Shown piece by piece: positions 1-64,000 of a DNA stretch of 64,000 nt. The notes under the pieces are model-generated. The model did not search any database. It worked only from the letters and a program-made list of their open reading frames with translations, and had not been told where the DNA came from. How positions within the stretch are numbered: the first letter of the stretch is position 1; each line of letters begins with the position of its first letter. The translations under genes were made by a program, and so were the position numbers. The DNA is from Bugula neritina (Eukaryota; Animalia; Bryozoa). The stretch spans positions 372,001 to 436,000 of the forward strand of contig OZ037772.1 in the NCBI GenBank assembly GCA_964035545.1, in the 5' to 3' direction.

Positions 1-37
1 TTTCCTTGATAAGATGGTATAGGCATAGCTTTAACTC

Positions 38-611
38 AGTGGTGTCCCACCTTCTTCATACCATTCCCCTTTTTATAAATGTTTTCTATTAAGTTTCCCC
101 CCTTTTGAGAAACACTGTAACTTATATTCATAAAGAAAATCAGGGTACAGATTTTTTCCAGAAAAGGCCAGTGTGTTTGACATGGACCAGTGTCTGCCAC
201 AGCTTCAGTTTAGCTTTGAAAGCATTGATGCTGGTATCAAAAGCAGTGAGTTGATGATTATACTCATTCATTTTAGGTTCAGAGTTTATAGTACAGCAAA
301 TATATCTACTAGGTATTCAGGAAATATTTTATGGAGATCAGTTTGACTGGCTGCAACAAATTCCTGTTAGTTTTTGCTTTCAAGAAACTTTTTAACCTCC
401 ATTCGTAGTAGGAAGGGTAGCAGCTAGAGTAGAAAAGGAAAAGGCACTTTGTGTTTGACATGGACCAGTGTCTGCCACAACTTGAGTTTAGTTATAGTTA
501 TACATATACATGTAACCTGGAAAACAAGGCAAGAGCTCAAAGAAATGAAACCCCTGAAAAGCCCAAATTCCCTGCAAGGGGAATTCCCCCCCCCAAGGTT
601 GGGAGCCACTG
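38..611. mobile_element. hAT-like non-autonomous element in a TRIM intron (related ends at ~26955, ~31215, ~34013)
   Basis: Ends CAGTGGTGTCCCAC and GTTGGGAGCCACTG resemble CAGTGGTTCCCAA-type hAT TIRs; the internal sequence recurs at ~31080-31215. Confidence 0.45.
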
Positions 612-779
612 CTGTGATTAATGAGCTAACCTGTGAAATATTTCTAGTCCAACCAACTGTCTAGTTATCACATAGTATGTGTATAGTGATACATCATCAA
701 CCTGTAGTTAGAAGTATAGTAGGTGCAGAATAAGTACAATATCATATCTTTTATGGATCGTGTGATTTTATGTATACAG

Positions 780-3700
780 AGGAGACAGTAGCATCCCATG
801 ACTTGGCATCTTTGAGTGATTTGTCTTGTGAGTTACGAGAAAGTCTGACTGGTGGAATAGAGACTCTGTCTGAGAAAGTTGCAGAGTTGAATGACATCTC
901 AAAGGATGCCTGGAAAGAACTGAGTAAAATAGAAGATGAAGTGAAGAAGATGGTTGCCAGAGTAAACTCTGTAGCTGACGCTCAGGTATGCTGACATGAT
1001 GATGTCATCTAATGTATTTCTGTTTGTCTGAAATTAGGTTTTGCATGTGGTCTTTGAGTTGTAAATAGAAATGAATTCCATTTGCCACTAGAATTAACTG
1101 GCCATTAAAGCTTTATCATTCTGTGTACAAGTAGCAGTAGTCATTCATCACATGTTACTCAGTGCAGAGGAACCTGTCAATACAGATGACTCACTCATCC
1201 TTCTGCAACTGTCAATCACTCACACACAGAGAGGTTGGCTGTGTGAGTGATTGACAGGTGTCAGGAGGAGGAGACTAGTCACGTGATGTACTAGCTCTCT
1301 GCTGTGTATAGAGTGTCACGTGACTGAGTCATTGTCCACTCAGTGGGTGATCTGTTATTTTCATTTCAAGTGTAGAGGTTGTGAGGTGCAGATGTGGTTA
1401 CGCTGTGTTACTATTTATTAGATAGAAAAGATTAGAAAGAGAGCTACAAACCTGAGGCTAGAAATATATGGATATTTGAAGAGCTGCACACAGAAAGTGG
1501 ATAATTATAGAATAGAGCTGGCCTTGAGTAAGACAATGGGCAGACAGTCTCTGCTGGACACAGTGCAACATGCAGTTGATAAGTTCAATGATGCAGGGAT
1601 TGTGAGAGACTACAAAGAGATGAGTGAGAAGATGGAAAAGGCTACAGATATTGGTGTAATAGAGAAGTGTGTACTTCCAGACAGCATCTTGGTGCCAACA
1701 TGTAGGTGGAGTCTATAAATAGTAACACTAACTATAAATAACTTTCTGCTTGTAATTAGTTGAGTTGTTTTCACTGAATATTTTAATAGTAGAATAAGTA
1801 GATAGAGTTTATTTATTAGAGAATTGAGTTTTATTCTACTCTCACATTATGAGACATTTCTGCAGTGTTTCAGAGTTTATGATGTATAAGTGAGCTGCTA
1901 AACTGTGTTATGCTGACTACCTGCTGTCAGTATTAACAAGATATTCTCACTTAGACCTGTGCATCACGTAGCAACTTGTAGTAACTACAGACTGCTTGTA
2001 TTTAAAACATCTTTTTATTTTAAGTTTGAAAAGCTGTTCCCACCTCCTCAGGTGATGAGATTCCCAAGTTATAGAATTGTTATTTTGTTGTTGCAGACAG
2101 TGAAGACAGTCTGGGACTGAAGCTGCTGCAGCCACCATCTTCTCTACAGTCTGATGGACTTCCTGTACGTGACTTGTGTGGCTCAGTAAACATCTCAGCT
2201 GATGGACATCTTATGTGTGTGACACCAGGAGGTGTAGAAGTAATAAATAGAGACACTCTGGATACTATCAGCTCAGTGAAACACACCAACACTACAGGGT
2301 GGTGGGAGATAATCCAACCTGAAGGGGTGATGGTTGGCAGCTGGTATAACAGAGAGGAGAAAACAGCTGAAGTCTCACTTCTTGATCCGAACTCCTTTGA
2401 GAAGACTCGCTCTCTCTACAAGCAGCCATTAAATGTACCCTTCCCCACTTACTATAGAATAACTCAGCACGACTCACTGCTCTATATTGTAGACAATAGA
2501 GAGAAACAGCTGGTAGTCTGTAATCTAGTTGACAATAAAATGCAGAAGTTCCCACTTCCTGAGATGGAGTTCCCTGACCCTGTATGCATCCTCCCAGACT
2601 CAACTCTCCTCATAGGAGACTGGACTGAAGATGGTGCAGTGAGAAGATACAAAGTGGAGAACACAACTCTCTCTCTAATGTGGGAGTTTCCTCACATCTC
2701 ACATCCAACTGGTATTTCCTTTGATCCAACATCTGAACTGATTCACATCTGTACAGCATATGGACCTCTCCTCATCCTCTCACTTGAAGGTAAATACTGT
2801 GTTTATTATAGTAAGTTTAGTTATTTTATATATAATTATGTTGTAGTAAATAATATATTTTAATAATTAACAGTAAACAACTCCCACTCATAAGATATAT
2901 TATGACATTGTTAGTATTTATCAAGTCGCTGAGGTTATTTTTAGCTAAAAGTTATGTAATAAAGACTGTAACATGCTGATAGTAGATGTTATATTCTTCA
3001 TCACATGACTTGTAGCTAATAATAATATTAGTGAATAATACTGCCTCCCTGCAATAAGTTTATTTCCAGCTGCAGTAACATGCAGGATGTAAGCACAGGT
3101 AAAAGTGTATATTATATTGTATAGGTTTAAGGTGTACTCTGTGTAGTGTGCAGTGAGCTCTTAGTAAACTCTCTATTCAGTCTTCCTTTCCAAGGGTTCA
3201 CCTGGTAGTGTAGAGGATAGGGACTCCACACTGCTGAGTGAGTTGGTGCTGCAAGGGGTTTAAACCCACCTATCAGCATGTCTAATTAGTATACTATGCA
3301 AGTGTTTTACAGTAATTTTAGAGGTGCTCAGTCTAACAACTGTACAGACTGCCAGCTACACATGAGTTATGAGTTGTAGTTTGACTTCAGTCTAGTGCTG
3401 CTGTTGTTTTGGTCATCAGATAATTTAATTATAAATAATTTGATACTTTTTGACTGCCATTGCTGAGACTAGTGTAATTTGATGATGGCTGGTAGAGCAG
3501 TGTTTGCTGGTGGGACTCAGGTGGCCGTGGTTGGTTCTTGTTAAGTATTTTATATGTGATAATGTTGGAGTAGCTGCAGTAGTATTAGAAGTAGACATGT
3601 GGGTGTGTCCTTGCTCAGAGCCACAGGCTAAGTTTGTGGGTCAAGGTCAATACAGTTGTATAATAAGATATTATTTTCTGCTGTTTGAGTATTTACTTCA

Positions 3701-3927
3701 TGCATATAACCTGCTGAGTTCCATCTTTAAAGGCAGTCTGTCTGTTTCTCTCAATACACACCAACTGATACAATATGATGCTATTATTTACAGGTCAACT
3801 GGTGCTTACTGTTCCCAGAGAAAGTCTTGGTGTGAGTGCCGAGGTGTGGGACATTGCTGTGTATAACAGAGACACAGTGTTTCTAGCATGTCAAGATGGT
3901 CTGAAGAGATACACAATAAAATACTAA
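780..3927 (+). CDS. TRIM-NHL-like protein, copy 1, 3' exons (780-985, 1422-1701, 2097-2789, 3794-3927); RING/B-box exons lie upstream of the window
   Basis: GT-AG exons join in frame. Two coiled-coil exons are followed by a propeller with NHL-like blade motifs (PDPVCILPDSTLLIGD, PTGISFDPTSELIHIC), ending ...YTIKY-TAA. Paralog of 30225-37367. Confidence 0.85.
3200..3280 (+). mobile_element. Possible tRNA-derived SINE head (copy ~36638-36718)
   Basis: A-box-like TAGTGTAGAGG and B-box-like GGTTCAAACCC (in copy 2); no complete cloverleaf. Confidence 0.3.
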
Positions 3928-4647
3928 ACTTATCAGCTACAGTTTACTAATATTCAGCTCAGTGAGGTGCTGAGAGATAAAATGGATAATATTTGTCATC
4001 AACATAATTATATTCATTACAATTCATCAATACACACACTCTGTAATTATAGTTGGATATGAGATGTTTTACTTTATCAAATATATGTTGCTATTTTACC
4101 ATCTAATAAAGTTTATTTGTTAGCGAAAACATAGTCTGTTTTCATGCCTCATTAGCTTTAGTTCAAGTTGAGTTTGGTTAGTAAAAATAATCTATACTGG
4201 AGCAGTAACTGTAAATGACTTGTTTGTGGGAGAATTTGTTCACTGAATTGACATGCAGGTGCAAGTACCTCCAACATGACTAAGTAAATTTATTCCAACC
4301 ATTCATAATAATATACATTCCATTGCTGTGTACAACAGCATTGAGTAGCCAATCAAATTGTTTCTTGTCATGCAATCAGGAATCTGATAAATAATATATA
4401 AGGCAATCAACTAGATATAAACACTGTATTACTCTACACATGAGCTGTCTATGTTACAGCTGTTTTGTAAACTGTGTGTAATTTGATGAGTTTAGTTCAA
4501 TTGGTTGCAGTTTAATTATGACATGTTCCCCATTCACCTGGTAGAAATACCTTGTGTGCACAGACAAGTTGTAATGACTAACAGAAACTTTTTCAGTAGG
4601 TTCCAGTTCATCTTGAATATAGTACAGCTTGTTGTCATTTGGTCTCC

Positions 4648-5213
4648 ATAGTATTGATGGTACACTACCTTGTTTGGCCTCAATAGTATTGATAGTATAC
4701 TACCTTGTTTGGCCTCAATAGTATTGATGGTAGACTACCTTGTTTAGCCTCACTAGTATTGATGGTACACTACCTTGTCTGGCCTTAATATTATAGATGG
4801 TATATTACCTTGTTTGGCTTCAATAGTATTGATGGTAGACTACCTTGTTTAGCCTCACTAGTATTGATGGTACACTACCTTGTCTGGCCTTAATATTATA
4901 GATGGTACATTACCTTGTTTGGCCTCAATAGTATTGATGGTATACTACCTTGTTTGGCCTCAATAGTATTGGTGGTAGACTACCTTGTTTGGCCTCAATA
5001 GTATTGATGGTATACTACCTTGTTTGGCCTCAATAGTATTGATGGTATACTACTTTGTTTGGCCTCAATAGTGTTGATGGTAGACTACCTTGTTTAGCCT
5101 CAATAGTATAGATGGTACACTACCTTGTTTGGCCTCAATAGTATTGATGGTATACTACTTTGTTTGGCCCTAATAGTATAGATGGTACACTACCTTGTTT
5201 GGCCTCAATAGTC
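4648..5213. repeat. 35-bp minisatellite, ~16 units (~25 units at 38097-38974)
   Basis: Unit TAGTATTGATGGTACACTACCTTGTTTGGCCTCAA, head to tail. Confidence 0.95.
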
Positions 5214-5763
5214 TTGCTAACAGCACAACTTACAAGATTCAACTAATTTAACTTGTTGAGATTTACATGAATATAATACATATGAAATGTGAAAATAGCA
5301 TTAAAAGTCAAGCAAGGAATTCACATGTTGACACAATTATATACTTTCACTTGAAGGTAAGCTTGATGAACCAATATGAACTGCTCACAGAGTTTACTGT
5401 GTAGGATTAGTACCTAGAATATTTAGTTACATCAGAGCTAAGTGAAAAATCTAACAGTTGATTTATTCTGTTGAAAGTTAATGTGTTGAGTATTGATCTT
5501 ATTACCCAACTTCACCCTTTTTACTGTAGAGTTTGTTGATGTAAGTTCACCTAATTAAACTATCCTCATGCAAGGGGTGGGGGTGGAATATAATTGTGAA
5601 TTTATGCTTTACTTGTTATTATAGGGTCTATTTAGGCAAAGCTATTTCACCAGGTTTGTGATTGCTAACACTTTATTCTATTTATTTCAAGATACTAATA
5701 AAACTGTACAACTATCAAAAACACGTTCCATAATAAGAGAGAGAATATACAAGACTTTACAAT

Positions 5764-5920
5764 CACTGCGTTTCCATGACTGCGCATAATGCGAATGAAT
5801 GCTTCGTACGGATTATTTGTGGTTTGCATTAACTTATAGTTGCGGTTTCATTCGATGTAACTGTTTCCATTAGCCGAATGAAAAAATCCATTCGCATAAT
5901 GCGATAATGGAAACGCAGTG
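5764..5920. mobile_element. 157-bp MITE, unit-1 specific
   Basis: 14-bp TIRs CACTGCGTTTCCAT/ATGGAAACGCAGTG; empty site at ~39526 in unit 2. Confidence 0.85.
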
Positions 5921-7114
5921 TATAACAATTCCAATAACTCTCTGCCTGCTAGTCAAATAGACTAGGGCCCACTACAAGTATTCAGCTCCGCCTACTACTA
6001 ATTACTAACAGTCACTGATTGGCCATCACGATGGCACCATCACACTAGTTGATCTGCATGCTGCAAAATGCATCATGTCCTCTAGTTAAAGTGTGTGAGT
6101 GGAGTTGTCATTTCGATATAATAACATAATGTACAAAATCTCTGCAATACGCCATCTGGGATATCTGTATGAGAAACTTAACCAATCAACTAGCAGCATC
6201 TTCACTATTCAATGAAATTATCAAACTATATTATTCAACTGTAACATTATCCTAGTGAAACCTCTTATCTGTTCCTCCTATTCACTAATCATCAAATTAT
6301 TCTCCTCTACCAAATCAATACATTGTGCAGACTCCATATTCAATCTCCTCTACATACAGTTTATATTCTAGCTATCAGAGTCATGATTCTACATCACATG
6401 AATGTTCTTTACTTTAACAAGAGAATAGCCAACTATAAAAACCTGCTATAGCACACAATATAGCAACCTGTTATAACATGACATACAGTACATCAATATT
6501 CATTCACTACACAAAATATCTCAATACACATAACAACTGGAGCTGCTGAAGTTCAATGGCTTATACAAGTTGAATTGAACAAAACACTACGTTGTTCTTC
6601 AGCATATCAACTAGTATGAGTAGTGTGGAGAGATCTTTTATATATATAAAAACTTGTGTTTGAAGGAAATATTAAATTATATTATTCCTCTTAGCATCAC
6701 ATGTAGCATGGATATCAACTTATAGTTAGTGAGTTACTAGAAGTTTCTTTGTAACGGAAACCAGTCCGATTTCCCCTGCAGTTCCATCTCAACGAGTCTG
6801 GCCTGAGCTGAGGTCACCGCATGATGACATCATTCACTAGGTTCTTCTTGGTGTCTGGAAATTTTCCACCAGTTACTCCAGTGACTGAAAATGAAGTACT
6901 AATACCAGTGACTCGGTCTCAAACTTACTTACTGAGTCATTGTGATTATTAGTTGATGACTTAATGTTTTAGTGAAGTTATAGTTATAGTTAACTTATAG
7001 TCCTACTGACACTAATAGCTAATGTGCCATTCAGTCTCATCTTCATTCTCAGTAATTGTAATACTGATATTAAGACTAACGCCTAATGCTAAGTTCAACT
7101 ACTAATTATTACAC

Positions 7115-7204
7115 TACTAGTACTACTACTACTACTAGAAGTAGTGGTGGTGGTGATGGCGGTAGCGGTAGCAGTAGTAATGGGAGTACTAGTAGTATTA
7201 GTAT

Positions 7205-7245
<41 letters not shown>

Positions 7246-7272
7246 GTAGTAGTAGTAGTACTAGTAGTAGTA

Positions 7273-7343
<71 letters not shown>

Positions 7344-7344
7344 C

Positions 7345-7406
<62 letters not shown>

Positions 7407-7418
7407 CTAGTAGTAGTA

Positions 7419-7459
<41 letters not shown>

Positions 7460-7528
7460 CTAGTAGTAGTAGTAGTAGTAGTACTAGTAGTAGTAGTAGT
7501 ACTAGTAGTAGTAGTAGTAGTAGTAGTA
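7115..7528. repeat. (TAG)n microsatellite, much shorter in unit 2 (~40720-40816)
   Basis: Visible directly; marks the ValRS truncation point. Confidence 0.95.
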
Positions 7529-8146
7529 TGACAGCGCTTCTTCATAGGATCTGCCAGTCACCCAGTAGTTGTTGTCACTAAACTATGTAAAATATATAGA
7601 AGTTAAAAGGTCACTAAACTATGTGAAATATATAGAGGTCAAGAGGTCACTAGACTATGTGAAATATATAGAGGTAAAGAGGTCACCAGACTATCACCAA
7701 CTTTCCATGTACCGATCTCAGATCGATCTCAGCGAGATCGATCCATGGAAAGACGCCAAAGATCGATCTCCGCCGATCTGAGCTCGTCGGTCGGTGGAGC
7801 TCGAACTCAGATCGATCTCATGTCAATAAGACCATGGAAAGACACCAGATCGATCTGAGAAGTAGAAAAAGACTGCGTGCTACAATGTTGTCTGCTAATA
7901 AAAATGATAACTTATTGATAATTACTAAGCAAAGTATTAAATAATCATGATAGCCGCCTTTTCAGATGCCAAAACTTTGACTTTCAGTACAATGATTAAG
8001 AAAACTCAATTATATGCAGAAGAAGGTAAAAAAAAATGGGAGAATTTAAATTGAGTTCAAATGACTATATTAAAACTCAGTTTCATTAGCTATTTCCTTT
8101 GTAATTTTAAGCCTAACAGTCCTGTAAGTTTATTAATAATCTGCAA

Positions 8147-8322
8147 GGGCCACACCCACTCCCGAAAGGGCCACACCCACTCCAGAAAGGGCCACACCCA
8201 CTCCAGAAAGGGCCACACCCACTCCAGAAAGGGCCACACTTACTCCAGAAAGGGTCACACCCACTCCAGAAAGGGCCACACCCACTTCAGAAAAGGCCAC
8301 ACCCACTTCAGAAATGGCCACA
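8147..8322. repeat. 21-bp minisatellite, ~8 units (~25 units at 41399-41928)
   Basis: Unit GGGCCACACCCACTCCAGAAA, in a ValRS intron. Confidence 0.95.
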
Positions 8323-9152
8323 TTAAAGGGAATTCATAGTTTATCAACATAAACATAGTCTGTGGTAAATATTAGGTCTGTGCTAAACCCACTTGCTTTC
8401 TGTAAATAACACAAGACAAAATGAAGAATGGCTCATACCTCAGCCTTAGGTTGCCCCTGGATCTGCACAAAGTAGGCTGGTATTCTGTGCCCCCACCATA
8501 GCTGTCTGGAGATACACCAGTCCCTGGAGTTCCTCAGCCATTTGTACCAAGTGACTGTGTGATAGTCTGGTATGATCTTTAGCTTGCCTGATTCTACTAC
8601 CTGCAGTATACGTACTATGCTATAGATGTACTATGCTATAGATATACTATGCTATAGATATACTATGCTATAGATATACTATACTATAGATATACTATAC
8701 TATAGATATACTATGCTATAGATATACTATGCTATAGATATACTATACAGTACTAATATATATACTACACAGTACCAATATATTATACTATACAGTACTA
8801 ATATATTATATACTATACAGTACTAGTATATATACTATACAGTACTAATATATATATTATACAGTACTAATATATTATATACTATACATAATATATAATA
8901 CAAGTACCTCTACAGCCTTGGCTGCCATATCGTCAAATGCCACATATCACTGTGGTTTGGGTATCGGCTCAATGATATCTTTAGATCGACTATAACACAA
9001 GAGAACACGTTGTAGAGGTCATTGTTAAAAGACAGACTCACATAGTAACAGTTCAACTCAACAGCATTGTAAAATATAGTGGATATGTTAATGGAGCTAT
9101 TCTTTAGGAGAACAAGAGAGGACAACTTCTATTACATTGAGATCTGTAACTA

Positions 9153-9332
9153 TGAGTCATTTTACTTGATTTAGCACACAGAGCCATATACCTCTAGCTT
9201 TTAGCTGTTGTTCACAGTTGAGCTGCTAATTCAACATTTTAATGTAAGAAACTATACACAATAGCAGCTAAACTGTGAAAAATAGCTAAGAACCAGAGAT
9301 ATGGTGTGTACTAAACTAAGTAAAATGACTCA
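9153..9332. mobile_element. Palindromic MITE in a ValRS intron (copy ~42770-42951)
   Basis: GAGTCATTTTACTT...AAGTAAAATGACTC termini with inner arms ACAGTTGAGCTGCTA/TAGCAGCTAAACTGT. Confidence 0.6.
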
Positions 9333-10583
9333 CAAGTAAACATGACTAGAAACAGTTCAGGATCTAACTGGACGTGTATGAAGAAAATGTAATGGAACCT
9401 GTAGAAATCTAACAAGTTGGGATAAGATTGTAGAGAGAAGACGACTCACCTACATACAGGAACTGCCATAGGGTTGTCTTCCTTTCCTTTGTATAGCCCC
9501 AAGTCTTCCAACCTTTTATGAACACCTGCACATAAAACTTACACAGAGTATAAATTGCTAATAGGCTCACACCTGTCACCTGCTTACAAATGTCACCTGC
9601 TCACACCTGTCACCTGTACACACCTGTCACCTGTACACAAATGGTATTAAACCACTAAAACCTATGTAGATCAATATTTTCTTGCTATTAAGTTGACTAA
9701 TTGTGAAACAGCCAAAATAGGAAAATAAGACCTTGTAGTGCAGTGAGCAAGGCAAGTTCAAGCCATACAACTTTAACATGTTGCATTACAGAAGAAAGAC
9801 CTGCTTCATTTTGGTAAATAACTATAAGTAATATTGGGAGTTACGCCACCTATGAGTAACAACATGGAGTTGTGTTTCTTTTCATAAACGCAAAAAGGTA
9901 AAAGTTACTTGTTCCTTCGAGGTAGCATATATAATGCAAGGAAAAACCATCTCAACTTAGAAATATGTCACACATTTAGGAGTTATGCCACCTCCTTGTC
10001 AGCAACACGGAATACTAGTTTCACACACCTTTTCATTTCCACAAACTCGCCGAAGTCTCCACATATTAACCCGTCATCGTCAATGATTGTGAGGAAGGGG
10101 AGTTTGTGTCAGAGGCCAACGTCGTAATTCTTGGGATCATGTGAGGGGGTTATCTTCACCGCCCCTATCGACAATTAGATGGGAAGTGAGAAGCTCTGAG
10201 GCTATGAATATTACAAACAGTACTCGTTGCTATACGAATAGACTCCAATATAGTTCTCCCTCCGTATCTCAGTAAGGGACCTGAAACCTCAATTCATGAC
10301 ACAGTAGAATTCTTACCATAGCAGAATACCATATTTAACACACGGATCTGTTAATTTAAACTATTTTGTCCCAATACACATAACATAAGTCACAAAACAA
10401 AGGACCAAGCCATTCTCATGACCTGGGGTATTTCATGAGAACTAGAAACATAAGATATAGTGGAAGCACTGCCCCAAACAAAACAAATCAAATGAAATGA
10501 TAGTTTAGTGATGGAAATAATTAGTTAATAGTCTTTGAAAATAGTTGGGCCGGTCAACTTCTGAAATTACCATGTAAGAAACA

Positions 10584-11526
10584 CAACAGGCTATGAATAT
10601 ACAGGACAACAGGCTATGAATATACAGGACAACAGGCTATGACTATACAGGACAACAGGCTATGAATATACAGGACATCAGGCTATGAATATACATGACA
10701 ACAGGCTATGACTATACAGGACAACAGGCTATGAATATACAGGACAACAGGCTATGAATATACAGGACAACAGGCAATGAATATACAGGACAACAGGCTA
10801 TGAATATACAAGACAACAGGCTAAGAATATACAGGACAACAGGCTATGAATATACAGGACAACAGGCTATGAATATACTGGACAACAGGCTATGAATATA
10901 CAGGACAACAGGCTATGAATATACAGGACAACAGGCTATGACTATACAGGACAACAGGCTATGAATATACAGGACAACAGGCTATGAATATACAGGACAA
11001 CAGGCTATGAATATACAGGACAATAGGCTATGAATATACAGGACAATAGGCTATGAATATACAGGACAACAGGCTATGAATATACAGGACAACAGGCTAT
11101 GAATATACAGGATAACAGGCTATGATTATACAGGACAACAGGCTATGAATATACAGGACAACAGGCTATGAATATACAGGACAACAGGCTATGAATATAC
11201 AGGACAATAGGCTATGAATATATAGGACAACAGGCTATGAATATACAGGACAACAGGCTATGAATATACAGGACAATAGGCTATGAATATACAGGACAAC
11301 AGGCTAGGAATATACAGGACAACAGGCTATGAATATACAGGACAACAGGCTATGAATATACAGGACAACAGGCTATGAATAAACAGGACAACAGGCTATG
11401 AATATACAGGACAACAGGCTATGAATATAGAGGACAACAGGCTATGAATATACAGGACAACAGGCTATGAATATACAGGACAACAGGCTATGAATATACA
11501 GGACAACAGGCTATGAATATACAGGA
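10584..11526. repeat. 23-bp minisatellite, ~41 units (~12 units at 43877-44158)
   Basis: Unit CAACAGGCTATGAATATACAGGA. Confidence 0.95.
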
Positions 11527-14500
11527 AACAGAGCACCTGTCCCAAACTCCATCTCCACAAAGTGGTCAGCCACAATAGGTATTCTCCTGTCAGCAAAAGG
11601 ATGTCTCACGAATTTCCCGTGTAAGTGTTTGTATCGGCCGTCTTCAGGGTGGACAGCCACGGCAGTGTCACCTACAATAGTTACCAGACTTTATAGTCTC
11701 TCACAGTATTGAGTATTGATATACAATTATATATTTACTGAGTGTTTACCAGATCCAACTTCACAGTCACTATACTCAGAGTACACAACTCCCAGTAAGT
11801 TAGTATCAAGCTAATTAACCACTAACCCCCTATTCACACTTACCGTATCGTACGCCGTAACAGCAAATATCAGCCATTTTTATGAATGTCTGAGCTTCCT
11901 GTCCGGTGTTGCGGTACGGTAGGATCAAGCACTGCTTGATTCAAGTAAGTTGCGGCGGACTCCTATTGGACAGAAAAACTTTTGCGTTAATTCATTGGAT
12001 AAAAATGTCTAATGTAGCGTCATAGATCGTACCTAATAGCGGACTTTGAAAACTTCAACCCGCACCTTAAACCAAAATGGAATAATAAAATTAAAGAACT
12101 TAGGCTATCTCAAGTTCTCCACTACTGCTCCTAAGTGAGAAAGTAAGAATAGTTAGAGAGATCTACTGGAGTTATTTCAACTGGCAGCAAGAGTCAGCCA
12201 TTATTACGTTGCTAAGCAACAAAGCTATTAGTGACATTGATGTCTACTAACTCAACATAGTTTCTAATCTAGTTGTGGCCACAATGATTTCTTCGTCAGA
12301 GTCTTACACTTTATATGCAAAGGAAAGGAGAACTCCGAACTCCACCTTCTCCTTGTAGCCAGGCACAGAGAGCATAGTCCTTCCTGTCAACTCTACTTTG
12401 TCTACCTGCAATCAGTGATACAACTCTCTCAGACTATACAGGTCAAAGGTTAAACTGTAGTGTGTGCTTCTGAGTCACTGCGTTCTCATTCTTTTCTATT
12501 AGTTCACATTGTGTAAATGGATGCTCGTACGAATGAATATGTGGCTGTGGTCTCATTGATGTATTCATTCGAAGATGGTCATAATGTAATATATCAGGCT
12601 GTGTCTGAATACTACTATTAGGTTAGTTACCACCAACACACAAGTCTCGCAGTGAATAAACAGTTGACGTGCACACAGCAGGGAGTCAGACTGATACTGT
12701 ACAATATACCTCAATATCAGAGATGGCAGAGTTGAGAGTACAGGACCAGTTGACGAGTCGGTTAGCTCTGTAGATCACACCTTTCTCGTGCATTCTGATA
12801 AACGCTTCGTTCACCGCTTTCAAAGATTTCTAATAAACAATTATATATTAGTCATGTGTCAAGTGTGAACTGATTGGAAACAAGGCCTCATGATTAACCA
12901 ATCATAGAGAGGATAACACACTGAGTCAGTAAACAGTCGACACGGCATATAGACTCCACTACTCAAACATAATACATGTATAGAGAGGATAACTCCTCAC
13001 CTCATCCACAGTGAACGTAGTTCTGTCCCAGTCATAAGACCGGCCCACTTTCCTCAACTGATGGTAGATTCTGTCTCCTTTTCTATAGAAATTATATAAT
13101 AACACTGACCAATCGTTGTGCTGCAAAACTTAGTTATATTACCAACTTAAATAATGAGTCCAATGATATAGTGTGATGAAGTAAACCTATATTTAACTTT
13201 TTGTATATTCAATTATATATATTAATTTTATCATATTATCATATATATTATATATTATCTTATATCAAACTGTAGCAACTGCACACCAATAAGATAAAAT
13301 AAAAACTCAAACCCGAATACTAAGTCGCCATGAAATGCATTTTCAAGATAAAATATTCCCTTACTGGTTCTTCCAGTCCCACACTCGTCTCACAAACTCA
13401 TCTCGTCCCAAATCGTGTCGAGTTTTATTCTCTTCTCTAGCGAGTTTTTTCTCGACGACAACTTGAGTGGCTATTCCTGCGTAGTCACATCCGGGTACAA
13501 ACAGTGTCACCTTCCCATTCATCCGGTGCTTGTCAATACAACAGAACTGACACCTGCAGACACCTGACAGACAAGCATATCAGACACCTGTAGATATTCT
13601 GGAAAGGTGCTGAGAGAAATATCTGTGGTTGAACCAACATCAATATAATAGATGAATGACTTATGCCAACCGGTACTTGACACAAATTTTATCAGCATTC
13701 AAAAGAGAATTAACAGGGGGATGTTCATAGCCTGTCTGTGGAATATCTCAAAGTGACTTGGCAAGATGCCGAAATGTCATGTAGTCACCACCAGAGGAAT
13801 GGTGTCTACTGTTACATGCTATAAGCTACATACACCACCAGTTTAGTGACTAGGTAAGTACGGAGTTGTCTCATCTATATGAATGAACATCTCACCACCG
13901 AACTATCGCATCCTCAACCGCCCCCGTGAGGGCGTGTCCTAGGTGAAGAGTCCCGGTCACATTAGGGGGAGGGATCAGGATGATAAACTTCTCTTCAGGT
14001 GTGAGTTTCAGCACATCTCTACCTGTTACAAAGCAACCAATCACATCTCTCTCGGTTACAAAGTAAAAAGCAACCAATCACAGTACCTGTTACAAGAGAG
14101 TAACAAATCACACCTCTACGTGTTAGAAGTAACCAATCACACATTATAGACTTTACTATGATGAGAAGTGTACCCTTGAGATTATACTCAGGTTTGAAGA
14201 ATCCTTCCTTCTCCCACCAAGAGTACCAGGCAGCTTCCACATAGGACGGGGAGTAAGAACCAGGCATGGGACACGTCGTGTCTAGAATAACAGAAAACTA
14301 TAAAGTATAGGGGGGCAGCTGTGGTCTAGGGGTTAGAGCGTTTGTCTAGTGAACACGAAGCCATTGTTTGACAAAGGCCATTGGTGACGTTAGAAAGAGT
14401 ATCTAGTCATAATTGCTCCTGTGCCACATCTAAAAAAGTCCTTAGCCTGTTTTAACAAAAATGCTTTCCACCAGGAGTCTCTCACAAGGATGGTGACTAT

Positions 14501-16889
14501 GCACTGATATCTAGATATACTAAGTTGAGACTTGTCTTCTACTGGTCCATACAGTTCAAATATGATAAACACATGTATAAATACAATAATCTATTCATAG
14601 CCCATAGTCTAACCACCAACCAGGACGAATAAATAAGACGGTGGCCTGACACTACTACTACAACTTATATAACTTATACACAGCAGACTGTTAGGAGTAT
14701 TTGAATCTGAGGCTATCCAATGTATGAGTAGGGCAGCCCTAAATGTAGGATATTGGAATACCATGTCTTATTACTTCAGTCTAAAGCAGTTCTTATACCT
14801 TCACGATTTTCAGTCAGAAATTCAATTTTGATGAGTTGCATTTCATTGTAAAAGCCAATCATCAAAATTTTTGCTTTGTGCATGCTTAATCAAATAATTT
14901 TAGAGTAACAATCAAAGGAAATGATAACTCCTTTAGATATGGGGTATTCATGTTTATAATTACATCGGCTGTCTTTTTCAATTATCACTTTTATGCTGTC
15001 AACTTAATTTATTACGTTTTCAAAGGGCATCAAATAGTGATTAAGCGAGTTATATTTGAGTATTACAGAGTGAGCTTCCTTTATTAATATGATTTACACA
15101 ATTTTAAGTAAGACTATAGAGGGGCGGGAAACACTGAACTCCTTTCAGTAAAGATAGAAACGCAACTTCAGTTTAAACTGCTTACACACATAACTGTGTG
15201 TTCACTACCGAGCAGTGTACACTGATAAATCAGTGCTTCAACTGAAACTTGTAAGTAAAGGAATGAAGAGCTCAATTGAGTATAAAATGTAGAGAATAAT
15301 TGAACTGAACTTTTCTTATGGCCAACTGGTGTGTCATCGACATACGTTACTACAGCCTTCTCCTTTTTCTCTTTCACTTTTTTCTAGAAAAAAAAAATCA
15401 AATTTGAAGAAAATAAAATGGAAATTGTTAGCTACAGATACAGACAACTTCCAGGTAAAAGTACAGCCATACAGTCGCAATACGAATATGTAATTCAAGT
15501 AACACTTTCATGTAGAAGTACAACCATAAATATGAATAGAAAGTAACACAAATATATACATTTAGGAGCAGTAGTGTAGAAATCGAGATAGCCTAGGTTC
15601 TTTAATTTTATTATCAAATTTTGGTTTGGGGCTTGGGTTGAAATTCTTACAAAAACACAACTTCTTATGCTACATTTCTAATCTAGAACACAGGCTTTCT
15701 CAATTTCTCCATTACTGCACCTACCTTAGTATATATAGAACCTGTAACTAACTAAACAGACACCTCAGTAGTCGTGGCAGACTCTGCCTTCTGTTTAGCC
15801 TGCTTAGCTTGAAACTTGGCTAGTTTAGCAGCTTTAGCAGCTTCTTTCTATAACTCTTTCTCAGATTTCACCTTGACCTCGCCAGTTGGCGCATCACCAG
15901 GGTTCACTTCCGACATGTTCGTTTATTGTGAGACTTCCCTTATAACACAATCAGCCGGCATGGAACTAATAGATATCTCAATACTAAACATACAAACTAT
16001 TGACCCAGTATAGTTATAGACAGATATCTTAATACTAATAATATAAACTAATAGCTCAGTATTGCCTTAGTTATGCGTGGGGGTTCAGTGATAACACTCC
16101 TATAAACCACACAGTTCAATAATGAAAGACTGTGACTTTTCACGAACAGACATCTCATCTCTGATTCTAATGAAAAATCACGAAATTTTCAGACAAACGA
16201 TACTGCATTTCAACTTTGTGACTATCACATGATAATAATCATTGTCATTTGAAAGATTCTGCTAAAATCGAAATGCCAATGTTAATCACAAGGTCAACCA
16301 TAAATGACTCAGTCTGATGACTGACGGTTATGCTTAATGATTAATTAGTAATATGAATAGATTGCAAGTGATCAGCATGATGATGGTGATGATTGCTTTT
16401 CACCATCAAAGGTCAAACTTTGTAATTGCAGCTTGAAATGTAAAATTAAATAATATTACTTTTATTTAATTATACAAGTATAACTTACTATCATAACAAC
16501 ATTCAACTTTATGTAGTCATTATGAACATGATAACGGTTTACCTTTTACTTTAGGTGATGATTATACTATTCACGATTATCATTATGTCTACCATTATGA
16601 TTATCTCAACTATAACCTATCAATTACGATAATTAACCATTTATTTTTTAATGATAAAAACTTAAATCATTGAATGAACACTAAAAGTAATTTAAATTCA
16701 CACTTTTATTATCATAACTATGAAATTAATATTAATAGGCATATTTGATTTTTAGATTACAATAATAATTATCAAATCATGGTATAGAATTAAATATTAT
16801 AGTTAATATTATTATAAATATAATTAATATAATTGTATTTATTGAAACTAAAATAGTAAGGTAAACTAAATGAATTATCGACATGAGTA

Positions 16890-17280
16890 TGAGTAGGCCA
16901 CAACTAGAAGGTGCAGCAGCAATTTGAGATCCCCGTTTGCAATACCTCATCAAAGAAATAGAACAGGTGCAAAATAATGCAATCAGATTCATTGCTAAAT
17001 TGAAAGGCAGAGACAGTATCACTGTGGCACGTGACAAACTAAACCTAGAATCTCTCCCCGACAGACGCTTCAAGCTGAGGCACAAGTTACTGTTGCGACT
17101 TCTATCTAATGAGGGAAATCAGGCATCTCTAACCAACTCCTATGAACTGATGAACAGTAAAACCTAAAATACTAGGTTTACTAAGGCATCAAGCAGGGAC
17201 GATCCCTCAACCATTTTTGCAAAATCAACAGCCTACTACAGCAGCTTCTTTCCAAAAACAGCCCGAGAGCTTAAGTCTAT
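16890..17280 (+). mobile_element. Degenerate LINE ORF2 3' fragment (copy at ~46755-47143)
   Basis: RPQLEGAAAI*DP..IEQVQNNAIRFI..LNLESLPDRR resembles the post-RT C-terminus of non-LTR elements. Confidence 0.75.
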
Positions 17281-19977
17281 GCTAAATAATTAGTCAATAC
17301 ACCAGAGTTGTATATGTGCAACATACTGAAAATACTTGCTAGCCTGTAATCGGCAACTGTAGAGGTGTGCTTCTTGCTACATGCTCTAATGCGTGTAAGA
17401 GGTAAGAGGACTATCAATATGACTATCAATATTAGTAGGAGTACCCAAGTACCAGTAGACATAGTAGCTGTAGAAAGTCTATCCCAATCAGTAACTGTAA
17501 GCCGTGAGGGCTGAGACTATCACTAGGAATATAAAAAACTATAACTTGAGTATAACTAATTAAAGGTGAGTTAACATAAATTAAAAAATAATAAATATAA
17601 TTACTACAAAATCAAAATGAAATATGCATTATAAATATTTATATTTTTATTTTATAATAAGTTTTTAATTTATTTATATCATTTTATTTAGGTTCATCAC
17701 CTTTCATTATGATTAATGAAATTGATAAATCATATTCATAACGATAATGATGATCACTTAAAAAAAATTGATAAACCCATAATCATAACCATAATGATTA
17801 TATTTATTATTATCATTTATCGCTTATCAGTGATAATCATAATGATAATCATAATGATAATGATAATCTTGATCATAATCAATATGAATATCAATATCAT
17901 GTTATACTTATTCAATAATTATAATTGATTGATTCTTATTCATATTAATAATGAATAAAAAATTATATTAACACTACAACTTACTTAATTAGAGTATTAA
18001 ATTTAGTGATTTACTATTAGTATTACTATTAGTATTAGTATTACTATCACTATGACTATCAGTATTATCACTATTACTATTAGTATTACTATTACTATTA
18101 GTATTACTTACAACTTGCTTATGCAAGAGAATTAAATCTTTAAAGCGTAGCATCCTTTTCAAGCAAAATAAGGATAATAAGTTTCGTCAAATTGAGTTAA
18201 AAACTACAACTTATAAGTCACAAGTATAAAGCAACTTATGCTCAGTCATCACTAATCCTAGTGGGTACAGCAAGCATATAGCATAATTTATTTCACAATG
18301 CGACAAGATTATCTAGACGGTGCGCTTACGCCTCTCATTGTACTTAAGCAATATCCAATTATACGGTTTTTATGACTTTAAAATCCGTTTTTGAGAAGCA
18401 AGGCTAGATAGAAATTAATGATCGATATTGACTCGCTAAGAGTACTCATGTAAACCCGCAAACTACAACTTTTAACTTGACCGCAAAGCTGGAAGTACGA
18501 TAAGCGTCGCCGTATTGATTTCAGGCGAATTTTAGTTGATTTCTTTCAAACTGCTGAGAAGTAATATTTGCTTCCATTTTATGTCTGTATCAGCCATCAG
18601 GGCTATCGCGATACAATTATAAATGTTGTTAATTCAATCAATATTATGAAATAATTAATGAAGGAAATTCAATTTTGACTATATAGAATAATCTCAATCT
18701 AAATAAGTATTACTATTAGTATTATTTATTTATTGTAACACTTGCACATCGTCTTACTCTGACTCTTAGTCAGATAACATAGTACATACTGATACTCATA
18801 CTGATACTCAATCCCATACTCAATCTCATACTGAGTCTGATACTCATAGTCATAGTGATAGTCTTTACCAGATTATTGCTAGATAATTTAAGCTAGTACT
18901 AGTACTACTACTAGTAGTACTAGTACTAGTAGTACTACTACTAGTACTAATAATCACAGTACTAAATACTACTAATAAGTAATAGTATTAGAGTAATACT
19001 AATACTAATAGTAATACTACCACTAGTAGTAGCAGTAGTGCTAGTAGTAGTAGGCTACATGATGATGATCATTATGATTATGATTATGAAGATAGTTATT
19101 ACTATAACTATTACGGTATGAGTATAACTATAACTGTATTAGTATTTGATTTTATTTTGCATTGCTAATTGAAGACCATGCGTTAAAATTAACTGTTTCT
19201 CTCTTTTCTAAATTACATTTCAAGTTGCACACTAATAGACATATATGCTTTCAATTTTTTTGGTCTATCTTCAAGTTGTGAAACTTGACCAGTATGACTA
19301 CGACTAACTGTAACTAGAATAAAATATTGAATAATAGAGAAGTTCCATACCGTTACCCCTCCTTTGACTTAAGCTACCGTCGGTAGTGCTAAAAGAGTGG
19401 AGTCAAAGAAAAGCATAATCACAGAATTCACAGCCTGCTGGTTGGAGATTTTTGTGGTCTAGAGATTGTACTGGGTTACAGAGCTCTTTTTCCGTCTGTG
19501 AATTTTTGATCCCTGCGGTTGTTTCTGACTGTGGGTAGTTGGAGGTGTTGAGGGAGTGGGCTCACTTGGTAGGCTATATTATTGTAATCATATTAACCAA
19601 CTTGACAGTTTACTAATTCATTGTCTAACTCTGTCTGTCTTAGTCTAGTAACACTGTTTATTTATTTATTTACTTATTAATTTATTTATTTGACTAAATC
19701 TTGTCTGTCTTTGTCTAGTAGCATTATTTATTTATTTATTTACTTATTAATTTAATTAAATTACTAGTTTATATTACCAGGTTATATTACTAGTTTATGT
19801 TACCAAGTTATATTACTAGTTTATGTTACCAAATTATATTACTAGTTTATTTTGCCAAGTTATATTACTAGTTTATACTGCTAGTATTCAACAACTACCC
19901 TCCAGCACATCTCAACTCTGACGCAACTAAGCTGACTAATCATCCGTATAGTTTATAGTTTTTGTTGAATTATTCAG

Positions 19978-20854
19978 ACCCTGAGAACTGTGCGTGTGGC
20001 TTCACCTGCGAGTGTGTTGGGGTATGTGACCTTGACAGAGACTGTGGGAAGCTGCAGATCTGTTTGGAGAAAAGATGTTATCAGCAGGCCTCACCAGATG
20101 ACAGAACTGTTGTTTATGATCTTTATCACTCAGAACTAGTAGAACGTTCTTCAGGTTTGAATGCGAAATCTTTGTTCTAAACTCTATTAGAGTTTAAAAG
20201 TGTTGCTTTCTGTTGTACTTATATCTGTGCTGGCCAGGATTTTTGAATGATTTTTGTTATGTATTTACGTAACAGAGTGTAAACTGAATTTGCTTTATTT
20301 TCTACATATTTTGGTTTGCGATTTTTCAGTAGAAACGAGGCATCACACTCGGTGTGATTATCAGCATTTTTTGCAGGTGCTTCTATCTGTGTACTGACAA
20401 CACATCATGTCCTAGTGATGGACAAATCTGTCACCATGGTGTCTGTAAAGAGGGCTGTCAGGTGAGTAGTCGCTATGACCTACACTGCGAGTTATTGATG
20501 ACTTTCATACTATGAGTTATGACTACCTACTATAATTTATACTGCGAGTCCAAGTAGCTGCTGTAACTTATGCTGTGAGTCATGACTAACTGATATCACT
20601 TATACTGTGAGTCAATTATCAAAAATAGAGATATGTTGTGTATGTGAGATATGTGAGGTTATTTAGTGACTAGTTCGCTATTTATAGAGTTTTGTTTCTA
20701 TTAATAGACTGTACTGAAGATGAACAATGTGGATCTGAGTTTACTGAATGCATATCCAACATATGCTATCAGCTTTATCCTCTCAACGATCCAGATCTTT
20801 CTGATGCTGAGCAGGACAGACTCTTTGATGATCGGCTGGACCTACAGAATGATG
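19978..20854 (+). pseudogene. Cys-rich repeat exons (19978-~20154, 20377-20461, 20708-20854), probable N-terminal part of the collagen
   Basis: Splice-bounded exons encode CDLDRDCGKLQICLEKRC, CTDNTSCPSDGQICHHGVC and CTEDEQCGSEFTECISNIC. They are on the same strand directly upstream of the Gly-X-Y exons; linkage to the collagen is inferred. Confidence 0.55.
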
Positions 20855-20858
20855 GTAA

Positions 20859-21117
20859 GTTACTCTGTTAGTACAGTTACTCTGTTAGTATAATTACTCT
20901 GTTAGTATAGTTACTCTGTTAGTACAGTTACTCTGTTAGTATAGTTACTCTGTTAGTATAGTTACTCTGTTAGTACAGTTACTCTGTTAGTATAGTTACT
21001 CTGTTAGTATAGTTACTCTGTTAGTATAATTACTCTGTTAGTATAGTTACTCTGTTAGTATAGTTACTCTGTTAGTATAGTTACTCTGTTAGTATAATTA
21101 CTCTGTTAGTATAGTTA
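20859..21117. repeat. 17-bp minisatellite (longer copy at 54147-54675)
   Basis: Unit GTTACTCTGTTAGTATA. Confidence 0.95.
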
Positions 21118-21980
21118 CAGTAAAAGTTTGCTAGTCATAATAACTTGCACTGTTAGTTGCTCGACAAGTTATTCTACTTCTCTTGTAGCCACAACCAAAG
21201 TGGTGTCTATATATTCTGCTAGTGACTTGAGTAATGACTCATATGTAATTGTAATTAATTACATATCTAATGTAATTGATTTTTGCAATTACTTTACAAT
21301 TACATCTCAATTACTTTAAACTTTTAAATCTTAAAATCTTAAGAAATTTATTCTTTTTTAGCATGACTACTGTTAAATAACAAGTACAGATTAAGTCAAT
21401 GTAGTATAGTATCACTTTTGCGAACAAAGCACGTTCACCACTGTCAAAATTGCCCCTGCTAGGTGGACCCTAGAGGTGAAATTGCATAACTTCCATTTGT
21501 CCTTTGTGAGAACAAAAGTAATTGTAATTGTAATTATTTGCATTGCCATGTAATTGTAATTAATTGCTTTACAATGTAGTTTTGTACTGTAATTAATTAC
21601 ATTTATTTCAACTGTAATTATAATTGTAATTGTAATTGACAAATTCTCATGTAATTGTAATTAGTTACATTCACATGTAATTGACCCCAACCCTGGTTTA
21701 TTATGGAGCTCATACTTTTATTGTTCAAGGTCTAGATGTATTCTCCACCATGTTTTTACTAGAAGTAAACTTTAATTCCGTAATAAGTTTAAAATAAACT
21801 GTTGTTTCGCCTTGTACAGTTTACTATTGCCTGAATATTCTATTGAGAATATTGGCTTAACAATTCCAGTGCAGCGATGTGATTGGCCTGACAATATCAA
21901 AGTAGTGATGTGATTGGCTACTCTGTTCTGTTTTGCAGGGCCATGCCTACTTGTATTATGTGTTAATCTTGTTTTGCAGT

Positions 21981-24900
21981 GAACAGAAAGGGATAATGGG
22001 TCCCAAAAGACACCCGGGATCTTACCATGGAGAGGAAGGGTTCACCCGATGTTGATGGCCTGCCTGGTATATCCGGCAATCCTGGAGATGCAGGAGAAAG
22101 GAGACCACCTTGTTTGTCAGGAGATACCGGACTTTTTGGAGAACCAGGTAATGTTTATGCTCAATTGAGTTTAATCTGTCAAGTTATGTTGGGATCTTTT
22201 TCGTTTTCGTTATTTTATGTTTGTTACGTGGAAAAAGGAACAAACTCTGTCTTGGAGCATTTTGGTTTTTTCAGAGAGCTTTGGATTATTTGATTATGGT
22301 CTACACAGGGGTGTAGACAAACTAAACTAGACAGGGGTGTAGACAAACTAAACTAGACAGGGGTGTAGACAGACTAAACTACATAGGGGTGTAGACAGAC
22401 TAAACAACACAGGGGTGTAAACAGACTAAACTACACTGGGGTGTACACAGACTAAGCTTGACAGGGGCGTAGACAGACTAAACTACATAGGGGTGTAGAC
22501 AGACAAAACTTACTACAAACTTATAACTACCTTGTGTCATGCCGTCATGACATCTTTATTCTCTCCTATAATATGACCTTTATTTAGCGAGCAGATTTCT
22601 AGTAGGCTATTCTATAGTGGCCAGTCACACTGTTTATTATAGCAACATAGAAATCAAATTGAAAACTAGTTGCACCTGTTGTGATGCTATCAATGGGTGC
22701 TTACAGGTAGAGACGGAGTACCTGGACCTGTTGAGATCGGTTATCAGGGTAAACAAGGAGATCAAGGTCCTGCAGGTAAGAATGAGGAGTTACTCACCCT
22801 TGCTTGTGTATTTCTGTTCTTTTTAGGTATTCTATAATATGCTGGGGTTTCCCTCACAGCTATTATATATGCTGGAATTCCCCTCACACCTATGATATAT
22901 GCCGGGGTTTCCCTCACAGCTATGCTATATGCTGGGGTTTCCCTCACAGCTATTATATATGCTGGAATTCCCCTCACACCTATGCTATATGCCGGGGTTT
23001 CCCTCACAGATATTCTATATGCTGGGGTTTCCCTCACAGATATGCTATATGCTGGGGTTCTCCTCACAGCTAGTCTGCACTAAGGCAGGGAGTAGGCTAA
23101 GTAATCATATTGAATCCCAGCAGTGATTGTTACTTCAACTGGCAGGATTACTGTGTATGATAGTTGCTCTGACTGGTTTCCATGGATCATTTTTACCATA
23201 TTGTTTGCCACATGATGCATTGTCTTAGTAAAAACAAGAAAACAAAGAAATATACCAGAAATGTTGAGAATTGTGGTGTTCCAGAATTAATAAATGACCA
23301 CTTGTAATGCGTACTGGTGCTGCTTGGTTCATAGGACCTGTCGAACAAGCTGGAGAACCTGGTCTGGATGGCAGAAATGGAAAGACAGGAGAAACTGCAG
23401 GAACTGGTATGCCTGGTCCAACTGGCTCAAGGGGGGTCACTGGAGAACCCGGATCTGATGGAAGGTAATATTTGTGCTTTACTCTACCCTATTCAGCTTC
23501 TTGGAACTTTTTATTTCATTTAGTTTTTATAATTTGTTGTCAATTTTTTCAGAGTTGGTTTACCTGGAGTACTGGGTGCTGATGGTAAACCTGGGGAGCA
23601 GGGTGATCAAGGACCTCCTGGCCCCATGAGTCCAGTGGGAATCCCCGGTAACCAGGGACCTGAAGGTGCTCAAGGAGACAAGGGTGATAAGGCAGGAACA
23701 TTCTTTATTCAGTTTTCTTTTTATTTCAGTTCTCTGGTTTTCCACTAGTCAATCCTGTAGTTGTTTATTTGTTTTAGTTTATTTATGTTAATACTAGAGT
23801 TGCTTCAGTGACACCACATCATGCAATATATTACACAACAGTACAGTATAATACACCATAATATAATATGTTATACAATACAATAATATTACAGAAAATA
23901 TAATTCAATAATATCTCACAGCTAAGGCGTGTCTCCTAAATATATTCATTACTATAGGGGCCAGCTGGGCCACAGGGTGCTTCTGGACCAACTGGATTGT
24001 CCGGACCGGCGGGTCCACGTGGGCCAACTGGTCCTCAGAGACCCCAGGGAGCTAAGGGAATTCCCGGCGAACAAGGACCTAAAGGTATGAATGAAGTTGA
24101 ACCAATCTTTGTCCTTAGTTATTGGCCATCAACAGAATCATGGCTCTAAGAGTTTTCCTACCTGGTAAGAAGATAAGGCAACTCCTAACTCATGATAATA
24201 TGAATGGTGCTGCTGTTGTAAGACCCACTGGTTTCCAGGGACCTCAGGGATTTCCCAGATCTCCCGGTATTGATGGTGAAAGGGGAGATGTCGGATCACT
24301 TGGTATTGCTGGACCACCCGGGCTACTGGGTGATGATGGCAAACAAGGGATAACTGGTTCTCCTGGTGCTATGGGTCTACCTGGACCTGATGGTGCTAAG
24401 GTAAACACTTACACTCACGCTCACACACGCATGCACTTACACTGTTAGCAGGTTATTGTTATTCATCTTGTTAGTTTAGTTGTAATAAACCAATAGTCTG
24501 TATTTCTAGGGTGAACAAGGGAGAGTTGGGGAAATGGGTGGTCCTGGCAGTCCTGGACCTCCTGGTAAAGCCCAGTATTTGGTTAGTTATTAGCAAATCA
24601 TTGTTCATCACTTGTATCTTTTTTTATTTCTTTTCAACTGTGTATTGATGATCTTTTGGGAATTTCATTCATAGCCTGTGATTGAAGCTTTTATTTTATT
24701 CTACCATGGGTTATGTTAGGTGCTCCCCCTATGATGATGAGTGCAATGATGTCCAACGGTAAAGGTGTACAAGCAGATGATGCAGGCGCCAACAATGAGC
24801 TCTATAATATGTACCTCAGTGAGTAATGGCCATGATGTGCTTTGATGTTGCCCGCTTTGTAGCAGAAAGGCTCTTTGAATGCTGTTTTGGAACTCAAATG

Positions 24901-26287
24901 ACAGACTTGTTTCAAATTGTTTGTATGTTTAATTTGCAGACAAACAATTTCATAATCAACTGCTAGAAACTATTGTAATAAAAATATAGACAGCTGTTAT
25001 AATGTGTTTCTCCTCCTAGCATTAATGAGTAGCATTCTTGTTTGATGAGTCACCTAATTAGTTCGTTTCTTCAGTTAAATGTTGCTACATTCTGACAGAT
25101 TATATAATGTTGGTTTCGTTGCTGTTAGCTTACATCACTACTTACACCTTATTTCTCTAGAAACATAGGTAAGGGATGGTACAATTTATACTGTGTATTA
25201 TATACTGTTAGTTATATTGTGAAATAGAGAAGTTGTATTCTCTATTGTTTGTTGTCAGGTGGATCCAGATGGTGGCTCCATAGCTAATGCTATCCAGGCT
25301 TACTGTCGCAAGGAAATGAAGAGCACTTGTATCAATGCCAAGAACTCCGAGTTTGCTACCAAATCGTACGTCACCCAGCAGCTAGATAATCAGCCATTCA
25401 TTGCTAAACACATGGGAACAGCACTTGTAAGTGTTTATCTTGTATCAACCACGACTGTCTTAGTAATAGTCAAGAATATTCAAAAGTTTTATGTTGAGAA
25501 TTGTCGCTATAGTAACATATTTGTTTACTGTATGGATGTTGATAAGTATTGCTATAGTAACGTGTTGGTTTCCTGTATGGATGTTGCTAGTCACCAGATA
25601 CTAGTTCTCTACTATGTTGCTAGGCACTTGATAATCTGAACAATCACTGGCTTCTTCTTAAGCTGAGCGAGTTGTTGGTATGACTATTCCTTTTGCTGAT
25701 TGTAGATGTATAAACTCAGTGGCGGTAGAAGATGCATTCGGTGGGAAGAAAAAGTCAGTCATTTTATATACAGCTGGTGAAAAAGAATACACAGCGACAG
25801 TCAGCAGGCTCCAATCTTCCGTGCTGCAGGATGATTGCAAGGTATGTAAATCTAACCTGTATATAGTGTAAATCTGATCTATATACTGTAAATCTGACCT
25901 ATAAAGTGTAAATCTGACCCATATAGTGTGAATCTGACCTATAAAGTGTTAATCTAACCTATATAGCGTAAATTCTACCTACATATGAACATGATTGCGA
26001 TAGTTGCATCTTTTTGTATTGATATACAATATAGCTTGCCTTTGAGGCTTTTTAACAACTACTAATGAGTTCAACCCAAAAGCACTTTGATTTCTGTGCA
26101 AGTTTAGAGTTTTGAGTTTGCCCTCTGCCATTTTGTAGAATTCCAAATACCATCAGAAGCTCTGACAGTGATTGAGATTTACACCAAGACCACCACCCAC
26201 TTGCCTATTATTGACATTGCTCCTGGTGACATCGGGACCACCCACAAAGAGTTTGGGGTTCAGCTTGGAGAAGTCTGCTTTTCATAG
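21981..26287 (+). pseudogene. Fibrillar collagen pseudogene (Gly-X-Y exons plus COLFI C-propeptide), copy 1
   Basis: Gly-X-Y exons (~21981-22148, 22707-22775, ~23335-23464, ~23553-23690, 23958-24084, ~24222-24400, 24510-24564); telopeptide QADDA; COLFI motifs VDPDGGSIANAIQAYC, CINSVA..DDC and [36 protein letters not shown]. Many Gly replacements, frameshifts and missing COLFI segments. Confidence 0.88.
22303..23071. repeat. 25-bp (22303-22505) and 30-bp (22836-23071) minisatellites in collagen introns; copies at ~63393-63545 and 63895-64000
   Basis: Units ACAGGGGTGTAGACAGACTAAACTA and TATGCTGGGGTTTCCCTCACAGCTATTATA. Confidence 0.9.
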
Positions 26288-28954
26288 ACTCATATCTAAC
26301 AACAGTTTTATTTGTCTGATTTGTAAGACTGTCCCTGATTAGAGAATTAGTGGCCAATCAGAGAATGCAATCAATGTTTGGTTGGCTGAGACCAGCAGTC
26401 TGATTTTTATATAACCTAATTGTAAATGAAAGATTTGATTACTCTAAATAAATTTATCCGAGACTTCCAAGGCAGTGATGGTGATTTTTGTACATATAAC
26501 TTTGAAGAAGTTTAGCTATAGAGTTTATGCTGTTTTTTAATTATTCCACCATAACTTGAGATTGTGAGTAGTGATTCTAGAATGAGATAGGGAGGGTGTT
26601 ATGCCCCTCCCTATGATTTTATATATTCAGAAACTGTTGTTAATTTAGTAATTCTGTTGGTGCTACATTTTTGAATTTATTTAATCCAATCATTTCTTTA
26701 ATATTGCAAAATATATTTTACCATACAGCACTACCAACTTATTTCTCAGCTTGTAAATTTCATCATCAAAATTATTGAAGTAATAAATAATAATCATAAT
26801 CTTATATTATAATCAAATATACTAGAACAAATATAGACTTCTATAGTATATTATGCCTATCATTCATAAATTGCACTTTTAGAAAGAGGGGAACTTGATA
26901 GTAAACAGTTATGGAAGGGGAGATGATATGGTATGAAAAAGGTTTGGAACCACTGAGCTAGAGGAACCACCATACCTCTACCATATCATCACATCCCTCT
27001 GCCATCTTGATTGCAGCCTGCCAGTTAAGAAAATTCAGGATTAATCAGATATTCAGTGATGTCGCTGAATATGCTAGTACTAAACAGCTCAACTTAAACA
27101 TAATAAAAATATTTTACATAATGAAAGTACAAACAAAAAGATGCAAGTGCTAGCTGACACTGAAGACTACTAATAAGAGACAGAGTCCTTGTAAAGATTT
27201 TGCTACTGAAAAGGACATAGATGTTATCGGTATTTTTGTAATTTGAAAATATACAGGACCGGAATTGGATATTCTAAAATAGTTCAATTGAAAAACATGC
27301 ACACCTGGTGCCCTGGATAATTGTTCAGATTTCAACCTAAGAGTTGTCTCTCTTCGACACTACAATATAGCGCTCCGCTCAATAAATGCAACATTTCTTT
27401 CACGTGATTATTATAGAGCCGACCTTTGTACTTGAGTGACGTGTTATAATCCTTCTGCGCGCAGAACTTCCTCGTTATTTTGGTTTTGGTTTTATTCATA
27501 TTGTGCCTTTTCTCAGTTACTACGTACTAGTTACCAAGTTTCTTACCAGTTTACAGACTGACACTATTGACTCTCGTGAGGTGAGAACAGTTTGAGTCAT
27601 CTCATCATTTCTCAAATTAATCAGGTACCCGTACTTTAATACTTGCAGTTAGATTTGCTATTTTAGTATTTACTATAAAAATTTAGTATTTTACTATTTT
27701 AATTCTAGATTTACTTTTACTTTTAGTTTTAGTTTTACTTTTAGCCTTTAGGCTTTAGGTTTAAGTCTAGGCTTATAACTTATATAATACCAATATAAGA
27801 TTAAGCTTAAGACTAAGTTATATTTAAATTATAAGTTATATAAATTAAAATTCTTACAGTTTGAGTTAATCATAATTTTATAATATTAATTAAATATAAT
27901 ATTAATTGTTTCTCTTTGAGTCTTGGATTTGAAATTTACAATAGACATAGTAATACCATAGCCCATAGGCATATGATCAATAATTAATTAATTATAATGA
28001 TTTATCGAATAATATAAATATGAATATCGTATTGATGATATTAAATTTATTATTATTATAAAAAATTTAATCGACTTCAAGTTTAGGTTCAAGTTTTAAT
28101 ACTGAAAAATTGATCTACCAGTAGTAGTACTAGTACTACTACTAGTACTACTACGTCTACAGTAGTACTAGTAGTAGTGGTGGTAGCCTACGATTACAGA
28201 TTACTATTACGTACTATAAGTATTAGTTCATTAGTAATACATGTACTATTAGATTACTCTTAGTATTGCTATTCGATTTACTGTTGGTATAACTATATAA
28301 GAATTGAGACTAAGTATTTCAGTTTCGCACTATTTTATTTATATAAATGTTTGTATTAACTTTAAGTATTACTATTAGTAATCACAATTAGCATTGATAT
28401 TGCATCTCCTATTAGGATTACTGCTATTACTATTAGTATTGTTGTGTGAGTAATTACTAATTAGTATTAGTAATTTTTACTCATTGCATTACATTTACTA
28501 TAAGTATAACTATAAAGTGTAAGTTACTATTATTGCTCTACTATAACTATCAGTATTAGATTTAGTGTTGCAGTTGGTTTTACTGCCAGGTCCCCTACCA
28601 TCATTAAATTTATTTATAATGATAATCTTGGTGATTATCACCCAATATTGACTCATGACTAGGTTAGCCACATTTATATGATCTGCTATTGTTGTAAACA
28701 TAAAAATATGAGGTTAGTGTTAATAAATCATTTGCTAGGTAAGAGTGTAGAATAAATAATTGGCTAGAGATGAGTGTAGAAGCTGCCAACTCATGAAACA
28801 ACTACACCTGACCTAACAGAAGCACAAACATGTTAAATTAGTATGTTCCACACCACCATAGTTTCTATTAGATGATTAGAGTAGCAAACTAGCAGTTGAT
28901 GGCTTTTTCCCTGGCTGGTGGAAGAGTGAATCTAAGTAACATATTAATATTTTG

Positions 28955-29541
28955 GTGTGTTAGTGGATTAGAATTTGAGATTTCATGAACATGTACAATC
29001 AGTAGTTACAACAGTATCAAGAAGAATGTATATTGTGAAGAGTTTTGCATATCTTAGCTCTAAACCTCTAGCAAATATGTTATTCAAAAGTTTCATCTTG
29101 TCCCGCATCGCCTATTGTCTACCTACTATTTTTACTTGTATCTATGCCAGTGATAAAAAAGCCATTCAAAGGATTTTCAAAGTTTGCTCAAAACTTGGGA
29201 TTGAGTATCTAAACATTGATTTGCACATTCAGAAACTCACTAAAGAACTTGCTATCAAATATATAGCAGACAATGACCATTTTATCAATAACTTTCTGAG
29301 TCAATGCCCTTCTGGAAGATATCGAACTATCAAATATAGAGGGGCATGGGGCCGAGATAGCTTCTTGCGACTTCTTGTAAATACTTTAAACGAGCTTTTA
29401 TTTTAAATAGTCTAACAGAGTTTTGACTTTTTCTCTTAATTTTGTTCATGCCTAGTTATGTTATAATCAGCATTTACACTGAATTTTGCAACGTGTTGTC
29501 ATGTTTGTGATATATAATAAATCAATCAATCAATCAATCAA
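28955..29541 (+). mobile_element. 5'-truncated LINE (L2/Crack-like) with (ATCA)n tail
   Basis: LRFHEHVQSVVTTVSRRMY..LFKSFILSRIAYCL is an RT C-terminus, followed by AATAAA and (ATCA)n at ~29516-29541. Confidence 0.75.
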
Positions 29542-30224
29542 ATCATGCATCACCAACACTGCAGAAATGTTGAAATGAATTTTGTCATTTAGATTATGGA
29601 GAAAACAAAGTATTTTCAACACCCAGCACAAAATATTTCATGAAACTATGTTTTCTCCCACTGCTATGTTTCCCCCTATTTTGTGTCTTAGCGTGAGCCC
29701 ACGCAATGTATCTAGCCCAAAAATGGGCAGGTAACATTGTAAAAATGGCTGATATTTCTGAATAAGGGGATAAGCAGCTGAGCCCAATTGTGCTGTTTGT
29801 TCATAAAAGTAATACATAACTCACTGGTATTCATGTTTCACTTCTCCTCTATATATTAGAAACACTTGATTATTGATGTTCAATAGAAGTAGAATAAAAG
29901 TGTTCACTGAAGCACACAACATTGCTTCATATTTACTGTATATGGAGTTTGAGTCACCAGCAAAAACCTATTCAGTGATTACAATGGAAACAATACAGCC
30001 TTTGTTAGAGAGTTAAAGCTGTGAGCTCAGCATGTTGTAGCTGACTATCATGTATACCAGTGTTATTAACTGCCTTTGTTTAACATTATTTTTCATGTCT
30101 TTATTTTGTATGGTTTATTGTTAATGGTTAAGTCTTTGATTGGGAAACCTTCACATATGCAGTGTGAAATATTATGCTAAGAGAATGTGTATCTTTTACA
30201 GCATTTCCTTATCATATAACCAAG

Positions 30225-33200
30225 ATGGCAGAATCCAGAGTTGTGAAAAAGAGACTAAACAATTCGTATCGCTGTGGGTACTGCTCGCAGTACTTCAACA
30301 AACTTGAAGATCCCAGAACTCTGCCATGTCTGCATGTGTACTGCATGAGATGTTTGAAGACTGACATCGGTGGTAGGAAGGATCATATCAGATGTGCTTA
30401 TTGTAGGTGAGTTACAGTACATAACACAATATATCATGTCGTAGGCTTGCGTATGATTTTCTCACTATCATCTAGGAGTTGTCTGGTCTATGTCTATGAA
30501 AAGCAAACAATACTGTGTATTCTATGTGAACTCTGGTTACCAACTTGTGGAGTGTGTGGATATCTTCTCATTAGGTAGAGAAAGTAACTGTTATGTAGAT
30601 TGCATCATCAGCTGTCCTCTCTTGTTGAATTGGGTATACTGTTGGATGTCATGGGATTGGGGTTGTCTCCTCATTATATTATTTTGTTCTCATACAGTAC
30701 AATACTTGTTAGACCAACCTTTTTCATATCATTCCCACTTTCATAAATGTTTACTATTGATTATCCCCCCTTTATAAAAAACGAAAAAATTTATGACTGA
30801 CATAATGATAATATAGATTACTATGCAATATTTTTTCTATTACATTTGAATATAATATAATTATTTCTGATAATTATATTGTACATGTATAAAACACAGA
30901 GCAGTTCAATTATTAATATTATGGCTGCAGCTGATGACATTGTGTCAGCTTGCTTTCCAATCGCCCACCCCAACCCTTAAACCCCAACCCCAATATTGAA
31001 ATTAAAACACATTCATGTAGAAGTAGACTGAGAAGGCAGAATTGGTTAAATAGATAAGCTAAGATGAATGCTTATAGATATACATGTACATGTAACTTGC
31101 AAGAGCTCAAAAGTCTTTACAAACTGCTTGAAATTTTCAAAATCGAAATCCAGGCTCCCCCCTAAAAAGCCCGAATTCCCTCTTATAGGGGGATTCTCCC
31201 AGGTTGGGAACCATTGTGTTGAATTGACTTGTGTTTACTATCTCCTTTCCTGTGATTATAAACATGTATGATGTTGTCATGACAACAGAGTTGCTGTGGC
31301 ACAAAGTACAGTTTACTAGTATGTAGTGATTGTGTAGTGAGAGTGGAGTGTCTGGTTATTGTCCATGGTTATGTGTAATCTGTAAGGAGTAGAATTATAT
31401 TATTTTAATATAATGTTGAGAGAGGTACTTTTATAATGGCAGTTTGCTCAATAGTTTTAGTTCTAATGCAATAGACTCATAGCTCTGGAGTCTAGCAGCT
31501 GCTACTATTACCACTAGCTGTTCAAAATTCGGCCAACATCCGGGCTGCCAAACCATAATAGCCATTGGCAAGGCCAAGCAGTCACTGAGAAATTATTTGA
31601 CTAAAGAGCAGGTCTTATGACAATTAGTAGTCAGTCCCTTAGACAGGAAACAGTGATTCTGTGACCTATGTAGTTAAATCCATTGCTGAACTTTTGATTG
31701 ATTATTAGATAGCCATCACAATTGTGTTTGGTGGTAAGTTGTACAATATAATATTATGGGGTGTCAATCAGTGTCTAATATAATCTGTGAATTGAGTGTC
31801 TCCTTTAGCTTTGATGAGTTGATTACTTTGTACTGAGTCATGAATAGTGTTGAGGATTTGGGCCTTTATTATGCCAACCCCCCCCCTCTGACTTAAACTG
31901 TGACCCAACCTGCTGCACATACATAGTAGTACTACACTGAAGATAGTTAACATGTGTATATATCATATACATATATATATAACATATATATATACATGCA
32001 TATATCATCCTACTAGTAATGGATTACTAAGTACAACTTATCCTATGACTCACTTTTCTTATGCTAGCTGCACGAGATAGACAACACACACGTGACACGC
32101 ACTCACAGTGCACTAGCTCTTGACACATTGCCAAGGATGATGAAATGACAGTTTCGCGCCACTCCTAGCAGTTAGAGTGGCAGGGAATAGTTGTAGTATG
32201 TTGTAGTATTGACTTCAGAATTCACACCTCAGTAAGTAGTTGCATTGCACAAACTTGCAACAAAAGTGAATAATTATTGACAATATGGCCTCCACTCAGT
32301 AGTTAACTAGTAATTTGTCTTGTAATTTTACTCTACAAGTTACAGTTGAGTCTATTTGTTGAGTAGCAGTTCTTTGTCATGAGTGACTATTTTCCAGCAT
32401 ATTAAGTACATAATATAGTCAAGTGTGTTTGTGTGATAGCCTGTGGTCTATATAATGAATGTGTGTTGATGGGTGATGAGTATTTATTTGAGTATTTGTC
32501 AAGGACATAGCTGTGTGTGTGGATGGAGTATTTCATCACTTGAGATATACTAAACACAGCTAACACAGGTAACATACTGATTGCTATATATTGTAGGAAA
32601 GATCACTATGACATCACGGATCCCACAACACTACCAGTAGCTCAGCATGGAGACCCCTTAGAATACAAGTCTCCACCCAAACCTGCACCCATTCCCTGCG
32701 ATGTTTGTAAAGGTGGAACTGAAGCTGCTGTGTTTTGTGTCGACAGTCAAAAGAAATTGTGTCAGCAGCATCAAGAAGTGAGTCTTTCTTATATAATTTC
32801 TCAAGATTAGTTACTAAACCAGTTCTGGTTTGTATGTAGAATATTATTGAAAAGAAATGTTGAGTCTGTGTGACTTTTTATACTAAACACACAGTTTCAC
32901 AGTGCAGTGAGTCAACTATGACAGACTTGTTGGTGAAAATACAACCAACTAAACTGTTGACCTTTATTATACAGAATCACAGAGAGCTGATGGGAGATAG
33001 ACATCAGTTTATTGACATTGAGGTCTACAGAGCTTCTCCCCAAAGATATACTATAACTGAGTGTGAACATCATAAACAGGAACAGCTGACAGAAGTGTGT
33101 TCCAAGTGTCACCAGATATTCTGTATGAGATGTGATATGAAGACTGGCTGTAAGGATAAGACAGGTATTTACTTGCTGTTTCTATTTCTGTAGAAAGAAA

Positions 33201-36200
33201 CTGAGAAATGTTACAAGAACCTGTTATTTATTATTTTATTATTAAAGTGAGTTATGTAACAGTAAAAGAGGAAGTAAGTTTGTCAGCATTAAGGTTTGTG
33301 TGAGACAGAAGTGGATAGTGCAGGAGTTTATATTCTCACTGTTATGTTGAATATTTAGTATATTTCATCCTTCAAGTGTCTGTTTCCTTGATAAGATGGT
33401 ATAGGCATAGCTTTAACTCAGTTGTGTCCCACCTTTTTTATAAATATTTTCTATTAAGTTTCCGCCTCTTTGATAAAATTGTAATTTCATTTATAAAGAA
33501 AATCTCGGACAGGTTGTTTTCCTAATAATTCATTGAGTGTAGAAAAAAGCACTTTGTATTTGACATGGACCAGTGTCTGCCGCAACTTCAGTTCAGCTTT
33601 GAAAGCATTGATGCTGCTATTAAAAGCAGTGAGTTGATGATTATAATCATTCATTTTAGGTTCAAAGTTTTTAGTACAGCAAATATATCTACTAGGTATG
33701 CAATAAGTAGTTCATGGAGATCAGATTGACTCACTGCAAAAACTTGCTGTTGGTTTTTACTTTCAAGAAACTTTTTAACCTCCATTCATAGTAGGAGGGG
33801 TAGCAGCTAGGGTAGAAAAGGAAAAGGCACTTTGTGTTTGGCATGGACCAGTGTCTGCCACAACTTCAGTTTAGTTATAGAACACATACATGTAACCTGG
33901 AAAACAAGGCAAGAGCTCAAAGAGCTAGTAAACTGTGTGAATTTTTTAGAAATGAAACCCCTGGAAAGCCCAAATTCCCTGCAAGGGGAATCCCCCAAGG
34001 TTGGGAGCCACTGCTCTAACTTTTTCAATTATATTATTCTAAGTGCAGTGATTAATGAGCTAACCTGTGAAATATTTCTAGTCTAACCAACTGTCTAGTT
34101 ATCACATAGTATGTGTATAGTGATACATCATCAACCTGTAGGTACAAGTAGCAGGTGTAGAATAAGTACAATATCACATCTATAATAATGTTTTTATAAA
34201 TAGTGTGATTTTATGTATACAGAGGAGACAGTAGCATCCCATGACTTGGCATCTTTGAGTGATTTGTCTTGTGAGTTACGAGAAAGTCTGACTGGTGGAA
34301 TACAGACTCTGTCTGAGAAAGTTGCAGAGTTGAATGACATCTCAAAGGATGCCTGGAAAGAACTGAGTAAAATAGAAGATGAAGTGAAGAAGATGGTTGC
34401 CAGAGTAAACGCTGTAGCTGACGCTCAGGTATGCTGACATGGTGATGTCATCTAATGTAATTCTGTTTGTCTGAAATTGGATTTTGCATGTGGTCTTTCA
34501 GTTGTAATCAGAAATGAATTTCATTTGCCACTAGAATTAACTGGCCATTAAAGCTTTATCATTCTGTGAACAAGTAGCAGTAGTCATTCATCACATGTTA
34601 CTCAGTGCAGAGGAACCTGTCAATACAGATGACTCACTCATCCTTCTGCAACTGTCAATCACTCACACAGAGAGGTTGGCTGTCTGAGTGATTAACAGGT
34701 GTCAGGGGGAGGAGACTAGTCACGTGATGTACTAGCTCTCTGCTGTGTATAGAGTGTCACGTGACTGAGTCATTGTCCACTCAGTGGGTGATCTGTCACT
34801 TTCATTTCAAGTGCAGAGGTTGTGAGGTGCAGATGTGGTTACGCTGTGTTACTATTTATTAGATAGAAGAGATTAGAAAGAGAGCTACAAACCTGAGGCT
34901 AGAAATATATGGATATTTGAAGAGCTGCACACAGATAGTGGATAATTATAGAATAGAGCTGGCCTTGAGTAAGACAATGGGCAGACAGTCTCTGCTGGAC
35001 ACAGTACAACATGCAGTTGATAAGTTCAATGATGCAGGGATTGTGAGAGACTACAAAGAGATGAGTGAGAAGGTGGAAAAGGCTACAGATATTGGTGTAA
35101 TAGAGAAGTGTGTACTTCCAGACAGCATCTTGGTACCAACATGTAGGTGGAGTCTATAAATAGTAACACTAACTATAAATAACTTTCTGCTTGTAATTAG
35201 TTGAGTTGTTTTCACTGAATATTTTAATAGTAGAATAAGTAGATAGAGTTTATTTATTAGAGAATTGAGTTTTGTTCTACTCTCACATTATGAGACATTC
35301 CTGCAGTGTTTCAGAGTTTATGATGTATAAGTGAGCTGCTAAACTGTGTTATGCTGACTACCTGCTGTCAGTATTAACAAGATATTCTCACTTAGACCTG
35401 TGCATCACGTAGCAACTTGTAGTAACTACAGACTGCTTATATTTAAAACATTTTTTTATTTCAAGTTTGAAAAGCTGTTCCCACCTCCTCAGGTGATGAG
35501 ATTCTCAAGTTATAGAATTGTTATTTTGTTGTTGCAGACAGTGAAGACAGTCTGGGACTGAAGCTGCTGCAGCCACCATCTTCTCTACAGTCTGATGGAC
35601 TTCCTGTACGTGACTGGTGTGCCTCAGTAAACATCTCAGCTGATGGACATCTGATGTGTGGGACACGAGAAGGTGTAGAAGTAATAAATAGAGAGACTCT
35701 GGATACTATCAGCTCAGCGAAGGACACCAACAATACATGGTGGGGGGAGATAATCCAACCTGAAGGGGTGATGGTTGGCAGCGGGTATAACGAAGAGGAG
35801 GAAACAGCTGAAGTCTCACTTCTTGATCCGAACTCCTTTGAGAAGACTCGCTCTCTCTACAAGCATTCAGTAGATGTACCCTTCCTTTACTATAGAATAG
35901 CTCAGCACGACTCACTGCTCTATATTGTAGACACGAGTGAGAAACAGCTGGTAGTCTGTAATCTAGTTGACAATAAAATGCAGAAGTTCCCACTTCCTGA
36001 GATGGAGTTCCCTGACCCTGTATGCATCCTCCCAGACTCAACTCTCCTCTTAGGAGACTGTGCTGCAGATGGTAAAGTGAGAAGATATAAAGTGGAGAAC
36101 ACAACTCTCTCTCTAATGTGGGAGTTTCCTCACATCTCAGTACCATCTGGTATTTCCTTTGATCCAACATCTGAACTGATTCACATCTGTACAGTGGAAG

Positions 36201-37367
36201 GACCTCTCCTCATCCTCTCACTTGAAGGTAAATACTCTGTTTATTATAGTAAGTTTAGTTACTTTATATATAATTATGTTGTAGTAAATAATATATTTTA
36301 ATAATTAACAGTAAACAACTTCCACTCATAAGATATATTATGATATTGTTAGTATTTATCAAGTCACTGATGTTATTTTTAGCTAAAAGTTATGTAATAA
36401 AGACTGTAACATGCTGATAGTAGATGTTATATTCTTCATCACATGACTTGTAGCTAATAATAATATTAGTGAATAATACTGCCTCCCTACAATAAGTTTA
36501 TTTCCAGCTGCAGTAACATGCAGGATGTAAGCACAGGTAAAAGTGTATATTATATTGTATAGGTTTAAGGTGTACTCTGTGTAGTGTGCAGTGAGCTCTT
36601 AGTAAACTCTCTATTCACTCTTCCTTTCCAAGGGTTCACCTGGTAGTGTAGAGGATAGGGACTCCGCACTGCTAAGTGAGTTGGTGCTGCAAGGGGTTCA
36701 AACCCACCTATCAGCATGTCTAGTTAGTATACTATGCAAGTGTTTTACAGTAATTTTAGAGGTGCTCAGTCTAACAACTGTGCAGACTGCCAGCTACACA
36801 TGAGTTATGAGTTGTAGTTTGACTTCAGTCTAGTGCTGCTATTGTTTTGGTCATCAGATAATTTAAATATAAATAATTTGATACTTTTGACTGCCATTGC
36901 TGAGACTATTGTAACTTGATGATGGCTGGTAGAGCAGTGTTTGCTGGTGGGACTCAGGTAGCTGTGGTTGGTTCTTGTCATGTATTTAATATGTGATAAT
37001 GTTAAAGTAGCTGCAGTGGTATTAGAAGTAGACATGTGGGTGTGTTCTTGCTCAGAGCCACAGGCTGAGTTTGTGGGTCAAGGTCAATACAGTTGTATAA
37101 GGAGACAGTATTTTCTGCTGTTTGAATATTTACTTCATGCATATAACCTGCTTAGTTCCATCTTTAAAGGCAGCCTGTCTGTTTCTCTCAATACACACCA
37201 ACTGATACAATATGATGCTATTATTTACAGGTCAACTGGTGCTTACTGTTCCCAGAGAAAGTCTTGGTGTGAGTGGCGAGGTGTGGGACATTGCTGTGTA
37301 TAACAGAGACACAGTGTTTCTAGCAGGTGGAGATGATGGACTGAGGAGATACACAATAAAATACTAA
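30225..37367 (+). CDS. TRIM (RING-BB1-BB2-coiled coil-NHL-like propeller) E3 ligase, copy 2, ~621 aa; exons 30225-30406, 32597-32777, 32975-33164, 34223-34428, 34863-35142, 35538-36227, 37231-37367
   Basis: C3HC4 RING CGYC..LPCLHVYCMRC..CAYC; B-box1 CDVC..FCVDSQKKLCQQH; B-box2 CEHH..VCSKCHQIFCMRC. All six introns are GT-AG with matching phases; exon total 1866 nt with no internal stop. Confidence 0.88.
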
Positions 37368-40300
37368 ACTTATCAGCTACAGTCTACTAATAATCAGCTC
37401 AGTGAGGTACTGAGAGATAAAATGGATAATATTTGCCATCAACATAATTATATTCATTACAATTCATCAATACACACACTCTGCACGTAATTATAGTTAG
37501 ATATGACATGTTTTACTGTATCAAATATGTGTTGTCATTTTACTATCTAATAAAGTTTATTTGTTAGTGAAAACATAGTCTGTTTTCATGCCTCTTTAGC
37601 TTTAGTTCAAGTTGAGTTCGGTTACTAAAAAATAATCTTTACTGGAGCAATAACTGTAAATGATTTGTCCGTGGGAGAATTTATTTTGCAAATTGACATG
37701 CAGGTGCAAGTAACTCCAACATGACTTAGCAAATTTATTCCAACCATTCAAAATAATATACATTCCATTGCTGTGTACAACAGCATTGAGTAGCCAATCA
37801 AATTGTTTCTTGTCATGCAATCAGGAATCTGATAAACAATATATAAGGCAATCAACTAGATATAAACACTGTATTACTCTACACATGAGCTGTCTATGAT
37901 ACAGCTGTTTTGTAAACTGTGTGTAATTTGATGAGTTTAGTTCAATTGGTTGCAGTTTAATTATGACATGTTCCCCATTCACCTGGTAGAAATACCTTGT
38001 GTGCACAGACAAGTTGTAATGACTAACAGAAACTTTTTCAGTAGGTTCCAGTTCATCTTGAATATAATAGTACAGCTTGTTGTCATTTGGTCTCCATAGT
38101 ATTGATGGTACACTACCTTGTTTGGCCTCAATAGTATTGATAGTATACTACCTTGTTTGGCCTCAATAGTATTGATGGTAGACTACCTTGTTTAGCCTCA
38201 CTAGTATTGATGGTACACTACCTTGTCTGGCCTTAATATTATAGATGGTATATTACCTTGTTTGGCCTCAATAGTATTGATGGTAGACTACCTTGTTTAG
38301 CCTCACTAGTATTGATGGTACACTACCTTGTCTGGCCTTAATATTATAGATGGTACATTGCCTTGTTTGGCCTCAATAGTATTGATGGTAGACTACCTTG
38401 TTTAGCCTCACTAGTATTGATGGTAGACTACCTTGTCTAGCCTCACTAGTATTGATGGTACACTACCTTGTCTGGCCTTAATATTATAGATGGTATATTA
38501 CCTTGTTTGGCCTCAATAGTATTGATGGTAGACTACCTTGTTTAGCCTCACTAGTATTGATGGTACACTACCTTGTCTGGCCTTAATATTATAGATGGTA
38601 TATTACCTTGTTTGGCCTCAATAGTATTGATGGTAGACTACCTTGTTTAGCCTCACTAGTATTGATGGTACACTACCTTGTCTGGCCTTAATATTATAGA
38701 TGGTACATTACCTTGTTTGGCCTCAATAGTATTGATGGTATACTACCTTGTTTGGCCTCAATAGTATTGGTGGTAGACTACCTTGTTTGGCCTCAATAGT
38801 ATTGATGGTATACTACCTTGTTTGGCCTCAATAGTATTGATGGTATACTACTTTGTTTGGCCTCAATAGTGTTGATGGTAGACTACCTTGTTTAGCCTCA
38901 ATAGTATAGATGGTACACTACCTTGTTTGGCCTCAATAGTATAGATGGTACACTACCTTGTTTGGCCTCAATAGTCTTGCTAACAGCACAACTTACAAGA
39001 TTCAACTAATTTAACTTGTTGAGATTTACATGAATATAATACATATGAAATGTGAAAATAGCATTAAAAGTCAAGCAAGGAATTCACATTTTGACACAAT
39101 TATATACTTTCACTTGAAGGTAAGCTTGATGAACCAATATGAACTGTTCACAGAGTTTACTGTGTAGGATTTGCACCTAGAATATTTAGTTACATCAGAG
39201 CTAAGTGAAAAATCTAACAGTTGATTTATTCTGTTGAAAGTTAATGTGTTGAGTATTGATCTTATTACCCAACTTCACCCTTTTTACTGTACAGTTTGTT
39301 GATGTAAGTTCACTTAATAAAACTACCCTCATGCAAGGGGTGGGGGTGGAATATTATTGTGAATTTATGCTTTACTTGTTATTATAGGGTCTATTTAGGC
39401 AAAGCTATTTCACCAGGTTTGTGATTGCTAACACTTTATTCTATTTATTTCAAGATACTAATAAAACTGTACAACTATCAAAAACACGTTCCATAATAAG
39501 AGAGAGAATATACAAGACTTTACAATAACAATTCCAAGTGCTCTCTGCCTGCTAGTCAAATAGACTAGGGCCGACTACAAGTATTCAGCTCCGCCTACTA
39601 CTAATTATTAACAGTCACTGATTGGCCATCACGATGGCACCATCACACTAGTTGATCTGCATGCTGCAAAATGCATCATGTCCTCTAGTTAAAGTGTGTG
39701 CATGGAGTTGTCCTTTCGATATAATAACATAATATACAAAATCTCTGCAATATGCCATCTGGGATATCTGTATGATAAACTTAACCAATCAACTAGCAGC
39801 ATCTTCACTATTCAATGGAATTATCAAACTATATTATTTAACTGTAACAATATCCTAGTGAAACCTCTCAACTGTTCCTCCTATTCACTAATCATCAAAT
39901 TATTCTCCTCTACCAAATCAATACCTTGTGCAGACTCCATACTCAATCTTCTCTACATACAGTTTATATTCCAGCTATCAGAGTCATGATTCTACATCAC
40001 ATGAATGTTCTCTACTTTAACAAGAGAATAACCAACTATAAAAACCTGCTATAGCACACAATATAGCAACCTGTTATAACATGACATACAGTACATCAAT
40101 ATTCATTCACTACACAAAATATCTCAATACACATAACAACTGGAGCTGCTGAAGTTCAATGGCTTATACAAGTTGAATTGAACAAAACACTACGTTGTTC
40201 TTCAGCATATCAACTAGTATGAGTAGTGTGGAGAGATCTTTTATATATATAAAAACTTGTGTTTGAAGGAAATATTAAATTATATTATTCCTCTTAGCAT

Positions 40301-40816
40301 CACATGTAGCATGAATATCAACTTATAGTTAGTGAGTTACTAGAAGTTTCTTTGTAACGGAAACCAGTCCGGGTTCCCCTGCAGTTCCATCTCAACGAGT
40401 CTGGCCTGAGCTGAGGTCACCGCATGATGACATCATTCACTAGGTTCTTCTTGGTGTCTGGAAATTTTCCACCAGTTACTCCAGTGACTGAAAATGAAGT
40501 ACTAATACCAGTGACTCGGTCTCAAACTTACTTACTGAGTCATTGTGATTATTAGTTGATGACTTAATGTTTTAGTGAAGTTATAGTTATAGTTAACTTA
40601 TAGTCCTACTGACACTAATAGCTAATGTGCCATTCAGTCTCATCTTCATTCTCAGTAATTGCAATACTGATATTAAGACTAACTAACGCCTAATGCTAAG
40701 TTCAACTACTAATTATTACACTACTAGAACTACTACTACTACTAGAAGTAGTAGTTCTAGTAGTAGTATTAGTGGCGGTAGCGGTAGCAGTAGTAATGGG
40801 AGTACTAGTAGTAGTA

Positions 40817-43800
40817 TGACAGCGCTTCTTCATAGGATCTGCCAGTCACCCAGTAGTTGTTGTCACTAAACTATGTAAAATATATAGAGGTTAAAAGGTC
40901 ACTAAACTATGTGAAATATATAGAGGTCAAGAGGTCACCAGACTATCACCAACTTTCCATGTACCGATCTCAGATCGATCTCAGCGAGATCGATCCATGG
41001 GAAAATGCCAAAGATCGATCTCCGTCGATCTGAGCTGGTCGGCCTGTGGAGCTCGAACTCAGATCGATCTCATGTCAATAAGACCATGGAAAGACACCAT
41101 ATCGATCTGAGAAGTAGAAAAAGACTGCGTGCTACAATGTTGTCTGCTAATAAAAATGATAACTTATTGATAATTACTAAGCAAAGTATTAAATAATCAT
41201 GATAGCCGCCTTTTCAGATGCCAAAACTTTGACTTTCAGTACAATGATTAAGAAAACTCAATTATATGCAGAAGAAGGTAAAAAAAAATGGGAGAATTTA
41301 AATTGAGTTCAAATGACTATATTAAAACTCAGTTTCATAAGCTATTTCCTTTGTAATTTTAAGCCTAACAGTCCTGTAAGTTTATTAATAATCTGCAAGG
41401 GCCACACCCACTCCCGAAAGGGCCACACCCACTCCAGAAAGGGCCACACCCACTCAAGAAAGGGCCACACCTACTCAAGAAAGGGCCACACCCACTCCAG
41501 AAAGGGCCACACCCACTCCAGAAAGGGTCACACCCACTCCAGAAATGGCCACACCCACTCCGGAAAGAGCCACACCCACTCTAGAAAGGCCACACCTACT
41601 ACAGAAAGGGCCACACCCACTCCAGAAAGGGCCACACCCACTCAAGAAAGGGCCACACCTACTCAAGAAAGGGCCACACCCACTCCAGAAAGGGCCACAC
41701 CCACTCCAGAAAGGGTCACACCCACTCCAGAAATGGCCACACCCACTCCGGAAAGAGCCACACCCACTCTAGAAAGGCCACACCTACTACAGAAAGGGCC
41801 ACACCCACTCCAGAAATGGCCACACCCACTCCGGAAAGAGCCACACCCACTCTAGAAAGGCCACACCTACTACAGAAAGGGCCACACCCACTTCAGAAAG
41901 GGCCACACCCACTTCAGAAATGGCCACATTAGAGGGAATTCATAGTTTATCAACATAAACATAGTCTGTGGTAAATATTAGGTCTGTGCTAAACCCACTT
42001 GCTTTCTGTAAATAACACCAGACAAAATGAAGAATGACTCATACCTCAGCCTTAGGTTGCCCCTGGATCTGCACAAAGTAGGCTGGTATTCTGTGCCCCC
42101 ACCATAGCTGTCTGGAGATACACCAGCCCTTGGAGTTCCTCAGCCATTTGTACCAAGTGACTGCGTGATAGTCTGGTATGATCTTTAGCTTGCCTGATTC
42201 TACTACCTGCAGTATACATACTATGCTATAGATATACTATACTATAGATATACTATGCTATAGATATACTATGCTATAGATATACTATGCTATAGATATA
42301 CTATGCTATAGATATACTATGCTATAGACATACTATACAGTACTAATATATATACTACACAGTACCAATATATTATACTATACAGCACTAATATATTATA
42401 TACTATACACAGTACTAATATATATACTATACAGTACTAATATATTATATACTATACAGTACTAATATATATACTATACAGTACTAATATATTATATACT
42501 ATACATAATATATAATACAAGTACCTCTACAGCCTTGGCTGCCATATCGTCACATGCCACATATCACTGTGGTTTGGGTATCGGCTCAATGATATCTTTA
42601 GATCGACTATAACACAAGAGAACACAGTGTAGAGGTCATTGTTAACAGACAGACTCACATAGTAACAGTTCAACTCAACAGCATTGTAAAATATAATGGA
42701 TATGTTAATGGAGCTATTCTTTAGGAGAACAAGAGAGGACAACTTCTATTACATTGAGATCTGCAGCTATGAGTCATTTTACTTAACTTAATACACAAAG
42801 CTATATACCTTTAGCTTTTAGCTATTGTTCACAGTTGAGCTGCTAATTCAACATTTTAATGTAAGAAACTATACACATTAGCAGCTAAACTGTGAAAAAT
42901 AGCTAAGAACCAGAGATATATGGTGTGTACTAAACTAAGTAAAATGACTCACAAGTAAACATGACCAGGAAAAGTTCAGGATCTAACTGGACGTGTATGA
43001 AGAAAATGTAGAAATCTAACAAGTTGGGATAAAATTGTAGAGAGAAGACGACTCACCTACATACAGGAACTACCATAGGGTTGTCTTCCTTTCCTTTGTA
43101 TAGCCCCAAGTCTTCCAACCTTCTCTGAACAGCTTTACAGGCATCAAACCTGCACATGAAACTTACATGAAGTATAAATTGCTAATAGACTCACACCTGT
43201 CACCTGCTTACAAATGTCACCTGCTCACACCTGTCACCTGTACACAAATGGTATTAAACCACTAAAACCTATGTAGATCAATATTTTCTTGCTATTAAGT
43301 TGACTAATTGTGAAACAGCCAAAATAGGAAAATAAGACCTTGTAGTGCAGTGAGCAAGGCAAGTTCAAGCCATACAACTTTAACATGTTGCATTACAGAA
43401 GAAAGACCTGCTTCATTTTGGTAAATAACTATAAGTAATATTGGGAGTTACGCCACTTATGAGTAACAACATGGAGTTGTGTTTCTTTTCATAAACGCAA
43501 AAAGGTAAAAATTACTTGTTTCTTCGAGGTAGCACAACTCCTAATTGTGTGACATATTTCTAAGTTGAAATGGTTTTTCCTTGCATTATATAATATATAA
43601 TGCAAGGAAAAACCATATCAACTTAGAAATATGTCACACAATTAGGAGTTATGCCGCCTCTTTGTCAAAAACACGGAATACTAGATTCACACACCAAACA
43701 GTACTCAGTGCTATATGAATAGACTCCAATATAGTTCTCCCTCTGTATCTCAGTAAGCTGAGGGACCTGACACCTCAATTCATGATACAGTAGAATTCTT

Positions 43801-46006
43801 ACTTTAGCAGAATACCATATTTAACACACGGATCTGTTAAATTATTTTGTCCCTACACACAAAAGGCTTTGAAATTACAGGACAACAGGCTATGAATATA
43901 CAGGACAACAGGCTATGAATATACAGGACAACAGGCTATGAATATACAGGACAACAGGCTATGAATATACAGGACAACAGGCTATGAATATACAGGACAA
44001 CAGGCTATGAATATACAGGACAACAGGCTATAAATATACAGGACAACAGGCTATGAATATACAGGACAACAGGCTATGAATATACAGGACAACAGGCTAT
44101 GAATATACAGGACAACAGGCTATGAATATACAAGACAACAGGCTATGAATATACAGGAAACAGAGCACCGGTCCCAAACTCCATCTCCACAAAGTCGTCA
44201 GCCACAATGGGTATTCTCCTGTCAGCAAAAAGATGTCTCACAAATTTCCCGTGTAAGTGTTTGTATCGGCCGTCTTCAGGGTGGACAGCCACGGCAGTGT
44301 CACCTACAATAGTTACCAGACTTTATAGTCTCTCACAGTATTGAGTATTGATATACAATTATATACTTACAGAGTGTTTACCAGATCCAACTTCACAGTC
44401 ACTATACTCAGAGCACACAACTCCCAGTAAGTTAGTATCAAGCTAATTAACCACTAACCCCTTATTCACACTTACCGTATCGTATCGTAACAGCAAATAT
44501 CAGCCATTTTTACAAATGTCTGAGCTTCCTGTACGGTGTTGCGGTACGGTAGGATCAAGCACTGCTTGATTCAAATAAGTTGCGGCGGACTCCTATTGGA
44601 CAGAAAAACTTTTGCGTTAATTCTTTGGAAATAAATGTCTAATGTAGCGTCATAGATCGTACCTAATAGCGGACTTTGAAAACTTCAACCCGCACCTTAA
44701 ACCAAAATGGAATAATAGAATTAAAAAATTTAGGCTATCTCAAGTTCTCCACTACTGCTCCTAAGTGAGAAAGTGAGAATAGTTAGAGAGATCTACTGGA
44801 GTTACTTCAATTGGCAGCAAGAGTCAGCCATTATTACGTTGCTAAGCAACAAAGCTATTAGTGACATTGATGTCTACTAACCCAACATAGTTTCTAATCT
44901 AGTTGTGGCCACAATAATCTTTTCGTCAGAGTCTTCTACTTTATATGCAAAGGAAAGGAGAACTCCGAACTCCACCTTCTCCTTGTAGCCCGGCACAGAG
45001 AGCATAGTCCTTCCTGTCAACTCTACTTTGTCTACCTGCAATCAGTGATACAACTCTCTCAGACTATACAGGTCAAAGGTTAAACTGTAGTGTGTGCTTC
45101 TGAGTCACTGCGTTCTCATTCTTTTCTATTAGTTCACATTGTGTAAATGGATGCTCGTACGAATGAATATGTGGCTGTGGTCTCATTGATGTATTCATTC
45201 GAAGATAGTCATAATGTAATATATCAGGCTGTGTCTGAATACTACTATTAGGTTAGTTACCACCAACACACAAGTCTCGCAGTGAATAAACAGTTGATGT
45301 GCACACAGCCGGGAGTCAGACTGATACTGTACAATATACCTCAATATCAGGGATGGCAGAGTTGAGAGTACAGGACCGGTGGTGAAAACGGTTAGCTCTG
45401 TAGATCACACCTTTCTTGTGCATTCTGATAAACGCTTCGTTCACCGCTTTCAAAGATTTCTAATAAACAATTATATATTAGTCATGTGTCAAGTGTGAAC
45501 TGATTGGAAACAAGGCCTCATGATTAACCAATCATAGAGAGGATAACACACTGAGTCAGTAAACAGCCGACACGGCATATAGACTCCACTACTCAAACAT
45601 AATATATGTATAGAGAGGATAACTCCTCACCTCATCCACAGTGAACGTAGTTCTGTCCCAGTCATAAGACCCGCCCACTTTCCTCAACTGATGGTAGATT
45701 CTGTCTTCTTTTCCATAGAAATTATATAATAACACTGACCAATCGTTGTGCTGCAAAACATATATTAGCAATTTAAAACACAGGCTTTCTCAATTTCTCC
45801 ATTACTGCACCTACCTCAGTATATATAGAACCTGTAACTAACTAAACAGACACCTCAGTAGTCGTGGCAGACTCTGCCTTCTGTTTAGCCTGCTTAGCTT
45901 GAAACTTGGTTAACTTAGCAGCTTTAGCAGCTTCTTTCTTCAACTCTTTCTCAGATTTCACCTTGACCTCGCCAGTTGGCGCATCACCAGGGTTCACTTC
46001 CGACAT
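40817..46006 (-). pseudogene. VARS1: Valyl-tRNA synthetase pseudogene, copy 2
   Basis: Same exons as copy 1, but a ~2.5 kb deletion at ~45760 removes four exons including HIGH, the GAVKITP exon is deleted at ~43695, and an acceptor is AG>GG near 45713. Shares the TGA at 42564-42566 and the 3' truncation point. Confidence 0.92.
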
Positions 46007-48000
46007 GTTCGTTTATTGTGAGACTTTCCTTAAAACACAATCAGCCGGCATGGAACTAATAGATATCTTAATACTTAACATACAAACTACTGACCCAGTA
46101 TAGTTATAGACAGATATATTAATACTAATAATATAAACTAATGGCTCAGTATTGCGTTAGTTATGCGTGGGGGTTCAGTGATAAAACGCCTATAAACCAC
46201 ACAGTTCAATAATGAAAGACTGTGACTTTTCACGAACAGACATCTCATCTCTGATTCTGATGAAAAATCATGAAATTTTCAAACAAATGATACTGCATTT
46301 CAACTTTGGGACGATCACATAATAATAATCATATTGTCATTTGAAAGATTCTGCTAAAATCGAAATGCCAATGTTAATCACAAGGTCAACCATAAATGAC
46401 TCAGTCTGATGACTGACGGTTATGCTTAATGATTAATTAGTAATATGAATAGATTGCAAGTGATCAGCATGATGATGGTGATGATTGCTTTTCACCATCA
46501 AAGGTCAAACTTTGTAATTGCAGCTTGAAATGTAAAATTAAATAATATTACTTTTATTTAATTATACAAGTATAACTTACTATCATAACAACATTCAATT
46601 TTATGTAGTCATTATAAACATGATAATGGTTTACCTTTTACTGCAGGTAATCATTATACTATTCACGATTATAAATATAATTAATATAATTGTATTTATT
46701 GAAACTAAAATAATAAGGTAAACTAAATGAATTATCGACATGAGTGTGAGTATGAGTAAGCCACAACTAGAAGGTGCAGCAGCAATTTGAGATCCCCGTT
46801 TGCAATACCTCATCAAAGATATAGAACAGGTGCAAAATAATGCAATCAGATTCATTGCTATATTGAAAGGCAGAGACAGTATCACTGTGACGCGTGACAA
46901 ACTAAACCTAGAATCTCTCCCTGACAGACGCTTCAAGCTGAAGCACAAGTTACTGTTGCGACTTCTATCTAATGAGGGAAATCAGGCATCTCTAACCAAC
47001 TCCTATGAACTGATGGACAGTAAAACCTAAAATACTAGGTTTACTAAGGCATCAAGCAGGGACGATCCCCCAACCATTTTTGCAAAATCAGCAGCCTACT
47101 ACAGCAGCTTCTTTTCAAAAACAGCCCGAGAGCTTAAGTCTATGCTAAATAATTAGTCAATACATCAGAGTTGTATATGTGCAACATACTGAAAATACTT
47201 GCTAGCCTGTAATCGGCAACTGTAGAGGTGTGCCTCTTGCTACATGCTCTAATGCGTGTAAGAGGTAAGAGGATTATCAATATGACTATCAATATTAGTA
47301 GGAGTACCCAAGTACCAGTAGACATAGTAGCTGTAGAAAGTCTATCCCAATCAGTAACTGTAAGCCGTGAGGGCTGAGACTATAACTAGGAATATAAAAA
47401 ACTATAACTTGAGTATAACTAATTGAAGGTGAGTTAACATAAATTAAAAAATAATAAATATAATTACTACAAAATCAAAATGAAATATGCATTATAAATA
47501 TTTATATTTTAATTTTATAATATTTTTTTAATTTATTTATATCATTTTATTTAGGTTCATCACCTTTCATTATGATTAATGAAATTCATAAATCATATTC
47601 ATAACGATAATGATAATCACTTAAAAAAAATGAAAAGTGATAAACCCATAAATGATAATCATAATGATTATTATTATCATTTATCGCTTATCACTGATAA
47701 TCATAATCATAATGATAATCTTGATCATAATCAATATGAATATCAATATCATGTTATACTTATTCAATAATTATAACTGATTGATTCTTATTCATATTAA
47801 TAATGAATAAAAAATTATATAAACACTACAACTTACTTAATTAGAGTATTAGTATTACTATTAGTATTACTATTAGTATTAGTATTACTATTAGTATTAC
47901 TTACAACTTGCTTATGCAAGGGAATTAAATCTTTAAAGCGTAGCATCCTTTTCAAGCAAAATAAGGATAATAAGTTTCGTCAAATTGAGTTAAAAACTAC

Positions 48001-48493
48001 AACTTATAAGTCACAAGTACAAAGCAACTTATGCTCAGTCATCACTAATCCTAGTGGGTACGGCAAGCATATAGCATAATTTATTTCACAATGCGACAAG
48101 ATTATCTAGACGGTGCGCTTACGCCTCTCATTGTACTTAAGCAATATTCAATTGTACGGTTTTTATGACTTTAAAATCCGTTTTTAAGAAGCAAGGCTAG
48201 ATCGATATTGACTCGCTAAGAGCTTTCATGTAAACCCGCAAACTTATAAGTCACAAGTATAAAGCAACTTATGCTCAGTCATCACTAATCCTAGTGGGTA
48301 CGGCAAGCATATAGCATAATTTATTTCACAATGCGACAAGATTATCTAGACGGTGCGCTTACGCCTCTCATTGTACTTAAGCAATATTCAATTGTACGGT
48401 TTTTATGACTTTAAAATCCGTTTTTGAGAAGCAAGGCTAGATAAAAATTAATGATCGATATTGACTCGCTAAGAGTACTCATGTAAACCCGCA
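48001..48493. repeat. ~240-bp local tandem duplication, unit-2 specific
   Basis: AACTTATAAGTCACAAGT...TAAACCCGCA occurs twice (48001, 48241); single copy at ~18208-18460. Confidence 0.9.
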
Positions 48494-49863
48494 AACTACA
48501 ACTTTTAACTTGACCGCAAAGCTGGAAGTACGATAAGCGTCGCCGTATTGATTTCAGGCGAATTTTAGTTGATTTCTTTCAAACTGCTGAGAAGTAATAT
48601 TTGCTTCCATTTTATGTCTGATCGCGATGCAATTATAAATGTTCCTAATTCAATCAATATTATGAAATAATTAATGTAGGAAATTCAATTTTGACTATAT
48701 AGAATAATCTCAATCTGAATAAGTATTATTTATTTATTGTAACACTTGCACATCGTCTTAGCCTAGGGCCACACGACGCGTATTTTCGCACTCGTCGTGT
48801 GCGAAATGTCGCAAAAGTGAAAAAAGGAGTTTACTGTACGCGAATTTCATGCGTTGAAAATGCTGAACGGCAAGTGCGAAGATTTTTCTGTCGTCCTTAC
48901 CTAATTGGCTGGTAGTTATTTAGCGAGCCCGGTTTTCCTAATTTGCTACTCTTTCCATTAAATTGCGCATTATTTGTTGTATAGCGAGTAATATTTAAAA
49001 AGCAACATTTCTAGCCGTGTAAGTTTTCTACTTTCTGTGTATGTTTCTGCTATTCAGAATAGTCAAATTGATGTAATCAAACATTTTATAGATAAAAATG
49101 AACTGGCAAGAGAAGTTGATTAATGCAGTGAGTAATTTTCTTTACAATTCTTATAAAATTTGTGATAAAAAATGGCACTTTTTCAATTTCTCCGTGAGTT
49201 TCACTATGTCATACATTCAAAGTCAGTCATTCAGATTCAGTTATACTTATTGGCAATACTCATACTCATAGTGATAGTCGAACTCAATCAGTCAATGTGA
49301 ATGTCATAGTGATTGTTAGATTACCACAATGTAATAGTATGTCTTACCAGTGATAAAGCTGCTAGATGAAAGAGACCGTTCACTCTGTTTGTCTGGGTTT
49401 TATCTGCTTTAGCTTGTAGCTATCTCAGCTATACGGTGGCTGGTAGGGCAACTCTTAGTAACACGATAGCTCAAGTATCTGATAGGCTATTGTCATTAGC
49501 TAAACTCTCAGCGTGCCACTATAACATGCCCCCTTCCAATAAAGGCTGGTGACCACCTGCTAAAACTAAGCATTTCAATTACATACTATTTCTAAAAGCT
49601 ATAAGCTGATGAGTACCACATGTCTGTGGGTAAACTTACTCACCTCTATTTGCCAGAAACTGTAAACACAAGCTTTAACTATTTGTAATTTAGTAGTTCG
49701 CGAGTCAGTGTGTCGTTGAGTGTGTGAGTAAATAAGTAGGTGAGTAAGTTAGGTGAGTAGGTTGTTTAGTGTGTCGGTAAGTGTGTAAGTAAGTGAGTTG
49801 GGATCGGAGGATGTTCTCACCCTCTTCTCCCTCAGTCTCAGTTGCCTGAGACTGACCAGAACC

Positions 49864-50904
49864 TCAATGCAGTGCTTCGGGATTAGAAGATGTTTCCATC
49901 TTCACCTCCCCAGTCTCAGTTGCCTGAGGCTGACTAGGACTGTAGGTCGGTCTCAGACCAAGGTCTGAACCACCATGTACACCGGGGGTCTGGGGCTCTA
50001 CGGCCATTGACTCCTCCCAAGTGTCGTCCCGAGGGCAACCTGGGGTCGGCGACTCCTCTACGGCCTTTGACTCCTCCTGGTTACCACTGGGACCTTCCGC
50101 AACTGTGGTTGCAGGGTTTAGTATTGTGCTACCCAACCCTCTGGAATGCACGTTGGCCACGCTGGCCCAGTTTTCGATTGCTACTTTAATAGCCATTGAG
50201 CACTGATACTCCTTTTCCAAGAGACTCTCTCGCTCACTGATCTCTTCCATTTGCCTGTTGAACTTTCGTTGAAGTTCTTGCTTTTTTCTATTTAATTCCT
50301 CTTTCCTTAGTGCATAAGCCTTCCCATCCAGGAAGTCGCACCCCGTCAAGCCATTCAGGAACCCTGAAACTTCACTGACAATAACATTTTTAGGCTTTAA
50401 TGCATGAACATAGCTTGATGATGTAGCTACACCACCAGAGGCAACACTTGCATAGTTTGATTTCTGACTACCTGAAACCTTGGCTAATTTTGGTGCTGGA
50501 TCTTGAGAGTCAACACCATTAACAGCCTTCCGCTTGAAGCTAGAAGGTGCGTGACTACAGTCTGAGGTTTTGTGTTGGGCTGCGACACAACACCAACTGC
50601 AATAGACTTCTCTGCAGTCCTCCACCCAATGACCTTTCTGCCCACACCTGTAACACTTATTATTGGGACAGTCTCGGGCAGAGTGATCCCTGAAGCATCT
50701 ACAGATGGCACACCTAATTGTGCCCTTGTTGCCACATACCTCATGTGGCTTCTTAAGCTTAGCCTTATCTTCTGTATTCTTGGGCTTACCCTGGGGGTTA
50801 GCTACTTTTACCGTTTCTTTATGTCTTCCTGAGGGTCCGGCTTTAGACCAAGAGTCCATGTCGGGTTCCCCTATACCTTCCTTCTCTTTCTCACTATTGC
50901 TCAT
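49864..50904 (-). CDS. 346-aa protein with three zinc knuckles and a coiled coil (second ORF of the pol-less LTR element)
   Basis: ATG-initiated intact ORF: CAICRCFRDHSARDC, CYRCGQKGHWVEDC, CSWCCVAAQHKTSDC, then LRKEELNRKKQELQRKFNRQMEEISERESLLEKEY and an acidic tail. Confidence 0.8.
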   Translation of the reverse strand: MSNSEKEKEGIGEPDMDSWSKAGPSGRHKETVKVANPQGKPKNTEDKAKLKKPHEVCGNKGTIRCAICRCFRDHSARDCPNNKCYRCGQKGHWVEDCREVYCSWCCVAAQHKTSDCSHAPSSFKRKAVNGVDSQDPAPKLAKVSGSQKSNYASVASGGVATSSSYVHALKPKNVIVSEVSGFLNGLTGCDFLDGKAYALRKEELNRKKQELQRKFNRQMEEISERESLLEKEYQCSMAIKVAIENWASVANVHSRGLGSTILNPATTVAEGPSGNQEESKAVEESPTPGCPRDDTWEESMAVEPQTPGVHGGSDLGLRPTYSPSQPQATETGEVKMETSSNPEALH

Positions 50905-51094
50905 TGTTTGTCTCTTTCTCTATCTATATATTGTTTTTCTCAAGTTTTTTAAAACGATATCTATAAAAAACACATTATTATTTATACCTCTGCATGTTTA
51001 GTCTATTAGGAGGTTTGCTTAGTCTCCCCCGTCTAGTATGCGTAATTTCTCCTTGTTCAGGAGGAAATAACTTGCTGTCATTGCAATCATATAG

Positions 51095-52692
51095 TCAGCT
51101 TGCAAATCTGACTCTCCTATAACCCTTATTCCTATCACTACTCCCACTACTTGACCTATAAGGTTTGGTCTCTCTTTCAGGGCAATCTTTAGTGGTGTGC
51201 CCTCGGCAGTTACATACGAAGCACCTTACATCAGGGCAGTCCCTAATTCTATGATCATGTTTTTTACAATGATAGCAAAGATTTCCTTCTCTTCTAGGGG
51301 AGCTAAACCTTTTAGACCTAGAATGATAGTAACCCGAATTCGGTCTATCTACGAGAGGTTTTTCATCCCTCCTCCTTCGTTGGCTTGAACAGAATTTATC
51401 CCTACTATTGTAATGTTGTTTACTATGATCATCAGAGCTATTACTAGATCCACTCGAGCTTCTACTTCTATAGTGGTCACTATTCCTAAGGCTACTTCTC
51501 AAATAAGGTCTCCACTTTATTCTAGATCTAGAAACCCTATTAACAGAATAACTGTCACAGTTGTCACTGCTACTGTTTCTAGTCTGCTTAAGAGAACTTA
51601 CAGCCCCGACTTCTTGTTTGATGTCCACTATTTTCCTAGCTTCATTTAAAAGTAGGTATGAGTCTCTAGCTAGCTTTTTTGCTTTAGGCTTGGTATTTAA
51701 GTTGTGAGGATGAAAGAGAATACTTGCTGAGAGTAGGAAAACTTAGTAGAGAATTAGGTTTAGGTGCTGGGACCGAGGATGTTAGAAGGAGACTTAGTGT
51801 TGCCTTACCAGTAAATGGCTTGCGCGATACTAATGCTAGGAGACAATTATTGCAAGAACCCGATTTATCCTGGGACGACTTAAATACCAAGCTTAAAGCA
51901 AAAAAACTAGCTAGAGACTCAGACCTACTTTTAAATGAAGCTAGGACAATAGTGGACGTCAAACAAGAAGTCGGGGCTGTAAGTTCTCTTAAGCAGACTA
52001 GAAACAGTAGCAGTGTCACAGTTGTCACTGCTACTGTTTCTAGTCTGCTTAAGAGAACTTACAGCCCCGACTTCTTGTTTGACGTCCACTATTGTCCTAG
52101 CTTCATTTAAAAGTAGGTCTGAGTCTCTAGCTAGCTTTTTTGCTTTAAGCTTGGTATTTAAGTCGTCCCAGGATAAATCGGGTTCTTGCAATAATTGTCT
52201 CCTAGCATTAGTATCGCGCAAGCCATTTACTGCTAAGGCAACACTAAGTCTCCTTCTAACATCCTCGGTCCCAGCACCTAAACCTAATTCTCTACTAAGT
52301 TTTCCTACTCTCAGCAAGTATTCTCTTTCATCCTCATCAATGGCCTGTGACACTGTCACAAACCTCATTGTTTTAACATAAAAGCTATCTGACCTATCAT
52401 AGTGGCCCCTAAGTAGACCTAATGCTTGCTCATAGCCTTCATTCCCATTGTTTCTCAAATCAAAGCCAAGAGATTGTAACGTGGCTCTACCATCATTGCC
52501 TATTGCGCTCAACAATGCTAACAACTTAGTCCTACCTCTAAATTTATTTACTTCTACACCCTCCACTGTCTCTTTTCCCAGATTCAAAGTAGTTAACTCT
52601 ACTGTTATCTCAAATTGAGCTAGCCAATCATTCCATGATCCTGTCACATCATTACAATTCAATTGAAGTCTTGGAAATGAATTTAAATCCAT
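51095..52692 (-). pseudogene. gag: Gag of the pol-less element, split by an inverted duplication (reconstructed ~378 aa, two CCHC knuckles)
   Basis: 52692-52015 is capsid-like (W..WL..FE..KLLALLSAIG) and joins in frame to 51553-51095, which carries CYHCKKHDHRIRDC and CFVCNCRGHTTKDC. Confidence 0.8.
51705..52336. repeat. Near-perfect inverted repeat, 311-bp arms, 10-nt loop
   Basis: 51705-52015 is the reverse complement of 52026-52336 with 2 mismatches seen. A third ~150-bp direct copy lies at ~51553-51704. Confidence 0.95.
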
Positions 52693-53207
52693 GACTTTGT
52701 TGTTACAATTCCCTGTGCTACAAAGGTTACTACTTGTACTAGTTTGGAGCCTTGATTTACTCGTGTGTTATGTCAAGATGCCAATCACAAAATATCTTAA
52801 ACACTGAGTATCACTGTTTCGGTCACTTGTTGTAAATGACTGTAGTATCACAGTTGCCAGCTGTGAATCACGATATCAAATTAAGATTATCACTCATTAG
52901 ACTACACTAACAATAACACTACACTAACAATAACACTACACTAACAGTAACACTGCACCACCAGTAACACTGCACCAACAGTAGCACTGCACCAACAGTA
53001 ACACTGCACCAACAGTAACACTGCACTGCACTGCACTACACTGCACTACACTACACTACACTACACTACACTACACTACACTACACTTATATTATTATAT
53101 TATATTCAAAACACTTGCAACTGATAATGATTAATTGAAGAAAGTACTTATCTATCATCTATAGTTGTAAGGACAGAAAGAGGTTCTCACTGGCAGGTTC
53201 GTTAAAA

Positions 53208-53221
53208 TGCTGACTGCGCCA
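53208..53221 (-). promoter_or_regulatory. Primer-binding site, probably tRNA-Ser
   Basis: + strand TGCTGACTGCGCCA abuts the LTR and resembles invertebrate tRNA-Ser 3' ends (...CCTGCTGACTGCG-CCA). Confidence 0.65.
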
Positions 53222-56200
53222 TGTTAGATTACCACAATGTAATAGTATGTCTTACCAGTGATAAAGCTGCTAGATGAAAGAGACCGTTCACTCTGTTTGT
53301 CTGGGTTTTATCTGCTTTAGCTTGTAGCTATCTCAGCTATACGGTGGCTGGTAGGGCAACTCTTAGTAACACGATAGCTCAAGTATCTGATAGGCTATTG
53401 TCATTAGCTAAACTCTCAGCGTGCCACTATAACAGTGATACTAGTGTTGGTCAGTACTGCACATCATCCAACACGTAATAATGGTTCAATTCATCATTTA
53501 TACTATTTGTTGTTCTAATTTCAGGTCAGGGAAAGACCATGCTTGTGGGACAAGAATCATAAACACTACATGTATAAAACTGTGAAAGAAAATAACTGGA
53601 AAGATGTTAGCAAAGAATTAGGAAATTTATTTGATGGTAGTTTATCAGTTTAATGAAGTAATTATGTCTATTGTAATCAGATATTTAATCTACCACTTTT
53701 CAAGTTTACTTTTGACTTTTATAATCTTTAGAAAAAGCATGTGCTCTGAAGTATCGGAACTTGCGGGACACCTACGTGAGACTGAAAAGAGAACAGTTAA
53801 AAGTACCCAGTGGCTCTAGTCCGATTGAACCGCCAAAATGGCCTTTTTTTCAATTGTTCAGCTTCGTGGATAATAAGAGTGGTGCAGAAAGGTTGGTTTG
53901 TCCTTACGTTAAGTAGTTTATTTATTTTTTCAACAAACAAACTTTAAAAATTATAAAATTATTTAATACACATCAAGTAATTTATTTTGCAGTAGTATAG
54001 CTGACAATATGCCATCAGAGGATATCGTGCAAGAACTTGCGACCACTGATACAGATACAGCGACAGCAAGCAGCCAGCAGCCGGCAGCCAAAAAGAAAAA
54101 AAATGACACTGCAATGAAAGAAATAGACTTGGAAATAAAAAAAATAGTTACTCTGTTAGTACAGTTACTCTGTTAGTATAGTTACTCTGTTAGTATAGTT
54201 ACTCTGTTAGTACAGTTACTCTGTTAGTATAGTTACTCTGTTAGTATAGTTACTATGTTAGTACAGTTACTCTGTTAGTACAGTTACTATGTTAGTATAG
54301 TTACTCTGTTAGTATAGTTACTCTGTTAGTATAGTTACTCTGTTAGTATAGTTACTATGTTAGTATAGTTACTCTGTTAGTACAGTTACTCTGTTAGTAT
54401 AGTTACTCTGTTAGTATAGTTACTATGTTAGTACAGTTACTCTGTTAGTATAGTTACTCTGTTAGTATAGTTACTATGTTAGTACAGTTACTCTGTTAGT
54501 ACAGTTACTATGTTAGTATAGTTACTCTGTTAGTATAGTTACTCTGTTAGTATAGTTACTCTGTTAGTATAGTTACTATGTTAGTATAGTTACTCTGTTA
54601 GTACAGTTACTCTGTTAGTATAGTTACTCTGTTAGTATAGTTACTCTGTTAGTATAGTTACTCTGTTAGTATAGTTGTAGTGAATTTTGCCAGTTCACTA
54701 TGATTATTTGTGGGTCTACTTAATCAAAGCCACTGCGACAGGTTGTTTACGATAAGATACTTTATTATTTACACAAATATAAGAAGGTTATTTACTGCTA
54801 GCATGAATAGAAAACGATTACATAATTAGTGAGCTTTAATACACAACTGTTCTAAATGAAGTCCCAAGCTGCTCTGCCGGCTAGCTACTCAGCGCACTGC
54901 AACTACGAGTAGCTAGCTCCACCTGCTATCAATTAATGTCATTGTCCTGATTGGTGGCTACTAGTGGTGCCACTACTGCCCATAGCTACACTCCGACAGT
55001 GTCGAACTCACAAGATGCATAAAACAATATAGAGTTAAACCTTTTCGATTAATACCATAATACTTGCACCACTAAAATCTACCACACTCGCCACACCTAT
55101 CGAAAAGTACACTCTACAATTGATGCACATAATCTCAAAAAAATAACAAAAGGAATAAAGGTAAAATAAAACAAAAAGATCAAAACCCCAGGAATGAGAG
55201 AACACAAAATATGTATTCAAAACGATGTCCATGTTGTACACGATCGATCCGGGTCAGTCACAGGGTAGGGGGGGGGGTCTCTTCACCAAATGATGTAGGG
55301 TAGCATGAACTTAGTGAGAAGGAGATGTACTGCTTCACACTCGTCTAGTCGAAGCCAAGCGATGGGGGTCGAGGAGTCCCCAGAAGAATCAAGCGTGGCA
55401 AAGGAGTCTCTCCCAAAGGGGGGAGAGAGTGGAAGGAATCTCCCCAAAGGGGGGGAGATGGAGGGGGGGTTGACTGGTCTCTTTACTACCAATGTCTACC
55501 TCGTCGCCGTCGAATTCCCAAAGGGAAGAAGGGGAAGACTTCTTCTTCTTAATTTCTATTTTTAACTTCATGTAGGAATCTTTAATATTACTTCTTCTTC
55601 TTAACTTCTATTTTTACTTTTTAACTTCATGCAGGAATCTTTAGTACTACTTCTTCTTCTTAACTTCTATTTTTATTAGGATGTAGCCACCGGAGAGAAA
55701 AGGGAGGAGCTACTCTGCCTATACCGGAACGTGATCGCCAGAGGAGAGGAGGAAGGAGCTACGTGCCAGTTGTCTCTGGCACTTCTGTTATGACAGCCAT
55801 CAGCCTGCTGTCATGTCGCTACAGGAATCCAGTCAAGCAGCCAGCATCTAGCCAAAAGTTGAGATGAATAATGTGACTGCGCTATGCCATGAGAAGGAAT
55901 TTGGCCCCGCCATTCCAGTCTCACCTGCAACAGAATGCCAACAACTGTTGAGGGGGTTTGCACCTGTCAGTACGACACCTCAACTGAGTCTCGCAATCAC
56001 TAACCACTGATTAATAATTAATCATGTGGTCGACCGCCCCACTCAAGTCGTCAGTGAATCACCTGACTTGGGAAATCAACTTTATCGTTATGATAAAGCG
56101 AGACTGATTTAGGCTACCAGCTTGAATTCTACTTAAATAATAGAATTATACTAGTAGACTTACCATAAGACAGCCCTGACTTTAGTCTGCTGCCCACTTA

Positions 56201-56372
56201 GGCTACGTAGTGCGCCAGCCTGCCAAGTACATGCGTGCACGTTGGCAGTTGAATCAGAAAAGAACGCTTTCCGCAGTGAAAGTGATTGTATAACCCCCTT
56301 TCACTAGCGAGCTGACTTCGCTCATTTCTTATCCCCGGTGGTGTTTCGTGTCACACCACTGGGGTAGGCAAC

Positions 56373-59300
56373 TCACAATTGCGTCTCCTTATACCTTGGA
56401 AACGCAACTCTCAATTGCTCGTCCCCCCAGATTTCTTTTATGATAGCAGATGGATGTTTTTCCACTGCATCACACAAGAAATCTTTTAAATAAGATGGAG
56501 GCGCCCTAGTGCGTTGGCTACGCTCCAACTGCACTGGGGAATTTGCTACGACTGGTGACTCTTCCACCACGGGTGGTGTCGCCAGTACGGGGGGGTCCAC
56601 CAGTACGGGCGGTCCCCCCCCAGCTGCCTCTTCCTCATGATTTTGAGGAATTGCCATCTCATCCGGGACGATGGGCCTGTCGACCGGCTCCACAGGTGGT
56701 GGGGCCGGCTCCGACAGGTCTTTAGGTGTGTCGACCTCCTCTTCCTGGGGTGGAGGAGGTGGGGGCTGGTCGGCTGGCGCATCAGCCGCCCCGTCCTGGT
56801 CTGGCAGTATCTCCTCAATCTCTCGATATGCCATGGGTCGCCCCCTCATAGGAGGGCGCCTAGCTGGCTCTAAGAGAGGAGGTGCTTGACCTGCCGCATC
56901 AGGACTCGCCCAGTGAGGTTTAAGCCGTGCCTCGTTCTGGACCGACACTTGTCCAGACCGTTCCACTTTGTATGTATGATTTGGCATTACCTCAATTACG
57001 CAGTAGGGACCTACGAACTTCGGCTGCAACTTGGCTGCCTGTCCGCGCCTGCGGCGATGACTGGTCATCCAGACCCAGTCCCCCACCTTGTATAAGGGTG
57101 GGTCGTCAGAGTCACCACTCCTGACCTGCCACTGCTGCTCACGTAGCACCTCGTGAGCCGTCCCCATGCGTTTTACGAGCTTGTCCACGTAGTCGTGGAC
57201 ATTGCTCTCTGGATTCGGAACATGATAGGTTACGTGCTCAGGAACCCTTGTTTCTCTCCCCAGCATGAGAAAATTAGGGGTCTCCAGTGTACTGGAGTGA
57301 GGGGTACTACGGTACGCTCGCATGATCTGCGGCAACACCAAGTCCCACTCTTCCTGGCTCCTACCGATAAGCAGGCTTCTCAGAGAGTCCCCTAGCATTC
57401 GGTTGTTCCGCTCCACGACCCCGTTCCCTTGCGGGTGATACGGGGTCGTCCGACTCTGGTTTACCCCCCACATTCTACAGAGATCGCTCATAAGTTGCGA
57501 CTGAAACTGGGCGCCCTGGTCAGAGTGTATCTGCTCCGGCAAGCCGAAATAGCAGAACACCTGTTGATCCAGAGCTCTGGCCACCGAGGGGGCCGACGCA
57601 TCTGGAATAGCCAGTGCATCAGACCACCGCGTGAAATGGTCAGTTAATACCAGTATCCAGTTATTACCTCTCGCTGTAGTGGGCATGGGGCCTACCAGAT
57701 CGACAGCAACCACCTGCCACGGACGACCGGCATGGAGGCGACGCCTCCCTGCGGTCTCAGTGGGGCGGCCATGCTTGCTAGCTTGGCACACCTCGCACTT
57801 CCGCACCCGGAGTCGGACATCCCGGGTCATACCGGGCCAAAACCACTGGAGTTGAAGACACCTGATCACCCGGCTAGCTCCTGCGTGAGCTTGCTTATGG
57901 GTGTCCCAGATCAACTCCCGCCGCAGAGCTGACGGGCAGACTACCCTCTCTCGTTCACTGCGATTGGTGCCGACTGCCAACGTAATCGTTAGCAGCCCAT
58001 CGCTGTTGAACCTTAGGGAGTCCCAGCGGTCACAGAAGTACTTAAACTCAGTACTCTTCACTCGCTGTTCGGCCTCACTTGGCCGCCGTCCCTCCTTCTT
58101 GGCCCGGACTAGGTCAGCTACCACTCCTGGTAGCGTGGACTGGAGCCGGCATAGCTCCCTGACGTTCCGAAGCAACGTGGGGTTTGCGTGAAAGTTGTTA
58201 ACAGCTTTGTTGGGTGATTCGGACAGGAGTTGCCCTTCTTCCCAGCTGTACACACCCGCTTTCCCCAACTGCGCTTCGACGTCCGAGCGAGGGGGTCCAC
58301 CGTCCCTGCGCTCGATATTCTGGCATTGCTTACACCCATCTGCCTGGCGGCGGCTGAGTCCATCTGCATTACCGTGTTTCTTACCGGGTCGATGCTCGAT
58401 CCGATAGGAAAACTCTGCCAGGATCTCTAGCCAGCGCGCCACTTGGCTGGATGGTTCTGCCCGTCGACACAGCCATATCAGGGACGCATGATCCGTCCGA
58501 AGCCGGAATGTGCGCCCATATAGATATGGTCTAAAGTGTTTGACCGCCTTGACTACTGCCAAGAGTTCCCTCCTGGTTGTACAGTAGTTCTTCTCAGGCG
58601 CCGACAGGGCCTTGCTATAGTAAGCCACCACCACCTCGCGACCATCTTGGACCTGCGACAGCACAGCCCCCACATTATGGTTACTGGCATCAGTATCCAA
58701 AATGTACTCCTTCGCAGGGTCAGGATACGCCAAGATGGGTGCTTCCACCAGGCGATCCTTCAGGTGGTCAAATGCCTTCTGCTCAACCTGTGTCCACTGC
58801 CATCGCACCCCCTTTGCGGTCAGCCGATTCAACGGCTGTGCAATTCCTGCGAAGCCTGGTATGTACTGACGATAGTACCCCACCAGCCCCAGGAACGCCC
58901 GCAATTCAGAGAGGTCGACAGGAACAGCCCAGTCCCTCACAGCCCGTACCTTCTCGGGGTCAGTGGCGACCCCGTCTCGACCAACTACATGGCCCAGGTA
59001 CTTGACCTCGCGTTGCAGTAATGCACACTTCGAGGGCTTTAGCTTCAGGTTAGCAGCTCGGAGTCTGTCGAACACCTCCCTGAGTCGACTGACATGTGTG
59101 TCGAAGTCGGGGGAGATGACGATGACATCATCGAGATATATGAGCAAGGTCTTCCAGTGCAGCCCACTCAGGACCTGCTCCATGAGTCGCTGGAAGGTGG
59201 CTGGTGCGGACGTAAGTCCGAATGGCAACACCTTCCATTTCCAGAGCCCATCCCGCGTTATGAACGCGGCCTTGTCCTGTGCTTCAGGACTCAGGGGCAC

Positions 59301-60923
59301 CTGCCAATACCCGCTTAGCAAGTCCAACGTGCTGAAGAACTTGCTACCAGCTAAGGCATTGAGCGACTCATCGATCCTCGGGAGAGGGTAAGCGTCCTGG
59401 ATGGTCACGCTGTTCAGCCTGCGATAGTCAACGCAAAACCTCCAGCTACCATCCTTTTTCCGAACCAGGACGACTGGAGAACTCCAGGCCCCATGGCCTG
59501 GCTCAATCAGGTCCCGGTTCAGAAGGTCTTGCACCTGACGGCTCACTTCTCTCTCTTTCTCAGGACCTAACCGGCGGGTCGGCTGCCGAATCGGCACCGT
59601 CCCCGCCGCCAGGGGTATCTCATGACGAACCGTCTCAGTCAGACCCATGTCATGGTCGCTGCAACTGAACATGTCTTTGTACTCAGAGAGTAGCCGCGCC
59701 ATCACCAGGCGTTCTCGCTTGCTCTCGCAGCCATCACAGGCATCCTCGTACAACTCTGTTACGTGTTCAGGCACCGGCCCCCTGCCGTCTCTAGTGGGTA
59801 CTCCCCGGGCACCGCCCGCTGTTTCCAGCGCGGGCCCTACATCCTCCTCTTGCACGGAGTGGAACTTCCCTACTAGAGACCCAGCCGGTAATTCTACCGG
59901 CTCCGTGAAAGGGTTTACGCACTGGACCAGGAACTCCCTCCGCTCATCCAGTCTATTCAGACTGTTAGCGAGCTGGACGCCCCCCAGTGCACCTTCCACC
60001 ACTCCGAGCTCGGAGATCTCCCTACAGTTCACTCTGCAGCGAACTGTAGCCCGGGAGCGCCCAGGTACAGTACAGCGCTGTACCACCTGCACTCCCCCCA
60101 CCAAGGGTCGGCCAAATCGGTCGACACAGGCCAGCTCACGCCCCGCCATCACTACTGCCGACTTGCTAAAGTCGATGTAGCACCTGTGTCTCTTCAGAAA
60201 TGGCATGCCCAAGATGGCATCCTCCTTGAGTTGACTGACGATGAAGGTCTCACTGATCATCTGATCACGGACTCTACCAGTCAACTGGATTACCCCATAG
60301 AAAGGAATACACGACCCGTCCGCCAATGTGCCGTGTTCCCCCTCATATGGTTCTAGGCTAGCCCTGTCCTTGGCACTGAGAGTGTCGAAGAGACGTCGAC
60401 TCAGTAGATTTGTGGTACACCCAGTATCCAACAGGAATGTGGCAGCTTTACCAGCAATTTTGCCGGGGAGGAAATAGCTGCTTCCATATGGCTGGGCGCT
60501 CACTGAGCGATTTGTCTCTTGAGGCGACACCTCATGTGCATGGAATTGGGGATGCACCTGTGCTCTGCGGTTGCGAGGGGGTCGTCGACGTTGCATGGGC
60601 GGGCAGGGTACGTCTCGGTCTCGCTCACGCACGGGCGGCCGAGTGAATTCTCGGACTGATGCTCGTGCGGGCAACCGAGGAAAATCCCTGTTGTGCTCCC
60701 ATTCGTCGTTCACTCCCTCATCAAGCAAACCTTCAAAGCGGTTTTTGAGTGCCCAAGCCGGAGGTATTGGTGGGCCTTGCGGCCGACTCACTCTCCTTGG
60801 GACTTGCCACTCTGGCGAAGGCGGCCTCCTCACCCGATGGGGTGGGGGCCGTAGCCTTTGCCTTGGGGGGTTAAACTCGGGCCCACGGTAGGCGGAAGTT
60901 ACCGTGGGCCGTCGCTGTTTAAC
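56373..60923 (-). CDS. pol: Gypsy Pol (protease, RT, RNase H, integrase), entered by -1 frameshift
   Basis: LLDTG protease; LPFGL and YLDD RT; TDAS..RELLAVV..TDH RNase H; HHCC, DLVGP, HSDQG and ERNNR integrase; GPY motif. Uninterrupted ORF. Confidence 0.97.
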   Translation of the reverse strand, partial: VKQRRPTVTSAYRGPEFNPPRQRLRPPPHRVRRPPSPEWQVPRRVSRPQGPPIPPAWALKNRFEGLLDEGVNDEWEHNRDFPRLPARASVREFTRPPVRERDRDVPCPPMQRRRPPRNRRAQVHPQFHAHEVSPQETNRSVSAQPYGSSYFLPGKIAGKAATFLLDTGCTTNLLSRRLFDTLSAKDRASLEPYEGEHGTLADGSCIPFYGVIQLTGRVRDQMISETFIVSQLKEDAILGMPFLKRHRCYIDFSKSAVVMAGRELACVDRFGRPLVGGVQVVQRCTVPGRSRATVRCRVNCREISELGVVEGALGGVQLANSLNRLDERREFLVQCVNPFTEPVELPAGSLVGKFHSVQEEDVGPALETAGGARGVPTRDGRGPVPEHVTELYEDACDGCESKRERLVMARLLSEYKDMFSCSDHDMGLTETVRHEIPLAAGTVPIRQPTRRLGPEKEREVSRQVQDLLNRDLIEPGHGAWSSPVVLVRKKDGSWRFCVDYRRLNSVTIQDAYPLPRIDESLNALAGSKFFSTLDLLSGYWQVPLSPEAQDKAAFITRDGLWKWKVLPFGLTSAPATFQRLMEQVLSGLHWKTLLIYLDDVIVISPDFDTHVSRLREVFDRLRAANLKLKPSKCALLQREVKYLGHVVGRDGVATDPEKVRAVRDWAVPVDLSELRAFLGLVGYYRQYIPGFAGIAQPLNRLTAKGVRWQWTQVEQKAFDHLKDRLVEAPILAYPDPAKEYILDTDASNHNVGAVLSQVQDGREVVVAYYSKALSAPEKNYCTTRRELLAVVKAVKHFRPYLYGRTFRLRTDHASLIWLCRRAEPSSQVARWLEILAEFSYRIEHRPGKKHGNADGLSRRQADGCKQCQNIERRDGGPPRSDVEAQLGKAGVYSWEEGQLLSESPNKAVNNFHANPTLLRNVRELCRLQSTLPGVVADLVRAKKEGRRPSEAEQRVKSTEFKYFCDRWDSLRFNSDGLLTITLAVGTNRSERERVVCPSALRRELIWDTHKQAHAGASRVIRCLQLQWFWPGMTRDVRLRVRKCEVCQASKHGRPTETAGRRRLHAGRPWQVVAVDLVGPMPTTARGNNWILVLTDHFTRWSDALAIPDASAPSVARALDQQVFCYFGLPEQIHSDQGAQFQSQLMSDLCRMWGVNQSRTTPYHPQGNGVVERNNRMLGDSLRSLLIGRSQEEWDLVLPQIMRAYRSTPHSSTLETPNFLMLGRETRVPEHVTYHVPNPESNVHDYVDKLVKRMGTAHEVLREQQWQVRSGDSDDPPLYKVGDWVWMTSHRRRRGQAAKLQPKFVGPYCVIEVMPNHTYKVERSGQVSVQNEARLKPHWASPDAAGQAPPLLEPARRPPMRGRPMAYREIEEILPDQDGAADAPADQPPPPPPQEEEVDTPKDLSEPAPPPVEPVDRPIVPDEMAIPQNHEEEAAGGGPPVLVDPPVLATPPVVEESPVVANSPVQLERSQRTRAPPSYLKDFLCDAVEKHPSAIIKEIWGDEQLRVAFPRYKETQL
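60880..60923 (-). promoter_or_regulatory. -1 programmed ribosomal frameshift signal
   Basis: G_UUA_AAC in the gag frame (60917-60923), a 6-nt spacer, then a perfect 11-bp stem GGCCCACGGUA/UACCGUGGGCC with a 9-nt loop. Pol is in the -1 frame. Confidence 0.85.
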
Positions 60924-61768
60924 CGCCTCCCACTGCCGCGGGGGCAACTTCGTAGGAAGTGCCCACCACTACCACAGCCCCAGCATACGGGGCCGCGCCT
61001 GTCGGCGACAGCTACCGACGACCTCTTGGGTCTCTCGGCTGTCGCCTGCTGGCGCAGTTGCCTGAACTCGGCGAGCAGTTCTCGAATCAAGCTCGTGGTT
61101 AAGCTAGATTCGTCTGCTGCTGCCGCTGCGACTTGTACAGCTGTCTTCGTTGACGACGTCGACACGTCGTCTGCCCCGACTTGCTGTACTGTCGCGCCAG
61201 GTCGACTTGCACTGTCGGCTTGGAAATAGGCATTCCCAAGCCTTAGAGCTCTCTCCATAGTCTCAACTTCGGCCACCAGCAGATGCTGTTTAAGACCGAG
61301 GTTGTTAATAGACTGGAGGAATGCATCCAGTGCTAGGCTCTGTCGACCATCGGCAGGCAAGTCGCTGTAAGCAACTTGTGCCAGTCGTTCGACTACGGTA
61401 GCGTGCTCTCGCAGATTGGTCTTAGGATTTCTCCTAAGACTCTGCAGTTGCACGCGAGCATCTCGAGCGGTTAATCCAAACCTAGCTCGTATTGCTTCAA
61501 ATATGTCACCGACATTCTGGCTTATCCCATAGGGTTTAGCCGGCCCTGTCAGACACAACCGCAGCTGGATCAGAGTAACCCTGTTCGGCCATCCGCAGAT
61601 GTCCGCCACATCACTGAACTCAGTGATGAATTGCTCCACATCTTCTTCTCCAGAGAAGGTGGGAGCCCGCAAGTGGTACCTGTCCATAGGCAGCGCTGGG
61701 CCGCCTATGTGATCCTCCTCCATTGCTGCTGGCTCCTGTCGGGGCGCGTCGACGACTTCGTCGGCCAT
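60899..61768 (-). CDS. gag: Gypsy Gag (289 aa) with CCHC zinc knuckle
   Basis: ORF starts just after the PBS; retrotransposon capsid-like N-terminus (APTFSGEEDVEQFITEF); knuckle CWGCGSGGHFLRSC. Confidence 0.93.
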   Translation of the reverse strand: MADEVVDAPRQEPAAMEEDHIGGPALPMDRYHLRAPTFSGEEDVEQFITEFSDVADICGWPNRVTLIQLRLCLTGPAKPYGISQNVGDIFEAIRARFGLTARDARVQLQSLRRNPKTNLREHATVVERLAQVAYSDLPADGRQSLALDAFLQSINNLGLKQHLLVAEVETMERALRLGNAYFQADSASRPGATVQQVGADDVSTSSTKTAVQVAAAAADESSLTTSLIRELLAEFRQLRQQATAERPKRSSVAVADRRGPVCWGCGSGGHFLRSCPRGSGRRLNSDGPR

Positions 61769-61804
61769 CTTACTCCCTGACTAGGGGCATTTGTATTAAG
61801 TGTG

Positions 61805-61822
61805 ATCCCACCGCTGCCACCA
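61805..61822 (-). promoter_or_regulatory. Primer-binding site, tRNA-Leu (AAG/UAG family)
   Basis: The + strand reads ATCCCACCGCTGCCACCA, matching the conserved metazoan tRNA-Leu 3' end plus CCA; it lies 1 nt from the 5' LTR. Confidence 0.85.
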
Positions 61823-63070
61823 GTGTAGTGAATTTTGCCAGTTCACTATGATTATTTGTGGGTCTACTTAATCAAAGCCACTGCGACAGGTTGTTTACGA
61901 TAAGATACTTTATTATTTACACAAATATAAGAAGGTTATTTACTGCTAGCATGAATAGAAAACGATTACATAATTAGTGAGCTTTAATACACAACTGTTC
62001 TAAATGAAGTCCCAAGCTGCTCTGCCGGCTAGCTACTCAGCGCACTGCAACTACGAGTAGCTAGCTCCACCTGCTATCAATTAATGTCATTGTCCTGATT
62101 GGTGGCTACTAGTGGTGCCACTACTGCCCATAGCTACACTCCGACAGTGTCGAACTCACAAGATGCATAAAACAATATAGAGTTAAACCTTTTCGATTAA
62201 TACCATAATACTTGCACCACTAAAATCTACCACATAGTTACAGTAAAAGTTTGCTAGTCATAATAACTTGCACTGTTAGTTGCTCGACAAGTTATTCTAC
62301 ATCTCTTGTAGCCACAACCAAAGTGGTGTCTATATATCCTGCTAGTGACTTGAGTAATGACTCATATGTAATTGTAATTAATTACATATCTAATGTAATT
62401 GATTTTTGCAATTACTTTACAATTACATCTCAATTACTTTAAACTTTTAAATCTTAAAATCTTAAGAAATTTATTCTTTTTTAGCATGACTACTGTTAAA
62501 TAACAAGTACAGATTAAGTCAATGTAGTATAGTATCACTTTTGCGAACAAAGCACGTTCACCCCTGTCAAAATTGCCCCTGCTAGGTGGACCCTAGAGGT
62601 GAAATTGCATAACTTCTATTTGTCCTTTGTGAGAACAAAAGTAATTGTAATTAATTGCTTTACAATGTAGTTTTGTACTGTAATTAATTACATTTATTTC
62701 AACTGTAATTATAATTGTAATTGTAATTGACAAATTCTCATGTAATTGTAATTAGTTACATTCACATGTAATTGACCCCAACCCTGGTTTATTATGGAGC
62801 TCATACTTTTATTGTTCAAGGTCTAGATGTATTCTCCACCATGTTTTTACTAGAAGTAAACTTTAATTTGGTAATGAGTATAAAATAAACTGTTGTTTCG
62901 CATTGTACAGTTTACTATTGCCTGAATATTGTATTGAGAATATTGGCTTAACAATTCCAGTGCAGCGATGTGATTGGCCTGACAATATCAAAGTAGTGAT
63001 GTGATTGGCTACTCTGTTCTGTTCTGCAGGGCCATGCCTACTTGTATTATGTGGTAATCTTGTTTTGCAG

Positions 63071-63832
63071 TGAACAGAAAGGGATAATGAGTCCCAAAAG
63101 ACACCCGGGATCTTACCATGGAGAGGAAGGGTTCACCCGATGTTGATGGCCTGCCTGGTATATCCGGCAATCCTGGAGATGCAGGAGAAAGGAGACCACC
63201 TTGTTTCTCAGGAGATACCGGACTTTTTGGAGAACCAGGTAATGTTTATGCTCAATTGAGTTTAATCTGTCAAGTTATGTTGGGATCTTTTCCGTTGTCG
63301 TTATTTTATGTTTGTTACGTGGAAAAAGGAAAAAACTCTGTCTTGGAGCATTTTGGTTTTTTCAGAGAGCTTTGGATTATTTGATTATGGTCTACACAGG
63401 GGTGTAGACAGACTAAACAACACAGGGGTGTAGACAAACTAAACTAGACAGGGGTGTAGACAGACTAAACAACACAGGGGTGTAGACAGACTAAACAACA
63501 CAGGGGTGTAGACAGACGAAACTACACAGGGCTGTAGACAGACTAGACTAACTAGTGGTCTAGATGGACTAAACCTACTACGAACTTACAATTACCTTGC
63601 GTCATGACGTCTCTATTCTCTCCTATAATTTGACCTTTATTTAGGGAGCAGATTTCTAGTGGGCTATTCTATAGTGACCAGTCACACTGTTTATTATAGC
63701 AACATAGAAATCAAGTTGAAAACTAGTTGCACCTGTTGTGATGCTATCAATGGGTGCTTACAGGTAGAGACGGAGTACCCGGACCTGTTCAGATCGGTTA
63801 TCAGGGTAAACAAGGAGATCAAGGTCCTGCAG
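63071..63832 (+). pseudogene. Fibrillar collagen pseudogene, copy 2 (first Gly-X-Y exons; continues beyond the window)
   Basis: Near-identical to 21981-22775, with the same Gly-to-D/R/C replacements. Confidence 0.85.
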
Positions 63833-64000
63833 GTAAAAATGAGGAGTTACTCACCCTTGCTTGTGTATTTCTGTTCTTTTTAGGTATTCTATAATATGCT
63901 GGGGTTTCCCTCACAGCTATTATATATGCTGGAATTCCCCTCACACCTATGATATATACCGGGGTTTCCCTCACAGCTATGCTATATGCTGGGGTTTTCC

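Follow-up and report, generated by a model that had tools for sequence, protein, structure and literature searches.

Two neighbouring genes of the bryozoan Bugula neritina, here called copies A and B, belong to a family of at least about 100 TRIM-type genes whose RING end is constant and whose C-terminal propeller is hypervariable at a small set of codons. Once 70 paralogs are taken together, the excess of replacement changes in the propeller is overwhelming. We consider it probable, at roughly 60%, that this is a large, expressed, germline-encoded family of cytosolic TRIM-type proteins, predicted to act as E3 ubiquitin ligases, in which one face of the propeller recognises varied intracellular ligands, a reading drawn by analogy with known receptor families.

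Gene structure and domain architecture

The window is the whole stretch of DNA analysed, 64,000 nucleotides of contig OZ037772.1. The two copies lie 33.4 kb apart within a segmental duplication of 93-97% identity, as expected from their description as tandem genes in an earlier, sequence-only reading. The RING and B-box exons of copy A are upstream of the window, with the RING at contig C8:368829-369008, and a loose RNA end at 776 connects its coiled-coil exon 1 to the B-box 2 exon. The borders 2097 and 2789 that had been proposed for its propeller exon match GT..AG splice joints in RNA contigs. The features of the two genes are as follows.

780..985, + strand: copy A, coiled-coil exon 1 (GT..AG joint 985>1422 in RNA runs X1, X7 and X18)
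1422..1701, + strand: copy A, coiled-coil exon 2 (joints 985>1422 and 1701>2097; family pN/pS 0.65)
2097..2789, + strand: copy A, propeller exon, linker and blades 1-5 of the NHL-type propeller (RNA joints, AF2 model)
2174..2185, + strand: hypervariable patch 1, residues 26, 28 and 29; loop preceding strand A, blade 1
2219..2230, + strand: hypervariable patch 2, residues 41, 43 and 44; B-C loop, blade 1
2282..2305, + strand: hypervariable patch 3, residues 62, 67 and 69; D-A junction, blades 1/2
2342..2362, + strand: hypervariable patch 4, residues 82, 85 and 88; end of strand B and B-C loop, blade 2
2426..2449, + strand: hypervariable patch 5, residues 110, 113, 114 and 117 with a codon indel; D-A loop, blades 2/3
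2495..2500, + strand: hypervariable patch 6, residues 133 and 134; B-C loop, blade 3
2570..2578, + strand: hypervariable patch 7, residues 158 and 160; D-A loop, blades 3/4
2621..2629, + strand: hypervariable patch 8, residues 175 and 177; B-C loop, blade 4
2702..2710, + strand: hypervariable patch 9, residues 202 and 204; D-A loop, blades 4/5
2756..2761, + strand: hypervariable patch 10, residues 220 and 221; B-C loop, blade 5
3794..3927, + strand: copy A, last exon, end of blade 5 and blade 6, TAA stop at 3925-3927 (joint 2789>3794)
3838-3849 and 3889-3897, + strand: two more hypervariable patches, in the last exon of copy A (entropy, 62 intact last exons)
30225..30406, + strand: copy B, exon 1, start codon and RING finger (Pfam zf-RING_UBOX, 30.5 bits, cut-off 25.2)
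32597..32777, + strand: copy B, exon 2, B-box 1 (Pfam zf-B_box, 14.6 bits, under the cut-off, partial domain; Cys/His pattern)
32975..33164, + strand: copy B, exon 3, B-box 2 (zf-B_box, 23.0 bits, cut-off 24.1, partial; 3' end spliced to the next exon in RNA contigs)
34223..34428, + strand: copy B, coiled-coil exon 1 (alignment with copy A)
34863..35142, + strand: copy B, coiled-coil exon 2 (alignment with copy A)
35538..36227, + strand: copy B, propeller exon (alignment with copy A)
37231..37367, + strand: copy B, last exon, stop at 37365-37367 (alignment with copy A; in the last-exon entropy set)

Both copies have a TRIM-type architecture, with a RING, two probable B-boxes, a predicted coiled coil and a divergent six-bladed NHL-type propeller. 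The RING of copy B (window 30174-30410) passes the Pfam cut-offs for PF13445 (30.5 bits against 25.2) and PF00097 (22.5 bits against 21). The two B-boxes stay under the PF00643 cut-off of 24.1 bits, at 23.0 and 14.6 bits on separate exons, each covering part of the model, and Cys/His ligand patterns are visible in both. The RING named in the sequence-only reading is present, and the two B-boxes are probable. The coiled-coil region has weak matches to the coiled-coil families DUF1664, Prefoldin and bZIP (E 0.002 to 0.1). No signal peptide or membrane segment was found in the exons seen, and the protein opens directly with the RING.

Is the C-terminal domain an NHL propeller? Pfam PF01436 (NHL) has no match in copy A or B even at E up to 10, and a sequence profile search of the PDB with the propeller gave nothing beyond weak matches to designed 'Pizza' six-bladed propellers (E 0.004). 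A profile of the family does reach carriers of PF01436: P0016 at E=2e-9 (its own NHL match has E 2e-25), and also P0018, P0022 and P0025. In a feature search of the ESM Atlas, PF01436 is found in 31 of the 100 best clusters, including the top three (score 0.94, 172-173 shared features). The AF2 model of the copy A propeller exon has pLDDT 89.4 and 19 strands and covers the large exon, which is five of the six blades; the domain was found to be a six-bladed propeller of four-stranded blades. The closest structures by VIA are the NHL domains of TRIM proteins (8j72, 6fq3 and 4zlr), and a plain Foldseek ranking intermixes NHL and WD40 propellers. By modelled fold and remote profile links, the domain is an NHL-type propeller. 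To this extent the NHL assignment of the sequence-only reading stands, while a direct Pfam NHL match does not accompany it. A B30.2 (PRY-SPRY) sensor is excluded, the C-terminal domain being a propeller. Relatives of the propeller family are scarce, with 28 matches in 1.84 billion representative proteins.

Family size, constant RING and expression

There are at least 119 matches to the propeller exon in the B. neritina genome, and about 60 full-length copies are spread over the first 4.4 Mb of the same contig (OZ037772.1). Young LTR retroelements are also present within the array. The analysis used 70 propeller exons of 79-89% identity, and about 20 more distant copies (contigs C1, C4, C5, C6 and C9) were left out. 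Each of the 70 exons has an open reading frame and a length divisible by three and retains its AG/GT splice sites, and 69 of them carry a unique hypervariable haplotype. A few family members among the genome matches have stop codons. The RING exon (60 aa) is 100% identical across 53 genomic copies and 97-98% identical in about 20 more; the constant effector that had been proposed is thus invariant across more than 50 copies.

Spliced transcripts of the family are present in RNA contigs, which answers the earlier call for an expression check. GT..AG joints occur in three RNA runs from three studies, and exon depth far exceeds intron depth. The RNA contigs were matched at 90% likeness, and this expression is that of the family and not necessarily of copies A and B. 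At most 42% of the sampled words of the copy A exon occur in any public run, even in runs labelled as the same organism, and a silent variant private to copy A, at 2650, is missing from the DNA-like run X3.

Excess of replacement changes

Between copy A (2099-2788) and copy B (35540-36226), 34 codons differ, 31 by replacement and 3 silently (CTT/CTG, AAA/AAG and TAC/TAT), together with a single in-frame codon indel (FPTY vs FLY). These counts reproduce those of the sequence-only reading for 2097-2789 against 35538-36227. Its other comparisons also hold: the intron upstream of the propeller exon differs at 6 of 392 positions (about 6 of 395 had been claimed), the two coiled-coil exons differ by 2 and 5 nucleotides, which amount to the 5 amino-acid changes expected plus 2 silent ones, and the last exons have CQ against GGD. 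By the Nei-Gojobori method (S=159, N=528, Sd=5, Nd=37), pS is 0.031 and pN 0.070, a ratio of 2.3. The flanking introns diverge by 1.5-3.5% between the two copies. A Fisher test of replacement against silent changes in this pair alone gives p=0.089, while the exon excess against three introns (55/1825 = 3.0%) gives p=1e-4. The replacement excess in the pair by itself is thus only moderately significant.

Does the excess hold for the whole family? The propeller exon as a whole has a family pN/pS of 1.16, against 0.47 and 0.65 for the coiled-coil exons. Sites were counted in 35 phylogenetically independent nearest pairs, and 25 codons of the propeller exon are significant after Bonferroni correction. 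At these codons pN is 0.35 against a pS of 0.054 and an intron divergence of 0.040, a ratio to silent of 6.5, and overall replacement at hypervariable codons runs at 6-9 times the silent or intronic rate. The framework made up of the remaining codons of the exon has a pN/pS of 0.70. The 25 codons, with about 6 more in the last exon, hold 57% of the replacement differences, and each of these hypervariable codons shows 5-15 different amino acids. A comparison of models M2a and M1a agrees with the pair counts (2ΔlnL=1527, ω2=11.6 for 8% of sites, posterior above 0.95 at 18 sites); it was computed with our own implementation of a codon site model by marginal likelihood, for which one tree was used and its branch lengths were rescaled from a nucleotide tree, and codon tests of this type are inflated by recombination. 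On both counts dN/dS exceeds 1 across the family, as had been predicted.

The hypervariable sites are enriched in Arg (4.7-fold) and Trp (5.4-fold), and Glu makes up 9.6% of their states. The ratio of transitions to transversions is 0.68 at these sites and 1.4 elsewhere. Their silent rate is normal (4.8% against 3.3% in the framework, p=0.23), which gives no support to a mutational hotspot and makes one unlikely.

All 10 patches of the large exon are in D-A or B-C loops, and none is in the 9 A-B or C-D loops. By strand topology rather than measured coordinates, the D-A and B-C loops would form one face of the propeller, the 'top' face, in keeping with the earlier expectation that the variable sites map to one face. 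In known NHL domains the top face binds RNA or protein. Such a pattern would be expected if a recognition repertoire encoded in the germline were under strong diversifying selection.

Probable exchange between paralogs

Young duplicates differ more in the exon than their introns would suggest. In the pair L017/L034 the introns differ at 4 of 1391 positions and the exon carries 24 replacement and 3 silent changes, with several two-nucleotide codon swaps; nearly all of the variant codons are common to other copies. Among duplicates with 0.2-0.3% intron divergence a quarter of the hypervariable sites are already different, and the differences reach the random level by 2-3% intron divergence. Very young duplicates have 7 silent exon changes against about 1.6 expected from intron divergence. 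The PHI recombination test is borderline (p=0.045), and 44% of informative site pairs are incompatible. Hypervariable codons are associated within 3 codons only, which leaves the patches almost without linkage. Copies with distant introns share long identical stretches of hypervariable codons only slightly more often than column shuffles do. Long conversion tracts find no support, the association being only patch-sized, and exchange of repeats from blade to blade is rejected, no internal DNA repeats having been found within the gene.

The near absence of linkage between patches, and the presence in other copies of the variants by which young duplicates differ, make it probable that patchwise exchange among paralogs acts alongside selection. 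Such exchange is likely, although point mutations that recur at a handful of sites could give the same appearance of shared variants. Gene conversion had been put forward as a process that might account for the replacement excess instead of selection. The excess silent changes and shared codon swaps in young duplicates do point to conversion, but it seems to coexist with selection.

Discussion

How could such a family arise and work? Point mutation under positive diversifying selection would generate the diversity of the loops, and short, patch-sized gene conversion between paralogs, for which their near-identical framework would supply the homology, may then redistribute the loop variants. 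Such exchange would explain the near-unlinked patches and the rapid divergence of young duplicates. By analogy with known systems, each copy may use its propeller face to recognise an intracellular ligand of its own, and the constant RING would mark the bound ligand or signal. The array would then provide a repertoire aimed at quickly evolving targets, for example viruses, mobile elements, microbes inside cells or foreign cells, and the same analogy suggests an immune or non-self recognition role.

Three groups of known genes resemble the family. The TRIM-NHL proteins of class VII or subfamily C (TRIM2, TRIM3, TRIM32, TRIM71/LIN-41, Brat, Mei-P26, Thin/Abba and NHL-2) have RING, B-box, coiled coil and six-bladed NHL propeller in the order predicted here; they give the best structural matches to the propeller, and their ligand face corresponds to the one predicted to vary in the present family. 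However, they are single-copy, slowly evolving developmental regulators, whereas here at least 100 copies have a hypervariable face, and the present family lacks a filamin domain and has NHL repeats too divergent for PF01436. In the teleost finTRIM, btr and trim35 genes and in primate TRIM5alpha and TRIM22, a conserved RBCC precedes a C-terminal ligand-binding domain whose hypervariable loops are under positive selection (PMC3137616). The present family likewise combines a conserved RBCC with selected loops in its C-terminal domain, and in both cases TRIM genes multiplied in tandem pair a constant effector with a variable sensor. Their sensor is a B30.2 (PRY-SPRY) beta-sandwich and not a propeller, and some of their members have a documented or supported antiviral role, while the present family is known from genes and transcripts. 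Its copy number is as large or larger, and its variable sites are more sharply confined. In the HNWD genes of Podospora anserina (het-d, het-e and het-r), positively selected residues lie on the propeller face of each blade, with exchange among members (PMC1805685; PMC2873952). There as here, a few residues per blade diversify on the interaction face. Yet HNWD is a fungal NACHT-WD40 family of about 10 genes and ours an animal RING-NHL family of at least 100 copies; HNWD blades are near-identical and swapped within and between genes, whereas here blades are dissimilar and any exchange would be between homologous positions of paralogs.

What would the variable face bind, and what drives its change? 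One reading, unlikely but the strongest of the rivals, takes the ligands to be RNAs and the array to be a set of proteins that bind transcripts of viruses or transposons in a sequence-specific way. The top face of Brat, LIN-41/TRIM71 and Mei-P26 binds RNA, and the structures most similar to the propeller are those of NHL domains in TRIM proteins that bind RNA, some of them solved with RNA on that face (8j72, 6fq3, 4zlr). The enrichment of Arg and Trp fits such ligands, as do the retroelements within the array. But Arg, Trp and Tyr are typical hot-spot residues of protein interfaces as well, which weakens this reading, and the many acidic states (Glu 9.6%) disfavour RNA binding by every copy. 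Somewhat less probable still is a selective agent from within the species, by allorecognition, gamete or self-incompatibility or intragenomic conflict, with many copies kept by balancing selection. The fungal HNWD allorecognition genes do show the same pattern of hypervariable propeller-face residues with exchange (PMC1805685), and the low word coverage in the public runs and the missing variant at 2650 hint at large differences between individuals, a hint limited by contig-based runs being unable to measure polymorphism. On the other hand, more than 100 loci far exceeds the known animal allorecognition systems. Furthermore, since the exons seen encode neither a signal peptide nor a membrane segment and the protein starts with the RING, it should be cytosolic and would meet foreign cells only after fusion.

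Two further readings dispense with positive selection. It is very improbable that the excess came from nothing more than the mixing of old, divergent alleles by gene conversion or recombination. The surplus of silent changes in very young duplicates (7 against about 1.6), the two-nucleotide swaps to codons common in other copies and the 44% of incompatible site pairs would fit it, but exchange redistributes variants: it cannot yield a 6.5-fold replacement rate at 25 codons with a background silent rate, nor restrict variation to one set of loops. The pair counts, the silent-rate test and the M2a/M1a comparison already contradict it. We give hardly any weight to relaxed constraint, to pseudogenes in decay or to an error of assembly, whether haplotypes left uncollapsed or repeats wrongly joined. 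A 33-kb duplication of 93-97% identity does resemble haplotigs, and the few members with stop codons could be decaying; yet none of the 70 exons is interrupted and their splice sites are intact, 53 copies share an invariant RING, the framework has a pN/pS of 0.70, spliced transcripts are present, the hypervariable sites are far above the neutral rate and not at it, and more than 100 copies with 69 unique haplotypes among 70 cannot derive from two haplotypes.

A stronger form of the recognition-repertoire reading is possible, and we hold it only tentatively. Each gene might carry about a dozen loop cassettes, and frequent exchanges of very short tracts, guided by homology, would hold these close to linkage equilibrium among the more than 100 paralogs, so that this germline combinatorial receptor system would be reshuffled over 0.2-2% of neutral divergence and differ greatly between individuals. 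If this is true, the combinatorial array would be an invertebrate, intracellular, RING-coupled counterpart of variable immune receptors, built on an NHL propeller, a fold not known in such a role.

No description of hypervariable TRIM-NHL genes was found in the literature searched, the coverage of which was incomplete, and the genome paper of the species may contain one. Diversified TRIM sensors of the B30.2 type in vertebrates and hypervariable propeller faces in fungal NLR-like allorecognition genes are known separately, and the two are combined here. The TRIM-NHL scaffold, which otherwise serves conserved regulators of RNA in development, has here given rise to a family of at least 100 members with about 30 hypervariable positions on the predicted ligand face and an invariant, predicted ubiquitin-ligase end. 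If the family is a recognition repertoire, it would offer a tractable case of a large repertoire of intracellular specificities in animals without adaptive immunity, a natural library of propeller binding surfaces, and a case for studying how binding-site cassettes stay shuffled under the joint action of selection and the exchange of short tracts.

The two genes of the window

The window holds a 33.4-kb direct segmental duplication, in which 1-23000 matches 33383-64000 with an identity of 93-97%. Of the two tandem TRIM-NHL genes, copy B lies wholly inside the window, and the RING exon of copy A lies 3.2 kb upstream of the window start. The exons are as follows.

Exons of the two TRIM-NHL genes
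30225 (start codon)-30406: copy B exon 1, RING finger, above the Pfam cut-off
32597-32777 and 32975-33164: copy B exons 2 and 3, two B-boxes, scores just under the Pfam cut-off because each exon carries only part of a domain
Then in order: copy B two coiled-coil exons, 690-nt propeller exon (35538-36227), 137-nt last exon
780-985, 1422-1701, 2097-2789, 3794-3927: copy A last four exons, as in copy B

The region 610-4200 of copy A was aligned with 34044-37640 of copy B. The mismatches are 3.5%, 1.5% (6/392) and 3.4% in introns 1 to 3, 1.0% and 1.8% in the two coiled-coil exons, and 5.9% in the propeller exon. The propeller exon of copy A has split codons at both ends, and its 230 in-frame codons are 2099-2788. 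When they are compared with 35540-36226, 34 codons differ, 31 by replacement and 3 silently, and there is one codon indel, exactly as counted in the sequence-only reading. By the Nei-Gojobori method, pS is 0.031 and pN is 0.070. For this pair alone, the excess of replacement over silent change gives p=0.089, and that over introns gives p=1e-4.

Selection on the propeller exon

Does the excess hold across the family? We analysed 70 copies with 1.5-kb flanks. Over 1711 pairs, pN/pS of the whole propeller exon is 1.16, with 71% of pairs above 1, and the values for the two coiled-coil exons are 0.47 and 0.65. By amino-acid entropy the framework is almost invariant, broken by positions that vary among as many as 15 different residues. 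To avoid assumptions on tree and ancestral states, the 70 copies were divided into 35 non-overlapping nearest pairs, chosen on intron distance alone. Intron divergence over the 35 pairs is 0.040, with pS 0.054 and pN 0.068, and 25 codons lie above the neutral expectation after Bonferroni correction. These hypervariable codons carry 57% of replacement differences, and their pN of 0.35 exceeds the overall pS by a factor of 6.5 and the intron divergence by a factor of 8.8. The pN/pS ratio of the remaining 218 codons is 0.70.

A self-written site model of GY94 type was also fitted. It used F3x4 frequencies, kept the iqtree topology fixed, scaled branch lengths proportionally and did without ancestral reconstruction. 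Under M0 ω was 1.66, and M2a was favoured over M1a by 2ΔlnL=1527, with ω2=11.6 for 8.1% of sites. Recombination inflates tests of this kind; despite that, the effect size gives confidence, and so does the match with the tree-free counts: 17 of the 18 sites with posterior >0.95 under M2a are also in the counting list. The ratio above 1 that the sequence-only reading expected of the family is found by pairwise counts and by the site model.

Could the hypervariable codons mark a local mutational hotspot instead? Sites with the same amino acid use different codons in 4.8% of cases at hypervariable and 3.3% at framework positions (p=0.23), so a hotspot is not supported. At hypervariable sites the transition/transversion ratio is 0.68, whereas framework sites have 1.39 and introns 1.43, and such a transversion bias is as expected if radical replacements were favoured. 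Arg and Trp are enriched 4.7-fold and 5.4-fold at hypervariable positions.

Location of the variable sites

A Pfam search of the propeller exon gave no NHL repeat. A profile of 33 copies found only 28 relatives among 1.84 billion representative proteins, the nearest being exon-sized ORFs on metagenome contigs; Pfam NHL repeats are present in the distant ones (E 2e-9 to 1e-3), and language-model features likewise favour NHL clusters. The exon was modelled with AlphaFold2 from aligned paralogs and these relatives; the model is confident (pLDDT 89.4, pTM 0.84) and has 19 strands forming four-stranded blades, with strands named A to D.

The variable codons of the exon cluster in ten patches, whose spacing alternates between about 17 and about 27 residues. 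All ten fall at the start of strand A, the end of strand D or the B-C turn, and none in the nine A-B or C-D loops; random placement among the 19 loops would give such confinement about once in 92,000. Two further patches with matching spacing in the last exon make two per blade over six blades. In standard propeller topology the D-A and B-C loops open on one face. It had been anticipated that a structural model would put the variable sites on one face: their confinement to these loops is seen in the model, and the single face itself is what we infer from strand topology rather than from coordinates.

Family size, conservation and transcription

A search of the 216-Mb assembly that contains the window gave at least 119 matches to the propeller exon. 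On the window's contig (C8), some 60 full-length copies occur within the first 4.4 Mb, spaced roughly 20-150 kb, and additional clusters lie on contigs C3 (15.6-16.3 Mb), C2 (0.25-0.84 Mb), C1 and C4. In all 70 copies analysed the propeller exon is open, keeps its AG and GT splice sites and changes in length by whole codons only. The RING exon encodes 60 residues, which are unchanged (100% identity) in 53 genomic copies; about 20 others show 97-98% identity, and the propeller exons of those RING-matched genes have 79-89% identity.

Other dense clusters of RING exons are found on C8 (6.6-7.2 Mb and 9.3-9.4 Mb), C6 (1.45-1.6 Mb) and C4 (23.35-23.4 Mb), only 31-44% identical to the RING of the TRIM-NHL family. 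They indicate that the same genome holds other large RING or TRIM-like arrays.

Are these genes used? Contigs of public runs were mapped on 700-4100 of the window at 90% likeness. A DNA-like run gave flat depth and none of the GT..AG joints 985>1422, 1701>2097 and 2789>3794. All three were found in RNA data of three studies, with one run per study and one of the runs oligo-dT primed, and there the depth over exons was 10-100 times that over introns. At a loose end at 776 the B-box2 exon is seen joined straight to the first coiled-coil exon. The joints and exon depth therefore show that the TRIM-NHL genes are spliced and transcribed, a conclusion that at 90% likeness applies to the family rather than to any one copy.

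A short exon-like sequence is duplicated twice 5' of the first coiled-coil exon (160-240 and 445-490 in copy A; 33560-33640 and 33825-33880 in copy B). It has an open frame and a GT donor after it, yet is skipped in RNA contigs, which run from B-box2 to position 780 directly. Intron 1 of both copies (1190-1330; 34640-34790) conserves an imperfect inverted repeat, about 25 bases long, with a palindromic CACGTG pair after it, which might represent a small foldback element or else have a regulatory role.

Origin and upkeep of diversity

The haplotype of 25 hypervariable residues is unique in 69 of the 70 copies. Hypervariable differences reach 27% where introns differ by only 0.23%, and saturate at the random level (0.70, expected 0.716) by 2-3% intron difference. 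In the youngest pairs exon change exceeds the intron-based prediction, silent sites included. For example, the paralogs L017 and L034 differ at 4/1391 intron positions, and in their exons 24 changes are replacements and 3 are silent; several of the codons have two positions changed, and almost all variant codons also occur in other copies.

How does such diversity arise? Point mutation filtered through diversifying selection would supply loop variants, and frequent, very short exchanges between paralogs probably reshuffle loop cassettes. Association among hypervariable sites is found within three codons only and is gone beyond about 10; the three adjacent codons for QPL or HSV switch jointly in several pairs, copies A and B among them. 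Long identical hypervariable runs in intron-distant copies are only slightly commoner than in column shuffles, and the PHI recombination test is borderline. Exchange is likely as a second contributor, though short of proof: where few states are accessible to a site, recurrent mutation could mimic part of the pattern. Unlike in the fungal HNWD genes, no DNA-level similarity was found among the blades of one gene, so any exchange would join homologous positions of different genes.

At most 42% of sampled 31-letter words of the copy A propeller exon occur in any of the public runs X1-X20, DNA-like runs labelled with the same organism included; this would fit strong differences between individuals, but could also reflect contig building in multi-copy families. 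At position 2650 every contig of run X3 has T, against a private silent C of copy A.

Other elements in the window

Between and around the two genes the following features were found.

Insertions, other exons and minisatellites
23300-25640 (+): fibrillar-collagen-like gene exons between copies A and B, among them Gly-X-Y ORFs that score 36.8 bits with Pfam Collagen, and part of a fibrillar collagen C-terminal domain (COLFI, 26.0 bits)
49314-53434: second insertion, identical 213-bp direct repeats at its ends (49314-49526, 53222-53434), minus-strand ORFs with CCHC zinc knuckles (gag-like)
54676-62234 (-): LTR retroelement inserted in the copy-B unit only, two 411-bp direct repeats, 100% identical (54676-55086, 61824-62234), with a 1524-aa open frame (56373-60947) between them: protease, reverse transcriptase, RNase H and integrase of Ty3/gypsy type
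4638-5216 / 38086-38979: minisatellite, period about 35 bases
8145-8322 / 41397-41928: minisatellite, period about 21 bases
10580-11531 / 43859-44163: minisatellite, period about 23 bases
20849-21118 / 54146-54694: minisatellite, period about 17 bases

The four minisatellites lie at matching sites of both duplicated units and differ in copy number.

Discussion

In the literature searched, whose coverage is incomplete, no description of hypervariable TRIM-NHL genes was found. The RING stands at the very N-terminus of the protein, and the exons seen encode neither a signal nor a membrane segment; therefore the protein is probably cytosolic. In its architecture an invariant E3 end is joined by a putative dimerising coiled coil to a hypervariable face that would bind ligand. 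The same logic is known from TRIM5alpha and the fish finTRIM, btr and trim35 genes (PMC3137616), and a hypervariable recognition face also from the Podospora HNWD allorecognition genes (PMC1805685). The nearest structural relatives of the propeller bind RNA on the corresponding face. The candidate targets are proteins of viral or microbial origin, RNAs of viruses or transposons, or conspecific molecules. By analogy with these systems, the most likely function of the family would be to recognise intracellular targets that are diverse and change fast, and to couple this recognition to ubiquitination.

Follow-up and report, generated by a model that had tools for sequence, protein, structure and literature searches.

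Anatomy of the element

The window analysed here, 64,000 nt of Bugula neritina DNA (contig OZ037772.1, 372,001 to 436,000), holds on its minus strand an LTR retrotransposon of 4,121 bp at 49314-53434 (Table 1). Its two 213-nt LTRs are 100% identical (49314-49526 versus 53222-53434), a perfect 5-bp target site duplication (TSD) flanks it, a primer binding site (PBS) follows the 5' LTR, and a polypurine tract (PPT), composed of GGAAGGGGG and then CA, abuts the 3' LTR. The initial annotation had listed each of these features and had called the insertion very young; direct reading and comparison of the sequence bear out the former, and the identity of the LTRs the latter. The element is a recently inserted, genuine non-autonomous LTR retrotransposon copy.

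Table 1. Features of the element and its flanks, in window coordinates
Feature	Coordinates	Strand	Basis or remark
TSD left copy, GTGAT	49309..49313	.	read directly; same as 53435-53439
3' LTR (element orientation)	49314..49526	-	213 nt, TG..CA ends
PPT GGAAGGGGGCA	49527..49537 (49537->49527)	-	adjoins 3' LTR
3' untranslated region	49538..49863	-	between ORF2 and PPT
ORF2, 346 aa	49864..50904 (50904->49864)	-	open, ATG start, about 37.7 kDa
Acidic, Pro/Ser/Thr-rich tail of ORF2, residues 257-346	49867..50136	-	composition, model
Long helix of ORF2, residues 194-256 (predicted)	50137..50325	-	AlphaFold2, single helix, 63 residues, pLDDT 88-96
Three CCHC zinc knuckles of ORF2, residues 65-116	50557..50712	-	zf-CCHC, conservation, model
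Spacer, gag stop to ORF2 ATG, 190 nt	50905..51094	-	four ATGs
gag C piece	51095..51628	-	Ser/Arg-rich linker, two CCHC knuckles (51277->51182), conserved RRVRFAS end
Direct duplicate (S') of gag segment 52014-52166	51553..51705	-	5 mismatches/153 nt
Inverted copy of gag segment 52023-52336	51705..52018	+	3 mismatches/314 nt
gag N piece, 253 aa	51931..52692 (52692->51931)	-	ORF listing and alignment to relatives
5' untranslated leader	52693..53207	-	17-nt and 5-nt tandem repeats at 52901-53087
PBS TGGCGCAGTCAGCA	53208..53221 (53221->53208)	-	immediately after 5' LTR
5' LTR (element orientation)	53222..53434	-	213 nt, TG..CA ends
TSD right copy, GTGAT	53435..53439	.	read directly; perfect 5-bp match

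No further copy of the LTR lies within the window (0 expected by chance), and the LTR has neither a TATAAA nor an AATAAA motif. The window contains no tRNA gene; the primer for the PBS may be tRNA-Ser. The leader has one splice-donor-like site (CCA/GTGAGA, G at 53190), and the 3' untranslated region carries a degenerate short repeat (49707-49801) as well as a diverged 78-nt tandem copy of the 3' end of ORF2 (49792-49862 versus 49871-49940, 77% identity over 71 nt).

The leader, gag, the 190-nt spacer, ORF2, and the 3' untranslated region take up the whole interior of 3,695 nt. The interior shows no trace of protease, RT, or integrase, the Pfam search of the internal ORFs recovering only zf-CCHC, and the gag and pol of a neighbouring Gypsy element gave in tblastn against it nothing better than E = 0.075. 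The observation that pol is missing is thereby upheld, the pol-less layout being established for the window copy alone.

A gag gene in two pieces

The 21 gag relatives that we found include intact ones of 359-394 aa, in which a helical, capsid-like domain leads to a linker rich in Ser and Arg, then to two CCHC knuckles and a C terminus that is conserved. The gag of the window, on the other hand, is broken by an inverted and a direct duplication and aligns to these relatives as two overlapping pieces. Authentic gag in the N piece (86% identical to P0103) runs from 52692 to 52018, giving 225 aa that hold the helical capsid-like domain; past about residue 224 the piece reads antisense sequence to its stop and does not reach the knuckles. 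At 87-93% identity, the C piece matches P0123, P0141, and P0142; its frame, which ends at 51095, contains no methionine and hence no ATG. The initial annotation had described the anatomy, the absence of pol, and ORF2 correctly, but the element's own gag is not the single ORF that it took it for, being interrupted by the duplications of 314 and 153 nt. Because of this split, and because the part of gag that encodes the nucleocapsid has no ATG to be translated from, the claim that the element supplies its own capsid fails for the window copy.

The N piece is modelled as helical (pLDDT 72), but Foldseek gave no confirmation of a capsid fold for gag, all matches having E > 0.2. PNMA is a Pfam family derived from Ty3/Gypsy gag. 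Alignment A5 has 16 sequences, namely 15 gag relatives and the window's N piece; of these, 12 give sub-threshold PNMA matches (best E = 2e-5, 24.5 bits against a cut-off of 25), the N piece itself having none. Jointly with the overall reading given below, we consider it fairly probable that the element family has a Ty3/Gypsy-type gag. The Mag clade, of which the initial annotation had been reminded, is defined by pol.

The arms of the fold-back (51705-52018 and 52023-52336) are 99% complementary and lie 4 nt apart around a centre at 52019-52022. We propose that two template switches would have broken gag, leaving the inverted and the direct duplication behind. Amplification and long-read libraries are known to yield palindromic chimeras, and the gag C part of a second Bugula copy reads straight across the palindrome centre, both of which would fit a chimeric-read or assembly error at 51553-52336, with gag really whole. 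We regard such an error as quite unlikely, however: the forward strand is taken up again once 314 nt have passed, at a point 153 nt further back, the typical pattern of a polymerase that switches twice, and mismatches separate the arms (3 of 314 positions) as well as the direct repeats (5 of 153), which copies of a single molecule should not show. Among public assemblies of B. neritina, one is HiFi-based, with 132-fold coverage (PMC11480708).

ORF2, a zinc-knuckle protein

The three knuckles of ORF2, spaced in order CX2CX5HX4C, CX2CX4HX4C, and CX2CX5HX4C, reach 25.2 bits for zf-CCHC in Pfam (cut-off 20.8) and pLDDT 81-86 in the AlphaFold2 model; their best sequence matches in the PDB are AIR2 (E = 1e-11), HIV-1 Gag and NC, and Lin28. 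A shorter predicted helix (residues 174-187) precedes the long one, which is a candidate oligomerisation or coiled-coil segment. The tail contains 15 D/E versus 4 K/R, is predicted to be disordered (pLDDT < 50), and is not conserved among distant relatives. The reading frame and the alignment thus agree with the intact 346-aa ORF, the three knuckles (two of them CX2CX5HX4C), and the acidic tail first annotated; of the coiled coil, the long helix stands, but its heptad regularity is only moderate (hydrophobic a/d positions 10 of 18). Because the identical LTRs mark a copy too young for decay, the intactness of ORF2 says nothing about selection.

A full HMMER scan with ORF2 gave 95 matches, 25 of them with E <= 1e-10. 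About 20 proteins of 360-470 aa, each standing alone and sharing its architecture, align with ORF2 from end to end, over about its residues 24-340 and at 26-37% identity, and the family alignment of 17 members has 16 invariant columns, among them the full set of Cys and His residues in the three knuckles. None of the matching representatives has an RT fusion or a capsid domain. These alignments place ORF2, over its full length, in a wider, unnamed family of such stand-alone proteins. In profile-profile comparison its likeness to the element's gag extends over 39 knuckle columns only, in agreement with the initial view that the two are distinct. The possibility that ORF2 is a gag fragment was rejected on the full-length family alignment and on this confinement of the likeness to the knuckles.

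With retroviral/Ty3 nucleocapsid, AIR2, and Lin28, ORF2 shares closely spaced CX2CX4HX4C-type knuckles, a likeness confined to a module of roughly 40-60 residues; in Gag proteins the knuckles follow the capsid domain, whereas in ORF2 they come first and there is no capsid domain. In ORF1p of LINE-1, a long helix that serves oligomerisation is joined to a module that binds nucleic acids and to disordered regions; the protein is an RNA chaperone that forms RNPs (PMC3258132, PMC10202459). It is a functional analogue only: no sequence or fold match to ORF2 was found, and ORF1p binds RNA with an RRM and a C-terminal domain and has its coiled coil at the N terminus, whereas ORF2 has three N-terminal CCHC knuckles and no RRM. 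From its nucleocapsid-like binding module and LINE ORF1p-like design, ORF2 would most likely be an oligomeric nucleic-acid-binding chaperone; it would cover the RNA of the element, assist in its packaging, or compete for a helper's machinery.

On genomic RNA, ORF2 lies beyond the reach of scanning ribosomes, since the whole of gag and four more AUGs stand upstream. Its translation would need a subgenomic mRNA, which may be spliced from the donor-like site after the PBS to the acceptor-like site ahead of ORF2, or started at an internal TATA-like motif. The spacer carries a TATAAATA motif at 50986->50979 and, at 50970->50961, a T-rich tract with AG behind it, resembling a 3' splice site. This acceptor-like site lies 56 nt before the ORF2 ATG, with no ATG between 50960 and that ATG. 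None of the splice-site-like or TATA-like motifs exceeds chance expectation, and they are hints at most; by our own estimate, about 0.5 donor-like matches are expected in the 529-nt leader.

The TATA-like motif upstream of the ORF2 ATG, the predicted ORF1p-like architecture that joins nucleic-acid binding to a long helix, the gag likeness limited to the knuckles, and the occurrence of ORF2-family members outside Bugula as stand-alone ORFs, several near-identical ones per cluster, would all suit a captured passenger: an ORF1- or gag-like gene of another retroelement class (non-LTR or tyrosine-recombinase), or a host gene, transduced by template switching into a gag-only LTR element and without a role for its carrier. 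Capture of oncogenes by replication-defective retroviruses is a parallel. Such transducing retroviruses retain LTRs and cis signals, have pol replaced by a foreign gene, and depend on a helper; the Bugula element resembles them in the retained LTRs and cis signals, in the missing pol, in the non-pol gene standing in its place, and in its presumed helper dependence, but they captured cellular oncogenes, usually as gag fusions, whereas ORF2 is a separate gene whose family is multi-copy and TE-like, and it is found again in diverged copies. Against a passenger, the ORF2 segment has no poly(A) remnant after it, nor any TSD or terminal repeats of its own within the element, and any capture was not recent, because gag and ORF2 diverge similarly between two copies. 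We consider a passenger very unlikely. This scenario concerns the origin of ORF2 and is compatible with the reading that we favour.

The missing pol and its proposed supply in trans

The best database matches are B. neritina KAF6026596.1 (95% identity), KAF6033916.1, and chimeric "nape-2" models (79%). JGI contigs of 8,090 and 7,934 nt each carry a gag C part (P0123, P0141) and ORF2 parts (P0004 and P0127, P0001), the sharing of one contig being deduced from equal nucleotide size and the same source. A second copy diverges from the window copy to a similar degree in both genes (identity of 87% in gag-C and 91-92% in ORF2), and both lie on one contig; the pairing of gag and ORF2 therefore recurs in at least one further Bugula copy, although an 8-kb contig could still hold pol.

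These data bear on the possibility of a one-off internal deletion, in which the family would normally be autonomous (gag-pol-ORF3), with ORF2 as a 3' accessory gene in an env-like place, and pol would have gone, by deletion or a template jump, during the error-prone cycle in which gag was scrambled too. ORF2 does lie shortly before the PPT, in the place that env-like genes take in other Ty3/Gypsy lineages, the donor-like site after the PBS and the acceptor-like site ahead of ORF2 recall env mRNAs, template-switch damage is clear in gag of the same copy, and contigs of distant ORF2 relatives top out at ~6.1-7.2 kb, about as long as a whole autonomous retroelement would be. Nevertheless, the 190-nt spacer contains no pol remnant, and the second copy, with a 9-13% protein difference, also has gag-C and ORF2 on a contig of at most 8 kb, which fits an old, propagating pol-less lineage, though pol may still be present there. 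Furthermore, ORF2 is not env-like, since it lacks a signal peptide and a membrane-spanning segment (maximum 19-residue hydropathy 1.19). A one-off deletion is, in our judgement, unlikely.

Our favoured, fairly probable explanation is that the element is a recent copy of a non-autonomous, pol-less family with a Ty3/Gypsy-type gag and ORF2 as a second gene. Being young, pol-less, and non-autonomous, it would have to borrow Pol in trans, as initially proposed; with gag broken and pol missing, both functions would have to come from an autonomous relative at some other site in the genome. No autonomous partner was found. The neighbouring Gypsy, with its unrelated 411-nt LTRs, different PBS, 4-bp TSD, and unrelated gag, is a poor helper candidate. 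The initial interpretation of a young, pol-less element with a distinct ORF2 and a non-helper neighbour thus holds, but not its own capsid; trans-mobilisation itself is what we infer.

Plant TR-GAG elements keep LTRs, PBS, PPT, and gag, lack protease, RT, and integrase, and are considered semi-autonomous, mobilised in trans (PMC13570524). The Bugula element has in common with them the terminal signals and a gag gene without pol, but gag is the sole gene there, whereas the Bugula element adds an unrelated 346-aa ORF, has an animal host, and, in the window copy, carries gag in two pieces. Among animals, BHIKHARI-1 and BHIKHARI-2 of zebrafish and ENS-1 of chicken are recently active LTR elements that encode Gag only, without pol or env (PMC12067270); compared here by layout, with no sequence relationship expected, these differ in being retroviral (lokiretrovirus or ERV-L-like), with a single ORF and no second knuckle-protein gene. 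Beyond these precedents, the Bugula element adds an intact second gene of an unnamed zinc-knuckle family, and is thereby an uncommon version of an established type of parasitic element. Among the Bugula copies of ORF2, substitutions are spread evenly across knuckles, helix, and tail, and several copies are fragmented, so that the genomic copies decay neutrally.

Anatomy of the element and absence of pol

The element is well formed, devoid of pol and very young. Its LTRs, paired by both repeat search and BLASTN, have TG..CA ends and run TGTTA...TAACA; the 5-bp target-site duplication GTGAT lies on both flanks (1 in 1,024 by chance); the PBS TGGCGCAGTCAGCA, which starts with TGG, the complement of the tRNA CCA end, directly follows the 5' LTR; and the polypurine tract GGAAGGGGG, then CA, directly precedes the 3' LTR. 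All these features had been reported in the initial annotation and are present. The young age follows from the absence of any difference across the 213 nt of LTR. The LTR sequence has no copy elsewhere in the window, where none is expected by chance. ARAGORN found no tRNA gene in the window, and an Rfam scan of the whole window gave no match; tRNA-Ser is a tentative candidate for the primer. Nothing in the window looked to be of human origin.

The interior spans 3,695 nt and consists of a leader, the gag region, a spacer, the second gene (ORF2) and a trailer (see the table). Pol was searched for in several ways, and its reported absence was borne out: Pfam matches in the internal ORFs were to zf-CCHC only, with no pol domain, and tblastn with the gag and pol (1,524 aa) from a separate Ty3/Gypsy element nearby (the neighbouring Gypsy) gave a best E value of 0.075 against the element. 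The 3.7-kb interior has no space left for protease, RT/RNase H and integrase. The element does not qualify as autonomous, and a 39-aa frame after the gag stop, considered as a protease remnant, had no Pfam match. A nested insertion that would have brought in ORF2 was rejected, as the repeat search found no internal terminal repeats or target-site duplications. The last ~70 nt of ORF2 recur just past its stop at 77% identity, which looks like an old 78-nt tandem duplication.

Features of the element and its surroundings (window-relative coordinates)
Feature	Position	Strand	Length	Remark
LTRs of the element	49314-49526; 53222-53434	minus	213 nt	100% identical
5' leader		minus	529 nt	carries 17-nt and 5-nt tandem repeats
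Donor-like CCA/GTGAGA	53190	minus		candidate
17-mer array in leader	52901-53087			
gag region	52692 to 51095	minus		
gag inverted repeat, arms	51705-52018; 52023-52336		314 nt	
gag direct repeat	51553-51705; 52014-52166		153 nt	base-by-base limits
gag-ORF2 spacer		minus	190 nt	
TATAAATA motif	50986-50979	minus		candidate
Acceptor-like T-rich tract and AG	50970-50961	minus		candidate
ORF2	50904 to 49864	minus	346 aa	ATG start
Repeat of ORF2 3' end	49792-49862 on 49871-49940			
3' trailer		minus	337 nt	
Neighbouring Gypsy	54676-62234	minus		
gag of neighbouring Gypsy	60899-61768	minus		
17-nt satellite	54144-54676			31 copies
Donor-like AATGCA/GTGAGT	~49137	plus		
Acceptor-like TTTCAG/GTCAGG	~53527	plus		
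240-nt tandem repeat	48001-48442			1.8 copies, 99% identical
180-aa ORF	41313-41855	plus	180 aa	
26-nt tandem repeat	63394-63574			7 copies
Other short tandem arrays	62716-63009; 63894-63997			

Identity and rearrangement of gag

The two pieces of gag were searched and folded separately, as they stand in the window. A word-index search with the 225 authentic N-terminal residues yielded 21 relatives; identities range over 41-94% and, outside Bugula, mostly over 41-61%. These proteins combine a helical N domain with a Ser/Arg-rich linker, two CCHC knuckles and a conserved C-terminal end reading RRVRF. The C piece contains two knuckles (zf-CCHC, PF00098, 24.0 bits against a gathering threshold of 20.8). 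PNMA is a domesticated Ty3/Gypsy gag domain, and sub-threshold Pfam matches to it occurred in 12 of the 16 sequences of the gag alignment (15 relatives and the window N piece, the latter without a match), the best with an E value of 2e-5 at 24.5 bits, where the cut-off is 25. AlphaFold2 predicted an all-helical N domain with a small beta-hairpin (mean pLDDT 72), for which Foldseek returned no significant match in PDB or BFVD, capsid folds included. From architecture, position and weak profile evidence, we tentatively call this gag Ty3/Gypsy-type. The Mag clade, with which the initial annotation had compared the element, is defined by pol; in an element that has no pol, the short LTRs and the two knuckles of gag agree with membership and are not diagnostic of it.

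The gag gene of the window copy is broken. It contains an inverted repeat, with arms 4 nt apart and 99% complementary, and a direct repeat, which the repeat search placed at 51537-51705 on 51998-52166; BLASTN agrees on both, and a base-by-base check set the limits of the latter. Along the element, gag reads normally to about residue 224, folds back over 314 nt, resumes 153 nt upstream of where it turned and from there continues to its normal end. The outcome is an N-terminal ORF of 253 aa, the last 28 residues of which derive from antisense sequence and which lacks knuckles, and a C-terminal frame that has the knuckles and no methionine. Intact relatives measure 359-394 aa, and in the alignment the two pieces overlap exactly across the duplicated segment. 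The open gag characteristic of the plant TR-GAG elements is thus found in intact relatives of the family and not in the window copy. The initial annotation had the element supplying its own capsid, a proposal that finds no support in the window copy, where an inverted and a direct duplication split gag and the C frame has no methionine.

The pattern fits two template switches by a polymerase, which would have taken place either during reverse transcription on non-identical templates or earlier, in an ancestor copy. An assembly or chimeric-read error behind a gag that is in truth whole would produce a similar picture, and we consider it quite unlikely: there are 3 mismatches among the 314 positions of the palindrome arms and 5 among the 153 of the direct repeats, beside LTRs with none, a distribution that speaks against a simple single-molecule artefact. 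Read as double template switching, the fold-back would be a clean natural case within a very young insertion.

ORF2 and its protein family

ORF2 is intact, and its three knuckles (CX2CX5HX4C, CX2CX4HX4C and CX2CX5HX4C) are as originally described, with a zf-CCHC score (PF00098) of 25.2 bits that passes the gathering threshold of 20.8. Scanned in full with HMMER, 1.84 billion representatives yielded 95 matches, and 25 reach E <= 1e-10; some 20 are stand-alone proteins (360-470 aa) that align over approximately residues 24-340 at 26-37% identity (E values of 2e-31 to 1e-13). The 17-sequence family alignment has 16 invariant columns, including every knuckle Cys and His, and conserved motifs comprise KVYG before knuckle 1, RDH within it and CPGN after it, then SYA and KVxSFL further on; the helix is conserved and the tail varies freely. 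Pfam detected no domain other than zinc knuckles and no RT fusion in the relatives, cluster look-ups attach no protein name to them, and a word-index search with the family profile added nothing beyond Bugula proteins.

The AlphaFold2 model built with this alignment predicts a knuckle module (residues 55-125, pLDDT 81-86), a short helix (174-187) and a single long helix (194-256, pLDDT 88-96), the remainder being disordered. The acidic tail noted initially is confirmed (15 D/E versus 4 K/R); the coiled coil noted with it is plausible in the long helix, the heptad regularity of which is only moderate. Sequence matches in PDB are limited to the knuckles (AIR2, Lin28 and retroviral nucleocapsids), and Foldseek, which the initial annotation had suggested for ORF2, returned weak matches only, to nucleocapsid and Lin28 knuckles.

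ORF2 had been judged unalignable to the element's own gag, and outside the knuckles this holds: profile-profile comparison with the gag family aligned 39 columns, all in the knuckles, and we accordingly rejected ORF2 as a duplicate of that gag. The family alignment and this knuckle-only likeness together indicate that ORF2 is neither a capsid-nucleocapsid gag fragment nor a copy of the element's gag; a gag-fragment origin, foreseen at the outset as a possible objection, is countered by the end-to-end relatives. Sequence comparison thus places ORF2, in full length, in a distinct and undescribed protein family with three knuckles, a helix and an acidic tail, and the restriction of conservation to knuckles and helix across the distant relatives appears to be the signature of long-term selection on lineages that stay active.

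Plants have well-documented non-autonomous LTR elements in which gag is retained, and in zebrafish such elements have recently proved biologically important. TR-GAG elements in plants lack pol and keep gag (PMC13570524), and zebrafish BHIKHARI-1 and -2 encode gag and neither pol nor env (PMC12067270). In TR-GAG, gag is the only coding domain, whereas the present element has a second intact ORF that is unrelated outside the knuckles, and none of the families compared (TR-GAG, BHIKHARI and ENS-1) has a second, unrelated structural gene replacing pol. What sets the element apart from known pol-less elements is that a second gene, separate from gag, of knuckle-helix type and conserved within a family, occupies the place of pol. 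In L1 ORF1p, an RRM and a C-terminal domain come after the coiled coil, and ORF2 lacks both: Pfam found no RRM or Transposase_22 in ORF2 and its relatives, and the model has no folded domain after the helix. The env-like third ORF of errantivirus-type Gypsy elements carries a signal peptide and/or a TM segment, whereas the maximum 19-residue Kyte-Doolittle hydropathy of ORF2 is 1.19; ORF2 therefore has no hydrophobic segment, and an env-like identity was rejected. From its architecture, the protein should bind nucleic acid via the knuckles and self-associate via the helix, a predicted role that resembles that of a nucleocapsid or an ORF1p-type chaperone.

Related copies, candidate helper and surroundings

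The closest ORF2 proteins are from Bugula neritina: KAF6026596.1 (95%, residues 94-346), KAF6033916.1 and two "nape-2" models. Further fragments in JGI and Logan assemblies are 61-98% identical, and this spread, together with the fragmentation, has the look of a multi-copy transposon family. The "nape-2" models (KAF6026879.1 and KAF6016785.1) join a segment resembling ORF2 (79% identity to residues 98-295) to a metallo-beta-lactamase part resembling N-acyl-phosphatidylethanolamine phospholipase D, and are probably annotation chimeras from a transposon copy beside or inside a host gene.

A second Bugula copy is represented by two JGI contigs, on which gag and ORF2 proteins were placed together by equal nucleotide size and common source: one of 8,090 nt with gag-C (P0123), the ORF2 N terminus (P0004, 98.5% identical) and the ORF2 C part (P0127), and one of 7,934 nt with gag-C (P0141) and ORF2 (P0001). 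Relative to the window, gag-C is 87% and ORF2 91-92% identical, similar values from which it follows that the two genes diverged together. ORF2 of the second copy is interrupted after residue 68; its gag runs uninterrupted across the position of the palindrome centre and thus gives no obvious sign of sharing the rearrangement. Substitutions in the Bugula copies fall evenly across knuckles, linker, helix and tail, a pattern that marks neutral decay after insertion.

A search of metagenome contigs with ORF2 gave no relative, and one with the family alignment gave knuckle-level matches only (L001-L012). Neither viral contigs, searched with ORF2 and with a gag alignment, nor prokaryotic genome contigs, searched with gag and ORF2 with host contamination in mind, contained a usable locus. 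The longest contigs of distant ORF2 relatives cluster at 6.1-7.2 kb, and in one cluster identical 427-aa proteins lie on contigs of 6,705, 6,720 and 6,733 nt; as a lead and not as evidence, this clustering suggests complete repeat units of the size of an autonomous retroelement.

In the proposed mechanism, RT, RNase H, integrase and protease would come in trans, and the window copy would also need a working Gag. Pol is normally packaged as part of a Gag-Pol fusion, and a helper would thus be expected to encode a related gag and to share the PBS and the LTR ends of the element. The neighbouring Gypsy is full-length and apparently intact, with TG..CA-ended LTRs of 411 nt (100% identical; the repeat finder gave 300 nt, and compared directly the two repeats match as far as 55086 and 62234) and a pol that encodes protease, RT, RNase H and integrase. 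We rejected it as the helper, in line with the initial annotation: its LTRs are 411 nt long versus 213 nt, its target-site duplication is the 4-bp TAGT versus GTGAT, its LTR termini and PBS differ and its gag is unrelated. Its GC content is 55-58% versus ~38% around it.

All of gag and four more AUGs lie upstream of the ORF2 ATG, so ORF2 needs its own mRNA. Splicing could provide it, from CCA/GTGAGA, the sole donor-like site in the leader, just past the PBS, to the acceptor-like tract, which lies 56 nt before the ORF2 ATG with no AUG between; alternatively, the TATAAATA motif would act as an internal promoter. Donor, acceptor and motif are candidates that lack statistical support.

A broader reading, tentative and on balance doubtful, would make the gag-ORF2 pair, without pol, a parasite with two genes that lives off an autonomous retrotransposon and has propagated stably for a long time, with ORF2 belonging to a widespread, undescribed class of three-knuckle, coiled-coil transposon proteins that build an ORF1p-like RNP, either adopting a LINE-like RNA coating or acting as a decoy that hijacks or restrains the helper. 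If the layout propagates, one parasite preying on another would have a new means of equipping itself, and a protein family found in many marine assemblies would gain a first genomic foothold; if it reflects a one-off deletion only, the element is an ordinary defective copy.

Several observations concern the surroundings. The 17-nt satellite adjoins the LTR of the neighbouring Gypsy, and its unit matches the 17-mer of the element's leader at 12 of 17 positions when inverted, against 9 of 17 in the same orientation; the likeness may be coincidental, or the satellite may be what is left of another member of the family. The 180-aa ORF matches the Pfam family of the herpesvirus gp350 C terminus (E = 2e-7), probably through low-complexity, Ser/Thr-rich sequence rather than homology. 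The plus-strand donor-like and acceptor-like sites flank the element, which may lie antisense within a short intron of a host gene.
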